This document shows, one piece after another, positions 1 to 64,000 of a stretch of DNA of 64,000 nucleotides; the stretch's first letter is position 1, and every line of letters starts with the position of its first letter. The stretch spans positions 2,368,001 through 2,432,000 of the forward strand of contig OZ252100.1 of NCBI GenBank assembly GCA_965248435.1. The letters run 5' to 3'. The notes beneath the pieces are model-generated. The model was not told the origin of the DNA and did not search any database. It was given only the letters and a program-made list of their open reading frames with translations. The position numbers and the translations under genes are program-made. The DNA is from Candidatus Latescibacterota bacterium. GTDB taxonomy: Bacteria > Latescibacterota > UBA2968 > GCA-2709665.

Positions 1-186
1 CTCAAACCCTGGAACGGAAAGGACCTTATGGTCATGGTCAGGCGGGCGTTGGAGCACTACCAGTTGATTCAGGAGGGAAAGGTGCTGGTAGAAATGCTGG
101 ATATGGCCCTGCGTCAGCAGGAGGTCAAAGTCCGGGGACTCCAGGACCAGGTGCATCGCTACAAGAGAATATTGGGCATGGAATAG
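1..186 (+). CDS. Partial (3' end) response-regulator receiver protein with coiled-coil tail
   Basis: Frame 1 reads LKPWNGKDLMVMVRRALEHYQL...ILGME*; the KPW motif plus following helix is typical of a receiver-domain end; not in ORF track. Confidence 0.7.
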   Translation, partial: LKPWNGKDLMVMVRRALEHYQLIQEGKVLVEMLDMALRQQEVKVRGLQDQVHRYKRILGME

Positions 187-211
187 CCGGAAACAGCACC
201 GATTCAAAGAA

Positions 212-242
212 GGCCGGAGTGAACATTCCGGCCCATTTTTTT
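212..242 (+). terminator. Intrinsic terminator
   Basis: GGCCGGAGTG-AA-CATTCCGGCC hairpin followed by a T run, just after the stop at 186. Confidence 0.75.
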
Positions 243-359
243 GTACATAAGACTCGTCTTTTCAAACACTTACTGGTAATTATCTCGAAGGGCATTGACT
301 TTTGCAGATTTCTGCCGATTGTACGTAAGAGATGTTAAGTCTTTCTGAATTGAACTATC

Positions 360-1115
360 ATGAGAAATAATATGCGAGGCTACCCCTACCATATCCTTGG
401 CACCAGCGAGCGGGACGACTCCCTTTCCTACATGATCGATTGCCTTCTGAGGTCCCGAATCGAGACCGGCGAAGAGACCTCGGACGACGAAGACGTGAAT
501 GTCTATCTGTCCGCCCTTCTTCATTCCTTTCTGGACCGAACGTTTTATGTAAAGTATGGGGAGTTTCTCTCCTTCTACAACATCGACGTCTTTCAGTGGG
601 CGGAGGGAAGCGCCGATCTCAGGACCAAGTACCAGGTTTACAAGGGCAACGCAGACTTCGCGCTCGTCACGACCGGGATCTTCGAAGAGCCCATCAGTCG
701 GGCGTCGACCTGGGATGAAGCGGAGTGCGAAGTTGGATCAGCAGTCGAGCGCGGCAAACTCTACTACCGTTTCGCAAACGCCCACATAACGCGTCTTTCG
801 AGGAAAAGAACGGCGGTCGCGGAAGTGCTGGAAAAACTTTCGGACCGCTTTGAAACCTACCTGAAAATCCTCTCTCACATGCGCGGGACCTACCTGCACT
901 TGATGAGACGCCTCTCGAAGGGAGAACTGTTCCACCTCGAGCGAGAGGCCCAGCAGGGCGCGCGTTCAGGTCTGATTCAGGAGGGGCGGGATAGCTTCCT
1001 GGATGCGTATGCGGACTGGCTCAATTCCGGTTCTGACTTGGATCGCCAGAAAGTGAATTCCCGGGCCGATGAGCTTTCCGAGATCGATCCCACGTTCCAA
1101 TTCGACGGCATCTGA
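360..1115 (+). CDS. Hypothetical all-helical protein (start may be ATG 372)
   Basis: 251-aa ORF with natural composition, bounded by terminators; no recognised domain. Confidence 0.75.
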   Translation: MRNNMRGYPYHILGTSERDDSLSYMIDCLLRSRIETGEETSDDEDVNVYLSALLHSFLDRTFYVKYGEFLSFYNIDVFQWAEGSADLRTKYQVYKGNADFALVTTGIFEEPISRASTWDEAECEVGSAVERGKLYYRFANAHITRLSRKRTAVAEVLEKLSDRFETYLKILSHMRGTYLHLMRRLSKGELFHLEREAQQGARSGLIQEGRDSFLDAYADWLNSGSDLDRQKVNSRADELSEIDPTFQFDGI

Positions 1116-1136
1116 CCCGTCTGGCGTAAACGAATC

Positions 1137-1169
1137 AAGGCCGAAGCGGAATCCCGCTTCGGCCTTTTT
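1137..1169 (+). terminator. Intrinsic terminator
   Basis: AAGGCCGAAGCGG-AATC-CCGCTTCGGCCTT followed by TTT. Confidence 0.85.
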
Positions 1170-1247
1170 GTTCGTCAAATATTGTCCACTGTGCCTCGGT
1201 GCACATTTCGCGTTACCCGAAGCTCTGAATAAACTACGGTGATCTAC

Positions 1248-1358
1248 TTTGAAACCCCCCTCAAACCCTCCCTCGACTCGCAAGCTCGCTCACCTCGATA
1301 CGGCCCTACGGGCCTACTCGATGCAGGCGGGACAGGCCTTTTTCAAAGGGGGAAGATT
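1248..1358. repeat. Half copy of CCCCCTTT-N3-AAAGGGGG palindromic element carrying nested inserts (B 1269-1336 containing C 1291-1327)
   Basis: Near-identical to 51540-51649; removing the inserts restores CCCCCTTT-TTC-AAAGGGGG. Confidence 0.85.
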
Positions 1359-1484
1359 CTTCTTTTTTTTGCGGTACCCGTGTTTTGATTCCCCCGGGGC
1401 GACGCTTGCGTCGCACCTAAACCGTCAGGTCTCTGTAGCCGATCTACCGTATCCGGTACCCGGTCTTTCCGATCCACGATCTAA

Positions 1485-1551
1485 GGAGTTTTGAAAGCCG
1501 TCTTGAGACGGTAACGTAGATCTTCAACTGGGATTCGGCTTTCAAAACTCC
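1485..1551. repeat. 16-bp perfect inverted repeat with 35-nt spacer (MITE-like)
   Basis: GGAGTTTTGAAAGCCG (1485-1500) ... CGGCTTTCAAAACTCC (1536-1551). Confidence 0.7.
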
Positions 1552-1613
1552 ACTACTCAGAGTTCGGACCGCTTTCCTTCTTGCGCTTAATCAGAATCCA
1601 CGATTCCACGGCT

Positions 1614-2510
1614 TTACGGCCTTCGTTTGCGCTTGCCCAGATAGTTGTAAAGCGCCGTGTCAAACGGTTCTTCGACATCCAGGGCAACGTAATCGATCAG
1701 GCTTTTTCTGCATTCCTTCCTGAATCGGTGCATCGTCTCCTGCACGGAAGCGCGGTACTCTGCCGCGACTTGCCAGGGTTCCGTTGACACGCTGGCACCC
1801 GATTCGAGATCTACGAACTGGGTCTCACGATCGAAGGCGAAATCTCGCTCCATCGGATCAAGAATGTGGAATACGATCACTTCGTGTTTCCTGTGCCTGA
1901 AGTGTTTGAGGCCTGAAAGTGCGCGATCAGGGTCATCCAGCAGGTCCGACAGGACAATAATCAGTCCCCGACGGACAACGCGCTCTGCAAGGTTGTGGAA
2001 CGATCCGGCCAGGTTGGTATCCGAGCCTTCGGGACGTGCTCTACTCAGGGCTTGAAGCAGCGTGTTCAGGTGGCTTCCTCGAGACCGGGGGGGGACATAC
2101 TCACGCATCTGTTCGTCAAAAACCATCAGACCCACGGCATCACGCTGCCGGAGCATCAAATGAGCAAGAGACGCTGCGAGGTAGGTCGCGTATTGGAACT
2201 TCGTGAGATCGCCCGAGCCATAGGCCATAGACCCACTCGTGTCCAGAAGGAGATAGGCCTTGAGGTTCGTTTCCTCTTCGTACTGTTTCACATACAGTCG
2301 ATCCGATTTGCCGAAAACCTTCCAATCGATGTCTCGCGTAGCGTCTCCCGGCATGTAGGGTCGGTATTCGGAAAACTCGACAGAAAAGCCGTGATAGGGG
2401 CTTTGATGAAGCCCTGTGATGAAGCCTTCCACGACAAGTCGCGCGACCAGATCCAGCCTCGACAGCCGGGCCACGACCTCGGGCTTGAGATATTCTCGAA
2501 CGTCAGGCAC
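1614..2510 (-). CDS. DUF58 family protein (vWA-like, MoxR-associated)
   Basis: G-H-S-P-Y-H-G-F-S-V-E-F-S-E-Y-R-P-Y, DIDWKV and LLLDTSGSM motifs; directly downstream of moxR. Confidence 0.92.
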   Translation of the reverse strand: MPDVREYLKPEVVARLSRLDLVARLVVEGFITGLHQSPYHGFSVEFSEYRPYMPGDATRDIDWKVFGKSDRLYVKQYEEETNLKAYLLLDTSGSMAYGSGDLTKFQYATYLAASLAHLMLRQRDAVGLMVFDEQMREYVPPRSRGSHLNTLLQALSRARPEGSDTNLAGSFHNLAERVVRRGLIIVLSDLLDDPDRALSGLKHFRHRKHEVIVFHILDPMERDFAFDRETQFVDLESGASVSTEPWQVAAEYRASVQETMHRFRKECRKSLIDYVALDVEEPFDTALYNYLGKRKRRP

Positions 2511-2516
2511 GGCGGA

Positions 2517-3491
2517 TCAGGTCTCCTCCATCAGCCTGTTGATCACGTCGACTGCCGAGATCCCCTCCGCTTCGGCGTTAAAGCTGGTAATCACCCGGTG
2601 ACGCAGAACTGGAACGGCGGCTGAACGGACATCCCCGATGGAGGCCGCGTAGCGCCCGTCCAGGACGGCCCGCGCCTTGGCCGCCAGGATAAGATACCGC
2701 GAGGCCCTCGGACCCGCACCCCAGCTGACCTGTTCCTTGATGTAGGAAGGGGCGTCCGGAGCCGTCGGGCGCGTCTTGCGAACGAGACCCACCGCGAAAT
2801 CGATCACGTGGTCTGCGACCGGCACCTTCCGGATGAGCCCTTGAAGCTCTACCACCTCCTGCGAATTCAGCACCCGCTGGATCTCGGCCGTATAGTCGCC
2901 GGTGGTGGTCTGGACGATCCGTTTCTCTTCCTCCTCGGACGGATAATCGATCCAGAGGTTGAAGATGAACCGATCCAGCTGCGCTTCTGGAAGAGGGTAG
3001 GTGCCCTCCTGTTCGATCGGGTTCTGAGTAGCCAGGACGAAGAACGGTTCCTGAAGTCGAAACGTTTCCCCTCCGGCAGTCACCTCGTGCTCCTGCATGG
3101 CTTGTAGCAGTGCGGCCTGAGTCTTCGGGGGCGTGCGGTTGATCTCATCAGCGAGGATGATGTTTGCGAAAATCGGGCCCTTCACGAAACGGAAGGATTT
3201 GTGCCCGTCATCCCCCTCCAGAATCTCTGTCCCGGTGATATCAGAAGGCATCAGATCCGGCGTGAACTGGATCCTGCTGAACGTCAGATCGAGCGCTCGA
3301 GCAAGAGTACTGATCAGAAGCGTCTTTGCAAGTCCGGGCACACCCACCAGCAAACCGTGGCCTCCACAGAGAAGGGCGATCAGCAGCTGATCGACGATCT
3401 CTCTCTGCCCCACAATGATCTTCCCGATCTCTTCGACGATGCGTGTGCGCGCATCCCTCAGTCTCTCTACAGCCTTGATGTCATCTGGCAA
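2517..3491 (-). CDS. moxR: MoxR family AAA+ ATPase
   Basis: GVPGLAKT Walker A, RIQFTPDLMPSDITG, ILADEINRTPPKTQAALL, ATQNPIEQEGTYPLPEAQLDRF. Confidence 0.95.
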   Translation of the reverse strand: MPDDIKAVERLRDARTRIVEEIGKIIVGQREIVDQLLIALLCGGHGLLVGVPGLAKTLLISTLARALDLTFSRIQFTPDLMPSDITGTEILEGDDGHKSFRFVKGPIFANIILADEINRTPPKTQAALLQAMQEHEVTAGGETFRLQEPFFVLATQNPIEQEGTYPLPEAQLDRFIFNLWIDYPSEEEEKRIVQTTTGDYTAEIQRVLNSQEVVELQGLIRKVPVADHVIDFAVGLVRKTRPTAPDAPSYIKEQVSWGAGPRASRYLILAAKARAVLDGRYAASIGDVRSAAVPVLRHRVITSFNAEAEGISAVDVINRLMEET

Positions 3492-3610
3492 GGCGACGAC
3501 TCCGATCCTGTTTCCTGTGGAATTTCGTGCTATTTCGTGGTTTGTCTCTCAATCCGAGATCCGCGATTGATTTTTGGTACCCGTGTCTTGAATTCCCGGT
3601 ACCCGGTCTT

Positions 3611-4879
3611 CTACGTTTTGCGTTTCTCCTTTCGGGCAGCTGGAAACAGAACATTGTTCAGAATCAGCCGATAACCCGGGGAACTTCTGTGTAGCGCGAG
3701 TTGTGTTGGTGGATCGCCCACATAATGCTGATAGTCCTCAGGATCGTGTCCGGCGTAGAATGTAAACGTACCCCGCCCGACATTCCCGTGGATGTACTTC
3801 ACCCAATCCGTTCCGGTCAGTTCTCCTAGAATCGTAACGTGCTTTTTGATCCGATGTCTGCGGAAGGCGGTCGTCTGTCCCATGAAACCTGGAACGACGG
3901 GAAGGTGATTCTGAGTGAGCATGGTGGGCACAGGGTCATACTTTGCCGAAAATTCGAAAAGCGTGAAGGCTTCGGCGTCTGGACCGCCAAGCCTGCCCCG
4001 CTCATCGGGGGAAAGGTCGATGTCAGAGAACTCGTACTCATCCGGATCCATAACAAGCTGAAATTTTTCGAACGCCACCGTTCTCGAGAAGTCCAGCTTC
4101 AGCTGTGCCTTTCCCTCCGGAGGATCCCCATCGTAGATGCTGTCTACGATGTCAACCCCGGTAGCAGCCAAGGCAATATCAAACGTATCCGTGGCGGAGC
4201 ACATCGCGAAAATGAACCCGCCTCCCTTTATATACTCGAGAATTGCCTGAGCGACCGCACCCTTCTCGACAGAAACCTTGGCATATCCAAGGCTGGCCGC
4301 AAGGGCTTCAAACTGAACCTGTTGTTGACGGTACCAGAGCTGGTGTCCGTGGCTCCGGTAAAACTTCCCGAACTGTCCCGTAAAGTCTTCGTGATGGAGG
4401 TGTAGCCAGTCATAGTCCGACAGCTTGCCCGAGAGGACTTCGACATCCCACAGCGTATCATACGGAATCTCGGAATATGTGAGCGCGAGCGTGACGGCGT
4501 CGTCCCACGGCTGTTTGTTTGATGGGGTATAGACCGCAATCTTCGGGGCCTTCTCCAGCTGCACCCGATCCATGTTCGCTTCTTCCATCTCCGCAAATAT
4601 CTGTGCTGCTTGTGCGTCGCTGATCGTCAGCGCGGTCACGTCGCGCAGTCGCGACTCGTCTACGACGGCCTCTACCGCGTCTGTCAGGAAGGCACCTCCA
4701 CGGTAGTTGAGAAGCCACTCCACGGTGAGGCCGCGCTGTAGGGCCCAGTAGGCGACACCGTATGCCTTCAAGTGATCCGTCTGAGCCAGGTCCATCGGGA
4801 TGAGCAGCTTCCCCGCCAAAGCGGGAATGGTCTCAAGTAGGATGCCGGCTGATAAGAGCAGAATTCTGAGGACGGCCAT
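3611..4879 (-). CDS. Conserved secreted protein, class I glutamine amidotransferase-like fold (family recalled as often labelled 'asparagine synthetase B' in FCB genomes)
   Basis: Signal peptide; LIPMD..Q..HLKAYG, WDDAVTLALTY, DWLHLHHEDFTGQ, GGFIFAMCSATD motifs. Confidence 0.75.
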   Translation of the reverse strand: MAVLRILLLSAGILLETIPALAGKLLIPMDLAQTDHLKAYGVAYWALQRGLTVEWLLNYRGGAFLTDAVEAVVDESRLRDVTALTISDAQAAQIFAEMEEANMDRVQLEKAPKIAVYTPSNKQPWDDAVTLALTYSEIPYDTLWDVEVLSGKLSDYDWLHLHHEDFTGQFGKFYRSHGHQLWYRQQQVQFEALAASLGYAKVSVEKGAVAQAILEYIKGGGFIFAMCSATDTFDIALAATGVDIVDSIYDGDPPEGKAQLKLDFSRTVAFEKFQLVMDPDEYEFSDIDLSPDERGRLGGPDAEAFTLFEFSAKYDPVPTMLTQNHLPVVPGFMGQTTAFRRHRIKKHVTILGELTGTDWVKYIHGNVGRGTFTFYAGHDPEDYQHYVGDPPTQLALHRSSPGYRLILNNVLFPAARKEKRKT

Positions 4880-6703
4880 CTAGCCTGCTTCCCGTGAAGG
4901 GGGTTCGACTTCTCTTAGCCTCTTCTTGAGGGTTCTGAGCCGGACCCTGGCTTCGTCCGCTTCCAGGCTGAGGGGGTATTCGGACATCAACGCCTCGTAA
5001 ACCCGGAGCGCCTCGTGGAACTGCCCCAACCGGTCTTCGTAGACGCGTGCCTGTGCGATCAGGGCAAGAGGACAGAGGGGACTCCGCGGTGTTTCCCTTA
5101 TGAGTCGCCTCCAGGTCTGGAGCACTTCGGTGTAACGACCCGACGCTTCCAGAATTCCGGCCATCGTAGCCATAACACGGTCTCGGAGCTCCCACGGAGG
5201 CGTCCTCGCCAGCAAACCCTCCAGCGCCTCCACGGTACTTACGCGCTGACCCGTTCGATCCAGTCCCACAGCGACGGCGTAGGCCTTCAACGCCACACTA
5301 TCTCCACGTCCACTCTCGATCAGAGCGGCCAGCTCCAGTGCATCGTTCAGCGCGTAATTCGTCGCTCGGCCCGACAGAAGATGTTTCAACGCATCCAGGG
5401 CATCCTCGAAGTCACCCGTGAGGAATCGAACGTCCGCAATCCGGAAGCGGGCCTCGTCGCGATCCTCCGGGTTGCCTTCTTCGGCGATCACAGCGTAGGC
5501 CTTCTCTGCCTTCCCGAACTGTCCGAGGCTGGTTTTTTTCTCTGCAACCTTGAAAAGCACCTTGAAGCGCCACGGGCTTCGGCCCCCCGAATCCGCGAGG
5601 GATTGAAACAGTTCCGTTGCTGCCGCCGAGTCCCCGTAGGATTGGAGCATCAGGTCTCCAAGTCGATAGCTGGCCTCATCCGCCTCTGAACGGCCCGCGT
5701 ATCTTTCCATCACGCGGGTGTAGAGTTGACGGGCCTCGTCGGTAAGACCACGGCCAGCCTGTGCGCGAGCGAGCCCGAGCAGTACCCTCGACATCACGAT
5801 CGGATCCCCGAACCGGTCCAGCAGGGTTTGATAGGCCGTCGACGCGGTCTCGTACGCTTCACGTTCCAGAGAGAGCGCGGCAATCCGGGTAACGAGGGAC
5901 CGGTGGCGGGGCGTCCCCCTCAAGTGCGGTATCAAGACCTCCAGCGCGCGACTCGTGTGCCCTGACTGGAGTTCGTACTCCACCAGGAGCCTCAGACGCA
6001 AATCGTCATCGGGATGCGCCAGGACCTCTTCCCGCAGGAGCAGGAAGATTTCTTCCTGCTCATCAGCCTCTTTGGCGAACTTTTTCAGGCGCGAGTCGAC
6101 GAGTCGGAAATGGCTCGGACTTTCCTCGAGCAGGCGGAGGTACTCGGCGACGGCCTGCGGAAAACGGGCCTGGCGCTCGGCAAGCTCGGCAAGCTCCCTC
6201 GCAAATAATGCCGGACGACCGAACTCGCTGCGGCCCTTCCGGTAGATTCGGTCTGCCTCCGCAAAGAGATTGTGCTTGCGAAACCGCTCAGCTACAAGGG
6301 CGTAGGCCCCGGGTCGTTTTCTGCCGAGCAGAATGCCTTCCCACCGCTGGACCGCCTCCTCCCTGCGGCCCAGGGCATACAGGGCGTCGCCAAGTCTGGA
6401 GAGCGCCGTTACATCTTTGGGAGCCTTTTCTATCCTGGCTTCAAGAAGATCCACGACCTCTTCAAATCGGCCGCCTGTTGAAAGCGCGCCCGCCAGGCGA
6501 TACAGGATGTCTTTCCGTCTCGGGTGTTCGGAATGAAGACTGCGGTAGATCGCGATGGCCGCTTCCACCTTCCCCGAGGCCTCCAGCGCAGCCGCCTCGG
6601 TAAGCGCGCGACGGAACTCCAGGGCACCTGCCCACACCGTGTTCGTCAGGAGCAGAACCATGACTGCCGTTGCGGCCCACCGCAAACTTTGTCTAACTTG
6701 CAC
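4880..6703 (-). CDS. Secreted tetratricopeptide-repeat protein (probable GTG start 6703; ORF extends to 6766)
   Basis: Signal peptide ending VWA, multiple TPR helical pairs; AAGGA upstream of GTG; the longer N-terminus overlaps a repeat element. Confidence 0.85.
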   Translation of the reverse strand: MQVRQSLRWAATAVMVLLLTNTVWAGALEFRRALTEAAALEASGKVEAAIAIYRSLHSEHPRRKDILYRLAGALSTGGRFEEVVDLLEARIEKAPKDVTALSRLGDALYALGRREEAVQRWEGILLGRKRPGAYALVAERFRKHNLFAEADRIYRKGRSEFGRPALFARELAELAERQARFPQAVAEYLRLLEESPSHFRLVDSRLKKFAKEADEQEEIFLLLREEVLAHPDDDLRLRLLVEYELQSGHTSRALEVLIPHLRGTPRHRSLVTRIAALSLEREAYETASTAYQTLLDRFGDPIVMSRVLLGLARAQAGRGLTDEARQLYTRVMERYAGRSEADEASYRLGDLMLQSYGDSAAATELFQSLADSGGRSPWRFKVLFKVAEKKTSLGQFGKAEKAYAVIAEEGNPEDRDEARFRIADVRFLTGDFEDALDALKHLLSGRATNYALNDALELAALIESGRGDSVALKAYAVAVGLDRTGQRVSTVEALEGLLARTPPWELRDRVMATMAGILEASGRYTEVLQTWRRLIRETPRSPLCPLALIAQARVYEDRLGQFHEALRVYEALMSEYPLSLEADEARVRLRTLKKRLREVEPPSREAG

Positions 6704-6727
6704 CGATCCGGTCCTTGTGGTTTGAAT

Positions 6728-6850
6728 CCCGTATCTCGTGAAGCGTATCGCGTCGAATCTATTCATGGATACAGAATGCGTATTCCGACGGGCCGTGATG
6801 AAACCGAGGTGATGTGCCTCGAGATACGAGATACTTGATACGAGATACGA
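6728..6850. repeat. GAGATAC-heptamer inverted-arm element
   Basis: Left arm CCCGTATCTCGTGAAGCGTATCGCGTC, right arm GAGATACGAGATACTTGATACGAGATACGA; second copy at 29176-29272. Confidence 0.65.
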
Positions 6851-6852
6851 TC

Positions 6853-9800
6853 CTAAGGATTCCCGTCTCGCCTCGAGGCTTCTTCGATAAGGTTCTCGAA
6901 GTAACGCCGGATAAGCTGATGATACTCTGGGGGAAACCCCTCGTTGAGGGCCTGCTGCAGCCGTTCACGGAGTGGGTTGTCCGACGCGCCCAGATCCGCG
7001 GGTAGAGTTCCGGGCCCGCGATAGGCAAGGTCCAGGCCCTGCCTGGCCTCTCGCTTCTTACTCCAGCCCTGCTTCCGGAGAGAGCGCTGCGCGTCCAGCA
7101 TCCTGGACAGGATGCGTTCCTGTCGCTTCAATACCGGGGCCGAGGGTCGCCCCTGCTCGAGCGCCCTGGCCACCGATCCCATCTCAGAAGCGACCTGTCC
7201 CATGTCGCCCACGACCTTTTGCCGTTCTGCCCCCAGTTTTCGCCAGAGGGCATCCAGGGCCTCCTGGATGGCCAGCTGCTCGGCGGCCAATTGTTGAAAG
7301 TCCAGCCCGGGTCCGAGGGCTCCGGCGCCGGGAGCACGCGACGCAAGCCCCTCCGTTCGGGCGTTCACGCCCCCCTGCTGTTCGGCGAGCTCACCCAGCT
7401 TTTCCATCATCTCCTCGAACCCGAGGGCAGAAGCTGCCGAAGCCAGCTCGGCGATCGCCTGGCGAAGCACGAGCCCTGTTGTGTTCAGGGCGCCCATGGC
7501 TTCGCGGGCTCGTCTCTCGGCGTTCGTGGACTGCCGGTTTTCGATGGAATGGGCCGCTTCCCCCATCTTCAGAAGGGCGTTTCCCAGTGCCGCACCGGCC
7601 TCGGCGGGTACGAAGAAGGTCTTCCCTGAAGTTTGAAGAAGCCGTTCTGCGGTCCGGCTCGCGCCAGAGAGGATGCGTGCCTGTTTCAGTCCGAGCGGGG
7701 CTGTGTCTTCTCCCCGCGATATGTCTTCGGCCTGCCTGGAGACGTCCTCCTGTGAATGGGAGAGAGAAATCAGCTCGCGAAGTGCGCGTTTGAGTTCCCC
7801 TGCCACTTCCGACTTCCGTCTGTTCTGAAACGTCTGCCGCACCTCTCGAAGTCTTTGACCCAGATCTCGGACATCCTTTGAAATCTCCTGGCCGAGTTTG
7901 CCTGCTGACGCCCTCGATCCCTGCCTGAGTTGCCTGCTCACCTCCGCCATGCGTCCAGGAACCGCTTTCTCTTCAAACTGGGAAGCGATTCTATTCAGCT
8001 CTTCTCCGGTGGGCTGCGTTTCCGCCATCTCGCTGGCGGCGCGTGCCAATTCATCCCTGACGCGCTCTGCATCCTGCCGCAGAAAGTCTTCCCGATCGGC
8101 CTGCCGCACGACGTCTGCACCGCCGTCCAGACGGCGGACCAGGTCCTCCTGGCCCTCTGCCAGTTTCTCCGTGGCGTGAACCAGCCCATCCAGGATCTGT
8201 TCCTGGCGCAGGCGCTTGAGCAGTGCGATCGTCCGATCCAGGTTGCGCCGAAAGGCCTCCCCCTCCGCCTGAAACGACTCGATCGCTTCACGGACAGAGG
8301 CACGATCCACATCTTCGAGGGCCTTCTGGAGGGCCTGCGCCGCCTTTTTGAGCGCAGGACTTTCGACCTGACTCAGAAGTTCGCGAACCTCCTGAAGTTT
8401 CTCGAGCGTCTCGACAGCGGCAAACCCACTCTTCTCGAGCCGTTCGAGAGTTTCCTCCAGTTTTTGAACGACCCGCTCGATCCGCTTACCCAGCTCCCTC
8501 TGCGCTTCAACGCCGGTCTCCAGTTCCTTACGCTCCTGCCACTCCAGACGCGCTTCCCTCGCGAGCTCTCGCTCGGCCTGTTCAAGGTGCTCCTGAAGGT
8601 CCCTGCTCGCCTCTTGGATCCGTTCGAGCTCCTCTATCCCCTCATCCTGACTTCGCGCCGCTTCCTGCATAAAGTCCACGAGTGAAGGAAACCTCAGGTT
8701 CAGCCGCCTGGATTCACCCATCCCCGGTCCTGAAACATCATTGTTGTCCCAGACGCGAACGAGAAAACTCACCACGTCTCCCGGGAGCAGGTCCATCTCA
8801 CTCAGATCCCAGGCGATTTGCTCGGTCATCTCTCTGGCGCCAGGCGCTCCTAACGCGATCGGGAGCGTCCGGTCCTTTTCCCTATCCGAGATCCGATATC
8901 GAATCTCCATCCTGGATACCCCGTAGTCGTCGTAAGCCTCAACGAGCAGGGGAACCCGCATCTTCTCGTCCAGCTCAGAATCCTTACGGGGCTGGAGGAT
9001 CTTTACCTCCGGCCTGCGGTCCTGGATTGCAGCAATCCGGTATTCAGACGACCCCCGGTTCGGGGTCCCCAGGGAGTCCCGCAACACGATCTTATATCTT
9101 CGGTCTCTGTCCACCTCGAGTTGCCACTCCGAAAACGCCGCTTCGATCCTGCCCGGCAATCGTTCTCCATCGGCGAAGTCCAACCTCGCAGACATCAGCG
9201 GGCGGCTTGCCTCCACAGTCAAGTTCACCACCGTTCCGGACGGGGCCGCGACGTCCCTCTCCTCTGTCTCCACACGTTCGGACAACCCGGTGTAGGGCGG
9301 ATATCGGAGGACGAGCCGTGTGGCGATAACCCTCGGACGTGTGATGACCGCGACTCGATAGACCGGCGTCTCTGCGTCATTGGCCTGAAGCCGGTAGGAA
9401 AACGCTCGCGTGACGGATCCGAACCGATGCGCTGCCCGACTCCGGCGCACCGCCAGCTCGATCGGAGTCCAGCCGTCCATCTCTGTCTGCCGCACCAGCA
9501 GCTGACACTCGGTCGGAACCACCCCGGCCAGATCTGCCTCAATCTCGAAAGGTTCTCCGGCGATGACTCGGGCGCTTCCAGGCCTGAGATCTATTTGTGT
9601 ATCGGCAGGTCGATCGTATGCAGTTCGCGGATTTCCAAGACGCATTGCGGCCCGGGTCACGGTCGAAGGCCAAAACCCGAAGGCGCCCAGGGCCAGCAGG
9701 AGCATCGCGGCGAAGAAGATCGCTGCCCGGAAGGGCCGAGACCGGTCTACGAGTTCGCTCAGGTCCATCCCTTCAGACACCTTCTCAGTCTGAATCGCAG

Positions 9801-10188
9801 CCGCCTCAATCAGCTCGGTCGAGTGAAACGCGCTTGCCTTTCCTTTCCAGAGCTGGAGGACACTGATCAATCGCTGCTCAAGACCCCCGAAGTGGCTCTC
9901 CACTCGGAGGGCGAGCGCCTCGAGCGTCGGGGGTGAGAAAAGCGGGTAAAGAACGAGGCGTCCGGTCAGACCAAGGAGGGCCACGCCGCCTCCTACCTCC
10001 AGCAGAAGTTTCGTGGCGGGCCCGAGGTAGAACACGGCCTCCAGGAGAATCAGGAGCAGCGTCAACGCCACGCCAAAGGCGACGAGAACGCACAGGCCGG
10101 TCAGGACCTGAAAAACCGTCTCCCTTCGTCGCAGCAAACGAAGCCGCTCGATGAGCCCCTTGTAGGCCGCCTCAGCAGAATCAGTCAT
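6853..10188 (-). CDS. DUF4175-like membrane-anchored long coiled-coil protein
   Basis: Three N-terminal TM helices, Ig-like middle (AYDDYGVS, VWDNNDVSGPG), coiled-coil C-terminus ending PPEYHQLIRRYFENL. Confidence 0.85.
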   Translation of the reverse strand: MTDSAEAAYKGLIERLRLLRRRETVFQVLTGLCVLVAFGVALTLLLILLEAVFYLGPATKLLLEVGGGVALLGLTGRLVLYPLFSPPTLEALALRVESHFGGLEQRLISVLQLWKGKASAFHSTELIEAAAIQTEKVSEGMDLSELVDRSRPFRAAIFFAAMLLLALGAFGFWPSTVTRAAMRLGNPRTAYDRPADTQIDLRPGSARVIAGEPFEIEADLAGVVPTECQLLVRQTEMDGWTPIELAVRRSRAAHRFGSVTRAFSYRLQANDAETPVYRVAVITRPRVIATRLVLRYPPYTGLSERVETEERDVAAPSGTVVNLTVEASRPLMSARLDFADGERLPGRIEAAFSEWQLEVDRDRRYKIVLRDSLGTPNRGSSEYRIAAIQDRRPEVKILQPRKDSELDEKMRVPLLVEAYDDYGVSRMEIRYRISDREKDRTLPIALGAPGAREMTEQIAWDLSEMDLLPGDVVSFLVRVWDNNDVSGPGMGESRRLNLRFPSLVDFMQEAARSQDEGIEELERIQEASRDLQEHLEQAERELAREARLEWQERKELETGVEAQRELGKRIERVVQKLEETLERLEKSGFAAVETLEKLQEVRELLSQVESPALKKAAQALQKALEDVDRASVREAIESFQAEGEAFRRNLDRTIALLKRLRQEQILDGLVHATEKLAEGQEDLVRRLDGGADVVRQADREDFLRQDAERVRDELARAASEMAETQPTGEELNRIASQFEEKAVPGRMAEVSRQLRQGSRASAGKLGQEISKDVRDLGQRLREVRQTFQNRRKSEVAGELKRALRELISLSHSQEDVSRQAEDISRGEDTAPLGLKQARILSGASRTAERLLQTSGKTFFVPAEAGAALGNALLKMGEAAHSIENRQSTNAERRAREAMGALNTTGLVLRQAIAELASAASALGFEEMMEKLGELAEQQGGVNARTEGLASRAPGAGALGPGLDFQQLAAEQLAIQEALDALWRKLGAERQKVVGDMGQVASEMGSVARALEQGRPSAPVLKRQERILSRMLDAQRSLRKQGWSKKREARQGLDLAYRGPGTLPADLGASDNPLRERLQQALNEGFPPEYHQLIRRYFENLIEEASRRDGNP

Positions 10189-10193
10189 ATCGC

Positions 10194-10865
10194 TCAGTGA
10201 GAAAGCGCCCAGACGACCACGTTCGTGCCCATCCTGAGCGCCGCGCTCCGCTTCTCAGGGGGATCGCCGTGGACCTCCGGGTCATCCCACCCGTCTCCGA
10301 TGTCGCTGTTGAAGTTGTAGAAGACGACGAGTCGGCCCTCGTGAAAAAGACCCAAGGCCTCCGGCCGGCCTCCGTCGTGCTCGTGGATCTTCGGGAGTCC
10401 GTTCGGAAAGTCGAACGGCTCGTGAAAAATTTCGAAGGAAGGGGGCAGTTCCACGAGCTCCTTGTCCGGGAAGAGCCGGGCCAGCTCTCTACGGAACGCT
10501 CGATCCAACCCGTAGTCGTCGTTCGCAAGCAGAAATCCCCCGTGTTCCAGGTAGATCCGGAGCCGCCGAACCTCCGCTTCCGTGAACCGGATGTTGCCGT
10601 GTCCTGTCAGGTAAAGGATCGGGTAGGCGAAGAGGTCTTCATCCATAATCTCCACGTGGGCTTCCCCATCCCCCGTCTGGATCGGTGTCTGCTCACGAAT
10701 GAAGGCCAGGAGGTTCGGAATCTCAGTAGGGCCGTTGTACCAATCGCCGCCGCCCCCGTAATCGAGTCTCGCGATCGTAGGGGCTTCCCCGGGCGCGCTC
10801 GACTGAGCAGACGCTTCAAAGAAGCTGATGCCGACCAACGTTAGGGCGAAAAGCGTCGATTTCAC
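10194..10865 (-). CDS. DUF4159 family secreted protein (probable GTG start 10865; ORF to 10925)
   Basis: RLDYGGGGDWY, YPILYLTGHG, GGFLLANDDYG, DIGDGW motifs; AGGAG upstream of GTG. Confidence 0.88.
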   Translation of the reverse strand: MKSTLFALTLVGISFFEASAQSSAPGEAPTIARLDYGGGGDWYNGPTEIPNLLAFIREQTPIQTGDGEAHVEIMDEDLFAYPILYLTGHGNIRFTEAEVRRLRIYLEHGGFLLANDDYGLDRAFRRELARLFPDKELVELPPSFEIFHEPFDFPNGLPKIHEHDGGRPEALGLFHEGRLVVFYNFNSDIGDGWDDPEVHGDPPEKRSAALRMGTNVVVWALSH

Positions 10866-10878
10866 AGCACAGAATCTC

Positions 10879-12366
10879 CTAAGGCTCGCGCCCGGCCCCG
10901 GTTTCCCGATCCACACGCAGTCCAACGATCGCGCGCATCCGTTCCCACTCGCGGGGCTCGAAAAAGTTCCATCCCCAGAGGATCAGCGGATAGCCGAGGA
11001 GCAGGAGACCGCGGGCCACCACCCCTTCAGCGGTCGACTCTCGAACAAAGGTGGTGATCGCGATGAACAGAACCAAGCCCACGAACCCGATCTTCAGCAG
11101 GCGGCCTCGTTCGTAGGCCACGCTGTAGAACCTTCGCGTGCTCAGGTAGAGCGCCGCAGCCATGAGCGCATAGGCCGCGACCGTACCCCAGGCCGCACCG
11201 ATGATCCCGATTCGAGGAATCAGGATGACGTTCAGGACAACGTTCGTCGCCGCTCCGGCGCTTACGATGCCCGGAAGCATTCGGGTCCGCGATTCGACGT
11301 ACACGCCCCCCGTAAAGATCACGTAGATACCGTAAAACAAGAAGCCAAGCGTCACGAGCGGGATCACCCGCTGCCCTTCAAGATAGATCGCCGCGTTCTC
11401 GCCCGAAACCAGCTGGATCAACTCGCTTGAGAAGGCCGTCATCCCCAGAAAGAGGAGCACGCCCCCGAGACAGAAGTAGGTTGCGATCTGGGCGCTCAGT
11501 CTGCGGCCCTCATCAGAATCAGTGAGCGACAGAAGCGCCGGCGCCCAGGCCGAGCGAAATGCTCGAACGACGAGCAGCATCGGCAGCCCGAGCTTGCAAA
11601 CGATTCCGTACACACCCGCCATTTCAAGCCCGAGGAAAAACTTCACGAGAAAACGGTCCGACAGGTTGATCACCATCGCGGCCAGGGCCGAGGGAACAAA
11701 CGGGATCCCGAAGGCCAGGAGTTCCCGCGTTCGACCTGGAGAGTAAGCAAGGCGAAGGTGAGAGATTCCGAAAGGAAAGAGGGCAACAAACGCAAAACCC
11801 GAGCTGACCAGATTGCTCCAAAAGACCGCGCGTACGCCCACGCCGACTCCGGCGATCAGATAGATCGTGAGCCCCATCTGAACGCTGTGCTGAACGAACT
11901 TGATCGCTGCGTAGGTCGCTGACCGCTGCTGCGCGCGGCAGAGGGTGAAGAGCGGCTCGGCGAGGCTGTCGAGCAGGACGATGGCCGCCAGAAGCCGGAA
12001 GATTTCAGAGTAATCGGCTGAACCCAGGATCCGGCGCGACAGAACATCCGCCCCCACCCACATAGCGGCCGAAAACAACGCAGCCACAGCGAACAGGGTC
12101 CAGAACGCAGAGCTGAACCGGGCGCGCCGGAGACCTTCATCCGCCTCTGCCGACAGATACCGAATCAGCGCCTGGTTTAGCCCCAGCGAATAGACGACTG
12201 TCGTGAAACCGATAAAGGCGTAGGCAAGGGCCATGACGCCGTTGTCCCCGGCACTCAGCATCCGGGCGTAGAGAGGCACCAGGAGGAAGGTGACGGCCCG
12301 TCCCAGCAGGTCGCCCACGCCATAGACGGCCGTGTGTCTCGCCAGGGATTTGATGGAGTCAGGCAT
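10879..12366 (-). CDS. Oligosaccharide flippase (Wzx/MOP family)
   Basis: IKSLARHTAVYGVG N-terminus, many TM helices, LIPRIGIIGAAWGT. Confidence 0.9.
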   Translation of the reverse strand: MPDSIKSLARHTAVYGVGDLLGRAVTFLLVPLYARMLSAGDNGVMALAYAFIGFTTVVYSLGLNQALIRYLSAEADEGLRRARFSSAFWTLFAVAALFSAAMWVGADVLSRRILGSADYSEIFRLLAAIVLLDSLAEPLFTLCRAQQRSATYAAIKFVQHSVQMGLTIYLIAGVGVGVRAVFWSNLVSSGFAFVALFPFGISHLRLAYSPGRTRELLAFGIPFVPSALAAMVINLSDRFLVKFFLGLEMAGVYGIVCKLGLPMLLVVRAFRSAWAPALLSLTDSDEGRRLSAQIATYFCLGGVLLFLGMTAFSSELIQLVSGENAAIYLEGQRVIPLVTLGFLFYGIYVIFTGGVYVESRTRMLPGIVSAGAATNVVLNVILIPRIGIIGAAWGTVAAYALMAAALYLSTRRFYSVAYERGRLLKIGFVGLVLFIAITTFVRESTAEGVVARGLLLLGYPLILWGWNFFEPREWERMRAIVGLRVDRETGAGREP

Positions 12367-12511
12367 GGGTCAAATAGAGGGCGGTCGCTTCAACTGCGAT
12401 TTGGGATTGTGGATTTCGGATTGGTTATTCACCACCGATCAAGTCTCGGTAAAACAGGTAGGAGCCAACTCCCGTTGGCGACGACGAGCATCGCGACCTG
12501 ATGACTCGCCA

Positions 12512-14953
12512 CTACAATAGCGATGTAGGATCCATATCGATATCCAGCGTCACCGCGGAACGCCGATGACCCTTCCGGTCTCCGAACCGGGCCCGCGCAT
12601 CCCGCGCGGTGGCGTTCAGTTTCGCGGGAGATGCAGACTGGAGCATCATCTGCCATCGGAAATACCCTCTGATGCGACCGATGGGGGCCTGCACTGGGCC
12701 CAGAATGCGGACGGAAGGAGGGAGATGCGGTCGCAGTCTCATCTCGCATCGCTCTGCCGACTGAACGACCTCGTCCTCATCTCTTCCTCGGAAGAGGAGC
12801 AGCGCAAGCCGGCCGAACGGGGGATACCCCAGTCCTTTCCTCACCTCGAGCTCACGACTCGCAAAGCTCAGAAAATCGTGCCTCCGCGCGAAGCCTAGGG
12901 CTTCGCCATCCGGCAGATAGGTTTGAACGACGACCTCTCCAGGAACTTCCCCTCTGCCTGCACGCCCGCTCACCTGAACGAGCAGCTGAAACGTGCGCTC
13001 ACCTGCTCGAAAATCGGGCAGATGGATCGCGGTATCCCCGGAAATCACACCCACCAGCGTGACTCCCGGGAAGTCCAATCCCTTCGCCACCATTTGTGTA
13101 CCCAGCAGGATATCGGCTTCGCCCCTGCGGAACGACTCCAGGATCTGATCGTGCGCCCCTTTGCCCCGAGTGGTATCCACATCCATCCGAAGCACGCTCG
13201 CATCTGGAAACTGTTGCTTAAGAGTTTCTTCCACGCGCTGGGTGCCAACCCCGTACCGCTCGAGTTTCGCTCCCCCGCACGATGGGCAGACGTCCGGCGC
13301 CCCCGACGTGCTGCCGCAATAGTGGCAAACCAGTCTCCTGCCCTCTGCGTGATAGGTCATCGTGACCTGACACGCCCTGCACTCGATTGCCTTACCGCAG
13401 CCTGCGCATTGCACGTAAGGTGAATAACCTCTCCGATTCTGGAGGAGGATAATCCGCTCTCCCTTACCCAGCCGGTCCAGCATCTTTTCCCTCAGGATGC
13501 GCGAGATGACCTGACCTTGCTCCTCCTTGAGATCGACGAGCGTAACTTCGGGAAGCGGCCGCGCGTCCACGCGCTCCGGAAGGACCAGGAGGTTGAACTT
13601 GTCCGTTCCAGCATTGTGGAACGACTCCAGCGATGGGGTTGCCGACCCGAGGACAACGCACGCCTCTTCCATCCGGCCTCTCATCACCGCCACGTCTCTT
13701 GCGTGGTAGCGCGGGCTTGGATCTGTCTGCTTATAGGAAGCATCGTGCTCTTCGTCCACCACGATCAACCCCAGGTTCCGCACAGGTGCGAATACGGCGG
13801 AGCGTGCGCCCACGACGATGGGGCGATTCCCGCGGAGCACCTCTCTCCACGCATCGTAGCGTTCTCCCTCGGAAAGACCGCTGTGCACGACCGCAACGAG
13901 GTCGCCGAAACGCACCTTGAAATGGCGCACCGTCTGGGGTGTCAGGGAAATCTCCGGCACGAGCACCAGCACTCCGCGATCCTGCTCCAGCGCGCGGGCG
14001 ACCGCTTCCAGATAGACCCGTGTCTTGCCGCTCCCTGTAACTCCATAGAGGAGATGGCATCCATACACGCTGGCATCCAGGTTCTGACGGATGCCGTCGA
14101 GGGCCTCTGATTGAGACAGGGTCAGTGCACCTTCCTCTTGCGGTGTCGGGTCCAGGTTCGCGTATGGATCCCTCACGACCTCCTGATAGTCAAGACGCAC
14201 GAGTTTTCTCTCAGCGAGGGCCCTCACGATCCCTGAATCGATTCCGCTATCCCGAAGCTCCGAAGACCGGAGCCGCCCCCCGGAGGACCAGAGGCGACGG
14301 AGGCATTCTCCCTGCCTCGGTGCGCGCTTTTCGATGCCCGGGAGTTCCAGCTCCATCCACTTCGAGTCCTGGGGAACCAGTTCAACAACGCGCTCCCGTT
14401 TGGGTCTGACCCTCGGATCACGCATCTCCTGATACGTCGTGAGCACGCCTCGCCTGACCAGGCCCGCGACGGCACCCCGGATATCTCGATTCCCGAGGCG
14501 GCGTTCGATTTGTCGAAGGGTGGCCGAGCCTTTGGCCTGCATCTGCTCCAGAACAGCACGTTGTGGAGGCGTTAACAAATCCTCCTCCACCTCCACCGTG
14601 TCGTCGAGCGCGACGCGCTGCCCGCTCACCGTATGAATCCCTGCCGGAAGGGCCGCCTTGATTACGGACGAAAGAGAACAGACATAATACCCCGCGATCC
14701 ATCGGCAAAGCTCCAACAAACGCTCCGAAAGAACCGGATAGGGGTCCAGAAGGAGGCCCACCGATTTGATACCCTCTAACTCGCATCGATCTGTTTGGCG
14801 CACGACGATCCCTGTCGTCCACCGCAGCCCGAGAGGAATGAGCACCCGGCTGCCGACTTGGACGCAATCCGCCAGATCCTCGGGTAGCTCGTATGTCATT
14901 TCGCGATCGATGCGGGCACCGAGCGGTAGAACATCTACAAAGGGTAAGGGCAT
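12512..14953 (-). CDS. priA: Primosomal protein N' (replication restart helicase)
   Basis: GVTGSGKT, VPEISLTPQ, DEEHD, CxxC zinc motifs, GTQMVAKGLDFP, QVSGRAGR. Confidence 0.97.
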   Translation of the reverse strand: MPLPFVDVLPLGARIDREMTYELPEDLADCVQVGSRVLIPLGLRWTTGIVVRQTDRCELEGIKSVGLLLDPYPVLSERLLELCRWIAGYYVCSLSSVIKAALPAGIHTVSGQRVALDDTVEVEEDLLTPPQRAVLEQMQAKGSATLRQIERRLGNRDIRGAVAGLVRRGVLTTYQEMRDPRVRPKRERVVELVPQDSKWMELELPGIEKRAPRQGECLRRLWSSGGRLRSSELRDSGIDSGIVRALAERKLVRLDYQEVVRDPYANLDPTPQEEGALTLSQSEALDGIRQNLDASVYGCHLLYGVTGSGKTRVYLEAVARALEQDRGVLVLVPEISLTPQTVRHFKVRFGDLVAVVHSGLSEGERYDAWREVLRGNRPIVVGARSAVFAPVRNLGLIVVDEEHDASYKQTDPSPRYHARDVAVMRGRMEEACVVLGSATPSLESFHNAGTDKFNLLVLPERVDARPLPEVTLVDLKEEQGQVISRILREKMLDRLGKGERIILLQNRRGYSPYVQCAGCGKAIECRACQVTMTYHAEGRRLVCHYCGSTSGAPDVCPSCGGAKLERYGVGTQRVEETLKQQFPDASVLRMDVDTTRGKGAHDQILESFRRGEADILLGTQMVAKGLDFPGVTLVGVISGDTAIHLPDFRAGERTFQLLVQVSGRAGRGEVPGEVVVQTYLPDGEALGFARRHDFLSFASRELEVRKGLGYPPFGRLALLLFRGRDEDEVVQSAERCEMRLRPHLPPSVRILGPVQAPIGRIRGYFRWQMMLQSASPAKLNATARDARARFGDRKGHRRSAVTLDIDMDPTSLL

Positions 14954-14957
14954 CCGG

Positions 14958-15824
14958 TCAGAGATTTTCGGATGGGTTGGGGGGTGTGGAGGTGGAAGGC
15001 AGAACTTCTTCCACCCAGACGCTCTTTCTTGAAATCTGGAGGCGGAGCTTGTGGCCAGGTCTTCCGATCTGTTTCAAACGATGGCCCTGAAGTGAAAACC
15101 TCAGGGCATCGGCCTCCCCGACTTCGATGCGGAACCGATTAAGAGCCGACCACGAGCGCGTGTCCCCTGCAGGCAGCATTCCCTCAAAGACGACCCTGTC
15201 GTCGGCGAGCACCAATGCGCTCGTCCGACTCAGGGCCTCCACGCCCAGGTTCAACGCGGTGTCCTCGAGATTGGTGGGAATATCTGTTGAAAAAGAATAG
15301 GCAGAAACGACCCGGTCTCGAGGAACGGTGTGGGGCTCCGATCTGGATCGAGGGCTGGAGAGAGACGGCGAGCTTTTACCCGATACATCTGCCGCATCCC
15401 GAGTAGCGATTTCTTCATCCAAAAGGGCATGTCGACGCGGCCAGAGCTCCCCGCCCTTGAGGGCGATTCCACCGATGCCGGCCGCAACGACGATTCCGGC
15501 GATCACTGCAAGGACCCGCGAGATTCGGCGGCCCTTTTCTTTCGTTGAAGCCGGGACAGGGTCAGGACTCGGAGGAGGTGGGGACAGGTAGGCTTCGTAG
15601 CGGGAAAGGATCTCTCCGGTAGAGAGGCCGATTTCTTGAGCGTACTTCTTCAGAAACAGTCGGACATACGCCTCGGGCAGAACCTTGAAGTTCCCGGACT
15701 CGAGGGCCTCCAGAAAGCTGCGATTGATGCGTGTCCGTTTAAACAGATCTTCGAGAGATAGGCCGGACTTCTCTCGGAGCGCCTTGAGCTCTACCGAAAA
15801 ATCACCCGGCTTGGATTTCGACAA
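14958..15824 (-). CDS. RodZ-like helix-turn-helix membrane protein
   Basis: N-terminal XRE HTH (LREKSGLSLEDL..RTRI...LEALESGNF..LP..YVR.FL..YA), single TM, DUF4115-like C-terminus. Confidence 0.8.
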   Translation of the reverse strand: MSKSKPGDFSVELKALREKSGLSLEDLFKRTRINRSFLEALESGNFKVLPEAYVRLFLKKYAQEIGLSTGEILSRYEAYLSPPPPSPDPVPASTKEKGRRISRVLAVIAGIVVAAGIGGIALKGGELWPRRHALLDEEIATRDAADVSGKSSPSLSSPRSRSEPHTVPRDRVVSAYSFSTDIPTNLEDTALNLGVEALSRTSALVLADDRVVFEGMLPAGDTRSWSALNRFRIEVGEADALRFSLQGHRLKQIGRPGHKLRLQISRKSVWVEEVLPSTSTPPNPSENL

Positions 15825-15924
15825 CGGAACGCCCCTTCATCGTTCAGCCTCCCGGAAAACACAAAGCCCGTCCTCTTGAGATCTTTGGCCAGATCTCTGT
15901 TTCCAGAGGACACGCAGACAGCTC

Positions 15925-16548
15925 CTAAAACCTCGCTGATCCGGGACCGGGAGCATCTCCAGGAATCAATGACCAGGGGGACTGCCCGAGACGTTCCTCC
16001 AGGAGGCCCCAAAGACACGCCAGCGGGAGTCCCACTACATTATAAAAACATCCTGAGACCGATTCGACAAACATCCCCGCGACTCCCTGCGCCGCGTAGG
16101 CACCCGCCTTGTCCATCGACTCCCCGACGGCAAGGTAGCGGTCTATGTCTTCGTCTGAAAGTCGCCGGAGGGAAACGTCGGTGACGGCAACGTCCTCGCT
16201 GGAACGGTCCCGACCCGATTCGATCAACGTCATCCCGGTGTAAACACGGTGTCCGCGTCCGGAAAGCTTCCTCAGCATACGAGCCGCGTCTTCCTGGTTG
16301 GCTGGTTTTTCAAGGACTTCACCGTCTACCACGACGATCGTATCGGCCCCGAGTACGAGTTCACCCTCAAAACCGGTGGCCACGGCCTCGGATTTTCTCC
16401 GCGAAACCTCCAGGACCCGTTCCTCCGGCGTTAGAGCCGAATCCACGGATTCTGAAGCGTGACTGGGAACGGCGCGGAATGGCATTCCCACCATCCTCAA
16501 AAGGGCAGCCCTCCTGGGAGACGCGGAGGCGAGGATCAATCGATTCAT
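15925..16548 (-). CDS. maf: Maf family nucleoside triphosphate pyrophosphatase
   Basis: LILASASPRR, LGADTIV, DKAGAY, NVVGLP. Confidence 0.95.
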   Translation of the reverse strand: MNRLILASASPRRAALLRMVGMPFRAVPSHASESVDSALTPEERVLEVSRRKSEAVATGFEGELVLGADTIVVVDGEVLEKPANQEDAARMLRKLSGRGHRVYTGMTLIESGRDRSSEDVAVTDVSLRRLSDEDIDRYLAVGESMDKAGAYAAQGVAGMFVESVSGCFYNVVGLPLACLWGLLEERLGQSPWSLIPGDAPGPGSARF

Positions 16549-16988
16549 CCGGGGCTTTCCAACATAAGAGTGACGGGTCCATCATTACAGAGCTCGACTT
16601 CCATGTGGGCCCCGAACTCCCCTGTCTTTACCGGGACGCCCAGCCCTCGCAGAACTTCAACGAACTTCTCATAATACGTCCGCGCAATCTCGGGATCGGC
16701 GGCATCCACGAAGCTCGGCCTGCGACCCTTCCTCGTGTCCCCGTAGAGCGTGAACTGAGAGACGACCATGGCCTCTCCGCCGACCTCCATAAGGGACCGA
16801 TTCATCTTCCCGTGCTCGTCTTCGAAAATCCTGAGATGGGCGCATTTGTCCGCGAGGAACCGAACATCGTCTGCCGTGTCCTCGCTCCCGACCCCGAGCA
16901 GGATCAAGAGGCCCTTCCCGATCTGGACCCGTTCAAACCCCTCGGCTTCCACGGCGGAACGGCTGACCCTCTGAACAAGCGCCCGCAA
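16545..16988 (-). CDS. dtd: D-aminoacyl-tRNA deacylase (probable TTG start 16988)
   Basis: RALVQRV, LRIFED..GKMN, VSQFTL, NDGPVT; AAAGGGG upstream of TTG. Confidence 0.95.
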   Translation of the reverse strand: MRALVQRVSRSAVEAEGFERVQIGKGLLILLGVGSEDTADDVRFLADKCAHLRIFEDEHGKMNRSLMEVGGEAMVVSQFTLYGDTRKGRRPSFVDAADPEIARTYYEKFVEVLRGLGVPVKTGEFGAHMEVELCNDGPVTLMLESPG

Positions 16989-17106
16989 GTTGCCCCTTTC
17001 TTGATGCGATTTTGGCCCATCCAAATTTGGATAATGTGCTTTAATTTATCCTATTTAGGACACTTACGCAAGGTTTATCAAGGCGAGAGGACACGCCCCG
17101 CTTCGG

Positions 17107-19437
17107 CTAGACCCCGTAGCCACCCTCCCGGTACTCCCATTTGATCTGAGGGATCCCCTTGATGTTGATTCGGAAGTAAAATCCACGGTTGAACCCCGTG
17201 GGGTACCACGAAAATCGGGCCTCCCAGCAGTGCAGGTCCCGATACACCGACATGTTCTGGGCTGTCAGATCGCGCCTCTCGATATCGTAGTTGATTCCGT
17301 AATTGATCCGCCACGCCCGCGTGGGATTGAACCCGAGGTCGGCCTTCACCCAGGACCGCGTCACACTCGACGCCCCCTTACTGACGCTGTAATAGTGGGT
17401 GAGGTTGGCCTGCCACGGATTCGTGACATCTCCAACGCCCTCGTAAAGGTCTCGCTCAAAACCGAAGTCCGGCGACGCGGTCGAAATCGGCGGGGGCCCG
17501 TCCACCTCTGTATCGCGTGTGTCGCGAACGCCTCGAAATCGGAAGTTTGAAGTAACGGATAGGTTCTGCAGACGAGGGCTGAGTATCGACAGACGATCCT
17601 GATCATCGTAAAAGTTGTGTGTCATCGACAGCCGAACATCCACCCGACGGTCCGGTTTGATCGAGGCCGTCGTGCGCAGCAGCTCCCACTTTCGTACGGA
17701 AACGTCGAACTGATAGCCCGTGGAAAAGTTCATGGTCGCAAATGTGGACCGCCGCTCTTTGCCTTCTTCGTCCGTCTTGATTTCGAGCGAATTGCCCAGA
17801 CCCATTCCAAGACTCCGTCTCGGATCACCGGCGGACCGATTTCCCCCGAACCCGAAGGTGCCCCCATCCACGGCTGCGGACTGACTGTATCGAAAATCGA
17901 CTCGCGGCTGCAGACGGTGCCGGACCCCGCGAAGCCGGCCGACGTGAGGCCCAAAGATGCCGTAGAGCGTCGTTCTCGTGGAAAGGTTCGCGGTATAGGT
18001 CTCTCTTCGAGTCGGTCGGTCCTGATCGTTTCTGGACAGCTGCTGCGAAGTGGAAAACGAAGGGGAAACATCCACGATGTCGAAGGCCCGGTGCTGGCTG
18101 TTCAGCGAGAACCGCCCTCTCAGACCAAGGTCCTCGGTATCCTGGGCATCATCCGGTCCTCGGGTGAAATCGTTGTCCAACTCTCCGGAAAAGTTGTAAA
18201 AGATCGAATGGTACCACGAGCGAGGCAGGGTGGACGAACGGTCCCGATCTCCCCATAGGGGCCGCCTTCCCTGGCGAAACGAGAGTCGCGGGAACCCCTG
18301 AAAACTGTTCCGCTTCTCGACAAGGTCTCGGTAGAAGGTTGTGCTCGCGTCCAGGCTTCGTCCCGACTCTGTCCATTTTTTGTCCAGGGAGAGACTCGAC
18401 CTGAGCTGCCGGTTAAGCGCCCGATAAAGGTCATTGCTGTTGCGCTGCTCGAAGCTGGCGCTGCTGAATGACCCATTGCCTCGCAAGTTGAGCGTGGGAC
18501 TCAGGCGCTGTTGGTGCCTCACGTTCAGCCGCCAGTTTCGAGACCCCGTTCGGTTCTCGAAAGAGAGGGCCGCCGCCCCGTTGATGCGCTGTCTCACATT
18601 GTAGGCAAAATCGGTGTCGATCAGGAAGCCGCCCGTTTCTCTGAAGGTCGTTTGGACCGTGGCATCCCAATAGTCGCTCGGCGCGAAATAGTAGCCGAGG
18701 TTGCTGACAAAGAACCCGTCCCTGCTGTTGCTGCCCACGTTCGGCGTCAGCACGCCGGACTGTCGTCCCGCCGTCTTCGTCGGAAACACAAAGAACGGCA
18801 GCCAGGCAACCGGCACCGGCCCGATGCGGAACGTCACGGACCGCCCGATGGCCTTTTCGTCTTGCAGCACCTTCACATTTCTACACAGAAAGTCGTAATG
18901 CACGTGGTCCCTGTTGCACGTGGAAATGGACAGATTCCTGGCGTGCAGCTCCCTATCTGGGTCGAGCAGGATATTCTCCCCCTGATAATACTTACCCAGA
19001 TAGGCAGCTCGGCCCCCGCTCACCTTTCCGCGTCCCCTCTCGAGGTCGTAGACCAGGCGGGTCCCGGAAAATCGTTCCCCACCCTGGATCAAGACGGGCG
19101 GGTCGATGCGTTTCTTTCCGGTCGAGTCCGGGAGCGCTTCAGCCGTCAATGTCTGCGCCTCTTTGTCCAGCTCGATCCATCCCGCTCTCAACTCCGTTCC
19201 CCGGTACCGAAGCACCGCGCGGCCCTCCAGGATCACGCGTCCACCGGCAAGGTCGTCGATGACCCGATCCGCCTCATACTCGTAAAGGGCAGAATCGGAC
19301 CGCGCTGGAACGGCCGGTTTGACCTGTGCACGGGGATGCGGCACGGCGCAGAAACAGATGATTATGATGATCATAATGTAAAGGAACGAGACGACCCTTC
19401 GGCCGAGGCTTCCTTGTGTTTTATTTGAATAATTCAT
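17107..19437 (-). CDS. lptD: Putative LPS-assembly protein LptD (FCB type)
   Basis: OstA-like N-terminus, STCNRDHVHY, LPFFVFP..GRQSGVLTP, C-terminal YRDLHCWE...FYFRINIK. Confidence 0.88.
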   Translation of the reverse strand: MNYSNKTQGSLGRRVVSFLYIMIIIIICFCAVPHPRAQVKPAVPARSDSALYEYEADRVIDDLAGGRVILEGRAVLRYRGTELRAGWIELDKEAQTLTAEALPDSTGKKRIDPPVLIQGGERFSGTRLVYDLERGRGKVSGGRAAYLGKYYQGENILLDPDRELHARNLSISTCNRDHVHYDFLCRNVKVLQDEKAIGRSVTFRIGPVPVAWLPFFVFPTKTAGRQSGVLTPNVGSNSRDGFFVSNLGYYFAPSDYWDATVQTTFRETGGFLIDTDFAYNVRQRINGAAALSFENRTGSRNWRLNVRHQQRLSPTLNLRGNGSFSSASFEQRNSNDLYRALNRQLRSSLSLDKKWTESGRSLDASTTFYRDLVEKRNSFQGFPRLSFRQGRRPLWGDRDRSSTLPRSWYHSIFYNFSGELDNDFTRGPDDAQDTEDLGLRGRFSLNSQHRAFDIVDVSPSFSTSQQLSRNDQDRPTRRETYTANLSTRTTLYGIFGPHVGRLRGVRHRLQPRVDFRYSQSAAVDGGTFGFGGNRSAGDPRRSLGMGLGNSLEIKTDEEGKERRSTFATMNFSTGYQFDVSVRKWELLRTTASIKPDRRVDVRLSMTHNFYDDQDRLSILSPRLQNLSVTSNFRFRGVRDTRDTEVDGPPPISTASPDFGFERDLYEGVGDVTNPWQANLTHYYSVSKGASSVTRSWVKADLGFNPTRAWRINYGINYDIERRDLTAQNMSVYRDLHCWEARFSWYPTGFNRGFYFRINIKGIPQIKWEYREGGYGV

Positions 19438-19483
19438 ACCTTAGTCGGAATTACCTCACTCAAATCGCTGAAAGGACAGACAT

Positions 19484-20554
19484 TTGGCCGCCATTGAAAT
19501 CATCGACAGAGGCTGGATCGACAGACGCGACTCCTCGTTTCCACAGGCCGTGCTGCTTCCGAATGACGATATCCTTTGCTCGTTCAACGTTGGAGGTACT
19601 GGTTTTGCCACAGGCGGCTCAGACTGGGCCCGTTCCACCGACGGCGGATCAACCTGGACCGTCGAGGGGACCATCCTTCCTATGGGGACCGATCCATTCA
19701 GTTCGAGTCTCCTGAAGCTTTCGGGCGCTCCCGATGGAAGCGTGATCTACGCCTACGGATCACGGTCCTACCGACGACCGGACCAGCGCTTCGAGGACGG
19801 GGCTCACACCGAACCGGTGCTCTGTCGCTCGATGGACGGAGGGCGCACGTGGTCCGACCCGCAGGTCATTCCCGTACCCGTGGACTGCCCGCTCGAGATC
19901 TCTCACGGCCTCCTTCCCCTTTCCTCCGGCAGGCTCCTTTGCCCGGCAGCGACGCTGCCTGGAAAGGATCGCCTGGGCGAGCAGGTGATCGTCACCATAT
20001 CGGACGACGGCGGTCACTCCTGGCCCCAGCACGCCGTCGTTTTTCAGGACCCTCAGGAACGCTTCGGGTATTTCGAGCAGAAGTTCGCCGAAATCGCCCC
20101 CGGTCGCTTGATGGCCGTATGCTGGACCGTCACACTGAAAGAACTGGAAGACCAGCCGGACAGCTTCGCCATCTCCGACGACGGCGGATCCACCTGGGGA
20201 CCAGCTTTCTCCACCGGAATCTACGGCCAGACCATGACCCCGATCCCTCTTGGAGGCGACCGCCTCCTTGTACTCTACAACCGGCGATACGGAGAGCAGG
20301 CCATTGTCGCTGCCCTTGTCACCTTTTCGGATCAGGACTGGACGGTCCATCTCGAAGACATCCTCTACGATGCAGGGGGCGACCACAAACGACCTGAGGC
20401 CGGGCTCGACACGTCCTTGGACGAACTGCACGATTTCGCCTTCGGTTTTCCGACGGCGATCCGACTGAAAGACGACACTTTTCTGGCCACACATTGGTGC
20501 AAGGAAGAGGGGCGCTTCGGAATTCGATGGACAAAGCTTCGTCTCGACTGGTAA
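19484..20554 (+). CDS. Sialidase/BNR-repeat beta-propeller protein
   Basis: Four Asp-box motifs (STDGGSTW, SMDGGRTW, SDDGGHSW, SDDGGSTW); TTG start with AAAGGA. Confidence 0.85.
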   Translation: MAAIEIIDRGWIDRRDSSFPQAVLLPNDDILCSFNVGGTGFATGGSDWARSTDGGSTWTVEGTILPMGTDPFSSSLLKLSGAPDGSVIYAYGSRSYRRPDQRFEDGAHTEPVLCRSMDGGRTWSDPQVIPVPVDCPLEISHGLLPLSSGRLLCPAATLPGKDRLGEQVIVTISDDGGHSWPQHAVVFQDPQERFGYFEQKFAEIAPGRLMAVCWTVTLKELEDQPDSFAISDDGGSTWGPAFSTGIYGQTMTPIPLGGDRLLVLYNRRYGEQAIVAALVTFSDQDWTVHLEDILYDAGGDHKRPEAGLDTSLDELHDFAFGFPTAIRLKDDTFLATHWCKEEGRFGIRWTKLRLDW

Positions 20555-20590
20555 GTCCTCCCCGTCCCCATCTTAGAAAAGAAAATAGGC

Positions 20591-22039
20591 ATGAGAAATC
20601 CACCTGAAGCGCTGAAGATCGAATTCTTCGAGGGTCTGCCGGAAAATGACGTGAGCCGTGTCCTCGATCTCGCGACACAGAGATCATACTCAGACGGCCA
20701 GGTCATCATCGCCGAGGGAGAAGAGGGCGACACCCTCTTCATCGTCGCATCCGGGCGGGTCAGCGTCGAAAAGGCGACCATCGACCGAAAGCTGGAGACA
20801 CTCACAACGCTGGGACCGGGAGAGTGCTTCGGTGAGCTCGCGCTCGTCGATCGCCAGCCCAGGAGTGCGACCATAAGGGCGATCGGTCAGGCCGAGGTTT
20901 ACCGAATCACCCTGGCCGACCTGAACGCCCTGTTCGCTCAGAACCCGGAAATCCAGTGCCGGCTCCTGCAGCGGTTGGTCTCCATCACCGCACAGCGGCT
21001 CCGCCTGGTCGATGAAACGCTCGTTCAGTCCATCTACGACACGATCATCACTATCGATCGGTCATTTGTTATCCTGCAGCGAAACCAGGTCACGAAGGAG
21101 CGCGGCCTTCTCGGAAGGATCGTTGCCGCCGACGAGGCGGTCGGCAAGGACCTCTTCCAGCTGGTACCGCACCTGGGAGAGGGCGTCCGGCGAAAACTCC
21201 TGCAGGTGATGAGTTCGAGGGAGATCGCCACGCTTCATCTGGACCATAAGGAAGACAAGGGGAACACAGTCTATCTGGAAATCACCGTCGCGCCGCGATT
21301 GGAAGACGGCCGGGTAGTGGGGGCCGTCCTGGGAATCCGCAACGTGACGGAGACAAAGAGCCTCGAGGTTCAGCTGATTCAGGCGGAAAAATTGGCGATG
21401 GCCGGCCGGATGGCCGCTGAAGTCGGGCACGAGTTGAACAACTATCTCGCCGTCATTTCAGGCCACACCGATATCCTCCTATCCTACGAGGACGTCCAGA
21501 AGATGGAGCCCGTTTCGAAGAGCCTGAAAGCCATCTCCGGTCAGATTCGCCGGATCGAAAGATTCACTGCCGGATTGATGGACATGGGCATGCTGCAGTC
21601 CAAAACGGAGGAGGCGAACCTCAACCCACTCATAGAGAAACTGATCGATTTTATCCAGGGCCAGAGCAGATTTCGCAGCACCGAGTTCGTGTTGAACCTG
21701 GATCGCGAAATCCCCACGCTCGAGATCGATCCCGGTCAGATTCAACAGGTCCTTTTGAACCTCTACGCCAACGCGGCAGACGCGATGGGTCACGGCCAGG
21801 TGACCACCGAAACTCGCCTGAACGGAAATGAGGTCATCGCGGAGGTCCGGGACGATGGTCCCGGGATGCCTGAAGAGGTCCGCAGCCGGATATTCGAGTC
21901 CGGATTCACCACCAAATCGACCGGACACGGCTTCGGACTTGCTCTCTGCCAGAGGGTCGTCCAGAACCACAACGGCTCTCTCGCCGTAGAGAGTAAGCCC
22001 GGGAAGGGTACCTGTTTTACCCTCACCTTCCAGGTGTAA
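20591..22039 (+). CDS. Cytoplasmic cNMP-binding / PAS / histidine kinase
   Basis: FGELALVDRQPRSATI phosphate-binding cassette; H-box EVGHELNNYL; QQVLLNLYANAADAM, DDGPGM, GHGFGL. Confidence 0.93.
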   Translation: MRNPPEALKIEFFEGLPENDVSRVLDLATQRSYSDGQVIIAEGEEGDTLFIVASGRVSVEKATIDRKLETLTTLGPGECFGELALVDRQPRSATIRAIGQAEVYRITLADLNALFAQNPEIQCRLLQRLVSITAQRLRLVDETLVQSIYDTIITIDRSFVILQRNQVTKERGLLGRIVAADEAVGKDLFQLVPHLGEGVRRKLLQVMSSREIATLHLDHKEDKGNTVYLEITVAPRLEDGRVVGAVLGIRNVTETKSLEVQLIQAEKLAMAGRMAAEVGHELNNYLAVISGHTDILLSYEDVQKMEPVSKSLKAISGQIRRIERFTAGLMDMGMLQSKTEEANLNPLIEKLIDFIQGQSRFRSTEFVLNLDREIPTLEIDPGQIQQVLLNLYANAADAMGHGQVTTETRLNGNEVIAEVRDDGPGMPEEVRSRIFESGFTTKSTGHGFGLALCQRVVQNHNGSLAVESKPGKGTCFTLTFQV

Positions 22040-22071
22040 CCCCCCTTTACTCCTTCTATCGGCCGCATAAA

Positions 22072-22154
22072 GGCGGACGGCAGACGACGGACGGCAGACC
22101 GCCAGGTAGAGCACCGGTTGCTCGAGGCTTAAGCGGTCCGCGGTCCGTTGTCGT
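22072..22154. repeat. GAC(G/C)RCR-heptamer inverted-arm element, copy 1
   Basis: GGCGGACGGCAGACGACGGACGGCAGACCGC ... GCGGTCCGCGGTCCGTTGTCG. Confidence 0.75.
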
Positions 22155-22226
22155 GCATAGCGGCTTTTCCAAACGTCCGCCTGGAAAAAATTTCCCGCCT
22201 CCCGGACTCAAAGCGCGTCTTTTTTC

Positions 22227-22265
22227 AAGGGACACAGGGTCACATTTGACCCTATTGTGTCCCTT
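22227..22265. promoter_or_regulatory. Palindrome, candidate enhancer-binding-protein site
   Basis: AAGGGACACA-GGGTCA-catt-TGACCC-tat-TGTGTCCCTT upstream of a sigma54 motif and an AT-rich tract. Confidence 0.45.
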
Positions 22266-22307
22266 ATTTATTTAATAACAGTGTCTTATACCAAAATCTG
22301 CTCGGTC

Positions 22308-22323
22308 TGGCACGGCCGTTGCA
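22308..22323 (+). promoter_or_regulatory. Sigma54 (-24/-12) promoter
   Basis: TGGCACGGCCGTTGCA matches TGGCAC-N5-TTGCA exactly, with correct GG-GC spacing; preceded by an AT-rich tract at 22264-22290. Confidence 0.8.
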
Positions 22324-22365
22324 GAGGTGAATCGCATCGACTCGGAAAGGATCTTCTAAGTGAGT

Positions 22366-22506
22366 ATGAATACGACGTTTATGATTATCTCTCTGTTGGG
22401 CGGCCTGGGGTTTCTGGTCTTCATCAGCGTGGCCATTCTGAACAGGCTGGAGGAGCTCGGAATCAAGGCTAAAGGAAATTTGGGGCCTGCCGATATCTCC
22501 AAATAG
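22366..22506 (+). CDS. Small single-TM protein, 46 aa (not in ORF track)
   Basis: MNTTFMIISLLGGLGFLVFISVAILNRLEELGIKAKGNLGPADISK*; follows the sigma54 promoter. Confidence 0.55.
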   Translation: MNTTFMIISLLGGLGFLVFISVAILNRLEELGIKAKGNLGPADISK

Positions 22507-22540
22507 GACCTGACCCGAAAAGCGAAAAGGCAATACCCCC

Positions 22541-22720
22541 ATGAGCAATCAAGATCGACAACTCGCAGTCCTCTACTGGCAGCTCCAGCGGAAGGTGCAC
22601 ACCAATCCGAGGGTGAGAAAGCACCTCTCTGCGCTCACACGACTCCTGAAGAAGCGCCAAATCCAACCCGCCGACTTGAATGAGGTGGGACTGGACCTCG
22701 TCGCTCAGGATCAGTTCTAA
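22541..22720 (+). CDS. Small helical protein, 59 aa (not in ORF track)
   Basis: MSNQDRQLAVLYWQLQRKVHTNPRVRKHLSALTRLLKKRQIQPADLNEVGLDLVAQDQF*; AAAAGG upstream, terminator downstream. Confidence 0.65.
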   Translation: MSNQDRQLAVLYWQLQRKVHTNPRVRKHLSALTRLLKKRQIQPADLNEVGLDLVAQDQF

Positions 22721-22751
22721 ACCTACCTCCTACATCTAAAATTCATCTCAA

Positions 22752-22785
22752 AGCGTCAGTGCAAGGCGGCTGACGCTGTTTTCTT
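22752..22785 (+). terminator. Intrinsic terminator after the small ORFs
   Basis: AGCGTCAG...CTGACGCT then GTTTTCTT. Confidence 0.65.
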
Positions 22786-22811
22786 GTACGCCCCCTCAGA
22801 TACTTTTTCAC

Positions 22812-22840
22812 TTGCCTACTCCACTGTAATGAATTAAGTT
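22812..22840 (+). promoter_or_regulatory. Sigma70-type promoter of the tRNA
   Basis: TTGCCT-17 nt-TAAGTT about 30 nt upstream of the tRNA. Confidence 0.5.
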
Positions 22841-22869
22841 ACGTCCCTGAGGGGGAAGGGCCCGAGAGA

Positions 22870-22958
22870 GCGAAAGTGGCGGAACTTGGTAGACGCGCCA
22901 GATTTAGGATCTGGTGGGCTTGCTGCCCGTGGGGGTTCGAGTCCCCCCTTTCGCACCA
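22870..22958 (+). tRNA. tRNA-Leu (anticodon TAG)
   Basis: Acceptor GCGAAAG/CTTTCGC+ACCA, anticodon arm CCAGA-TTTAGGA-TCTGG, long variable arm, GGGGGTTCGAGTCCCCC T arm. Confidence 0.97.
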
Positions 22959-22977
22959 AAACGGGCGGTTTCGACGG

Positions 22978-23001
22978 CTTCCAGACGGGAGCCCTTTTTT
23001 T
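22978..23001 (+). terminator. Intrinsic terminator after the tRNA
   Basis: GGCTTCC-AGAC-GGGAGCC then a T run. Confidence 0.6.
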
Positions 23002-23042
23002 GTTGCGGAGGGGATGTAGGGAAAGGGCCTGCGCTCCGGGAC

Positions 23043-23534
23043 CTATTCTTCCGCTTCGGCCCCGGCATCCTGATCCTTAATCATGCGGGTCAGGTAGCGG
23101 ATTTCCTGGTTTGAAGATCGTAGGCGCTCGGAGAGGATACCGATGAGATTGCGGGAGATGACGAGTTCGACGTCTGGATTCTGCCGCAGGAACATATTAA
23201 GCCTGGATTTCCCCAGAACAAGGAGGGTTGAAGGCTCGCCGGCGAGCACCGTGGCCGATCGCGGTTCTCCTGTAAAGATCCCCATTTCGCCCATCGGGGC
23301 GATCGGTTCGATCAAGGCAATCTGAGTCCCGTCTTCATTGCGCACGGAAAGCTTCCCTGACAGCAGGATGAACATCTCCTCGCTTCCCTCCCCGATCTTG
23401 CACAACTGCTCCCTGGCGGCGATGGACCGTCGTTCGCACGACTTCAAAAGGGCCATCCCCTGTTTGGGTTTAAGACCTTCGAAGAGGGGAATGCGCCGTA
23501 TCGCGGCGACGAAATGAGAAGGATCAAGCTCCAA
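23043..23534 (-). CDS. Stand-alone cyclic nucleotide-binding domain protein
   Basis: IPLFEGL, MFILLSGKLSV, MGEMGIFTGEPRSATV; no HTH; TTG start with GGAGG. Confidence 0.9.
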   Translation of the reverse strand: MELDPSHFVAAIRRIPLFEGLKPKQGMALLKSCERRSIAAREQLCKIGEGSEEMFILLSGKLSVRNEDGTQIALIEPIAPMGEMGIFTGEPRSATVLAGEPSTLLVLGKSRLNMFLRQNPDVELVISRNLIGILSERLRSSNQEIRYLTRMIKDQDAGAEAEE

Positions 23535-23696
23535 TCTTCCCTCCGGGCGATTCAGGTGTAACTTTCTGGCTTTGTAAGGTACTACCGAGCCGGTTTCTCA
23601 GCCCGATATGACCAAATATTGGCCATCCTGCAGGCGATGTCAAGTCAGCGACCGGCCTGGGGGTCGGAGCTGCACAGCCAGGATCTGGAGTATCCA

Positions 23697-24965
23697 GTGG
23701 AAAAAATCGGATTTTTGACTGAGACTCAGGTCCGAGAGATCCAGGAGGCCTACGGGACACCCGTCTTCGTTTACGACCAGGAGACCCTGGAAGACCAGGC
23801 CAGGCAGGCCCTCGACTTTCCAAGCCCTTTCGGGCTGACGGCTCGATACGCGATGAAGGCCTTGCCCACGGGTGCCATCCTCCGTGTCCTGAACCGTGCG
23901 GGCATGCACATCGACGCCAGTTCGGGATTCGAGGCCCACCGTGCCCTGCGGGCAGGCGTGCCCCCTTCCCACATCCTCCTGACCGCTCAACAACAACCTG
24001 AAGACCTGAGAGCACTCCTGGCTCAAGGCGTCGGTTTCAACGCCGGATCGCTCCGACAGCTCGACCTCTTCGGAGAACGTTACCCTGGGCGAGAGGTGAC
24101 CATAAGGATAAACCCGGGCCTCGGTTCGGGCCACAACAACCGGACCAACGTCGGCGGTCCGGCCTCCAGCTTCGGCATCTGGCACAGCGACCTGGACCGC
24201 GTCGCAGAAATCCAGACGAAGCACGACCTCAAGATCACGCGCCTCCATACGCATATCGGGTCGGGCGCAGACCCGCAGATCTGGGAGCGCTGCGCCCAAC
24301 TCTCCCTCAACATCGCATCCCGTCTTCCGGACGTGCAGACGGTGAACCTGGGTGGTGGCTTCAAGGTCGGGCGGATGCCCGATGAACCCTCGGCCGACCT
24401 CCAGAAGATCGGACATCGGGTGGCCGAAGCCGTCACAGACTTCCACCGGCAGCACGGCCGAAAGCTGAAGCTCGAAATCGAGCCGGGAACCTTCATCGTC
24501 GCGAGGGCCGGAGCCTTGATCTTCACTGTGATCGACACTGCGGACACCGGCCCAGACGGCTATGCCTTCTTGAAAACCGACGGGGGCATGACCGAGATCT
24601 TGAGGCCCAGTCTGTATGGCGCGCAGCATCCCATCTGGGTCGTGCCGGCGCAACCCGAGACGCGGAGTACAAAACCCGTTCTGGTTGTCGGCCACTGCTG
24701 TGAGAGCGGGGACCTCCTCACGCCGGAACCCGGCAACCCAGAGGCGCTCGACCCGCGAGAACTCCCCGAAGCCAGAGTCGGAGATGCCCTGGTCGTGGGT
24801 GGCGTCGGGGCATACTGCTCTGGGATGTCCGCGAAGAATTACAACTCCTTCACTGAGGCCGCCGAAGTCTTGGTTGGCAGGGACGGGGGGCTTCATCTCA
24901 TCCGAAAGCGGCAGACCCTCGACCAGCTCATCACCAACGAACGGTTCCCAGAACAATCGGACTAG
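23697..24965 (+). CDS. lysA: Diaminopimelate decarboxylase (probable GTG start 23697)
   Basis: YGTPVFVYD, YAMKA (PLP Lys), HTHIGSG, NLGGGF, IEPG, HCCESGD, GAY. Confidence 0.92.
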   Translation: MEKIGFLTETQVREIQEAYGTPVFVYDQETLEDQARQALDFPSPFGLTARYAMKALPTGAILRVLNRAGMHIDASSGFEAHRALRAGVPPSHILLTAQQQPEDLRALLAQGVGFNAGSLRQLDLFGERYPGREVTIRINPGLGSGHNNRTNVGGPASSFGIWHSDLDRVAEIQTKHDLKITRLHTHIGSGADPQIWERCAQLSLNIASRLPDVQTVNLGGGFKVGRMPDEPSADLQKIGHRVAEAVTDFHRQHGRKLKLEIEPGTFIVARAGALIFTVIDTADTGPDGYAFLKTDGGMTEILRPSLYGAQHPIWVVPAQPETRSTKPVLVVGHCCESGDLLTPEPGNPEALDPRELPEARVGDALVVGGVGAYCSGMSAKNYNSFTEAAEVLVGRDGGLHLIRKRQTLDQLITNERFPEQSD

Positions 24966-25006
24966 GGTTTTTGTCTCGCGATTTTTTTGTCGGCGAGATT
25001 TTCTCC

Positions 25007-25107
25007 GATTCTGGAGTATTGCAGTAATGGAGTGTTGGGGTGTTGGAAGCACCAGGATATTCACATGGTTTCCCATTACTCCAACACTCCACTACTCCAT
25101 TCCCCCA
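25007..25107. repeat. GGAGTRTT-octamer inverted-arm element, copy 1
   Basis: GATTCTGGAGTATTGCAGTAATGGAGTGTTGGGGTGTTGG ... CCCATTACTCCAACACTCCACTACTCCATTCCCC; second copy at 49783-49869. Confidence 0.8.
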
Positions 25108-25193
25108 GCACTCGCGCGTTTCTAATATGAGATACGTTCTCGTTCTTTCTGCAATCCGCAATTGAATAACCTGACCTAGGAGAAACGACGCTC

Positions 25194-26621
25194 ATGGCCG
25201 GTATCTACCGACCACTCGACGATTTCAAGGTGAAGGACGTTCCAGAAAGGAGGCTCCCATTCTGGAAGATGGCCGGTCCCGGTGCCATTCTCGTCGGTCT
25301 GTCGATCGGCGCCGGAGAAATCATCATCTGGCCCAGAATCGTTGCGGAGTTCGGGGGGAGCATGATCTGGGCAGCGGTCCTCGGCATCTTCCTCCAGCTC
25401 TGGATCAACTTTGAAGTCGGTCGCTGGACGATTGCCACCGGAGAGACGGTCTACACAGGCTACAGCAGGGTCTGGCGTGGTTTTGCCCCGTTCTTTCTAG
25501 GGCTCACGCTCTTCAGCTGGATCGCCCCCGGCTGGGGGCGGGCTTCCGGGCTTGCGTTAAAGGCCCTGCTCGTCGGGCCTGCCGGCTCGGGTTCGGACAC
25601 CTTCTGGACCGCGATCGCCTTTGTCGGGGTCGCCCTGGTCCTGTTCGGCCCAAAATTGATCTATCAGTCCCTCGAGCGCACGGTCGAGCTTCTGGTCGTC
25701 GTCGTCACCGTCGGCCTGATCATCGTCGCCTTCGCGGTCGGCTCGGCCGATACGTGGATAGAGCTCGGGTCGGGAATCGTCAACGTCGGTTATATAGACC
25801 CTGGAATGAACATCAAAGCGATGTTCATCTCTATCGTGTTCGCCGGGGCCGGCGGCACGGCGAACCTCTTCTATACCTTCTATCTGCGCGACAAGCATAT
25901 CGGAATGGGCGCACACTTGCCCTCCATGCAAAACCCGCTGAGGGGGCGGACCGAAACGATTCCCTCCACGGGCTTCCGGTTCGAGGAAACAGAAGAGAAC
26001 ATAAAGCGCCTGTCCGCCTGGTGGGATTACATCAAGAAGGACCAGCTCCTCTTCTTCTGGGGCCTGAACACCGTAACTATCTTGCTCTTCATCTTCGGGG
26101 CCCTGGCCGTCCTGCACCCTCAGGGAATCGTCCCGGCCAAGGGGACTTTGATCTGGGACGAGGCCCAGGTACTGGGCGAGGTCTGGGGAGACACCGGACG
26201 CTACATCTTCCTCGTCGTCGGCCTGGCCACGCTCTTCAGTACCCAACTCGGAATCGTGGACGGCGTGGCAAGATCCATTTCCGACATCGTCTATACCAAT
26301 TTCAGAGGGGCACAGAAGAGAGATCAGAGCTGGTGGTATCTGCTCGTGGCCGGGATCTGGATGGTGGCCGGCTGCCTGATTACCTACGTGATGGAGCAGA
26401 AGGGCGTGAGCGAACTCGGGTTTCTCTTCAACGCCGCCTATATCGGCGGGTTTGCCATGGCGGTCTATGTACCGCTGACCCTATACATCAATCATCGTTT
26501 TCTACCAAAGTCCGCTCGTCCGGGCAAGCTTTGCAGCCTGATGGTGGGAATCGGCTCGATCGTCTACATCACCTTTGCGATTTCCTGCATCATTTGGGAG
26601 ATCGGGCAAATCGGCACCTAG
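25194..26621 (+). CDS. Nramp-like / APC-superfamily transporter
   Basis: GPGAILVGLSIGAGE, EVGRWTIATGE, about 11 TM helices. Confidence 0.85.
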   Translation: MAGIYRPLDDFKVKDVPERRLPFWKMAGPGAILVGLSIGAGEIIIWPRIVAEFGGSMIWAAVLGIFLQLWINFEVGRWTIATGETVYTGYSRVWRGFAPFFLGLTLFSWIAPGWGRASGLALKALLVGPAGSGSDTFWTAIAFVGVALVLFGPKLIYQSLERTVELLVVVVTVGLIIVAFAVGSADTWIELGSGIVNVGYIDPGMNIKAMFISIVFAGAGGTANLFYTFYLRDKHIGMGAHLPSMQNPLRGRTETIPSTGFRFEETEENIKRLSAWWDYIKKDQLLFFWGLNTVTILLFIFGALAVLHPQGIVPAKGTLIWDEAQVLGEVWGDTGRYIFLVVGLATLFSTQLGIVDGVARSISDIVYTNFRGAQKRDQSWWYLLVAGIWMVAGCLITYVMEQKGVSELGFLFNAAYIGGFAMAVYVPLTLYINHRFLPKSARPGKLCSLMVGIGSIVYITFAISCIIWEIGQIGT

Positions 26622-26643
26622 CCTGCGATTCTGGTGAAACCGC

Positions 26644-26672
26644 TTGACTTTCAGAGCTCCTCCGCGCATCAT
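26644..26672 (+). promoter_or_regulatory. Possible sigma70 promoter
   Basis: TTGACT-17 nt-CATCAT. Confidence 0.4.
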
Positions 26673-26731
26673 GCTTCATCCCCAATCGCCCGGCCCGTCG
26701 GGAGGCCAGAAGACCAATCGCAAAGGACATA

Positions 26732-26758
26732 CCGCACCTCCCAGGAGGTGCGGCTTTT
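26732..26758 (+). terminator. Terminator-like hairpin just upstream of the cNMP gene
   Basis: CCGCACCTC-CCAG-GAGGTGCGG-CTTTT, about 20 nt before ATG 26780. Confidence 0.65.
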
Positions 26759-26779
26759 GGTTTCTAAACCGAGAAACGC

Positions 26780-27256
26780 ATGGCAGCGAGCGACAATGCA
26801 AAAATCGTGGAGAAGATCCCTTTCTTCCGCGGGCTCTCCCCCAATCAGGTCAAACAGATCCTCAACGCCGGGCAGATGTCCGCCTACGAGCAGGGACACA
26901 TCCTTGCCAACGATGGGGACAAGAGCACCGCGATGTATATCCTCCTCACAGGTTCGCTGGCCATCAAGTCGAGCGAGGTCGAACTCGCGAGGGTCCGGGC
27001 CGTGGACATCGTGGGAGAGATGGGTGTCGTGACCAACGAACCGCGCTGTGCCACGATCGAAGTCGCCGAGGGGGCCTCGGTGATGCTCATCAGCAAGATA
27101 CAATTCGACGCGATCCTCAGGAAAGACGTGGATATGGCCGCAAAGATCTACAGGAACATGGTAAATTCACTCTGCCAGAAGCTCAGGGAGAACAACGCCC
27201 AGCTGGCGCAGAGCCGCTCCGAGGCGGAGCGCGAAATGGCGGCATCCGCAGTATAG
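26780..27256 (+). CDS. Stand-alone cyclic nucleotide-binding domain protein
   Basis: IPFFRGL, MYILLTGSL, VGEMGVVTNEPRCATI; no HTH. Confidence 0.9.
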   Translation: MAASDNAKIVEKIPFFRGLSPNQVKQILNAGQMSAYEQGHILANDGDKSTAMYILLTGSLAIKSSEVELARVRAVDIVGEMGVVTNEPRCATIEVAEGASVMLISKIQFDAILRKDVDMAAKIYRNMVNSLCQKLRENNAQLAQSRSEAEREMAASAV

Positions 27257-27276
27257 AAACTAATGCACTTGTGAAC

Positions 27277-27371
27277 GACCGCGGACGACAGACGGCGGAC
27301 AGCTAAAGACCCAAGGATTGCGCTACTCATCCCGCCGCCTGCGGTCTGCCGTCCGTGGTCTGTGGTCTGCC
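27277..27371. repeat. GAC(G/C)RCR-heptamer inverted-arm element, copy 2
   Basis: GACCGCGGACGACAGACGGCGGAC ... GCGGTCTGCCGTCCGTGGTCTGTGGTCTGCC. Confidence 0.75.
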
Positions 27372-27394
27372 AAGCCCTTAACTGAGGCACCACA

Positions 27395-28258
27395 ATGGAT
27401 CGAGAAGAGATCAAACTCGCCATTCGGAACATCAAGAACCTTCCGACGCTGCCCATCATCGTCACGCGCATCCTCCGGGTCGCGACCGACAGCGGGTCCA
27501 GCGCCAACGAACTGGCCGAGCTCATTTCGCGCGACATGTCCGTTTCGGCGAAGGTACTCAACCTGGCGAATTCCGCCTTCTACGGATTCTCGAGTCGAAT
27601 CGCGACCATCCCGCAGGCTGTCGTCGTGCTCGGCTTCGGAACGGTTCGAAGCCTTGCGCTCGGCGTCTCCGTCTTCGACACGATGCATCAGGCGGCCGGT
27701 GGGAAGAGCTTCGACCGTGAAGCCTTCTGGATCCATTCGATCGGTTGTGGAACGGCCTGCAAACTCATCGCCCGGACCCTAGGCCAGAAAGACATCGGCA
27801 CGCCCTTTGTGGCCGGACTCCTGCACGACCTGGGTAAGCTCATCCTGGACACCCACTTCCACGAACAGTACGGGCAGGTGGTTCAGAAGCTGACAGATGA
27901 GGGGTGTTCAACGAATCATGCCGAAACCGAGGTGTTTGGCATCGATCACGCAGAGGTCGGCGGCTGGCTTGCCACGCGGTGGCGGTTCCCCGACATCCTG
28001 GTCGCCCCGATCGAATCGCATCATAATCTCGTGCCGATGGATGAGGACACGCTGAACGACGTCTTACTGGTCTACCTGGGCAACATCATGACAAAGCGGG
28101 CCGACATCGGGCTCTCTTATGAAAAGGACGTCGCTCAAATAGATGAAAGGATCGAATCCAACCTGAAACTCTCCACAGAGAAGATCGCACAACTGGAGAA
28201 GGAGCTGGATGGGGAGAAGGAGCAGATCCAGGAATTCTTCAACATGCTGACAGAATAG
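27395..28258 (+). CDS. HDOD domain protein
   Basis: LPTLP, KVLNLANSAFYG, FWIHS, AGLLHDLGKL, DHAEVGGWLATRWRFP. Confidence 0.93.
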   Translation: MDREEIKLAIRNIKNLPTLPIIVTRILRVATDSGSSANELAELISRDMSVSAKVLNLANSAFYGFSSRIATIPQAVVVLGFGTVRSLALGVSVFDTMHQAAGGKSFDREAFWIHSIGCGTACKLIARTLGQKDIGTPFVAGLLHDLGKLILDTHFHEQYGQVVQKLTDEGCSTNHAETEVFGIDHAEVGGWLATRWRFPDILVAPIESHHNLVPMDEDTLNDVLLVYLGNIMTKRADIGLSYEKDVAQIDERIESNLKLSTEKIAQLEKELDGEKEQIQEFFNMLTE

Positions 28259-28300
28259 ATCCGCCGTCACCTGAGCGGACAGCGGACTGCCGATCAAAAC

Positions 28301-28344
28301 AAAAGGGGCTTGCGTTCCCGTAGGACGCGAGCCCCTATCCTTTT
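28301..28344. terminator. Probable bidirectional terminator between convergent genes
   Basis: AAAAGGGGCTTGCGTTCC-CGTA-GGACGCGAGCCCCT...TTTT. Confidence 0.65.
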
Positions 28345-28365
28345 CTGCCAAACTGTGCGCTTTGT

Positions 28366-28686
28366 TTAGAAAGATTCTCCTTCTTGCACACCCAGAATCT
28401 GATCGATGTCGCTCCAGATGTTTCTGTGAATCTTGACTCGATCTCCCCGGATGAACTGATGCTTCCAATACTCTACGAGTGACGTCGTAAAATTAATCGG
28501 AATCGCAGTCTTGCTCGGCGGCAGCCTGTGAACCGGTTTTTCGAGGACGCCCTCAGCGATCGATCGCTGGATGCTCCTGTAGATCCACTCCACCGTCAGC
28601 CCGTGTTCAAACCCCCGGTGGGCAACGTGGATCGGCGCGAGTTCCGTTAAGCTCCCTACATCTAAAGTCGCAAGTTCCATTGCCAT
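28366..28686 (-). CDS. Hypothetical protein, 106 aa
   Basis: Start overlaps the stop of the upstream ORF (TAATG); ends at the terminator. Confidence 0.65.
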   Translation of the reverse strand: MAMELATLDVGSLTELAPIHVAHRGFEHGLTVEWIYRSIQRSIAEGVLEKPVHRLPPSKTAIPINFTTSLVEYWKHQFIRGDRVKIHRNIWSDIDQILGVQEGESF

Positions 28687-29018
28687 TATCTTACCCTGCT
28701 CTCCTTGAGCCGGTCCTTGTTCACTCTCAACTCGATCCGTTTCCTGATCTTCTCGACATCCTCCACCTGGTCCTTCAGCGCGGCCACCTTATCGGGCAGT
28801 TTGGAGACAACGTCCCGCAGGTCGGGTATGCGCGCGCGAACCTCGTCTCGGGATTCTTTCTCCGCATCCACTTCTCGCTGTAAATCGCCTGCCGATGTTT
28901 GCAGCTCCCCGATTCTCAGGAGTGTATTTCGCTCGAAATCAAGATAGTCGGCAATCACCCTGGCCGCGTAGACCATCGCCCCGCAGATCACCGCAAAAAG
29001 GACCCATGCCATGCGCAA
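28686..29018 (-). CDS. Hypothetical membrane-anchored coiled-coil protein
   Basis: N-terminal hydrophobic helix then heptad-rich region; GGGGAG upstream. Confidence 0.7.
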   Translation of the reverse strand: MRMAWVLFAVICGAMVYAARVIADYLDFERNTLLRIGELQTSAGDLQREVDAEKESRDEVRARIPDLRDVVSKLPDKVAALKDQVEDVEKIRKRIELRVNKDRLKESRVR

Positions 29019-29141
29019 ACTCCCCGACGCGCAAGTGAGGGGAATCTTTCCAGGGGGAGGACAACTGGAGAAACTGACGTGGAGAAATGCTACTCAGGGG
29101 AACGGTTCTGCTGATGGGGGGATGAATAGGAAGATGAATAT

Positions 29142-29170
29142 ACTATATGCAAAGAAAGGGATTTCGTCAA
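29142..29170 (-). promoter_or_regulatory. Sigma70 promoter
   Basis: Minus strand TTGACG-17 nt-TATAGT. Confidence 0.65.
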
Positions 29171-29175
29171 GGAGG

Positions 29176-29272
29176 CCGTATCGCGTGAAGCGTATCTCGT
29201 CAGACGTGTTTGGCGGATTCATCCACCTGAACTCCGGCCATTTGGTAGACCAGATATACGAGATAAGGATAT
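29176..29272. repeat. GAGATAC-heptamer inverted-arm element, copy 2
   Basis: CCGTATCGCGTGAAGCGTATCTCGTC ... ATATACGAGATAAGGATAT; matches 6728-6850. Confidence 0.6.
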
Positions 29273-29274
29273 GT

Positions 29275-30085
29275 TCATGTCTCTGGCAAATCAGGTGGCC
29301 CATCCACATACGGCTTCAACGCCGCATAGACGACTTCGTTGAGCGGCGTAGGCACGCCGAGCTCTCTGCCGAGCCGCACGGCCGTCCCGGCGAGAGACTC
29401 CAGCTCCAGCCGACGCCCCGCCTCCAGGTCCATGAGCGTGGAGCGCGCTGCTCTCCGGGCAGGCGAAGGTCGGGCCCATCGGCAGCCGCAGCAGGGACAG
29501 CGCACCTCCTGTGCCACAGATGGCCACGAACTTCTCCCACATCACCGTCGGCATGTCTGCGTGCAGCTCTGACGGAAGCCCGGCCTTCTCGAACAGCTCG
29601 AAAATCTGTTTCGTGCGCTCACTCTCGCCCCCTTCCGGTTCCCCGAACATCAGAGGCGCGCGCACGCCCCCGTAGGCGACCACACCGGGCCCGACCTTGA
29701 GCCCACTCGTGTAGGTCGCGCCGGCGATCACGCGGTCTTCCCCAACGATGCGACCGATTCGCTCGACGCTGTCCACCCCGTTCAGGACCGAAAGGACCAT
29801 CGTATCGCCGCCAACCATGGGCCGTGTCAGCTGGGCAGCGGATTCCAGATCGTAGGTCTTCACGCAGAACAGAACAAGACCCACCGGGCCGACTTCGCTC
29901 GGATCATCGGTCGCCTGAAGCTGGACGGTCGTATCTACGTCCCCGTCTCTCAGCGTCAACCCGTTTTCGCGGATCGCCTGGAGGTGCGCGCCTCTCGCGA
30001 TCAGAGCAACGTCTTCACCCGCCTGGGCGAGGATGACGGCGTAGCGTCCTCCGAGACCTCCGGGGCCCACCACCGCGATGCGCAT
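29275..30085 (-). pseudogene. panE: 2-dehydropantoate 2-reductase (PanE/ApbA) with internal deletion and frameshift near 29445
   Basis: MRIAVVGPGGLGG, LFCVKTYD, MWEKFV in one frame; STLMDLEAGRRLELESLAG...GVPTPLN in another; the intervening helix segment appears missing. Confidence 0.8.
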
Positions 30086-30123
30086 GCGTAATCTCCTTGG
30101 TGTCACACAAAGTCGTTGTTCTT

Positions 30124-30312
30124 GGACCACGGACGACAGACCGCAGACCGCAGAGCTGTAGTCGCAGGCTTCAGCCTGCGGGACCTCGAGGTTTCACATC
30201 AGGTGAGAAACCGACTGTTCGTAGACGATTGTTAGAATCGCAGGCAGTAGTCTTCGCGAAGTGCAAATGCTCATTCATCCCGCGGTCCGCCGTCTGTGGT
30301 CCGCCGTCCGTC
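30124..30312. repeat. GAC(G/C)RCR-heptamer inverted-arm element, copy 3, with internal GTAG hairpin (30158-30180)
   Basis: GGACCACGGACGACAGACCGCAGACCGCAG; GTAGTCGCAGGCTTCAGCCTGCG; right arm GCGGTCCGCCGTCTGTGGTCCGCCGTCCGTC. Confidence 0.78.
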
Positions 30313-31604
30313 TAATATCCGATTTCAGAAATCAGGTCCGCCGCTCTAGGCGTCAGATTCTTCACGCAATCCCCGATCAGTGATTTGTCGCTTGCGTAGT
30401 CCTTTTTCTTGAACCAGCTCCTATCCACTTTGCGTGCGCGAAGGTTATCCCGCGGATCGGACCTGTAAAGCCGGCTCAGGTCGCCGGAATACTGCGAGTA
30501 GGTGGCTTGAGAACTCTTGTTGGCTTCGAAAATCTCGGAGATGACGATCGATTTCGTCGCAGCCTCCGTGACCTGCACGTTCACCCTCAGCGTTGCCCGC
30601 TTACGCCCTTTGATCTGTAGGTAATTTTTCTCGGTGACCTCGATGGCCCGTTCCTTCTCCTTTCCATCCTCGTCCGTGTACTCCTCCCGGCTCCCGTCCC
30701 ACCGCCAGGCTTTCTTCTGCTCCGTCTCCTCGATGTGAGGCGGAGGGATCTCCAGGGCGATCACCTTGATCTTCACCCGATAGTCTGCACCTGAACGCCC
30801 TTCGACGTCGGCTCGATCGATATAGCTCTTGAATGGGTCCTTCCTGGAAACAAGGTTCCTCATCACAGATGTATACAGCCTCTCTGACGGGTTGGTCTGT
30901 GAGTAATATCGTTCTTCCCCTGAAAGCAAAGCGATCGTCACGTGCACCCGATCCAGGATCTTCTTCATGTAGGACTTCGTGTCCTTGTAAGCTCTGATCC
31001 GATCGAAGGTTTCGTATGCCTGCCGCCATTCCTGATCCTCGTAGAGGCCTACACCCTGTTTGTAGACTGCCGTCCGCCACAGGTCATCGGCTTCGCGATA
31101 GTCCGGGTCGATCTGGATCAGCTCATCGAACGCGACCTCTGCCTCGCCGTATGCCTCTGATTTGAGCAGCTTCTGCCCCCTAGCGTAGAGCGACTCAAGC
31201 GTCGCCTGCCTGGCCTGTCGGTAGAACTCAAGATGCGCATCCTCCAGCTCCAGATGAATGCCAAAGACCTCCACTCGTCTCTTGAAGACCAGGACCTTCT
31301 CGTATTCCCTGAACGCACGCGCAAACGTCCCGGCCCGGTGTGCCTCCTCCGCGCGAATCGCCTTTCTCGTGAGCGCTGCCGGGGCGTTCCTCGCCAGCCC
31401 CACCCTCGCATCGGCGTTGGTCGCATCCTTCTCGAGGGCCTGCAGATACTGTTCTGATGCCCCCTCTACATCCCCAACCGCCTCCAGCTTGGCGCCGGTC
31501 TTCAGGTACTTGTTTCCACAGCCCGCCGACATCACGCAAAACGCTAAGGCGACGCACATATTCAGCCACTTCTGGCCAATCAAATTGCGCCGATCGCTTT
31601 CCAT
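30312..31604 (-). CDS. TPR-containing lipoprotein with C-terminal alpha/beta domain
   Basis: Lipobox SAG-C, TPR helices (IDPDYREA); AAAAGGA upstream of ATG 31604. Confidence 0.8.
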   Translation of the reverse strand: MESDRRNLIGQKWLNMCVALAFCVMSAGCGNKYLKTGAKLEAVGDVEGASEQYLQALEKDATNADARVGLARNAPAALTRKAIRAEEAHRAGTFARAFREYEKVLVFKRRVEVFGIHLELEDAHLEFYRQARQATLESLYARGQKLLKSEAYGEAEVAFDELIQIDPDYREADDLWRTAVYKQGVGLYEDQEWRQAYETFDRIRAYKDTKSYMKKILDRVHVTIALLSGEERYYSQTNPSERLYTSVMRNLVSRKDPFKSYIDRADVEGRSGADYRVKIKVIALEIPPPHIEETEQKKAWRWDGSREEYTDEDGKEKERAIEVTEKNYLQIKGRKRATLRVNVQVTEAATKSIVISEIFEANKSSQATYSQYSGDLSRLYRSDPRDNLRARKVDRSWFKKKDYASDKSLIGDCVKNLTPRAADLISEIGY

Positions 31605-31650
31605 TGCGTATCCTTTTCGTGAGGTTTGCGAGCTGATGATTCGACAGGCA

Positions 31651-32706
31651 CTATTCCTCGCGAAGGCGCCAAAGCACAACGACAGGCCGGTCTGTGCCTT
31701 TTTCGTCGACTTCGTCGTAATAGCCCGCTACCAAATACCTGCCGTCTGGGCTGAACGCAACGCTTAACACCTTGGCTGACGAACTAGACTCATCCGGTTT
31801 GACTTTGGCGATCTCGGAGGAGGTTCCGTTTGGTATCCTGAAAATTTTCACTTCCTTGCCACTTGCGACCGCAGCGTATTCTCCGTCGGCGCTCATAGCT
31901 AAACGGTTTCTCGATTCGGCCGACGCCTTCAGTTTCTGACTTTGCGAATAAACATCCGAGACTTTCTGCCAGACTAGGGTTTGATCCTTATCGTACGTCA
32001 CAAGGGTTCTACCGTCCGCTCCCCACGCGGCAGAGGCGATCCCTCTGGAATGACCTCCGAGCTTCTGGGCTTCCTGGAACACACCTGAGGAAAATGACCA
32101 TATCTTGACTGTCTTGTCATCACTCGCGGTTGCGAGGCGCATGCCGTCCGGACTTGCCCTCACATCCCTGATGGATTTTCCGTGACCTGTCTGATGGCCA
32201 CCCCATTCCCAGAATCTTCCCTCGAACAGCTCGTGCACATACAACCCACTTTCGCCATATACCGAAATGAGATAAGCATTATCCTTGGAGAAGCACGCAG
32301 CCGTCCGACCTCTCAATGTCTGAATCTGCGCATATTGACCCTCTGAGCGATCAAACAGTTCGACGACGTCTCTTTGCCCTACGGCCAAATACGTACCATC
32401 CCGACTAAACGTGAAACTCACCATCCCGGAATTGGTGAGTTTTTTCCTTTCCACGAGACTATCAGCCTCGAGAGCATAAATACCAAATTCTTTATCTGAT
32501 CCAACCACCAGATTCTTTCCGTCGGGGCTGAACGCAATCGTCCCGATTTTTACACTCGGTCGCACGCCGAAGCTGGCACCCATACCACCGCCTGAATCGA
32601 ACTCTGAAACGAATAGTTCGTCAACGACCTCAATATCGAGCTCCTGGGCAAGGGCAGGTAAGGCGCAAGTAAGTAGAACGAGGGCGGCGGTCATCGTGCG
32701 TTTCAT
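31651..32706 (-). CDS. Secreted WD40-repeat protein
   Basis: Signal peptide ending ALA; AFSPDG, GH..., ATASDDKTVKIW repeats. Confidence 0.9.
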   Translation of the reverse strand: MKRTMTAALVLLTCALPALAQELDIEVVDELFVSEFDSGGGMGASFGVRPSVKIGTIAFSPDGKNLVVGSDKEFGIYALEADSLVERKKLTNSGMVSFTFSRDGTYLAVGQRDVVELFDRSEGQYAQIQTLRGRTAACFSKDNAYLISVYGESGLYVHELFEGRFWEWGGHQTGHGKSIRDVRASPDGMRLATASDDKTVKIWSFSSGVFQEAQKLGGHSRGIASAAWGADGRTLVTYDKDQTLVWQKVSDVYSQSQKLKASAESRNRLAMSADGEYAAVASGKEVKIFRIPNGTSSEIAKVKPDESSSSAKVLSVAFSPDGRYLVAGYYDEVDEKGTDRPVVVLWRLREE

Positions 32707-32777
32707 ATCGTAACCTCCTCCTGATGTGCTGTGATCGCACCGGCAAACGTCTCACGTACGCTCAAGGACAATTAACA

Positions 32778-33884
32778 TCACCTCACCCTGAGTCGCCAGA
32801 TCCTGACGGTAGCATCGTCGCTTCCAGATACGATGTATTTCCCGTCCGACCTGAACGCAAGGCTTTTCACGTTCATGCTGTGTCCCATGAGCGTGACAAC
32901 GTTGGGAGATTCTGATCTGGACAGATCCCAAATCCTCACCCGATTGTCCTTTCCGCCGCTCGCAAGAAGCTTATTGTCCGGGCTGATGGCAACGGCGTAA
33001 ACCCCTTTCTTAGAGCCTTCTAAAACCCGGGTAGGCGAGAACCCGTTGTCGCCGAGCTCATATATCCTGATCTTCTTGTCGTCGCTTCCCACAGCAAAGA
33101 ACGACCCGTCTGCACTGAAGGCAACACTCTTGACACCCTTCTTGAAGTCCTTGAGCTGTTGGACCTCTTTGAATTTTCCACCAAGGTTCTCGTAAACCTT
33201 GACCGTCTTATCATCGTCGCCCGCGACCACGAATTTTCCGTCGGGGCTTATCGCAACACATTTAATCTTCTTTTTGTGCCCGAGGGATTGTAAATAGGCG
33301 TACTCCCCCTCGGCCTTTTCACACACTCTGACAGTCTTGTCGTCACTTGCAGTAGCGAGAACCTTGCCGTCCGAGCTCAAGGCCAGCGCTTTAACCCCCT
33401 TCTTGTGTCCCTCTAACACCTGGATCTCGGACAGGCCATCATCGGCGACTTCCAAGACCTTAACTTTCTTGTCGTCGGTTCCCAGGATGATGCGCGACCC
33501 ATCGGGGCTGAAGGCCGCGCAATTGACCTGCCACTCGACCGAAAACGTCTCTTTAAAGCCCCCAAGAGCAGCGCCGAAACCGGCCTTGACGGCCTCGACT
33601 TTACCCATACCTTCGAATGAAAGCTCCTCTTCCTCCAGACGATCTACATCCTGATTAGACTTCTTGTATCGGACACCCACGAGCTTCCGGACTCTCGGGC
33701 CCTCCGCAGAGTTGATGTAGAGGAGGCGCGTCCCATCGTTACTAAACGCCACAGGAGTTGCAGTGCCCGCGGCCCAGTGGACATCGTCGTAAATCGACTG
33801 CCATTCGGCACCCAGCAGTTCCTCCGACTTTACGTGCGAAGGGCAGACCAAAATCGCAATTAGTAGAACTCCTATCTTTCTCAT
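32778..33884 (-). CDS. Secreted WD40-repeat protein
   Basis: Signal peptide; regular repeats GHKKGVKALALSSDGKVLATASDDKTVRV, SGSDDATVRIW. Confidence 0.92.
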   Translation of the reverse strand: MRKIGVLLIAILVCPSHVKSEELLGAEWQSIYDDVHWAAGTATPVAFSNDGTRLLYINSAEGPRVRKLVGVRYKKSNQDVDRLEEEELSFEGMGKVEAVKAGFGAALGGFKETFSVEWQVNCAAFSPDGSRIILGTDDKKVKVLEVADDGLSEIQVLEGHKKGVKALALSSDGKVLATASDDKTVRVCEKAEGEYAYLQSLGHKKKIKCVAISPDGKFVVAGDDDKTVKVYENLGGKFKEVQQLKDFKKGVKSVAFSADGSFFAVGSDDKKIRIYELGDNGFSPTRVLEGSKKGVYAVAISPDNKLLASGGKDNRVRIWDLSRSESPNVVTLMGHSMNVKSLAFRSDGKYIVSGSDDATVRIWRLRVR

Positions 33885-35839
33885 GGGTCCGTCTCCTTTC
33901 TAGAGGCCTTTTCCCCCGTTGGTGTCTGTTGCACCGCGTCACCCGTCACAACATCGGGGCGCTGCGGTCGGTAATGCTCTACCACCTTCAGAATCTCGCT
34001 TGCCAGTTGGCCTGCTGTTTTTAGAGATGCAGCCTCCATGAGGTCAGAGCTGGATCTCACGTTGCTCCGAACGTTGAACTTTTGCACCTCACCTGAGGAC
34101 AGTCGCGAAAACCCGGCCATGGTCTTCGTGTAAAGATGACTCGGATCCACCCCACCCACACCCCAAGCTACGCTTTCCAACCGATTGTCGTCCACGATAT
34201 CTGCAAGGGTGCTCTGTTTGATGCTCTCCCCGGTGGTTGAATCAAGGATCTGATAATACACTCGAAACAGACTGTCGATCTCTTCGAGGTCCACGTAGTA
34301 ATAATAGCGCCGATCGCCCACCGTCTCCCTTTTCTGATTCCCCTCGCTGTCGGTGTAGGTCCGCTCCTTCAGCGTCCACGCCTCTTTCTCGGTTTGTGAA
34401 CTGAGGGTCATGGTGTAGGCTTCCGCGAGCTCGGCGAGCACAACAAGATGGATACCCGACTCACGTGAGGTCTTAAGGACCTCCTGCAGGCCGGCGTGCT
34501 TTGGGTTCATCCCAGAGGCTTCCCAGCGCCGGTCAAACAGATCCAGTTCTTCAAGCCGAACGTAGACCAGTTTTTGTCCTTCAATGCGCGAAAGCAGCCT
34601 CTGCTGGAACTGGGCTTCCAATTGCCTGCGGAACGGCTCCTGGGAGACCTTGAGCACGTCCCACTTCCTGCGCCCCTGAATCACCTCCAGGGGCCGCTTG
34701 TACCACCGCCGTTTCTCTGGGCCCAGCACAGATGCCAGATGACGCCTCATTTCGTCGGATGTGAAGAGGCAAAAGCCGACACTGAAACTCCCCTTCTCCA
34801 GGGCCTCTTCCATAAGAACAGCCGCATCCCGGAAGTTTGGAACCCTGTCGAGCGCTGCCCTGAACTCTTCGTAGGCCGAAAGGTAGTTCCCCTGCTCCGA
34901 GTGTTGCTTCGCCGAGCTGTAGTGATCGAGCGCCACAGCCTCCTCCGCCAGTCGCCGAGACTTAACTGCTTGATCCAGTGCGTCTTTGTAGTTCGGAACG
35001 AATCTCACCGACTTTCGAAACGAATGTTCCGCGTCCTCGTAGTCCTTTTCCTCGAGTGCCTCCAGGGCCCGTGTATAGGCCTTTTCAGCCTCCTTTTCCA
35101 GCTCGCCCGGAATCAGGAAGCGAGAAATCGCAGGAACAGTTACGATTCGTGCCTCACCGATGATCGAGAGCGGAATGCCTGAACGGCTCAGATCCGGCAC
35201 AGCGTCTCCATCAACCTGATCAAATCTCCAGTGCCCGACGAGGCCTCTTTCATTCCCTTTGAGCGCGCGGTCCATATGCGTCTTGATCTTCTTCCGCGAT
35301 CTGCGCCGGTCCCACACCCGGATCTCGCCGATGTACCCCTGGAGCAACTTATCTTTGGGCCAGTTGGATTTGCCGAAGTACTTTGATCCCTCGGTAATCT
35401 GCTCAAGCCCCCCCTCGTAATTGTCGTCGTCCCTCCGTTTCCCGTTCACGTAGAACTCCATCCCACCGATCCCGCAGACCGCGGCGAGGTGGACCCATTC
35501 GCCCAGCTTCACCGCCTTCTTGGCTCGCGTCCGATGGCGCTTGCCCTGGCGATCGAAAATGGCAAAGTTCACCGTGCTGGAGCTCTTTTCGGTCTGAATT
35601 ACGAGGGCATTGCCTTCCCGGCCCCAATCCAGCACACGTGCCCACTTGTTGAACCGCTTCCACTTCACCCAGACTTCCACGGTGGCCTCCGTCAGGTCAT
35701 CGAAGGCGTGGGCAGGAAGCTCCAGGTAGCTGTCCACCCCGTTCAAGTACACGACGTTCATCCTGTAGCCGCCTAGGTCTTCGGCGAAGGCCGATGCACA
35801 ACTCAGCAGCACGCAGGCACTTGTCATCGCAACAAGCAC
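33881..35839 (-). CDS. Secreted LamG/concanavalin-like + TPR protein
   Basis: SYLELP..AFDDLTEATVEVWVKW, WVHLAAV, YVNG, GYIGEIRVW, LVGHWRFD; TPR (VPNYKDA, VPNFRDA). Confidence 0.85.
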   Translation of the reverse strand: MLVAMTSACVLLSCASAFAEDLGGYRMNVVYLNGVDSYLELPAHAFDDLTEATVEVWVKWKRFNKWARVLDWGREGNALVIQTEKSSSTVNFAIFDRQGKRHRTRAKKAVKLGEWVHLAAVCGIGGMEFYVNGKRRDDDNYEGGLEQITEGSKYFGKSNWPKDKLLQGYIGEIRVWDRRRSRKKIKTHMDRALKGNERGLVGHWRFDQVDGDAVPDLSRSGIPLSIIGEARIVTVPAISRFLIPGELEKEAEKAYTRALEALEEKDYEDAEHSFRKSVRFVPNYKDALDQAVKSRRLAEEAVALDHYSSAKQHSEQGNYLSAYEEFRAALDRVPNFRDAAVLMEEALEKGSFSVGFCLFTSDEMRRHLASVLGPEKRRWYKRPLEVIQGRRKWDVLKVSQEPFRRQLEAQFQQRLLSRIEGQKLVYVRLEELDLFDRRWEASGMNPKHAGLQEVLKTSRESGIHLVVLAELAEAYTMTLSSQTEKEAWTLKERTYTDSEGNQKRETVGDRRYYYYVDLEEIDSLFRVYYQILDSTTGESIKQSTLADIVDDNRLESVAWGVGGVDPSHLYTKTMAGFSRLSSGEVQKFNVRSNVRSSSDLMEAASLKTAGQLASEILKVVEHYRPQRPDVVTGDAVQQTPTGEKASRKETDP

Positions 35840-35979
35840 TGCGATTGAGCACGTTGATAGAATGGTCTTTGATATCTTAATGGGGCCCCCTTATGAAGAC
35901 GCAACGGGTCACTTGGACGAGTGGAAACCACGTGGCATCATCTGCGCTTTAAGATAAAGCCCAATCTTCCAGCACGCGC

Positions 35980-36007
35980 AAAAAGCCGCACCTTAACAGA
36001 TGCGGCT
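35980..36007 (-). terminator. Terminator-like hairpin in the 5' leader of the LamG/WD40 operon
   Basis: Minus strand AGCCGCATCT-GTTA-AGGTGCGGCT-TTTT. Confidence 0.65.
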
Positions 36008-36077
36008 CCAGCGAGCTTCTTCCCGACCAGAAAACCCACCCGGCATCCGTCGTTTTTTTTCTACCTAATGTTCAGGC

Positions 36078-36107
36078 AAGTTAATTTCTGACATTAGCCA
36101 ATGTCAA
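36078..36107 (-). promoter_or_regulatory. Sigma70-type promoter overlapped by an 18-bp palindrome (36089-36106)
   Basis: Minus strand TTGACA-18 nt-TAACTT; TGACATT-agcc-AATGTCA. Confidence 0.55.
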
Positions 36108-36247
36108 GCCGAATCTGGGTCCTGCACTGCTCAATGGAGCGTTTGCGTAAGCCCCTTTTTTTTGCGTCTTTGAGGGGTAAATTCGATGCGCCCTCGGCGC
36201 CAATTCAGTACCTCCCGCGCCTCAGGTATCCACGAGAATCAACCCGC

Positions 36248-36903
36248 GTGCACAGCTCAAAACTCAGAGGGACGGACTTCCAGATCCGATATCGCGGAGA
36301 GGAGATCAGCCACGCCGATTTCTTCTCGGATCTCGCGAAAACCGACCGGCTCGGCGTGCTCGCGCCGGCGCGATACGAGGGCGCAGGGGCCGTTACCCTC
36401 ATCCTGGCCTACGTCACCGCCTTCTATGATCGCTACCGCGCGGAGGGAGACGATTTCTTCGCCTATCCGGACTTCTTTACCTTTCAAAGACGCGAGCCAA
36501 TCGCCAGCTACGGATGGCTGGACATCTCGCCGGGTCACAAGAACGTCCGCGTTCCTGACGGCGCCAACGAAACCGCTCAGGCGATCACCGATCGGGCGTG
36601 AACGTCCTGCTCGTTCCGGAAAGTGAGAATTCCCACGATCCATCATACGAGAAGGTGCAGCTAGAAAGCCTTCGCAGAAACATCAGGCGTTGTTTTGTCT
36701 ATTCACCGAGCGGCCGTGTCGACGCGGCAGACCTCGAGATCAGCAGCGGCTATTCTGAGATCCGCGATTGGATCGCCAAGATGTTCGACTCGGTCGCGGA
36801 ACTAAAATCGCAAAAAGATCAGTGGTTCGCATCTGTTGAACTGCCGCCGCTTCGCCAGTCTTTTCGCGAAGTCGAACTGAACGAAGCGCTGCGTCTCTTA
36901 TAG
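36248..36903 (+). pseudogene. Hypothetical protein split by an apparent 1-nt deletion at 36594-36596
   Basis: MHSSKLRGTDFQI...AITDR and VNVLLVP join as TDRGVNVLLVP if GGG is read as GGGG. Confidence 0.6.
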
Positions 36904-36933
36904 CGAACCCGTAACCGAATCACGAGGTAACGA

Positions 36934-38402
36934 ATGAGAGTCGCCATCGGCGTTTTCTGTCACGAGACCAGCACCTTCACTCCGGTGCAGACCACTTGGG
37001 ACAATTTCCGCAACGAGCGGTTTGGCTACCTCGTCGGCGACGAGCTGATTACCACATTCAGGGGCACAGGCACATCGATCGGCGGATTCATCCAGGCCGC
37101 GGATGATCACGGTTTCGAACTCGTCCCGACCATCCTCGCCAACGCCTCCCCGAGCGCGCCGACGCCCCGCGACGTCTTCGACGCCATCCTGAACGACCTG
37201 CTGGACCGAATCGATGCGGGCGGACCGGTCGACGGTGTCCTGTTGGAGCTGCACGGCGCCATGGTCGTCGAGGGGATCGACGACGGCGACGGGCACATCT
37301 TCTCGGCCCTCCGGGAGCGCGTCGGAAAGGACGTGCCGATTCTCGCCCAGCTCGACATCCACTCCAACATGTCGCCCGAGATGGTCGAGAAGGCGGACGT
37401 ACTCATCGGCAGGGAGACCTATCCGGAAATCGATCAGGTCGAGCGCGCCCGCGAGTGCGGAGACGTATTGATGCGGATCAAAAACGACCGTGTGCGTCCG
37501 ACGATGGCCCTCTGCAGGATCCCGCTCGTCTGGGGCATGAACCAGATTACTGCGCACTCCCCCATGCGCGAGGCCATCGCAGAGCTGCACCGAATCGAGG
37601 CCCTGCCAGGCGTCGTCTGCGGCTCGATCTCCACCTGTTATCCCCTGGCCGATATCCCCACATGGGTGCCTCGACCTACATCGTCACGGACAACGATCAG
37701 GACCTCGCCCAGAAATGTGCGGATGAACTCGGTGACTGGATCTTCGAGCGCAGGGCGGACTGGCAGACCACGCGGCCCACGACGCGCGAGGCCCTGGAGC
37801 AGGCCGAGGCCGCGGGAAAATTTCCCGCGATCTTTTCAGACCGAAACGACAACACCGGCGGCGGTTCTGCCGGCGACAGCACCGGCGTCCTGCGCACCTT
37901 CATCGACGCCGGGCTCTCGGACGCCTGCATCCTCTACATCGTGGACCCCGAAGCGGTGAAGCAGTGCGAGCAGGCGGGCGAGGGCACGCGCCTGGAACTG
38001 GACGTGGGCGCGAAGTCCAGCCCCCTCCAGGGCGAGCCGGTGCGCATGGACGTGAAGGTGGTGAAGCTCTCGGACGGCTACTTCACCTACGACGGACCGA
38101 GGAACGCGGGGCTGGAGGGGTGCATGGGGCCTTCGGCCTACATCAGACAGGACGGGATCCACGTCTTGCTCGTCAGCATGAGAGAACAGCCCTTCGGCCC
38201 GGCGTTCTCGCGCACGATGGGTCTGGACCCCCAGAAGATGCGCTACATCGGGATCAAATCCACCGCTCACTTCCGCGCCGGGTTCGAATCCTGGGCCGGC
38301 TCGATCTACTCGGTCAATGAGCCCGGGATAAACAATCCGCCCGGCGGCGCTAGCGCGTTTCATAACCTCGGTCGCAAGCTGTATCCCTTTCACGATATCT
38401 AA
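36934..38402 (+). pseudogene. MlrC family (M81) metallopeptidase, frameshifted at 37656-37659
   Basis: HETSTF, LHGAMV, LDIHSN, TYPEID, then DNTGGGSAGD and IKSTAHFRAGF in the next frame; adding one C gives ADIPHMGAS. Confidence 0.85.
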
Positions 38403-38429
38403 ACGGGTACCGGGAAAAGAAAAAATGAT

Positions 38430-38556
38430 TCGCGAAATTCAAATCCCCCCTGCCCCCCTTTTTCAAAGGGGGGACATTGCTCTCAGTGAATTGGTTCCCA
38501 ATCAGAGAGTTGATTCTTCCCCCTTTCTCAAAGGGGGACTGAGGGGGATTTCAAAG
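38430..38556. repeat. Uninterrupted CCCCCTTT-N3-AAAGGGGG doublet element (empty allele)
   Basis: TCGCGAAATTCAAATCCCCCCTGCCCCCCTTTTTCAAAGGGGGG ... CCCCCTTTCTCAAAGGGGGACTGAGGGGGATTTCAAAG; ends are reverse complements of 51540-51741. Confidence 0.85.
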
Positions 38557-38607
38557 TGATAGACGCTTATCCTCTCGACCTTCGATCGATTTGAAGGAGG
38601 CCATTCG

Positions 38608-40491
38608 ATGGGCAGCATCCAAATCCGAGACAATCTCGCCACTGCCTACAGCGACGTCTATACCCCGGAAGTGATGGAGGCCCTGTCGGCACTCGCTCGA
38701 TTCAACGATGACCAGAAAGCGGTCATGGCCAAAAGAATCGAAAGAAGGGCGGAGCGCCAGAGAAACAAACAGCGCATCACCTTCCTCGATCCCGAAGAGA
38801 ACATCGAGGGGACCGACATCAACGTGGGCGACGCCAGGGCGGGCAAGTTCGTCGGCTCGGAGATTCCGCACGATCTTCAGCGACAGTGGATCCAGGGCAC
38901 AGGCCCGGCCGCGAAGCCGAACGCACCGATCGACCGAAGCATCAGAAACGTCGCTTACGCACTGCTGTCCGGCGCCGACGGCTGGATGTTCGACGGCGAA
39001 GATGCGCTCGGTCAGATCACGACGATGTCGCTCGACAACCTGAGAAACCTGAAGCTGGCTATCCAGAAGGATCCGGTCTTCCTGAAGGCTGCCGAGCAGG
39101 TCGCGAGCGAGATGAACGAATGGGCTTCAGGGTTCTTCGGTCGAGCGCTCATCGAGGACTGGGAGAAACAGCTCGATTTCACCACGAAGATCTTCCGCGC
39201 GAGGGGCCTGCATCTGGACGACCGGCACATCCGCGATTCAGACGGCGTGGCATTCTCCGCGTCGATCGCCGACATCACCCTCTACATCGTGAACAATCAC
39301 CGGCAGCTGCGCGACGCCGGGTCATCCATCGTCCTCTATCTGCCGAAGATCCAGACCGCGGAAGAGGCCGCGCTCTGGAACGACATGCTCTCGGCCCTCG
39401 AGGCCCATCTCAAGCTCCCAGAAGGCACGGTCAAAGTCTACGTCCTCGTCGAACAGCTCGAGGCGACCTTCCAGCTCATGGAAATCCGCGCGGCGCTGAG
39501 CAGGCACTTCGCCGGCTACAACACCGGGCGATGGGACTATATCAACAGCGTGGCCGACGCGATGGCGTGGGAGCAGACGTTCATCAATCCCGCGATCGAG
39601 TCCATCACGATGACCTATGGCTACATGAGGAACTACGAAGACCGGGTCCGCCGCGCCGTCAACACTGCAGACGTGAATGGTAACTTCGCGCTCTGGCAGG
39701 GCGGCATGGAGCCCAACATCCCCGTCGGGTCCAAAGAGGGCGTCGCATCCAGCATGGGAAAAGCGGTCGCGGGCGCCACACGAGAGGAGAAGGAAGGGGC
39801 CAGCGGCAAGTGGGTCGCCCACTGGAAGATGGTCCACATCGTGCGCCCCGTGTGGGAGGAAGTGGGCGAAGCCAATCAGCTCGGAAGAGAATTTCCCCCG
39901 CTCACCTACACGCAGGAAGACGCCGACGGCCTCGTGCTCCTCGAACCTGAACCCCGGACGATCCGCGGCGCGCGGAACCTCCTGAGTGTCGCACTGCAAT
40001 ACGGCAACGCATTCGGCCAGGGGCTTCAGGCGGCGGCGCTCAAGCCGGCCGACTTCTTCGGTGACGACAACGTGATGTATCTCATGGAAGACATGGCGAC
40101 CGGAGAGATTCGCCTCAGCATCCTGTGGGAGTGGCTTCACAAGGGTGGGACGCTCACGGATGACGATCCGGAGACCGGGGCGAAGTCGGGAGACGCGTTC
40201 ACGGTAGATCTGTTCCGACGCTTGCTGGCGGAGGAGTATGAGAAGCTCCTCCAGGCAAATGACAAGGATGTTCACGACGACTCAAAGGGTACCACCGTGC
40301 CCATCGCCCGGGAGATCGTGGAAACCTACGTGATGGATGAGGTGAAGGCCCCCTGGTACATCGATCTCCTGAACATCAACCTCAACAACCACGATCTGTC
40401 AATGGCCAAACAGCGTATTCGCCTCTACATGGAAGCCTTCAAGAAAGACGGCACCCGAATCACAGAGAATCTAGACTTTGTAGAAGCTTGA
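38608..40491 (+). CDS. Malate synthase
   Basis: ALLSGADGWMFDGEDA, LYLPKIQTAEEAALWN, VYVLVE, NTGRWDYI, KWVAH, LMEDMATGEIR. Confidence 0.92.
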   Translation: MGSIQIRDNLATAYSDVYTPEVMEALSALARFNDDQKAVMAKRIERRAERQRNKQRITFLDPEENIEGTDINVGDARAGKFVGSEIPHDLQRQWIQGTGPAAKPNAPIDRSIRNVAYALLSGADGWMFDGEDALGQITTMSLDNLRNLKLAIQKDPVFLKAAEQVASEMNEWASGFFGRALIEDWEKQLDFTTKIFRARGLHLDDRHIRDSDGVAFSASIADITLYIVNNHRQLRDAGSSIVLYLPKIQTAEEAALWNDMLSALEAHLKLPEGTVKVYVLVEQLEATFQLMEIRAALSRHFAGYNTGRWDYINSVADAMAWEQTFINPAIESITMTYGYMRNYEDRVRRAVNTADVNGNFALWQGGMEPNIPVGSKEGVASSMGKAVAGATREEKEGASGKWVAHWKMVHIVRPVWEEVGEANQLGREFPPLTYTQEDADGLVLLEPEPRTIRGARNLLSVALQYGNAFGQGLQAAALKPADFFGDDNVMYLMEDMATGEIRLSILWEWLHKGGTLTDDDPETGAKSGDAFTVDLFRRLLAEEYEKLLQANDKDVHDDSKGTTVPIAREIVETYVMDEVKAPWYIDLLNINLNNHDLSMAKQRIRLYMEAFKKDGTRITENLDFVEA

Positions 40492-40507
40492 GTCTGGAGA
40501 TCGAGGC

Positions 40508-42097
40508 ATGAGTATGAGCATCAAGTGCACTTCGAAAGTCCCCCGCCAGACCTTCGCGACCACACTGGAAACGCAGCAGGAGCAGTTGAAGACGGATGAG
40601 CTGATGCTGCGCTACGCGGTGTCGCGCGAACAGCACGCCGCCGATCCGTACCTGCCCGCTTACCACTTCGTCAATCCAGAAGGCCCCATGAACGACCCGA
40701 ACGGGCTCTGCCACTGGCAGGAGCGCTATCATCTCTTTTACCAGACCAAACCTCCAGAAGACCCGCGCGAGCACTGGGGCCACACGATCAGCGACGACCT
40801 GGTCCACTGGAAAGACCTCCCTCTGGCCATCCACCCCGGCATCGAAGCCGCCTGTTTCAGCGGCAGCTCGCTGGTCGAGGAAGACCGGGTCATCGCCATC
40901 TACCACGGCCTCAAGACGGGCAACATGGTCGCCGTGTCCAGCGACCCGCTCCTCCTCAACTGGGAGAAGATCCCCGGCAACCCCGTCATCCCGATCGTCG
41001 AGGTGGACGAGACGCAGCGCCCCTACCGTGTCTTCGACCCCTGCATCTGGAAAGAAGATGACGGCTACTACGCGCTGTCAGGTACCTACCTGGATGGGGC
41101 GATCCGCCACGACTGTCGGATGGCCCAGCACCTGTTCTTTTCGCAGGATCTGAAGTCCTGGACCTATACGGGAGAGTTCGTCGAAGGTGATGTCTTCACC
41201 GGGCGGGGTGAGGACGGAGCGGTTCCCTATTTCTGGCCAATCGGCGACAAGCACATCCTGTTGTTCGCCAGCCACACACGCGGGGCGCAGTATCTGCTCG
41301 GCGACTACGAAAAGGCGCGTCAGAAATTCAAACCGTTCGCGCACGGCCGGTTCAACTTTGGATGCATCCATTCCGGCGCCGTCCACGCCCCCTGCGGCAC
41401 CCCCGATGGCGAGGGCGGCGTCTACCTTATCTGCAACATCAACGACGCCAGACCGACCGAGGGCTGGAACCACCTGATGTCTCTCGTGCGTCTGCTGACC
41501 CTGCGCGAGGACAACACACTGGGCATCGAACCTGTCCGAACTGTCGAAGCACTCCGATCCGAGCACGAACGGCTCGGTGAGACCTCCCTGCCCGCAAACC
41601 GGGAGGTCGTGCTCGAGGGTGTCCAGGGGAACACGATGGAGCTCGCCGTTGAGGTCGATCCCCGTAGCGCGCGAGAGATCTGCCTCCACGTTCTGCGTTC
41701 ACCCGGCGGAGAGGAGACGACCGAGGTCAAATTCTTCCGGCGCGGCTACATGAGGACGCATAAAGAGGATGGGAAACACCATCAGGACGCGCTCGTGATC
41801 GACACGTCCCGATCGTCGCTGCTGCCCGATGTGAAAGCACGTCCTCCCGAAATCGCGCCGTTCGAGCTCCCGTCGAATGAAACACTCAAGCTTCGAATCT
41901 TCCTGGACCGAAGCGTCGTCGAGGTCTTCGCCAACGGCACGCAATGTCTCGCCCTGCGGGTCTATCCCGAGCGCAGGGACAGCGTGGGTGTGGCCATCCG
42001 CGCTCAGGGTGGAGACGCGGTCCTGCACTCGCTCGATGCGTGGCAGATGAATAGCATTTACAAGCAGACGGCGGACGACGGACGGCAGACCGCCTAA
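40508..42097 (+). CDS. Glycoside hydrolase family 32 protein
   Basis: MNDPNG, YHLFYQ, HWGH.ISDDLVHW, FSGS, C-terminal LRIFLDRSVVEVFANG. Confidence 0.9.
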   Translation: MSMSIKCTSKVPRQTFATTLETQQEQLKTDELMLRYAVSREQHAADPYLPAYHFVNPEGPMNDPNGLCHWQERYHLFYQTKPPEDPREHWGHTISDDLVHWKDLPLAIHPGIEAACFSGSSLVEEDRVIAIYHGLKTGNMVAVSSDPLLLNWEKIPGNPVIPIVEVDETQRPYRVFDPCIWKEDDGYYALSGTYLDGAIRHDCRMAQHLFFSQDLKSWTYTGEFVEGDVFTGRGEDGAVPYFWPIGDKHILLFASHTRGAQYLLGDYEKARQKFKPFAHGRFNFGCIHSGAVHAPCGTPDGEGGVYLICNINDARPTEGWNHLMSLVRLLTLREDNTLGIEPVRTVEALRSEHERLGETSLPANREVVLEGVQGNTMELAVEVDPRSAREICLHVLRSPGGEETTEVKFFRRGYMRTHKEDGKHHQDALVIDTSRSSLLPDVKARPPEIAPFELPSNETLKLRIFLDRSVVEVFANGTQCLALRVYPERRDSVGVAIRAQGGDAVLHSLDAWQMNSIYKQTADDGRQTA

Positions 42098-42189
42098 AGG
42101 CGGACGACCGACGACGGACCGCAGACCGCAGGATGAATAGTGTGATATTTCACGTTTCTAGCCGTCTGTGGTCCGTGGTCTGCGGTCGT
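42064..42189. repeat. GAC(G/C)RCR-heptamer inverted-arm element, copy 4 (overlaps the GH32 3' end)
   Basis: GCAGACGGCGGACGACGGACGGCAGACCGCC-TAAA-GGCGGACGACCGACGACGGACCGCAGACCGCAG ... GCCGTCTGTGGTCCGTGGTCTGCGGTCG. Confidence 0.8.
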
Positions 42190-42206
42190 GAAAGGCTTCT
42201 TTCATA

Positions 42207-42932
42207 GTGACAGACTACCGAGATGCCTACGGCCAGCAGCTCTACGAAGCCTACCTCCTCGAGAACGAGTTCGAGGTGATCGAGCGGCGCGACGGATACC
42301 TAGATATCTGCGACGCCACACACTATCTCTCGATGTACAAAGATTGGCCGTCTCACGAACGCAAGGCGATGCGCTACATGAAGGGAAAGGTCCTGGACAT
42401 CGGATGTGGGGCCGGGAGACACGCCCTTTACGCTCAGCACAGAGGTCACGACGTGCTGGGCGTCGACATCTCTCCTCTCGCCATCAAGGTCTGCAAGCGC
42501 CGAGGTCTCAAAAAAGCGAAGACCATGTCCATCACCCAGGTCAGTCGAAAGCTGGGCACGTTCGACACGCTTCTGATGCTCGGCAACAACTTCGGCCTCG
42601 TCGGAAACCCGAAGCGGGCCAGATGGCTGCTCCGAAGGTTCTATGGGATGACGAGCGACCAGGGAAAGATCATCGCGGGAACGCTCGATCCCTACGATAC
42701 GACCGATCGCGCTCATCTGGACTACCACAAAGAGAACCGAGACCGGGGGAGGATGGGCGGCCAGGTCCGGATGCGGATAAGGCAGGGAAGGCACGTCGGC
42801 GACTGGTTCGACTATCTCTTCGTCTCCAGGAAGGAGATGGACCGTCTCCTCAGAGACAGCGGATGGGCGGTCAGCCGATTCCTCGAGCCGTCAGGCCCGG
42901 CCTACGCCGCTATTCTGGAAAAGCGAAAGTGA
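42207..42932 (+). CDS. Class I SAM-dependent methyltransferase
   Basis: VLDIGCGAGRH, GVDIS, FDTLLMLGNNFG. Confidence 0.9.
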   Translation: MTDYRDAYGQQLYEAYLLENEFEVIERRDGYLDICDATHYLSMYKDWPSHERKAMRYMKGKVLDIGCGAGRHALYAQHRGHDVLGVDISPLAIKVCKRRGLKKAKTMSITQVSRKLGTFDTLLMLGNNFGLVGNPKRARWLLRRFYGMTSDQGKIIAGTLDPYDTTDRAHLDYHKENRDRGRMGGQVRMRIRQGRHVGDWFDYLFVSRKEMDRLLRDSGWAVSRFLEPSGPAYAAILEKRK

Positions 42933-43462
42933 CAGCGCGGGTTTCCGTCGTTCTGGCCGGGCTCACTCTGTTGGGCCTTTTCCCCGCCGAAACACAAGCC
43001 GATGAACAAACCGGACGTTCAGACGAGGATCGTTCGACGAATATACTGGCACTTGGATTCGGCCTAGATGCCGGGATGGTGGGGTTCAAGTACATGAAGC
43101 AGTCCACGGCGTCACCCGTACTCCTGGGTGTTGGCGTGGGCATAGAAGGCATTGCGCCACAGGTAGGCGTATCCCTGCTGCAATTCGAGCGCTGGGACCT
43201 GTATGGAAAGGCCTCGGTTCTAGTATCTACCTGGCATAGCGTCATCTTTTCGAAAGGCAGCGTCGTACCCGGCGTCGGCCTGGGTGTGCACCGCTGGCCC
43301 ACAGAATCTGGTCGTATTGGACTCTATCTGAATTTGGGTCTTGGACTCTTCTCACGGATTAGTGGCGAAAGCGAAGGAGGCGGTGAGTTGAGGGGAATCA
43401 TGCCTGATATACAGGTCGGATTGAGTGTGGATGGCATCCCCTGGCTGCGAAGTCGAAGGTGA
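42929..43462 (+). CDS. Putative small outer-membrane beta-barrel protein
   Basis: GTG overlapping the methyltransferase stop, signal peptide, Gly-rich alternating beta strands; the long ORF from 42188 is a shadow extension. Confidence 0.6.
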   Translation: MTARVSVVLAGLTLLGLFPAETQADEQTGRSDEDRSTNILALGFGLDAGMVGFKYMKQSTASPVLLGVGVGIEGIAPQVGVSLLQFERWDLYGKASVLVSTWHSVIFSKGSVVPGVGLGVHRWPTESGRIGLYLNLGLGLFSRISGESEGGGELRGIMPDIQVGLSVDGIPWLRSRR

Positions 43463-43481
43463 ACCCTCCAGGACGAAATGC

Positions 43482-44270
43482 ATGGACCTCGGATTGAAAG
43501 GAAAGCGGGCCATCGTCACGGGGGGTAACCGTGGCATCGGCCGGCGCTGTGCGCTGGCGCTCGCGCGCGAAGGGGCCCGCGTCTGCATCACGGCGCGCGA
43601 TCAGGCGCTCCTGGACAAGACCGCAGGCGAGATCGAAACCGCCGGCGGTGAGGGCCACACCGTCTCCGTCGACCTGACCGCCAGGGAGAGTTGCCAAACC
43701 GTCGTAACCGAGACCGTAGAGAGGTTCGGCGGCGTGGACATCCTTATCAACTGCGCCGGCGCGGCGCGAGGCGGTGACATCCTGGACCTTCCGACCGAGC
43801 AGATCGACGAGGCGCTCGGCCTGAAGAGCTACAGCTATCTCCGCATGGCCCAACTCGTCATCCCCTACATGAAGCAGAACGGATGGGGGCGCATCGTCAA
43901 CATCGCCGGCGGCGCCGGCACGAGTCCCGATCAATCCAACATCCCGGTGAGCCTCGCCAACATCACCATCCTGAACACGACGCGTGCCCTATCGGATGCC
44001 GTCTCCGGAGACGGCATCCTGGTCAACACGATCTGTCCGGGAATCACGAACACACAGCGGGCGAGAACGATGCAGCAGGCGAAAGCCGAGGAGGAAGGCG
44101 TGAGCGTCGAGACGATCCTCAACCGGATGGGAGCCAGGCTTCCCGCGGGTCGCATCGCAGAGCCGGAGGAAATCGCCAGTGTCGTCGCCTTTCTCGCTTC
44201 GGAGCCTTGCTCTTATATGTTCGGCAGTTCGATATACATGGACGGCGGCGGAAGAAGGGGGACGCCATAG
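43482..44270 (+). CDS. Short-chain dehydrogenase/reductase
   Basis: MDLGLKGKRAIVTGGNRGIG, DILINCAG, NTICPG, GRIAEPEEIA; canonical YxxxK not evident. Confidence 0.9.
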   Translation: MDLGLKGKRAIVTGGNRGIGRRCALALAREGARVCITARDQALLDKTAGEIETAGGEGHTVSVDLTARESCQTVVTETVERFGGVDILINCAGAARGGDILDLPTEQIDEALGLKSYSYLRMAQLVIPYMKQNGWGRIVNIAGGAGTSPDQSNIPVSLANITILNTTRALSDAVSGDGILVNTICPGITNTQRARTMQQAKAEEEGVSVETILNRMGARLPAGRIAEPEEIASVVAFLASEPCSYMFGSSIYMDGGGRRGTP

Positions 44271-44285
44271 GTGAGGGCGCTCGGC

Positions 44286-44370
44286 ACGACGACGGACGAC
44301 AGACCGCAGACCGCGAGATCAAAGGCGTAATTATTCTGGTTTGGCGGTCCCCGGTCCGCCGTCTGTGGTC
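44286..44370. repeat. GAC(G/C)RCR-heptamer inverted-arm element, copy 5
   Basis: ACGACGACGGACGACAGACCGCAGACCGC ... GGCGGTCCCCGGTCCGCCGTCTGTGGTC. Confidence 0.78.
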
Positions 44371-44403
44371 ATAGATCGCTTACTTTGATGGAGATTTGCT
44401 CCT

Positions 44404-45597
44404 ATGAAAATAACTGACCTAAGATGCACCATCATCGGTCGAAACCCCGTCGTCCGCATCACGACCGATGAGGGCATCAGCGGGATCGGACAGGCCGAAT
44501 ACACCAAGCCCTACATCCAGCCCCAGGTCCTCTTCTACAAGCAGTTCATTTTGGGGGAGGATCCCACGGATGTCGAACGGGTCATGCTCAAAATCCGAAG
44601 GCTCGGAAGCTTCAAACCCTGGGGCAGCGCCGTCAGCGCGATCGAGATGGCGCTCTGGGACCTCGCGGGCAAGGCGGCGGGCCTGCCCGTTTACAAGCTG
44701 TTGGGGGGGAAGATTCGCGACAGGGTTCGGGTCTACAACGGCGCGGTGCGCTTCCCCATGGCCGGCTCAACGCCCGAGGATTATGCCGACAACATGGCCA
44801 AAATGAAGGCGGCCAAAGAAGGATTCTGCATCATCAAGCAGGGCGTCGGATTCCACAGCCAGATGCCTTATCAGGTCCCGGACCTCTTCTACGGCGAAGT
44901 CAGGCACGAGGGCCAGATGTCCACCGAGCGGGGGCTTTTGACCGAACGCGGGCTGAAACGCGTCATCGCCTGCGCCGAGGCGATGAAGGAGGTCCTCGGC
45001 GACGAGATTGGTCTCGCGCTCGACTGCGGCCCGGGGTGGACGGTCCCCGACGCGATCAAACTTGCGAAGGCCCTCGAACCGCTGAACCTGATGTGGCTCG
45101 AGGACCTGATCACCGGAGACTACGTGCCCTATGTCCAAGCCGATCTGTATCGTGAGGTCACACGAAGCACATCCGTCCCGATACACACCGGCGAACAGAT
45201 CTACCTCCGGCAGAACTTCAAAGACCTGATCGAGAAACGTGCGGTGAGTATCATCGGGCCGGACCCGTGTGACATCGGCGGCATCGCGGAGCTCAAGTGG
45301 GTCGCGGAGTATGCGGATCTTCACGGCGTCCTGATGGCGCCGCACGGCGTCGCGGACGGCCTCATCGGGCTCGCCGCCCTCGTCCAGGTCTCGGCGACGC
45401 TTCCTGAAAACTACATCGCCTTCGAGTATCCGATCGGTGATCCAGAATGGTGGTACGACATCGTAGAAGGCCTCCCCGACCCGATCGTTGAAGACAGCTT
45501 CATCCAAGTCTGGGACCGGCCGGGGCTGGGTGTAGAAATCAATCCGGAAGCGGCGAAAAAATACCTGCCTGAGGGCGACGAAGGCTTCTTCGACTGA
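44404..45597 (+). CDS. Mandelate racemase/muconate lactonizing enzyme family protein
   Basis: SAIEMALWDLAGKAAGLPVYKLLGG, ALDC, WLED, TGEQ, APH, PGLGV. Confidence 0.92.
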   Translation: MKITDLRCTIIGRNPVVRITTDEGISGIGQAEYTKPYIQPQVLFYKQFILGEDPTDVERVMLKIRRLGSFKPWGSAVSAIEMALWDLAGKAAGLPVYKLLGGKIRDRVRVYNGAVRFPMAGSTPEDYADNMAKMKAAKEGFCIIKQGVGFHSQMPYQVPDLFYGEVRHEGQMSTERGLLTERGLKRVIACAEAMKEVLGDEIGLALDCGPGWTVPDAIKLAKALEPLNLMWLEDLITGDYVPYVQADLYREVTRSTSVPIHTGEQIYLRQNFKDLIEKRAVSIIGPDPCDIGGIAELKWVAEYADLHGVLMAPHGVADGLIGLAALVQVSATLPENYIAFEYPIGDPEWWYDIVEGLPDPIVEDSFIQVWDRPGLGVEINPEAAKKYLPEGDEGFFD

Positions 45598-46856
45598 TGC
45601 TGTGGATGAACGAAAGGAATCTCCTGAAGATCATCGGGCCCGGCATCCTCGTGGCGGCCACCGGCGTGGGGGCGGGCGATCTCGCCACCGGGGCATTTAC
45701 CGGATCGAAACTGGGCGTCGCGATCCTCTGGGCCGTGGTCCTGGGGGCCCTCTTCAAGTTCGTGTTGAACGAGGGGCTCACCCGCTGGCAGCTGGCCACA
45801 GGCGACACCTTGCTCGAGGGGGCGGTCACCCATCTCGGTCCGATTGCCCGGTATGGGTTTCTCGTCTACCTGCTGGCCTGGAGCTTCATGGTCGCGGCGG
45901 CCCTCATGAGTGCCTGCGGGGTCGCATTCCAGGCCATCTTTCCCCTGTTCGACGATCCGTCGACCGGTAAGATCGTCTACGGAATCAGCCTGAGCATCGT
46001 CGGCGTGATCCTGGTTCGTCTGGGCGGCTACTCGCTGTTCGAAAAGGTGATGGGCGTCTGCATCGCATTCATGTTCGTCACCGTCATCGTGACGGCCGTC
46101 CTCCTCGTCCCGAGCTGGAGGCAACTGATCGCCGGGCTCGTCGTGCCCGCCATCCCCGACCTGAACGGCGAAGGATTGTCCTGGACGATCGCCTTGATGG
46201 GCGGGGTCGGGGGCACCGTCACGGTCCTCTGCTACGGCTACTGGATCCGCGAGGAGGGGCGATTCAGCGGCGAAGACCTGTCCGTTTGCCGGATAGACCT
46301 TGCAGTCGGCTATGTGATGACCGCCCTGTTCGGCCTGGCGATGGTCGTGATCGGCAGCAGCATTCAGGTCGAAGGCGGCGGGGCCAGCCTGGTGATCAAG
46401 CTGGCGGATCGTCTCGTTGAAGAGCTGGGTCAGGTTGGAAGATGGGCGTTTCTTCTCGGGGCCTTCGGCGCCGTCTTCAGCAGCCTGCTGGGGGTCTGGC
46501 AGAGCGTCCCCTATCTCTTCGCGGACGTGATGGGCATGCGCTCCGGAGACTCGTCCACAAGAGATCGTGTTATTGATACGCGATCAAAAACATATCTTTG
46601 TTATCTGTACGGCATGGCGACGGTGCCCATGATCGGACTCTGGGTCGGGTTCGCCAGCATGCAGAAGGCATACGCCATCGTAGGCGCCCTCTTCATGCCC
46701 ATCCTGGCACTGGCGCTCCTCCTGTTGAACGGGCGCGCCAAATGGGTCGGAGAAGAATATCGAAACCACCCCACTACGTCCCTTGTGCTCATCGCCATCC
46801 TCATCTTCTTCTCGATGGCCGGATGGCTTACCGTTCGCCGAGTATTCGGGGTATGA
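45597..46856 (+). CDS. Nramp-like transporter
   Basis: GPGILVAATGVGAGDL, EGLTRWQLATG, GGVGGT; about 11 TM helices. Confidence 0.88.
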   Translation: MLWMNERNLLKIIGPGILVAATGVGAGDLATGAFTGSKLGVAILWAVVLGALFKFVLNEGLTRWQLATGDTLLEGAVTHLGPIARYGFLVYLLAWSFMVAAALMSACGVAFQAIFPLFDDPSTGKIVYGISLSIVGVILVRLGGYSLFEKVMGVCIAFMFVTVIVTAVLLVPSWRQLIAGLVVPAIPDLNGEGLSWTIALMGGVGGTVTVLCYGYWIREEGRFSGEDLSVCRIDLAVGYVMTALFGLAMVVIGSSIQVEGGGASLVIKLADRLVEELGQVGRWAFLLGAFGAVFSSLLGVWQSVPYLFADVMGMRSGDSSTRDRVIDTRSKTYLCYLYGMATVPMIGLWVGFASMQKAYAIVGALFMPILALALLLLNGRAKWVGEEYRNHPTTSLVLIAILIFFSMAGWLTVRRVFGV

Positions 46857-46914
46857 TCTGTCTAACAACCGCATCGAGCCTAGACCACGAGATACGCTTA
46901 AAAGGAGGTGCGTG

Positions 46915-47589
46915 ATGCTCTACGGAAAACTGACGAACGAAAGCGAGGGATATAGCAAAGCCCGGGCCGAGCTCCTCGAAGCGGAGATCGCCCTCAGAGA
47001 CCAGCGTGAGCGCGTCGCGGAACTCAGACGGCAGCTCCCGCTCGACTCCCAGGTGGAAGACTACCTCTTCCGCGAAGGACCCGAAGACCTCGCTGCCGAA
47101 GGGCCCATCTCCGAAGTCCGTCTTTCCGGGCTCTTCGAGAAACCGGACAAGCCCGTTATCTTCTATCAGTTCATGTATGGCGCCGCCCAGGAAGACCCCT
47201 GCCCGATGTGTTCGATGTGGATCGACGGCCTCAACGGGATCGCGACCCATCTGCAACCGCACGCCAACTTCGCCATCGTCGCCGAGGCAGAGATCGGCGA
47301 TTTGCGACAGTGGGGTCGGAAACGTGGCTGGAACAACCTCAGATTGATCTCCTGCGCCGGCTCCTCCTTCAAGACCGACCTGCAGTTCCAGGATGAGGAC
47401 GGTGACCAGTATCCAGGGGTCAGCGTCTTCGTGAAAGGCTCAGATGGATCGTTGAAACACTTCTACTCTGGGTCGGCGATCATGAAAGAGGACGAATATC
47501 GCGGCATGGATCTTATCACTCCGGTCTGGAACCTGCTGGACCTCACACCTGACGGCCGGGGTGATTGGTGGCCGAGCGTGGAAGAATAA
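46915..47589 (+). CDS. DUF899 family thioredoxin-like protein
   Basis: ARAELLEAE...RRQLP, YQFMY, PCPMCSMWID, WNLLDLTPDGR; AAGGAGG upstream. Confidence 0.9.
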   Translation: MLYGKLTNESEGYSKARAELLEAEIALRDQRERVAELRRQLPLDSQVEDYLFREGPEDLAAEGPISEVRLSGLFEKPDKPVIFYQFMYGAAQEDPCPMCSMWIDGLNGIATHLQPHANFAIVAEAEIGDLRQWGRKRGWNNLRLISCAGSSFKTDLQFQDEDGDQYPGVSVFVKGSDGSLKHFYSGSAIMKEDEYRGMDLITPVWNLLDLTPDGRGDWWPSVEE

Positions 47590-47600
47590 GGAGTGGCGCC

Positions 47601-47681
47601 ATGAGTTTCACATCTGATAAATCACTTGACCAAGGCGAGCTTCTCGATATCTACCGGAGGATGCTCACCATCCGGCGGTAA
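47601..47681 (+). pseudogene. N-terminal remnant of a 2-oxoacid/acetoin dehydrogenase E1 alpha subunit
   Basis: MSFTSDKSLDQGELLDIYRRMLTIRR* with AAGGAG; LL..Y..M..IRR is the E1-alpha first helix, normally continuing FEE. Confidence 0.55.
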
Positions 47682-47696
47682 AGCGGGAGGGATGTA

Positions 47697-48059
47697 ATGA
47701 TGTCACAAGAGACGCACTTCGACAGATCCGCGCCGGTCCTGCACGTCAGCGACATGTCGCGCTCGCTCGATTACTATCGGGATATCTTTGGCTTCAAGCC
47801 TGGCCATCTCCAACACGATCCTCCTGTGTATGCAACGCTGCGTCGAGACGAGGTCAGCCTCCATCTGGCGCTGGATCGAACCGGAAAGATAGCGGGGACC
47901 AGTTCCTGCTGTGTCTTCGTCAAAAACGTCGATGCCCTCTACAAGAGCTGTGTTGAAAACGGAGTCAAGATCGCTCGCGAAATCGAAGACTCGCCATACG
48001 GGTTGCGCGATTTCAACATCGAGGACCCTGACGGAAACATCATCCTGTTCGGTGAATGA
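47697..48059 (+). CDS. VOC/glyoxalase (bleomycin-resistance-like) protein
   Basis: PVLHVSDM..SLDYY...FGF, VDALY, PYGLRDFNIEDPDGNII. Confidence 0.9.
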   Translation: MMSQETHFDRSAPVLHVSDMSRSLDYYRDIFGFKPGHLQHDPPVYATLRRDEVSLHLALDRTGKIAGTSSCCVFVKNVDALYKSCVENGVKIAREIEDSPYGLRDFNIEDPDGNIILFGE

Positions 48060-49210
48060 TGACGATCAAATCCCTGGAAGCCATCCCCGTCGTGCTTCCA
48101 CTCGAGACCCCCTTCAAGGGGGGAACCTATACGATCCGTAACCGAAACACGATCGTCGTGGTCGTGGAAACCGATGGCGCACGCGGGGAGATTTACGGAG
48201 GGGACGAGGACGGTGAACAGGGGGCCGTTGTCGACCTGATAAACGGACCCCTCAGTGAGCATTTGGTGGGGCAGAGGGTAGCGACCCGCGACGACATCGA
48301 GCGAATCTACGTCGACCTGATGAACCTGCCCATCGACCTGGGCTATCGGGCCCTGGTCGATCTGGACATGGGGCGCCACGGCATTCATCAGCAGGCCCTG
48401 TCTCTGATCGACATCGCGCTCTGGGACGCACTGGGAAAGCACCTGCAGAAACCGGTTCACGAGCTGCTTGGAGGTGTCAGGCGGACGGAGATCCCGGTCT
48501 TTTCCATCGGCGGATATTATGAAGATGGAGACCCCGGCGCGAAGAAGGAGGAAGTTGACCGGCTTCGAGAACAGGGGCTGAGCGGGCTTAAGATGAAGGT
48601 GGGACGGGCCTCGCTTTCTGAGGATCTCGTAAGAATCCAGACGGCGCTGGATGCGGCTACTCCAGACTTTCGGATCGCGGTGGACGCGAACACGGCCTGG
48701 ACCGTGGATCAGGCACTGGAATTTTGCGAGTCGGTCAGCGATTGGCCGATCGCCTGGGTGGAAGAGCCGGTGAAATGGTACGACGGGTTGACCGGTCTGG
48801 CTCAGGTCAGAAAGACCTCGTCTATCCCCATCGTGAGTGGTCAGGGCGACATTTCCGAGTTTCGAAGCGCCGATCTCTGCCTCTACGGCGCTGTCGATCA
48901 GCTGAACACCGACGTCACGCTCGTCGGCGGGATCACCGCCTGGATGCGCGTGGCCGAGGTCGCCCGAGAGCACGACGTCAAGATGGGCCATCACGAGGAA
49001 CCCCAGGTCGCCCTCACCCTGTTGTCCGTCATCGACGAAATCGGGCCGGTGGAGATTCTGGCCGACGAGAAGCGGGACCCGCTGTGGCCGAAGATCCTCA
49101 AAGACTCGCCCAGGCCGGCGGACGGAAAGCTATCCGTTCCGACCGGTCCCGGACTGGGCCTCGACCTGAACTGGGATTTGATCGAACAATATTCTGCGAG
49201 GTCAATCTGA
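48056..49210 (+). CDS. Mandelate racemase/muconate lactonizing enzyme family protein
   Basis: IDIALWDALGK, KMKVG, VDAN, WVEEP, GHH, PTGPGLG. Confidence 0.92.
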   Translation: MMTIKSLEAIPVVLPLETPFKGGTYTIRNRNTIVVVVETDGARGEIYGGDEDGEQGAVVDLINGPLSEHLVGQRVATRDDIERIYVDLMNLPIDLGYRALVDLDMGRHGIHQQALSLIDIALWDALGKHLQKPVHELLGGVRRTEIPVFSIGGYYEDGDPGAKKEEVDRLREQGLSGLKMKVGRASLSEDLVRIQTALDAATPDFRIAVDANTAWTVDQALEFCESVSDWPIAWVEEPVKWYDGLTGLAQVRKTSSIPIVSGQGDISEFRSADLCLYGAVDQLNTDVTLVGGITAWMRVAEVAREHDVKMGHHEEPQVALTLLSVIDEIGPVEILADEKRDPLWPKILKDSPRPADGKLSVPTGPGLGLDLNWDLIEQYSARSI

Positions 49211-49239
49211 GTACCGTCGTTCGTCGATCGTCGCTTACA

Positions 49240-49357
49240 GACCCCTCCCTCGTTCCCTCCCCTAAAGGGGAGGGAAGACAGAAGCGGTGCTCTTGGATCT
49301 ACCAGAGGAAATCATCTCCCCCCTCCCTTTAGGGAAGGGGGGCCGGGGGGGTTAGGT
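49240..49357. repeat. CCCTCCCC-N-GGGGAGGG doublet palindromic element
   Basis: TTCCCTCCCC-TAAA-GGGGAGGGAA and CCCCCCTCCCT-TT-AGGGAAGGGGGG with ACCCCTCCC / GGGGGGGTTAGGT flanks. Confidence 0.7.
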
Positions 49358-49402
49358 CCCAAATCCGCAACACGCAATTGAATCACGCCATAAAGGTTAG
49401 CC

Positions 49403-49742
49403 ATGCGCTTTATATCCACGAATGATGGCAGCTGCATCGTGTTCATGGACCCGCTAACCGTCGAACATTTGCAGAATCAGGTGGACGTGCTTTTAGACAC
49501 GCAGGTGGACACCCTGTGTTACACCGTGGGTCTGCCTGGCGCCTACGGAATGGCGAACCCTGCCGGATATTTCCGGCATGATGTATCTCGAGACGCGTCC
49601 CCTCCCCTTCTTAGCGTGCGAGTTGACGCCCGAGTTGACACAGGTGGGTCCAGCCGAGTTGTCGATCAGAGTGGTGGAACGAAACCCGGGGATCGCCACG
49701 CGGCTTACCGTGCGCGGTGTGAACATCCGAGTCAAGGCATGA
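49403..49742 (+). pseudogene. Internally deleted paralog of the downstream GH10-like gene
   Basis: First ~48 codons match the N-terminus of 49957; from ~49545 another frame reads EWRTLPDISG...CELTPEL...VVERNPGIATRLTVRGVNIRVKA*, matching its C-terminus. Confidence 0.85.
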
Positions 49743-49782
49743 CCTTACTCGTCGCTTTGTTTATTGCCGCCTGTTTCTTCTT

Positions 49783-49869
49783 GATTCTGGAGTATTGCAG
49801 TACTGGAGTAGTGGAGTATTGTAAAATCTGCTTTTCCATTACTCCAACACTCCATTACTCCATTCCCCA
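49783..49869. repeat. GGAGTRTT-octamer inverted-arm element, copy 2
   Basis: GATTCTGGAGTATTGCAGTACTGGAGTAGTGGAGTATTG ... CCATTACTCCAACACTCCATTACTCCATTCCCCA. Confidence 0.8.
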
Positions 49870-49956
49870 TCCATCGCGATCGTGTTGTGCGTTCCTCTGC
49901 GTCCTCCGGTCTATGCGGTGATGCCTTTTCAATCTCAAATCCGCTGAGAGGTAACC

Positions 49957-51495
49957 ATGCGTTTCATCTTGACCTGTGACGGCAGCTGCGTTGCGTTCAG
50001 GGATCCGCTGACCGTCGAACACCTGCAGAAGCAGGTGGACGTGCTTGTAGACACACAGGTGGACACTCTGTGCTACAACATCGGGTTACCCGGGGCGTAT
50101 GAATATGCCACGAAAGTGGGCACGCGGTATGGCCACGGGATGGAAAAGATGCCCGACGTCTCCTCCTACCGTGAAAGGCAGAATCTCGAAGCATTCTTTC
50201 AGCAGGGCATCGATCCGCTCCGGGTCCTGCTCGACCGCGGAATGGAAAAGGGTCTCAAGGTCTTTCCTGACATACGGATCTACGACTGTCAGTGCGGAAT
50301 CGATTTCGATCCCATGAATCGCGATCATCCGGACTGGCGGATCGGAGAACACGCCCGCTACGGTCCCGCATCGCTCATCTACGGGACCCGAGTCCCCGAC
50401 GCATACAAGAACCCCAACTACACCTGGCAGCTGGACTTCGCACATCCCGAAGTTCGACAGCGAACAATCGACATCGCCGAGGAACTGCTCACCTATCAGA
50501 TCGAAGGCCTGCAGCTGGACTTCCAGCGTCGACCCAACTACTTCAAGCCGGACGAGGCGGTCGATAACCGACACCTGATGACAGACATGGTGCGCGCGAT
50601 TCGTGCCAGCGTTCGAAAAGCCGAACAGGAGCAGGGCAGACCGGTGGAACTGCTGTGTCGGGTATGGGCGAACCTGGAGGACTGCTGGCATCTGGGTATG
50701 GATGTCAGGACGTGGGTCGAAGAGGGACTGATCGATCTCTTGATCCCGACCCATCACCTCTGCTTCGCGATCGACGCGCCCCTCGAGGAGTTTGTTGAGC
50801 TGACCAGGGACACACCGGTCAAGGTCTTGATGAACTACCTCCCGATCTTCGATTGGCCCAGGACGACCAGCGTCAGCCATCGCCCCGACCAGAAGCCTTC
50901 GTTCGCGGGCGTGCAGCTTCGGTCCCTGGATCTGGAATACGTACTGACCGGAGAGATGTGGCACGCCGGCGCCCAGATGGCCTTCGCCAAAGGCGCCGAC
51001 GGGCTGTCTATCTTCAACCTGAACCCGGCAGATTACGATGAGGGCTGGGACCTGAGCTTCCTGAGCGAGATCGCAGACCGGGACGTCGTGGCCCGGCACG
51101 ACAAGCTCTATCCCTTCATCACGGGCGAGTCGGCGAATCGATCCCGGAGCCTCAGTCGCAATGAGCCGGTAACCTATAACCTCTTCGTGGCTGAGGATCC
51201 GGCCGCTGTCGCGAAAATGACCCTCGAGGTACATATCGAAGAGCTTACGCGAGAGGATCGGCTCGAGTTTACCCTGGACGGCAAACCACTCCCGATGGAA
51301 ATTCGAACCCTTCCGGATGCATCAGGCGGCATGCACCTCCCCGGGCATCGTCCTCACCACTTCTTCGAGTGCGAGCTGACGCCCGAGTTGGTAGAGCTGG
51401 GCCCGTGCGAATTGGCGATCGGAGTGGTAGAACGAAACCCGGAGATACTTTCGCGGCTTACAGTGCTGGGTGTGAACATCAGGGTCAATCCCTGA
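49957..51495 (+). CDS. Putative glycoside hydrolase, GH10-like (GHL10/DUF187-type) TIM barrel
   Basis: GIDPLRVL, HPDWRIG, LDFAHPEVR, IEGLQLDFQR, GMDVRTWVEEGLID, GADGLSIFN. Confidence 0.75.
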   Translation: MRFILTCDGSCVAFRDPLTVEHLQKQVDVLVDTQVDTLCYNIGLPGAYEYATKVGTRYGHGMEKMPDVSSYRERQNLEAFFQQGIDPLRVLLDRGMEKGLKVFPDIRIYDCQCGIDFDPMNRDHPDWRIGEHARYGPASLIYGTRVPDAYKNPNYTWQLDFAHPEVRQRTIDIAEELLTYQIEGLQLDFQRRPNYFKPDEAVDNRHLMTDMVRAIRASVRKAEQEQGRPVELLCRVWANLEDCWHLGMDVRTWVEEGLIDLLIPTHHLCFAIDAPLEEFVELTRDTPVKVLMNYLPIFDWPRTTSVSHRPDQKPSFAGVQLRSLDLEYVLTGEMWHAGAQMAFAKGADGLSIFNLNPADYDEGWDLSFLSEIADRDVVARHDKLYPFITGESANRSRSLSRNEPVTYNLFVAEDPAAVAKMTLEVHIEELTREDRLEFTLDGKPLPMEIRTLPDASGGMHLPGHRPHHFFECELTPELVELGPCELAIGVVERNPEILSRLTVLGVNIRVNP

Positions 51496-51539
51496 TGCCC
51501 GGTTCGCGATTTATGAGCGAATGATGTCCGTTCACATTG

Positions 51540-51741
51540 TGAAAATCCCCCTCAATCCCTCCCTCGACTCGCATGCTCGCTCACCTCGATACGGCCCTCC
51601 GGGCCTACTCGGTGCAGGCGGGACAGGCCTTTTCCAAAGGGGGAAGATTGCTCTTCTTTAGAGATTATAGATTCCTCCCCTCCCTCGGCAAGCTCGGGAC
51701 ATGCTTTCGTAAAGGGGGCAGGGGGGATTTGAATTTCGCGA
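51540..51741. repeat. CCCCCTTT-N3-AAAGGGGG doublet element with nested inserts (B 51560-51627 containing C 51582-51618; B' 51681-51703)
   Basis: Direct comparison with 1248-1358 and with the empty allele at 38430-38556. Confidence 0.88.
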
Positions 51742-51775
51742 TGGCAAAACGACGGATTCAGGAGACTGACGGATT

Positions 51776-52681
51776 ATGACAACTGAGAAAGACGCAAAGC
51801 CCGTCGTCTACATCGACGGCGAGTTTTACGGGGAAAGCGACGCGAAGATCTCCGTCTTCGACCACGCCCTCCTCTACGGAGATGCCATCTACGAAACCTG
51901 CTGCGCCTGGAACGGCGCAATCTTCAAGCTGGACAGGCATATCGACAGGCTGTTCGAATCGGCCCACGCGGTGAAACTCCAGGTCCCCCTTTCCAAGGCC
52001 GAGTTGAAAGAGGTCGCCGTGGAAACCGTCCGACGCAGTAATCTCAAGAATGCCTACGTCAAGATCATCGCCACGCGAGGCGTAGGCGAACAGCCGACCA
52101 TAAGCCCCTACAACACGACACCCAGCATCATCGTCTTCGCCTGGCCCTACCTCAGCCTCGTAGCCGGCGATGTGGATCTGAAGGGGATGCGCGTCAAAGT
52201 CGCCTCCTGGCGACGCATTCCGGACATCTGCCTGCCATCGAAGGTGAAGAGCATCAACTACCTGAATCACGTTCTCATGCGCATGGAGGCGAACGAGTCC
52301 GGCTACGACGACGCGCTGGAACTCGGGACGGACGGTGATGTCACCGAAGCCCCGGGCTACAACGTCTTCGCCGTGAAACGCAGCGCCATCCAAACTCCGT
52401 CGAACAACATCCTCGTCGGCATTACCCGCGAGACCGTCCTCGAACTCGCGGCAGAAGCGGGAATCTCCGTGATCGAGGGCCAGCTCACCGTCTTCGATTT
52501 CTACAACGCCGATGAGGTGTTCTTCTCAAGCTCCGCTGGCGGCATCTTCCCGGTCAGCGAAATCGACGGGCGCGTGATCGGGAATGACGGGAAGCCGGGG
52601 CCTGTTACCGTCCGAATTCGCGACGGATATCAGGCGCTGCTCGAAAGCCGCGCCAAGAGCACACCTGTCTACCCGGCCTGA
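51776..52681 (+). CDS. Class IV PLP aminotransferase (branched-chain/D-amino acid type)
   Basis: ISVFDHALLYGDAIYE, HIDRLFESA, KSINYL, ILVGITR, ADEVF. Confidence 0.92.
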   Translation: MTTEKDAKPVVYIDGEFYGESDAKISVFDHALLYGDAIYETCCAWNGAIFKLDRHIDRLFESAHAVKLQVPLSKAELKEVAVETVRRSNLKNAYVKIIATRGVGEQPTISPYNTTPSIIVFAWPYLSLVAGDVDLKGMRVKVASWRRIPDICLPSKVKSINYLNHVLMRMEANESGYDDALELGTDGDVTEAPGYNVFAVKRSAIQTPSNNILVGITRETVLELAAEAGISVIEGQLTVFDFYNADEVFFSSSAGGIFPVSEIDGRVIGNDGKPGPVTVRIRDGYQALLESRAKSTPVYPA

Positions 52682-52735
52682 GCAATTGATGCGCAGCTTG
52701 CATAGGACCCGTAGACATCGAAAGGAAAGCGTGAG

Positions 52736-54421
52736 ATGCCCATCGTCCTGAAACAGTCCGTCAAGGATCCGAAACTCCGATGGTTCCGCGAATCCCGGTT
52801 CGGCATGTTCATTCACTTCGGCCTGTATGCTTTGCTGGAGCGGGGAGAATGGGTGCAGTACGTAGAGGACATACCGAAAGGGAAGTATGAACCCCTCATG
52901 CATCGGTTCAATCCATCGCGGTTCGACGCCGACGAATGGGTCGACCTCGCAGAAAAGGCCGGCTGTCGCTACATCACCCTTACGGCCAAGCATCACGACG
53001 GGTTCTGTCTCTTCGACAGTGACCTCACCGACTACAAGATCACGAACACCCCGTTTGGGCGGGACCTTACCGGAGAGCTCATCAATGCCTGTCATCGGCG
53101 CAGGATGCGCATCTGCCTCTACTACTCCCAGCCTGATTGGCACCACCCCAACTTTGTCCATTTTCCGGGCGCGTTCAAAGACCTCGATAGGCCGCCTTCG
53201 GACCAGCGACCTGACTGGCCGGCCTATCTGCGCTACTGCCACGGACAGATCGAGGAGCTCTGCACACGCTACGGTCGGATCGACGGCATCTGGTTCGACG
53301 GCTCGCACAAGAGCGAGAAGATGTGGCAGGGTCGTAAGCTTTATCGTCTCGTGAAGAAACATCAGCCCGGCGCGGTCGTGAACGACCGGGCACGCCACGG
53401 CGATTTCTTCACGCCGGAAAGGCAGCTGCCGGAAGACCTCACCGGCCACATGTTCGAGGCCTGCCAATCCATCAGCAAGGTAGGTTGGGGTTGGCACAAA
53501 GACTCCCCCCAGTACGGCCTTCCAAACCTGCTGGAGAACCTAGCCAGGGTCGTTTCGGAAGGGGGAAACTTTCTCCTGAATGTGGGCCCGCTGCCCGATG
53601 GAACGATTCCCGTCCATCAAGCCGATCGAATGAAGGCGGTTGGCAAATGGCTGAGCGCGAACGGCGAAGCCATCTACGCGACTGAAGCGGGAGGTGTTGA
53701 AACCGATTCTCCCGACGTGTTGACCACGCGCAGACGGAACTCGATCTACGTCTATTTGTGCCGATGGCCGGACACAGACCGTCTTTCCATTCCAGGCATA
53801 CGCACCGACCCGAAATCCGCAGCGCTTCTGAGCGGAAAGACATCGCTGAAGACCGTCTGGACCCCGTCCGGATTGGAAATCCACGGGCTGCCGATGTCAC
53901 CCCCCGATCCAGACCTCAACGTCATCAGACTGCGGTTCCGCAGGGCCCCGAAAATCGTTGGTGGGAGAACTCGCGCTGAAAAGGCGGAGACGATTCACGT
54001 GAATGAAAAAAGCCGAACGCGACTTAGCGTCCAGGACGCGAAACCCGAGGGGCGCGGGGTAAAGGGCAGTCGACTCAAGGTCACGAAAGAAGGGCCGGAA
54101 ACGGCGGTCACGAACTGGTTCGCCCCTGAGCATCGGCTGACCTGGAGCGTGGTCGCACCCAGAGCGGGGAATTTCCGTCTGCGGATTCGGCTGGCCTGTC
54201 CGAAGCCGTATGACGGCGCGACCTTCGTCGTCAAAGGCAGAATCGGCTCAGTGGAAGGCACCGTCAAAGCGACGCGATCTTACGAGGACTATCGCTGGTT
54301 GGACGTCGGCCCCATCCGACTGCCGAAGGGCAAGAGCAGCCTGAGTCTCTCTCCTAAGGAGATGGCGTATGGCTATCTCTTCGCGCACGTCACGGAGCTC
54401 GACCTCAAACCAGAAAAATAG
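52736..54421 (+). CDS. Alpha-L-fucosidase (GH29) with C-terminal beta-sandwich
   Basis: WFRESRFGMFIHFG, TAKHHDGFCLF, YYSQPDW, IWFDG, VVNDR, GGNFLLNVGP. Confidence 0.93.
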   Translation: MPIVLKQSVKDPKLRWFRESRFGMFIHFGLYALLERGEWVQYVEDIPKGKYEPLMHRFNPSRFDADEWVDLAEKAGCRYITLTAKHHDGFCLFDSDLTDYKITNTPFGRDLTGELINACHRRRMRICLYYSQPDWHHPNFVHFPGAFKDLDRPPSDQRPDWPAYLRYCHGQIEELCTRYGRIDGIWFDGSHKSEKMWQGRKLYRLVKKHQPGAVVNDRARHGDFFTPERQLPEDLTGHMFEACQSISKVGWGWHKDSPQYGLPNLLENLARVVSEGGNFLLNVGPLPDGTIPVHQADRMKAVGKWLSANGEAIYATEAGGVETDSPDVLTTRRRNSIYVYLCRWPDTDRLSIPGIRTDPKSAALLSGKTSLKTVWTPSGLEIHGLPMSPPDPDLNVIRLRFRRAPKIVGGRTRAEKAETIHVNEKSRTRLSVQDAKPEGRGVKGSRLKVTKEGPETAVTNWFAPEHRLTWSVVAPRAGNFRLRIRLACPKPYDGATFVVKGRIGSVEGTVKATRSYEDYRWLDVGPIRLPKGKSSLSLSPKEMAYGYLFAHVTELDLKPEK

Positions 54422-54432
54422 CGGCCACAATA

Positions 54433-54469
54433 TCGTGTAGAGACGCCCCGGTGGGGCGTCTCTACACGA
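54433..54469. repeat. GTAG-type REP palindrome (17-bp stem)
   Basis: TCGTGTAGAGACGCCCC-GGT-GGGGCGTCTCTACACGA; related copy at 58254-58278. Confidence 0.8.
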
Positions 54470-54508
54470 GCCACGAAAAACCGTGACCAAATCGTGAGGA
54501 ATAGACCT

Positions 54509-55207
54509 ATGGAAGTCCTGATGGTGAGAATTCGCGTAAAACCCGAACATCTTGAAGATTTCATCCACGAAATGATCGGCGACGCAGAAGGCTCGGTGTT
54601 GAACGAGCCGGGGTGCCGCCGCTTCGACATCATTCAGGATGAGACAGAGCCGACGAAGCTTGGGCTGTGTGAGGTCTACGATGATGAGGCCGCCGTCCAG
54701 GATCACTTGAGTCGCCCGCACTTCCTGAAGTGGAAGGAGGCCACCACGGATTGGACCTCGCAGGCGATCGAGGTCTCGACCTGCGTCCCCGTCTCCGTGG
54801 CAGGCGAGGGCCACTGGGATTCGGCGCGCACTTCTGCCTTGGAAGGCGATGCATTTCGAAAGGGCCTTTTCATCATCCACGCGCGACTGCTCGTCGCCGC
54901 CGACCGTGTAGAGGATTTCATCGCGGCCTCCCGCCTGGATGCAACCGGCGCCGTCAATGAAGAGCCGGGTTGTCTGAGGTTCGATCTGTTTCAGAACAAG
55001 GAAGATCCGACCGAACTCCACCTGTATGAGGCCTACGTCAACAAGGATGCCTTCGACTACCACAAAAGGACACCCCATCTTCAAGCCTGGGTGGAAACGG
55101 TTGGCGACTGGTACGCGCCTGGCTTTTCCCTACCGGAAAGCCCCGACCTGATCAAGGGCGCGAACATCTGGCCTCCCGACAACTGGAACTGGTGTCCCGG
55201 ACACTGA
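54509..55207 (+). CDS. Tandem ABM (LsrG/quinol monooxygenase-like) two-domain protein
   Basis: Duplicated NEPGCRRFD..LCEVY..H..RPHF and EEPGCLRFD..LYEAY..H.RTPHL. Confidence 0.85.
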   Translation: MEVLMVRIRVKPEHLEDFIHEMIGDAEGSVLNEPGCRRFDIIQDETEPTKLGLCEVYDDEAAVQDHLSRPHFLKWKEATTDWTSQAIEVSTCVPVSVAGEGHWDSARTSALEGDAFRKGLFIIHARLLVAADRVEDFIAASRLDATGAVNEEPGCLRFDLFQNKEDPTELHLYEAYVNKDAFDYHKRTPHLQAWVETVGDWYAPGFSLPESPDLIKGANIWPPDNWNWCPGH

Positions 55208-55231
55208 AAACATAACGAGGAGGTTAGGACC

Positions 55232-56722
55232 GTGGCCGTGCGAACAGATACCCCGACCGAATTCTCTATCGATCTGGATCAATCCGCCGTTCTGGAGCCC
55301 GTCAGGCGTCTCCCCGTCGCCAAGAATGTCGATGTCATCGTCGCGGGCGGCAGTCCCACGGGGGTCTGCGCCGCCATAGCGGCCGCCAGAAACGGCGCGG
55401 AGACGCTCCTCGTGGAACGCTACGGATTTCTGGGCGGCCAGATGGTGGCCGCGATGGTCCCTTCTCCCCACCGACCCTGCAAGACGAGCGAGGCCGGGCC
55501 GGGCGAAGAGTCTATCATGGTGGAGATGCTCAGGCGGCTGGTCGACTTCTCAGGGTTGAAATTCTCGTGGGAAGACGTCCTGAACGACCCCAGGCTGGAT
55601 GTCTTCATCAACCCCGAGGTCTCCAAGCAGGTACTCCTGCAGATGGTGGAAGAAGCGGGCGTCAAGATCTTGTATCACACCTTCGTGGCCGACACGATCG
55701 TGGAAGACGGCGCGGTGAAAGGCATCATCGTTGAAAACAAGGCGGGGCGCCAGGCGCTGCTCGGAAAGGTGGTCGTGGATGCGACCGGCGATGCAGATCT
55801 CGTGGCCGATGCGGGCGCCCCCTACAAACTCCGGCCCGCGAAAGAGAGGTTCGGTCCGGGCATGCACAGTCTCGTGTGTAACGTAGACATCTCTAAGACC
55901 CTCGAGTATCTGAAGGCACATCCCGACCAGCTCATGCGCAGTCCTCGCGAAGCAGATCCGATTTCCGTTGAGGAACTCGAAGAACGGACGCTTCTAGATC
56001 ACTGCGTGGTACGAACGCATTTCCAGGGCTTTTCAGACCTCCTGAAAGAGGCGGCGGCGAACGGCGATATCGAAAAGATCAACTTCCTGCAGTTCATGTG
56101 GATGGGAAGAGGCATCGCGATGTTTTCCGATTATCCCAAGGTCAAGATCGGTCCGATCGACTGCCTGAATCCGGATGATGTCGCGCGAGCGGAGGGCGCC
56201 CTCAGGAAACTGCAGTGGCGGAAGGCCGCCTTCTTCAGGAAGTACGTCCCCGGTTTTGAAAACGCCTCTCTGATCGAGACCGGCGTGCACATCGGGGTCA
56301 GGGAAACGAGAACGCTCATCGGTGAACACCTTTTGACAAAGGAAGATGCCGTAGCGCGTAAGCAGTTCGACGACACGGTCATTCATTTCCGCGACGTCAC
56401 TGGATCCCTCGTCTTCCATTTCGTCACGGATCATCCCAGACACTTCAGATCGGCCAAGATGATGGAGAAAGTCTGTGGAGACATCAACATCCCCTACCGG
56501 ACGATTCTTCCGAAGAAGGTGGACAACCTCCTGGTCGCCGGACGCTGCGTCTGCTACAGCATCACCCCCGGCGCGCTCGCAGGGCAGGTGGCTGGAACGG
56601 CCGCCGCGCTGTCTGCAAAGGCCGGCGTGGTGCCTCGAAAGCTGGACGTTCCGACCCTCCAGAGGGCGTTGATCGAGCAGGGCTTCACCTACGCCCGCCT
56701 CCCCTCCGTCTCGAAAGGTTGA
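55232..56722 (+). CDS. FAD-dependent oxidoreductase
   Basis: DVIVAGGSPTG, LVERYGFLGG, VDATGDAD, GVRETR, IPYRTILP, LLVAGRC. Confidence 0.88.
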   Translation: MAVRTDTPTEFSIDLDQSAVLEPVRRLPVAKNVDVIVAGGSPTGVCAAIAAARNGAETLLVERYGFLGGQMVAAMVPSPHRPCKTSEAGPGEESIMVEMLRRLVDFSGLKFSWEDVLNDPRLDVFINPEVSKQVLLQMVEEAGVKILYHTFVADTIVEDGAVKGIIVENKAGRQALLGKVVVDATGDADLVADAGAPYKLRPAKERFGPGMHSLVCNVDISKTLEYLKAHPDQLMRSPREADPISVEELEERTLLDHCVVRTHFQGFSDLLKEAAANGDIEKINFLQFMWMGRGIAMFSDYPKVKIGPIDCLNPDDVARAEGALRKLQWRKAAFFRKYVPGFENASLIETGVHIGVRETRTLIGEHLLTKEDAVARKQFDDTVIHFRDVTGSLVFHFVTDHPRHFRSAKMMEKVCGDINIPYRTILPKKVDNLLVAGRCVCYSITPGALAGQVAGTAAALSAKAGVVPRKLDVPTLQRALIEQGFTYARLPSVSKG

Positions 56723-56725
56723 GTC

Positions 56726-58246
56726 GTGAATCAGTTCGGTTATCGACCGAACGGAATGTCCCTGTGGGACACGTGGTACGTCGAACACGACGGCGCCGCG
56801 CACATGTTTTATCTCCAGCGCCATCTTCCCAGCTCCGGCCGACCGGAATCGGACGCCCACAACATCGGCCACGCCGTATCCAGAGACCTGATCCATTGGG
56901 AGGAACGCCCCCCTGCCCTGTGGCCCGGACCTGCCGGCGGACTGGACGACCTGCAGCATTTTACGGGATGTGCGACAAAACACGACGGCAGGTTCTACCT
57001 CTACTACACGATGCGGTCGTCCACCAACCAGGCCAAAGCGCAGCACATCGGCCTGGCCACGAGTGAAAACCTCGAAACCTGGGATCGATATTCCGGTAAC
57101 CCCGTGATCTCCCCCGACCCGCGCTGGTACGTAAGCCACGACAATCCACTCCCGTGCGGGGTCGTCGACTGTCGGGACCTGGTCGTCGTCCGCCACCCCG
57201 ACGGGGACGGATGGCTTGGTTTTTATGCCGCCATGAAACACGCGGAGGAATTGGCCGAGGGTGCGGCGATCGCGGCGGTGCGGTCTGCGGACCTGCTCCA
57301 CTGGGAGCACCTGCCGCCGGCGTTCGCGCCGAAGAAGTACAACATTCTGGAGGTTCCCGACATCTTCTGCATAGACGGGCGCTGGTATCTGACCTGCCTT
57401 GTCGGCCACGGACTCGGGAACCGTGGCATCTTCTCTGACCCGCACGTCGCGATAGGCACGATCTATGCCGTTGCCGATCGCCCGGAAGGACCCTACCACG
57501 AGTTGGAGGATGACCAGATCCTGATCGGCGGCGTCAACGATTCCGGTTACTCCTGCCGCAGCCTCGAGTTCGAGGGAGAACGGATGATGTTCTACACCCA
57601 GCGCATCGCCGACGGCAGCGTCCTCTCGCCGCCGATGCGGGTGATCACGACCGATGAAGGGCACCTGCGCCTGGCGTGGTCGCCCCGCACGTCTGCCTAC
57701 AGACAAAAGGAACTCATCTCACTGGGCGAGGCCCCCTTGATCGTCTCACTCCCATCCAGTCGGAACAACTGGGAGCAACCGACGGGCCGGTGGCGAATCG
57801 AGGAGAATCGCTACATCGGGGAATCCCGTACGGGGTGGCAGGTCGCCGATCTCGGTCTGGGCAGTGCCGACGTCGAGGTTGAAGCGCGAATAACGCTTCA
57901 CGATGCCGCCGCCGCGGGTCTCGTCTGGCGGGCAGATGCGTCCAAACCCTTCAGCTCAGAATCAGATATGGTCTTCCTGCTCGAGGGAAGGGATCAGTGC
58001 GTAAGGGCCGCGCACCTCAACCTGTTCGAAGACCCGACGGTCCGATGTTGGCCCGTCGAAATGGGTCGCCCCTATCATCTTCGGGTTTGTATCCGCCGGC
58101 CGTGGATCGAGATTTACGTCGGCGATCTTCTGGTGCTTCAATGCAGCACCGAGATGGCGGAACCGACGCGACCCAGCGTCGGACTCTTTGTGGATCGCGG
58201 CCGCGCAGAATTGACCGATATCGCGGTTTATGCGCTCGGCGTATGA
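56726..58246 (+). CDS. GH32/GH43-like five-bladed beta-propeller hydrolase
   Basis: WDTWY, HMFYL, GHAVSRDLIHW, DCRD, EVPD. Confidence 0.8.
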   Translation: MNQFGYRPNGMSLWDTWYVEHDGAAHMFYLQRHLPSSGRPESDAHNIGHAVSRDLIHWEERPPALWPGPAGGLDDLQHFTGCATKHDGRFYLYYTMRSSTNQAKAQHIGLATSENLETWDRYSGNPVISPDPRWYVSHDNPLPCGVVDCRDLVVVRHPDGDGWLGFYAAMKHAEELAEGAAIAAVRSADLLHWEHLPPAFAPKKYNILEVPDIFCIDGRWYLTCLVGHGLGNRGIFSDPHVAIGTIYAVADRPEGPYHELEDDQILIGGVNDSGYSCRSLEFEGERMMFYTQRIADGSVLSPPMRVITTDEGHLRLAWSPRTSAYRQKELISLGEAPLIVSLPSSRNNWEQPTGRWRIEENRYIGESRTGWQVADLGLGSADVEVEARITLHDAAAAGLVWRADASKPFSSESDMVFLLEGRDQCVRAAHLNLFEDPTVRCWPVEMGRPYHLRVCIRRPWIEIYVGDLLVLQCSTEMAEPTRPSVGLFVDRGRAELTDIAVYALGV

Positions 58247-58253
58247 TATTACC

Positions 58254-58278
58254 GTAGAGACACCCCGGTGGGGCGTCT
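58254..58278 (+). repeat. GTAG-type REP
   Basis: GTAGAGACACCCCGGTGGGGCGTCT. Confidence 0.7.
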
Positions 58279-58313
58279 ATCGCCGTTTACATCCCTCGCA
58301 AAGGTGACCATCC

Positions 58314-59213
58314 ATGATCTGGGCCAATCTTTTGCATCTCAGCTTCAACATGTGGGAAGATCGGATCGAACCGAGCCGGGAAGTTCGTGGCTACCGACCC
58401 CATCTTCAGTTCGACGAGTCGCTCTGGAACGACATCCTGGAGAGGATGGCGCATGCCGGCATGAACATGGTCGTTATCGATCTGGGAGACGGCGTCCAGT
58501 ATCACAGTCATCCCGAGATCGCGGTCGAAGACGCCTGGACCGTCGATAAACTGAAGGAGGAAATCTCCACGATCCGCGACCTCGGAATGGAGCCGATCCC
58601 GAAACTGAACTTCGCCACCACGCACGACGCCTGGCTGGGTGAATACGCACGCCAGGTTTCGACCGATGCCTATTATACCGTCTGTGCGGATTTGATTTCA
58701 GAGGTCATCGAAATCTTCGAGAATCCTCGATTCTTCCACCTGGGCATGGATGAGGAGACGGCTGATCATCAACGCCATTCCGAATACGTCGTCGTCCGCC
58801 AGTACGACCTCTACTGGCACGACTTCCACTTCTACCTCGATCAGGTCACGAAGGCCGATGTCCGTCCATGGATATGGTCCGACTACGTGTGGCGTCATCC
58901 CGAAATCTTTTTCAAAGAAATGCCTGGGGAGGTCCTCCAGAGCAACTGGTATTACAGACTCGAAGTCGATGAAGGCAACCCCCGCGTCAAGACGTTCACC
59001 GATCTCGATGAACGTGGATATGATCAAATCCCCACGGGCAGCAATGTCGTAGAATCCGAGAATTTCGGAATGATCGTCGACTATTGCAAACGCCACATCG
59101 CTTCCGAGCATCTCCTGGGATTCCTGCAAACACCGTGGATCTTGACCACGGAGCCCTACCGGCAGCGTCACATGGAGGCGATTCAACAGGTCGCAGAGGC
59201 CATCACGGCATAG
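58314..59213 (+). CDS. GH20-like TIM-barrel protein
   Basis: YHSHPEI, PIPKLNF...HDAWL, FFHLGMDEE, IWSD, NWYY. Confidence 0.75.
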   Translation: MIWANLLHLSFNMWEDRIEPSREVRGYRPHLQFDESLWNDILERMAHAGMNMVVIDLGDGVQYHSHPEIAVEDAWTVDKLKEEISTIRDLGMEPIPKLNFATTHDAWLGEYARQVSTDAYYTVCADLISEVIEIFENPRFFHLGMDEETADHQRHSEYVVVRQYDLYWHDFHFYLDQVTKADVRPWIWSDYVWRHPEIFFKEMPGEVLQSNWYYRLEVDEGNPRVKTFTDLDERGYDQIPTGSNVVESENFGMIVDYCKRHIASEHLLGFLQTPWILTTEPYRQRHMEAIQQVAEAITA

Positions 59214-59220
59214 GATGGAA

Positions 59221-59985
59221 ATGGCGGGACAACTGGAAGGAAAAGTCGCCCTCGTTACCGGAGGCAGCACCGGAATCGGACGGGCGGCTGCCCTGGCCTT
59301 CGCCATGGAGGGCGCAAAGGTGGTCGTCGGTGACGTCGACCCCGAGGGTGGCGAGGAAACTATAAACCAGGTTCGAGGCGCGAACGGAGAGGGGATGTTT
59401 GTCCGCACGGACGTCTCCAGGTCTGAAGACGTATTGGCGTTGGTCGCCGAGATCGTCAAGACTTACGGTTCACTGGATTGCGCACACAATAACGCCGGCG
59501 TCCTGGGTCCCCTGGCGCCGATACCAGAATATCCCGAAGAGGATTGGAACCGGGTCATCAACACCAACGTCAAGGGCGTGTGGCTCTGCATGAAGTTCGA
59601 GATCGCTCAGATGCTGAAGCAGGGAGGCGGATCCATCGTCAACACGGCCTCTGTCGCCGGTCTCGTCGGGTCAAGGACCGGGCAGTCGGCCTACAACGCG
59701 AGCAAACACGCGGTCGTCGGGCTGACCCGGACAGCCGCTCTGGAAAACGCACAAAAAGGGATCCGGGTCAATGTCGTCTGTCCCGGGACAACGCGTACTC
59801 AAATGATGGATCAATTCTTCGATGGGCGCCCGGATCTGGAGGAGAGTGTCACCGCGCAATATCCGATCGGACGCCTCGGAAAGCCTGACGAAATCGCGGA
59901 GGCCGTAGTCTGGCTCTGCTCCGACGCCGCCTCGTTCGTTACGGGACACGCCTTCCCGGTCGACGGCGGCTTTGTCGCGCAATAA
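59221..59985 (+). CDS. Short-chain dehydrogenase/reductase
   Basis: TGGSTGIG, NNAG, YNASK, NVVCPG, VDGG. Confidence 0.93.
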   Translation: MAGQLEGKVALVTGGSTGIGRAAALAFAMEGAKVVVGDVDPEGGEETINQVRGANGEGMFVRTDVSRSEDVLALVAEIVKTYGSLDCAHNNAGVLGPLAPIPEYPEEDWNRVINTNVKGVWLCMKFEIAQMLKQGGGSIVNTASVAGLVGSRTGQSAYNASKHAVVGLTRTAALENAQKGIRVNVVCPGTTRTQMMDQFFDGRPDLEESVTAQYPIGRLGKPDEIAEAVVWLCSDAASFVTGHAFPVDGGFVAQ

Positions 59986-60002
59986 CTACCTAGGAGGCCG
60001 TA

Positions 60003-61091
60003 ATGCAGGATAACAGCAATGAGATGATCGTCTACATAGGGACCTGGACCCACCTGGACGCGAACAGTGAGGGCATCTACATCTACCGCCTGGACCTCTC
60101 CTCCGGCGCGCTCGAATTCGCCGGCCTTGTTCCGGAGAGCGATGACCCCTCCTATCTGGCCGTAGATCCCAAACATCGATTCATCTACGTGGTTCACGAA
60201 GTCCGCAAACCTCACGGGACCGTCTCCGCCTTTTCCATCCATCCCGAAACCGGCGCGCTCACCCATCTGAGCGAGCGCTCCACGCAAAGTGGGGGCCCGT
60301 GCTACCTGAGTATGGATAAGACCGGAAAGCTGGTGCTCGTGTCGAACTACCACGGCGGGAGCGTCACGGTCCTGCCGGTAGAGCAGGATGGACAGCTGGG
60401 GGAGGCGACGGATCACGTCCAGCATCACGGATCGAGCGTTAACCCCGGGCGACAGGGCGAGCCTCACCCGCACTCGATTCTGGTGGATCCATCAAATCGA
60501 TTCGCCTTCGTGCCCGATCTGGGGATCGACAAGGTCATGATCTATCAGCTCGACCTCCCTTCCGGAACGTTGCAGCCGAACGATCCTCCCTGGGTAGAGG
60601 TGAAGCCCGGCGCCGGCCCGCGTCATCTCATCTTTCATCCCGAAGGTAGGTATGCCTTCCTGGCGAACGAACTCGATTCTACGGTTAGTTCCTTCAATTA
60701 CAGCGAGTCGACCGGATCGCTGCAGGAAGTTTCGACGCTGCCTACGCTTCCGGACGGATTCGAAGGAGCGAATTACCCTTCGGACATCCACGTCGTTCCG
60801 TCAGGCGCATTTGTCTACGCCTCGAACCGGGGCCACGACAGCATCGCGATCTTTGCGGTCGATCAGAAGACCGGCGAGCTCACGCCCGTCGGCCACGAGT
60901 CAACCCAGGGACGGACCCCTCGCGGCTTCGCCATCGACCCGACAGGGACCTTCCTGCTGGCCGCGAATCAGGACACGAACACCGTGATTACCCTCAAGAT
61001 CGATCCAGAAACGGGCGAACTCGAGCCGACCGGCCATGTCGCCGAAGTGCCCGGCCCGGTATGCATGAAGATGATTCGGCCCAAGACCTAG
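60003..61091 (+). CDS. Lactonase, 6-phosphogluconolactonase (YbhE-type) family
   Basis: YIGT, PSYL, NYHGG, HPHS, VPDLGID, GAGPRH, YASNRGHDSI, PRGF. Confidence 0.92.
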   Translation: MQDNSNEMIVYIGTWTHLDANSEGIYIYRLDLSSGALEFAGLVPESDDPSYLAVDPKHRFIYVVHEVRKPHGTVSAFSIHPETGALTHLSERSTQSGGPCYLSMDKTGKLVLVSNYHGGSVTVLPVEQDGQLGEATDHVQHHGSSVNPGRQGEPHPHSILVDPSNRFAFVPDLGIDKVMIYQLDLPSGTLQPNDPPWVEVKPGAGPRHLIFHPEGRYAFLANELDSTVSSFNYSESTGSLQEVSTLPTLPDGFEGANYPSDIHVVPSGAFVYASNRGHDSIAIFAVDQKTGELTPVGHESTQGRTPRGFAIDPTGTFLLAANQDTNTVITLKIDPETGELEPTGHVAEVPGPVCMKMIRPKT

Positions 61092-61092
61092 A

Positions 61093-61305
61093 CTACAGGT
61101 CTGCTAAAAGCCCGCGCGCCTCGTCGGCCCGCTCCTGAGCGACCTGAATCTTGACCTGGCCGACGCCATACAAGTTCTGAAGCGCCTCGTCTCCAGCCAC
61201 GACGTAGAGAATCCCGGCGTCGTCCAGAATCGACTTCGCAAGAGCGATCACGGCCATGTTGTCCGGTTCCAGCACGGTGACCAGCTCGTTCGCATCTCCT
61301 TCCAT
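61093..61305 (-). CDS. DUF2007-like small protein
   Basis: LVTV..., ALAKSILDDAGI, VKIQV..E.ADEARGLL; GAGGT upstream. Confidence 0.8.
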   Translation of the reverse strand: MEGDANELVTVLEPDNMAVIALAKSILDDAGILYVVAGDEALQNLYGVGQVKIQVAQERADEARGLLADL

Positions 61306-61406
61306 ACCCACCTCGCAGTTTAACGTTTAGTCAGAGTTCGCCTTCCCTATACATAATATAATAGGTAAGCGCTCGTCCGGGACAAGCTCTACTCCGCCGA
61401 TGCATC

Positions 61407-61569
61407 TGTCATTCCGAGCGCAGGCGAGGAATCTCAGCGTGCGATGCAGCACCCGCTACCTCGAGATATGGTTCAGAGAGTACTTCAGTTCTGAGATCCC
61501 TCGTCGCCCGCGTTTGTACTTTTCACCAAAAGAACAGCTTGACGTTCCGAGGGGCTCCTCGGGATGACA
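61407..61569. repeat. TGTCAT-ended palindromic element (RPE-like)
   Basis: TGTCATTCCGAGCGCAGGCGAGGAATCTCAG ... CTGAGATCCCTCG(tcgccc..gggctc)CTCGGGATGACA. Confidence 0.75.
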
Positions 61570-61610
61570 AACTTGGTGATTGAACGTGTGATGTGATGAA
61601 TTGTGCTTCA

Positions 61611-61640
61611 GTCCGCAATCCAAAATTCGCAATCCGCAAT
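61611..61640 (+). repeat. AATCCGC heptamer tract (also 12395-12422 minus, 25151-25167, 49361-49383, 62503-62535)
   Basis: GTCCGCAATCCAAAATTCGCAATCCGCAAT. Confidence 0.7.
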
Positions 61641-61655
61641 TTCCTCGCGATTCGC

Positions 61656-61684
61656 TTGACTTAAACTTCCCAATCCCCCATCTT
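61656..61684 (+). promoter_or_regulatory. Possible sigma70 promoter
   Basis: TTGACT-17 nt-CATCTT upstream of the RraA-family gene. Confidence 0.4.
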
Positions 61685-61744
61685 GGAAGCCCAAATCAGC
61701 ACCTGAATCGACTCTATCTCTCACCGGCAGGGCAGGAGGAAGCG

Positions 61745-62470
61745 ATGACCGAGCAAGAAATGCTGGAAGAATTGAAGAACTTCGACACGCCGTCCATCAC
61801 GAACGTGGTCGCCACATATCCGGATCATCCACTCTGCCTGGGACTCTACAATCCCTGGTCGGAAAACTGGTACACGGACCAGTCGATTCGGTGCATGTAT
61901 CCCGAAATGGGCCCGATCGTCGGGTATGCCGTGACCACTGTCTATGGCCTCCCCGACCCGGGCTACTCGCGGCTCACATTCATGGACGCCATCGACGCTC
62001 TGGACGCCTCGAAGAAGCCCGCGATCTACGCCTTCCAGCAGAAATTTCCACGAAGACTGGCGGGCAAGATCGGGCTCGCCGGGGGCAACATGACGTCGGC
62101 CATGAAGGCGGTCGGCTGCGTGGGGGCGATATCGAACGGTCCCTCGAGAGACATCGATGAAATCCGCCCGATGAAATTTCAGTACCTGCTCAGCGGCATC
62201 ACGCCGGGTCACGGGGGCATGGCCATTCACGCCGTGAACGTCCCCGTCAGAATCGCCGGCATGGACGTTTCTCCTGGCGAGATCATCCACATGGACGAAA
62301 ACGGGGCCTGCAAGTTCCCGGCCGACCAGCTCGAGGCCGTGCTCACGAACGTGAGGGCCTTGATCGAAGAGGAGGAGGAGCGGATCGGCCGTCTCCAGAA
62401 GGCGAAAACCGCGGCCGAAGTCAGGGACATCTTCGCCGGAAAGTCCTACGCCGCCAAGAAGGACTCCTGA
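61745..62470 (+). CDS. RraA / HMG-CHA aldolase family protein
   Basis: FDTPSITN, VGYAVT, GCVGAISNGPSRDIDEI, PGEIIHMDENG; AGGAGG upstream. Confidence 0.88.
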   Translation: MTEQEMLEELKNFDTPSITNVVATYPDHPLCLGLYNPWSENWYTDQSIRCMYPEMGPIVGYAVTTVYGLPDPGYSRLTFMDAIDALDASKKPAIYAFQQKFPRRLAGKIGLAGGNMTSAMKAVGCVGAISNGPSRDIDEIRPMKFQYLLSGITPGHGGMAIHAVNVPVRIAGMDVSPGEIIHMDENGACKFPADQLEAVLTNVRALIEEEEERIGRLQKAKTAAEVRDIFAGKSYAAKKDS

Positions 62471-62562
62471 CCGAAAGATGAAGGCCTGCGGTGAATGCCT
62501 TCCAATCCGCAATCCCAATTCCGCAATCCGCAATTGGATGACGATTCACGAACGACGGCTCC

Positions 62563-63952
62563 ATGATCCTCGAACAGTATTACCTTGGCTGTCTCGCGCA
62601 CGCCTCCTACCTCATCGGTGACGAAGAGACCCGTCAGGCTGTGGTCCTCGATCCGCAGCGCGACATCGACCAGTACCTGGACGATGCCCGAAAACACGAC
62701 CTTCAGATCAGCCATGTCTTCCTCAGCCACTTCCACGCCGACTTTCTTGCCGGACATCTCGAGCTCAGAGATCGCGTCGGCGCGCAGATCTGTCTGGGCG
62801 CGCGCGCGAAGGCCGAATACGGATTCAGGGCCATGAAAGACGGGGACGGACTCGAGCTCGGCAAAGTGCGGATCGAAGTCCTGGAGACACCGGGTCACTC
62901 CCCCGAGTCGATATCCCTCCTCGTCTACGATCTGGAGCAGGACGGCGACCAACCCCACGCGGTGCTCACGGGCGACACGCTCTTCATCGGGGACGTCGGG
63001 CGCCCCGACCTCAGGGCATCGCTCGGCTGGTCTGCCGAAGAGCTGGGTGCGATGCTCTACGATTCACTCAAAGAAAAACTCCTGGTGCTTCCCGACGAGA
63101 CGCTCGTCTACCCGGCCCACGGGGCCGGTTCCATGTGCGGAAAAAATCTGAGCCAGGATACCGTCTCCACGATCGGGACACAGCGTCGCTTCAACTATGC
63201 CCTCCAGCCCATGAGTCGCGAGGAATTCATCCGAATCGTCACGGCCGATCAGGCCGAGGCCCCGGCGTATTTCACCTACGATGCAGTCCTGAACACCAAG
63301 GAGCACCCCACGCTCGACCAGACGCTCGAACGCGAGCTCAAGCCGCTCGAGCTGGAAGAGATCCTCAAGCTCGAAGACGCACAGCTGCTGGACGTCAGGG
63401 AACCGACCGACTACGAAGGGGCGCACCTCGTCGGCAGCATCAACATCGGACTTGGAGGCAAATACGCCACGTGGGCGGGGACCCTCCTTTCTCCGGATCG
63501 GCCCATCGTCATCATCTCAGACCCGGGCAGTGAAGAGGAAGCCGCGACTCGGCCGGATCGGCTTCGACCGCGTGGCCGGCTACCTGGAAGGCGGCATGCA
63601 GGCCCTGGGTGATCGACAGGATCTCGTCGCGAGGACAGAACGAATCACCGCAGCGAATCTCTCCGAGCAGCTCGCCGACGCGAAACCGCCCGTCATCCTG
63701 GACGTCCGGACCCCGATAGAATGGGAGGCCGAACAGATCGTCGGCAGCCTCAACATTCCCCTGAATCGTTTACAAGAGCAGATCGGCGAGCTTCCCGAAG
63801 GCCCTCCGGTCGTCGTTCACTGCGAATCGGGCTATCGCTCGGCCATCGCCGCCAGCATTCTAGAGATGCACCGTCAGGAGGACGTCGCCGATCTGGTCGG
63901 CGGGCTCGAAGCCTGGCGACTCGCGAAACTTGAAACCACATCTTTGGGTTGA
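62563..63952 (+). pseudogene. MBL-fold hydrolase (persulfide dioxygenase-like) fused to two rhodanese domains, frameshifted near 63548-63552
   Basis: CLAHASY, HFHADF, TPGH, TGDTLFIGDVGRPDL, PAHGAGS.CG; second frame LGRIGFD...HCESGYRS; restoring one CTCGG unit gives AATRLGRIG. Confidence 0.88.
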
Positions 63953-63987
63953 ATCTTCTTGGGAAACCGTTCAAAGGGGAGACCGAA

Positions 63988-64000
63988 ATGAAGGCCGCCG
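63988..64000 (+). CDS. Start of next gene (MKAA...), truncated by the window edge
   Basis: ATG preceded by AGGGGAG. Confidence 0.4.

Follow-up and report, generated by a model that had tools for sequence, protein, structure and literature searches.

Introduction

Elements of the IS200/IS605 family carry two different end hairpins, have a conserved target 5' of the left end and show a lagging-strand insertion bias, and RPEs, small palindromic repeats of ~100-150 nt, are restricted to Rickettsia. Small dispersed repeats (SDRs) nest in other repeats; SDR4-6, including the 21-nt SDR5, were reportedly described in Nostocaceae cyanobacteria by Elhai and colleagues in 2008. In the passages of later, citing papers that take up these repeats (PMC4390886, PMC5861425, PMC13756078), SDR5 is described as a module of 21 nt whose insertion point in the HIP1 palindrome lies precisely between bases 3 and 4, SDRs as a group (21-27 nt) are regarded as mobile with function and mechanism unsolved, and a statement in one of these papers confines them to Nostocaceae. 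SDRs are named among repeats of unknown origin in the relevant part of Bertels and Rainey 2011. For REPs, the sections of Di Nocera et al. 2013 (PMC3733652) on their classification sort them into GTAG- and CGTC-tagged superfamilies, place some families inside other palindromes (T. roseum GTAG-23 in CCGSSCC-n3,4-GGSSCGG) and report some copies in frame within ORFs. TnpA-REP is described, in the excerpts available, as requiring the GTAG tetranucleotide (PMC8266576) and as cutting between C and T, C^T (PMC3333891).

Here we analysed a 64-kb stretch of DNA (the window; G000:C1:2368001-2432000) from a 5.67-Mb bacterial genome in two contigs, in which a preliminary description had reported palindromic inserts nested within one another. 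These inserts, termed B, B' and C, are closest to the cyanobacterial SDRs and to REPs. The observation was confirmed, and it extends further than the preliminary description had claimed.

Results

Nested inserts in host element A

Direct reading of the window identified host element A as a larger palindrome that is intact and empty at 38430-38556 (+ strand), where outer arms AAATCCCCCC... and ...GGGGGATTT enclose two hairpins (38453-38473 and 38519-38537) of the form C5-6 T3-5 N A3 G5-6. As single-stranded DNA the intact host hairpin (hairpin 1 of this copy) folds at -9.3 kcal/mol (z -2.4). The same element recurs in the opposite orientation at 51540-51741, its arm at 51711-51741 being 97% complementary to 38430-38460 (inverted repeat I1). 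In this second copy, hairpin 1 is split after its third C by the 31-nt insert B, B is itself split by the 37-nt insert C, and hairpin 2 is split after its fourth C by the 23-nt insert B'.

Along the + strand, the 51.5-kb copy begins with the outer arm AAAATCCCCCTCAATCCC and the first three C of hairpin 1 (51542-51559), an end that recurs in many A copies, and continues with the 5' part of B (22 of its 31 nt; 51560-51581), all of C (51582-51618), the 3' part of B (CGGGACAGG; 51619-51627) and the rest of hairpin 1 (CCTTTTCCAAAGGGGG; 51628-51643). A spacer without assigned strand (51644-51676) then separates the two host hairpins, and hairpin 2 follows as a C run (51677-51680), B' (TCCCTCGGCAAGCTCGGGACATG; 51681-51703), the remainder of the hairpin (CTTTCGTAAAGGGGG; 51704-51718) and the other outer arm (51719-51741). 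A half copy of host A at 1248-1358, likewise on the + strand, bears the same B+C composite, with an outer arm at 1250-1268, the composite at 1269-1336 (B at 1269-1290 and 1328-1336, split by C at 1291-1327) and the rest of the host hairpin (CCTTTTTCAAAGGGGG) at 1337-1352. Over 117 nt this half copy and the filled 51.5-kb copy share 92% identity (family D5), which bears out the earlier proposal that the composite was copied as one unit. When the three window copies were aligned with MAFFT, the gap at B' was well placed and the larger insert misaligned; boundaries were accordingly taken from direct reading together with a genome-wide hairpin census (for the host hairpin remnants and the hairpin 2 C run), from direct reading and alignment (for the spacer) and from repeat comparison as well (for the half copy).

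The positions and sequences of the nested inserts and of the empty host all proved to be as the preliminary description had given them. All three places are intergenic, the neighbours being a 512-aa ORF and a class IV aminotransferase gene in one case, MlrC-like and malate synthase-like genes in another, and convergent genes in the third. No target duplication is visible beside the inserts at the window sites, because the inserts begin with T or C and end with G, with C on both sides; the same holds for a filled/empty pair of another host (below), and duplication-free insertion was upheld.

Other repeats occur in the window as well. Separate repeats with GACGGCAGAC/GTCTGCCGTC-like words in both orientations lie at 22068-22103, 27269-27371, 30117-30308, 42059-42187 and 44280-44370, and the family defined by these words hosts CCCC-stem units elsewhere in the genome. 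Intergenic repeats at 25011-25108 and 49752-49868, as well as at 25147-25170, 36753-36776, 49363-49386, 61609-61653 and 62503-62547, belong to families built on an inverted repeat of GGAGTATTGCAGTAATGGAGTG-like words and on CCGCAATCCGCAATTG-like words. Direct repeats of 147-148 nt with 78% identity (49398-49545/49952-50099 and 49596-49742/51349-51495) link the region upstream of the 512-aa ORF (49957-51495) to its start and end, and these sequences suggest a partial duplicate of the gene beside it.

Filled and empty hosts across the genome

A census of A-type hairpins on the + strand of the genome revealed 43 that are intact and 18 filled with an insert of TCG...CTC grammar, the inserts measuring 23 nt (8 hairpins), 31 nt (5), 32 nt (1) or 68 nt, the size of B+C (4); two further A-type hairpins, outside the count of 18, hold degenerate B' copies. 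The preliminary description had stated that excision restores the host exactly. This held at all three window sites, where removing the inserts in silico leaves equal C and G runs, but genome-wide equal runs were restored in only 10 of the 18 filled hairpins (six were left with one C over, one with one short and one with two over), and the unit boundary may therefore vary by one C. For comparison, C and G runs are equal in 32 of the 43 intact A-type hairpins.

The inserts are separable and have independent sites, as had been proposed, and B and C were found genome-wide not to be tied together in a single composite. Of the sites of B, three lack C and four contain it, and C-like units lie inside a B'-like unit of another host (C1:3695814), inside a B-like unit outside host A (C1:2364875) and alone in non-repeated DNA (C1:4998874). 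Exact B' is present seven times, five times in A-type hairpins (three in one A end, one in the other end and one in an inner arm) and twice in H3-type hairpins, where its junction reads CCCC^CTTCCCTAAAGGGAAGGGGG; at the junction these two host families have only CCCC^CT in common. Near variants of B' occupy CCTCCCC and CCTCTCCC hairpin hosts.

A further host, the hairpin H2 (CTTTTCTTG...CAAGAAAAG), is filled by a CCCT-stem unit at GGCCTA^CTTTTC in 10 of its 58 copies and empty in the other 48. When a filled and an empty H2 copy were aligned, they differed at one of the 57 positions upstream and at none of 26 downstream, with a clean gap of 23 columns between. Altogether this genome holds ~45 units belonging to several families, and many copies clearly spread by hitch-hiking on their hosts, the two filled window copies representing one composite.

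A-type hairpins also receive larger elements. Outside the window, at G000:C1:1406900-1408450 (L249) and ~14 further places, A-type hairpin loops are occupied by an ISL3-family IS, which encodes a 404-aa transposase (DDE_Tnp_ISL3, 223 bits), and by ~440-nt derivatives sharing its ends, with duplication of the TTTnnAAA centre. Since both the IS and the units sit in A-type hairpins, host A is targeted by two unrelated kinds of insertion.

A shared grammar with covarying stems

B, B' and C had been described as sharing one grammar and as always being followed by C. We wrote the grammar as stem-TCG-loop-CTC-stem-CAKG, then C, and searched the genome with N4-TCG-N4-7-CTC-N4-CAKG, which gave 178 matches, 33 of them with all four outer pairs complementary, compared with none of 61 matches to a reversed-sequence control. 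The grammar itself therefore stood, while 'always' did not quite: the base 3' of the fully paired units is C in 31 of 33. Their outer stems are TCCC (14), CCCT (14), CCCC (4) and one other. Sorting by outer stem delimits sister families CCCT/AGGG (12 exact copies), CCCC/GGGG and CACC/GGTG, the last being C, and with other tails further outer stems TTCC/GGAA and TGCC/GGCA appear.

Folded as DNA, B' alone is weak, reaching -1.2 and -1.9 kcal/mol, which shuffled sequences equal; the host hairpin drops from -9.3 to -4.9 kcal/mol once B' is inserted. Folding of the 202-nt composite was uninformative, neither strand surpassing its shuffles (z -0.06 and -0.39). Support for the unit hairpin therefore comes from outer-stem covariation and not from predicted stability. 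On the complementary strand TCG/CTC becomes GAG/CGA, which could form predicted tandem G-A pairs.

An ORF for a 1078-aa propeller-repeat protein contains two CCCT-family units of 24 nt, both in frame and on its coding strand (G000:C1:5131002-5134235, - strand). They occupy loops between repeats, neighbouring repeats are without them, and the arrangement resembles RPE and REP insertions in genes.

Alleles in wild strains and a sister species

Filled and empty orthologous sites had been proposed as a check, and we compared contigs of four marine metagenome runs with window positions 38000-52400. One empty wild-strain allele was found by its breakpoints and length. A 1565-nt contig of run X7 (record 27) matches 50425-51559 with 43 differences and 51704-52080 with 23 differences, so that the match ends at the base before B and restarts at the base after B'. 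Between these points the contig has 53 letters where the window has 144, a deficit of 91 that equals 31+37+23. We infer from the two breakpoints and the length, as opposed to the letters themselves, that the X7 allele carries the uninterrupted host core. In a contig of run X6, a single letter separates the matches to 51581 and 51620, which corresponds to B without C, at a locus that may be paralogous. Scans of the metagenome contigs for orthologous loci with a degenerate aminotransferase-start pattern, and for C with a gapped pattern, gave no match.

In the sister species G001, whose genes are 80-87% identical, host A is absent from the orthologous spacer upstream of the aminotransferase gene, and C is absent from the orthologue of the solitary C site, the spacers being too diverged for base-exact comparison. 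Elsewhere G001 has a diverged B+C composite in an A-type hairpin, as well as C-like cores, contained in a longer repeat, whose outer stem differs yet remains complementary.

Distribution across phyla and viral contigs

The degenerate 23-nt pattern YCCYTCGRCARGCTCRGGRCAKG was found exactly in at least 123 species-genome stretches (L018-L140), against a chance expectation, by our own arithmetic, of ~2 in 596 billion bases (both strands, uniform base frequencies). The 97 titles listed among these matches include Acidobacteriota, Chloroflexota, Planctomycetota, several Proteobacteria classes, Bacteroidota, Nitrospirales, Nitrospinaceae, candidate-phyla-radiation lineages, Chlamydiota, Actinomycetota and others, and the pattern is also present in 84 viral-contig stretches (L165-L244). 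Of 168 genomes from the phylum to which the window belongs, 17 contain one match or more (reversed-pattern control, 0 of 168), more than three copies occurring only in this genome (25) and in one other of the order (18); the sister species G001 has no exact copy. This patchy distribution resembles that of a mobile element.

In the 124 cross-phylum copies whose flanks were long enough, C follows the unit 110 times and T occupies the second position 80 times; the 5' flank is not conserved. A stem of at least 6 bases spans the junction in 23 of the 124, compared with 10 when flanks were swapped. Several of these loci are tandem arrays with a 24-nt period, or hold units within longer palindromes or REP loops; some copies were seen inside longer palindromes whose arms resemble the unit itself. 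An acidobacterial MAG (G168, reached through L041) carries ~30 unit copies in one fixed host, ATCCCCA^CTTTCTCG, with variable loops, constant host and junctions, and few or no empty sites; in that genome it is therefore the composite that multiplied. The surroundings of ten single-copy units in relatives were checked for a 'master' gene; none was common to them, and all lie in small intergenic palindromes or REP loops.

Candidate mobilising activities and rival explanations

The preliminary description had attributed the units to HUH-type transposition, and in this reading they would be REP-like ends that a Y1 HUH transposase (IS200/IS605 TnpA or TnpA-REP/RAYT), encoded elsewhere in the genome, moves in single-stranded form. 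Several features agree with it: insertion is duplication-free, and the complementary strand of the units reads CCTG/CATG followed by an imperfect hairpin with a conserved two-base mismatch, a layout like that of group 2 REPs, which, in the portion of PMC8266576 describing them, consist of GTAG and a stem with a required bulge. The genome does contain five Y1_Tnp loci, two IS200-like (each gene with its own end hairpins), two RAYT-like and one truncated. The RAYT-like genes (L003 and L005; 168 and 189 aa), both outside the window, are each flanked by their own REP family, one locus having three tandem copies of GTAGGAGC-type REPs downstream and the other a CACGGGCGG...CCGCCCGTG palindrome on either side, and they look like classical REPtrons unrelated to B, B' and C.

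None of the five Y1 loci, however, is flanked by a unit of the B/B'/C grammar, as the preliminary description had suggested looking for; each has different hairpins or REPs instead. Nor does a unit pair bracket any gene; the 47 units form four neighbouring pairs less than 4 kb apart, all in direct orientation. Strand bias is likewise absent, with 25 units on the leading and 22 on the lagging strand (n=47; replichores by cumulative GC skew), although hitch-hiking on hosts could blur such a bias. Across 41 relatives, Y1 matches occur in 27 and their counts do not track unit counts, G004 having 32 Y1 matches and no units and G010, G016, G030 and G037 having no Y1 match and one unit each. The tag is not GTAG, and the junctions are G^C, where a C^T reading predicts 94 missing bases in the empty allele and 91 were seen. 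The relation to HUH systems is therefore, so far, one of resemblance. None of these sequence comparisons points to HUH, the attribution is not supported by them, and we regard mobilisation by such a transposase as unlikely. In a separate comparison, a topoisomerase-IA-like junction rule was rejected: this rule calls for C at -4, which is present in only 40 of the 124 cross-phylum copies.

We also weighed accounts that dispense with transposition of the units. If they had no dedicated mobility, they would have spread only as passengers of their hosts and through exchange between similar palindromes (recombination, gene conversion or template switching), and empty sites would have arisen by hairpin-stimulated deletion; composites copied whole, the unit fixed within a larger repeat in the acidobacterial MAG, and the capacity of conversion among A copies to turn empty hairpins into filled ones all fit this account. 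It is nonetheless improbable, given that identical B' sits in host families with only CCCC^CT in common, that C is found in unrelated contexts including unique DNA, that the inserts have no flanking direct repeats to drive slippage, and that the recurrence of one 23-nt sequence in many phyla and in viral contigs calls for either transfer or a common constraint. In another account the units would be selected motifs, for example sites bound by a protein or RNA or DNA structures that serve as terminators or stabilisers, conserved by function and not by mobility; the intergenic position of all three window copies, the conservation of sequence across phyla and the covarying stems speak for this. 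Yet the units have no preferred orientation relative to ORFs (7 sense and 12 antisense between tandem ORFs, under a crude ORF model); an Rfam search gave no convincing family for the locus, its sole hit across the window being a tRNA; units are present or absent at otherwise identical repeats and at the orthologous locus, which argues against a needed local role; insertion weakens the host hairpin; and two units lie in frame inside a protein gene. We hold a functional motif to be very improbable. We give hardly any credence to the inserts being footprints of the ISL3-family IS that also targets host A, or assembly artefacts. A total of 29 ends of ISL3-type IS and their short derivatives do abut A-type hairpins, but the IS enters the hairpin loop with a TTTnnAAA duplication, whereas the units enter the C run without one and are unrelated in sequence to the IS ends; as to artefacts, the units recur in independent assemblies and metagenome contigs.

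Discussion

Comparison with known systems

Set beside the described SDRs, the units share a very small size (21-27 nt in SDRs), a precise position inside a palindrome and the occurrence of filled and empty sites, which we observed here and which is taken for SDRs from the citing papers. They differ in occurrence, SDRs being, as far as the citing text goes, confined to Nostocaceae, whereas the units are found in a non-cyanobacterial marine genome and in many phyla. The likeness to REPs and REPINs covers size (20-40 nt), a conserved tetranucleotide on one side, intergenic location, high copy number and an imperfect palindrome with conserved stem mismatches, seen in the units as a 4-bp covarying stem and a TCG/CTC mismatch pair. 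In contrast to REPs, with their GTAG or CGTC tag, the units have the tag CCTG/CATG (CAGG/CATG ends; in 33 of 33 units, and likewise in every cross-phylum copy, by construction of the patterns), they are singlets and not doublets, they have no cognate RAYT locus (the two RAYT-like genes carry other REPs) and their junctions, known from sequence only, are not C^T.

With IS200/IS605 elements the units have in common duplication-free insertion, hairpin ends and a terminal tetranucleotide, but they possess a single hairpin, a conserved base only on the 3' side and no strand bias. No conserved 5' target tetra- or pentanucleotide of the IS200/IS605 type emerged from the 124 cross-phylum copies, although the other strand can be read as having a weak AG^ target. 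Like RPEs, the units are small palindromic repeats that can be inserted in frame in protein genes, although RPEs are longer and limited to Rickettsia. The hallmarks of MITEs derived from DDE transposons are lacking, as there is no target duplication and no likeness to the ISL3 ends in A hairpins. In the open full-text literature, searches with the unit strings and on REP-like insertions nested in other repeats found no description. Elements of this kind are known (very small mobile repeats, REP-like modules), but no account of the present family, of nesting to three levels together with natural empty alleles, or of a reach across phyla appears to exist in the open literature searched.

A probable superfamily of very small insertion modules

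The present data demonstrate that the units are separable, that paralogous sites exist in filled and empty form, that 23, 31 or 37 nt are precisely present or absent without duplication, that C follows the units, that they favour the arms and loops of palindromes, that their stems covary and that they are scattered patchily over phyla; to this they add one orthologous empty allele, recognised by its breakpoints and length. As the account that best fits them, we consider it probable that B, B' and C are members of one superfamily of non-autonomous insertion modules, very small at 23-37 nt, that enter 5' of a C without duplication. Each module would be a short hairpin with a covarying 4-bp outer stem, a TCG...CTC mismatch pair (GAG...CGA on the opposite strand) and a CAGG or CATG 3' tail, and would enter immediately 5' of C without duplicating its target. 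Its preferred landing place would be one arm or the loop of an existing palindrome, as suggested by CCCC^CTTT in host A, GGCCTA^CTTTTC in H2 and GCT^CGGGA inside B. Repeated rounds of insertion would then yield the three-level nesting, and host and cargo would be multiplied passively as one piece. The moving form may be a folded single strand, transferred by a trans-acting strand-transferase into an extruded or replicating palindrome, and the direction of change would be insertion and not precise loss. For the strand-transfer step itself, a Y1 HUH nuclease is the best known candidate enzyme, although we name it only tentatively.

A wider reading is possible, although we put it forward as speculation. 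The 23-24 nt unit (YCCYTCGRCARGCTCRGGRCAKG then C) and its relatives may form a pan-bacterial superfamily, the smallest known mobile DNA, that moved between phyla also on phage DNA and is inserted 5' of C into extruded palindromes by an activity that has so far no link to a transposase family, perhaps a widely conserved single-strand DNA enzyme, building nested mosaics and occasionally being tolerated in frame in proteins.

Very small mobile repeats had previously been reported only from one cyanobacterial family, according to the passage of the citing paper that addresses their range. The system offered here is a cultured marine bacterium with ~45 units, many empty and filled hairpins, a natural empty allele and a unit that crosses phyla and occurs in viral contigs, and with it the question of what moves 23-nt DNA becomes directly testable. 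Units of this kind account for one way in which spurious conserved peptides and in-frame insertions come to appear in annotated proteins; their nesting shows how complex intergenic repeat mosaics are assembled stepwise.
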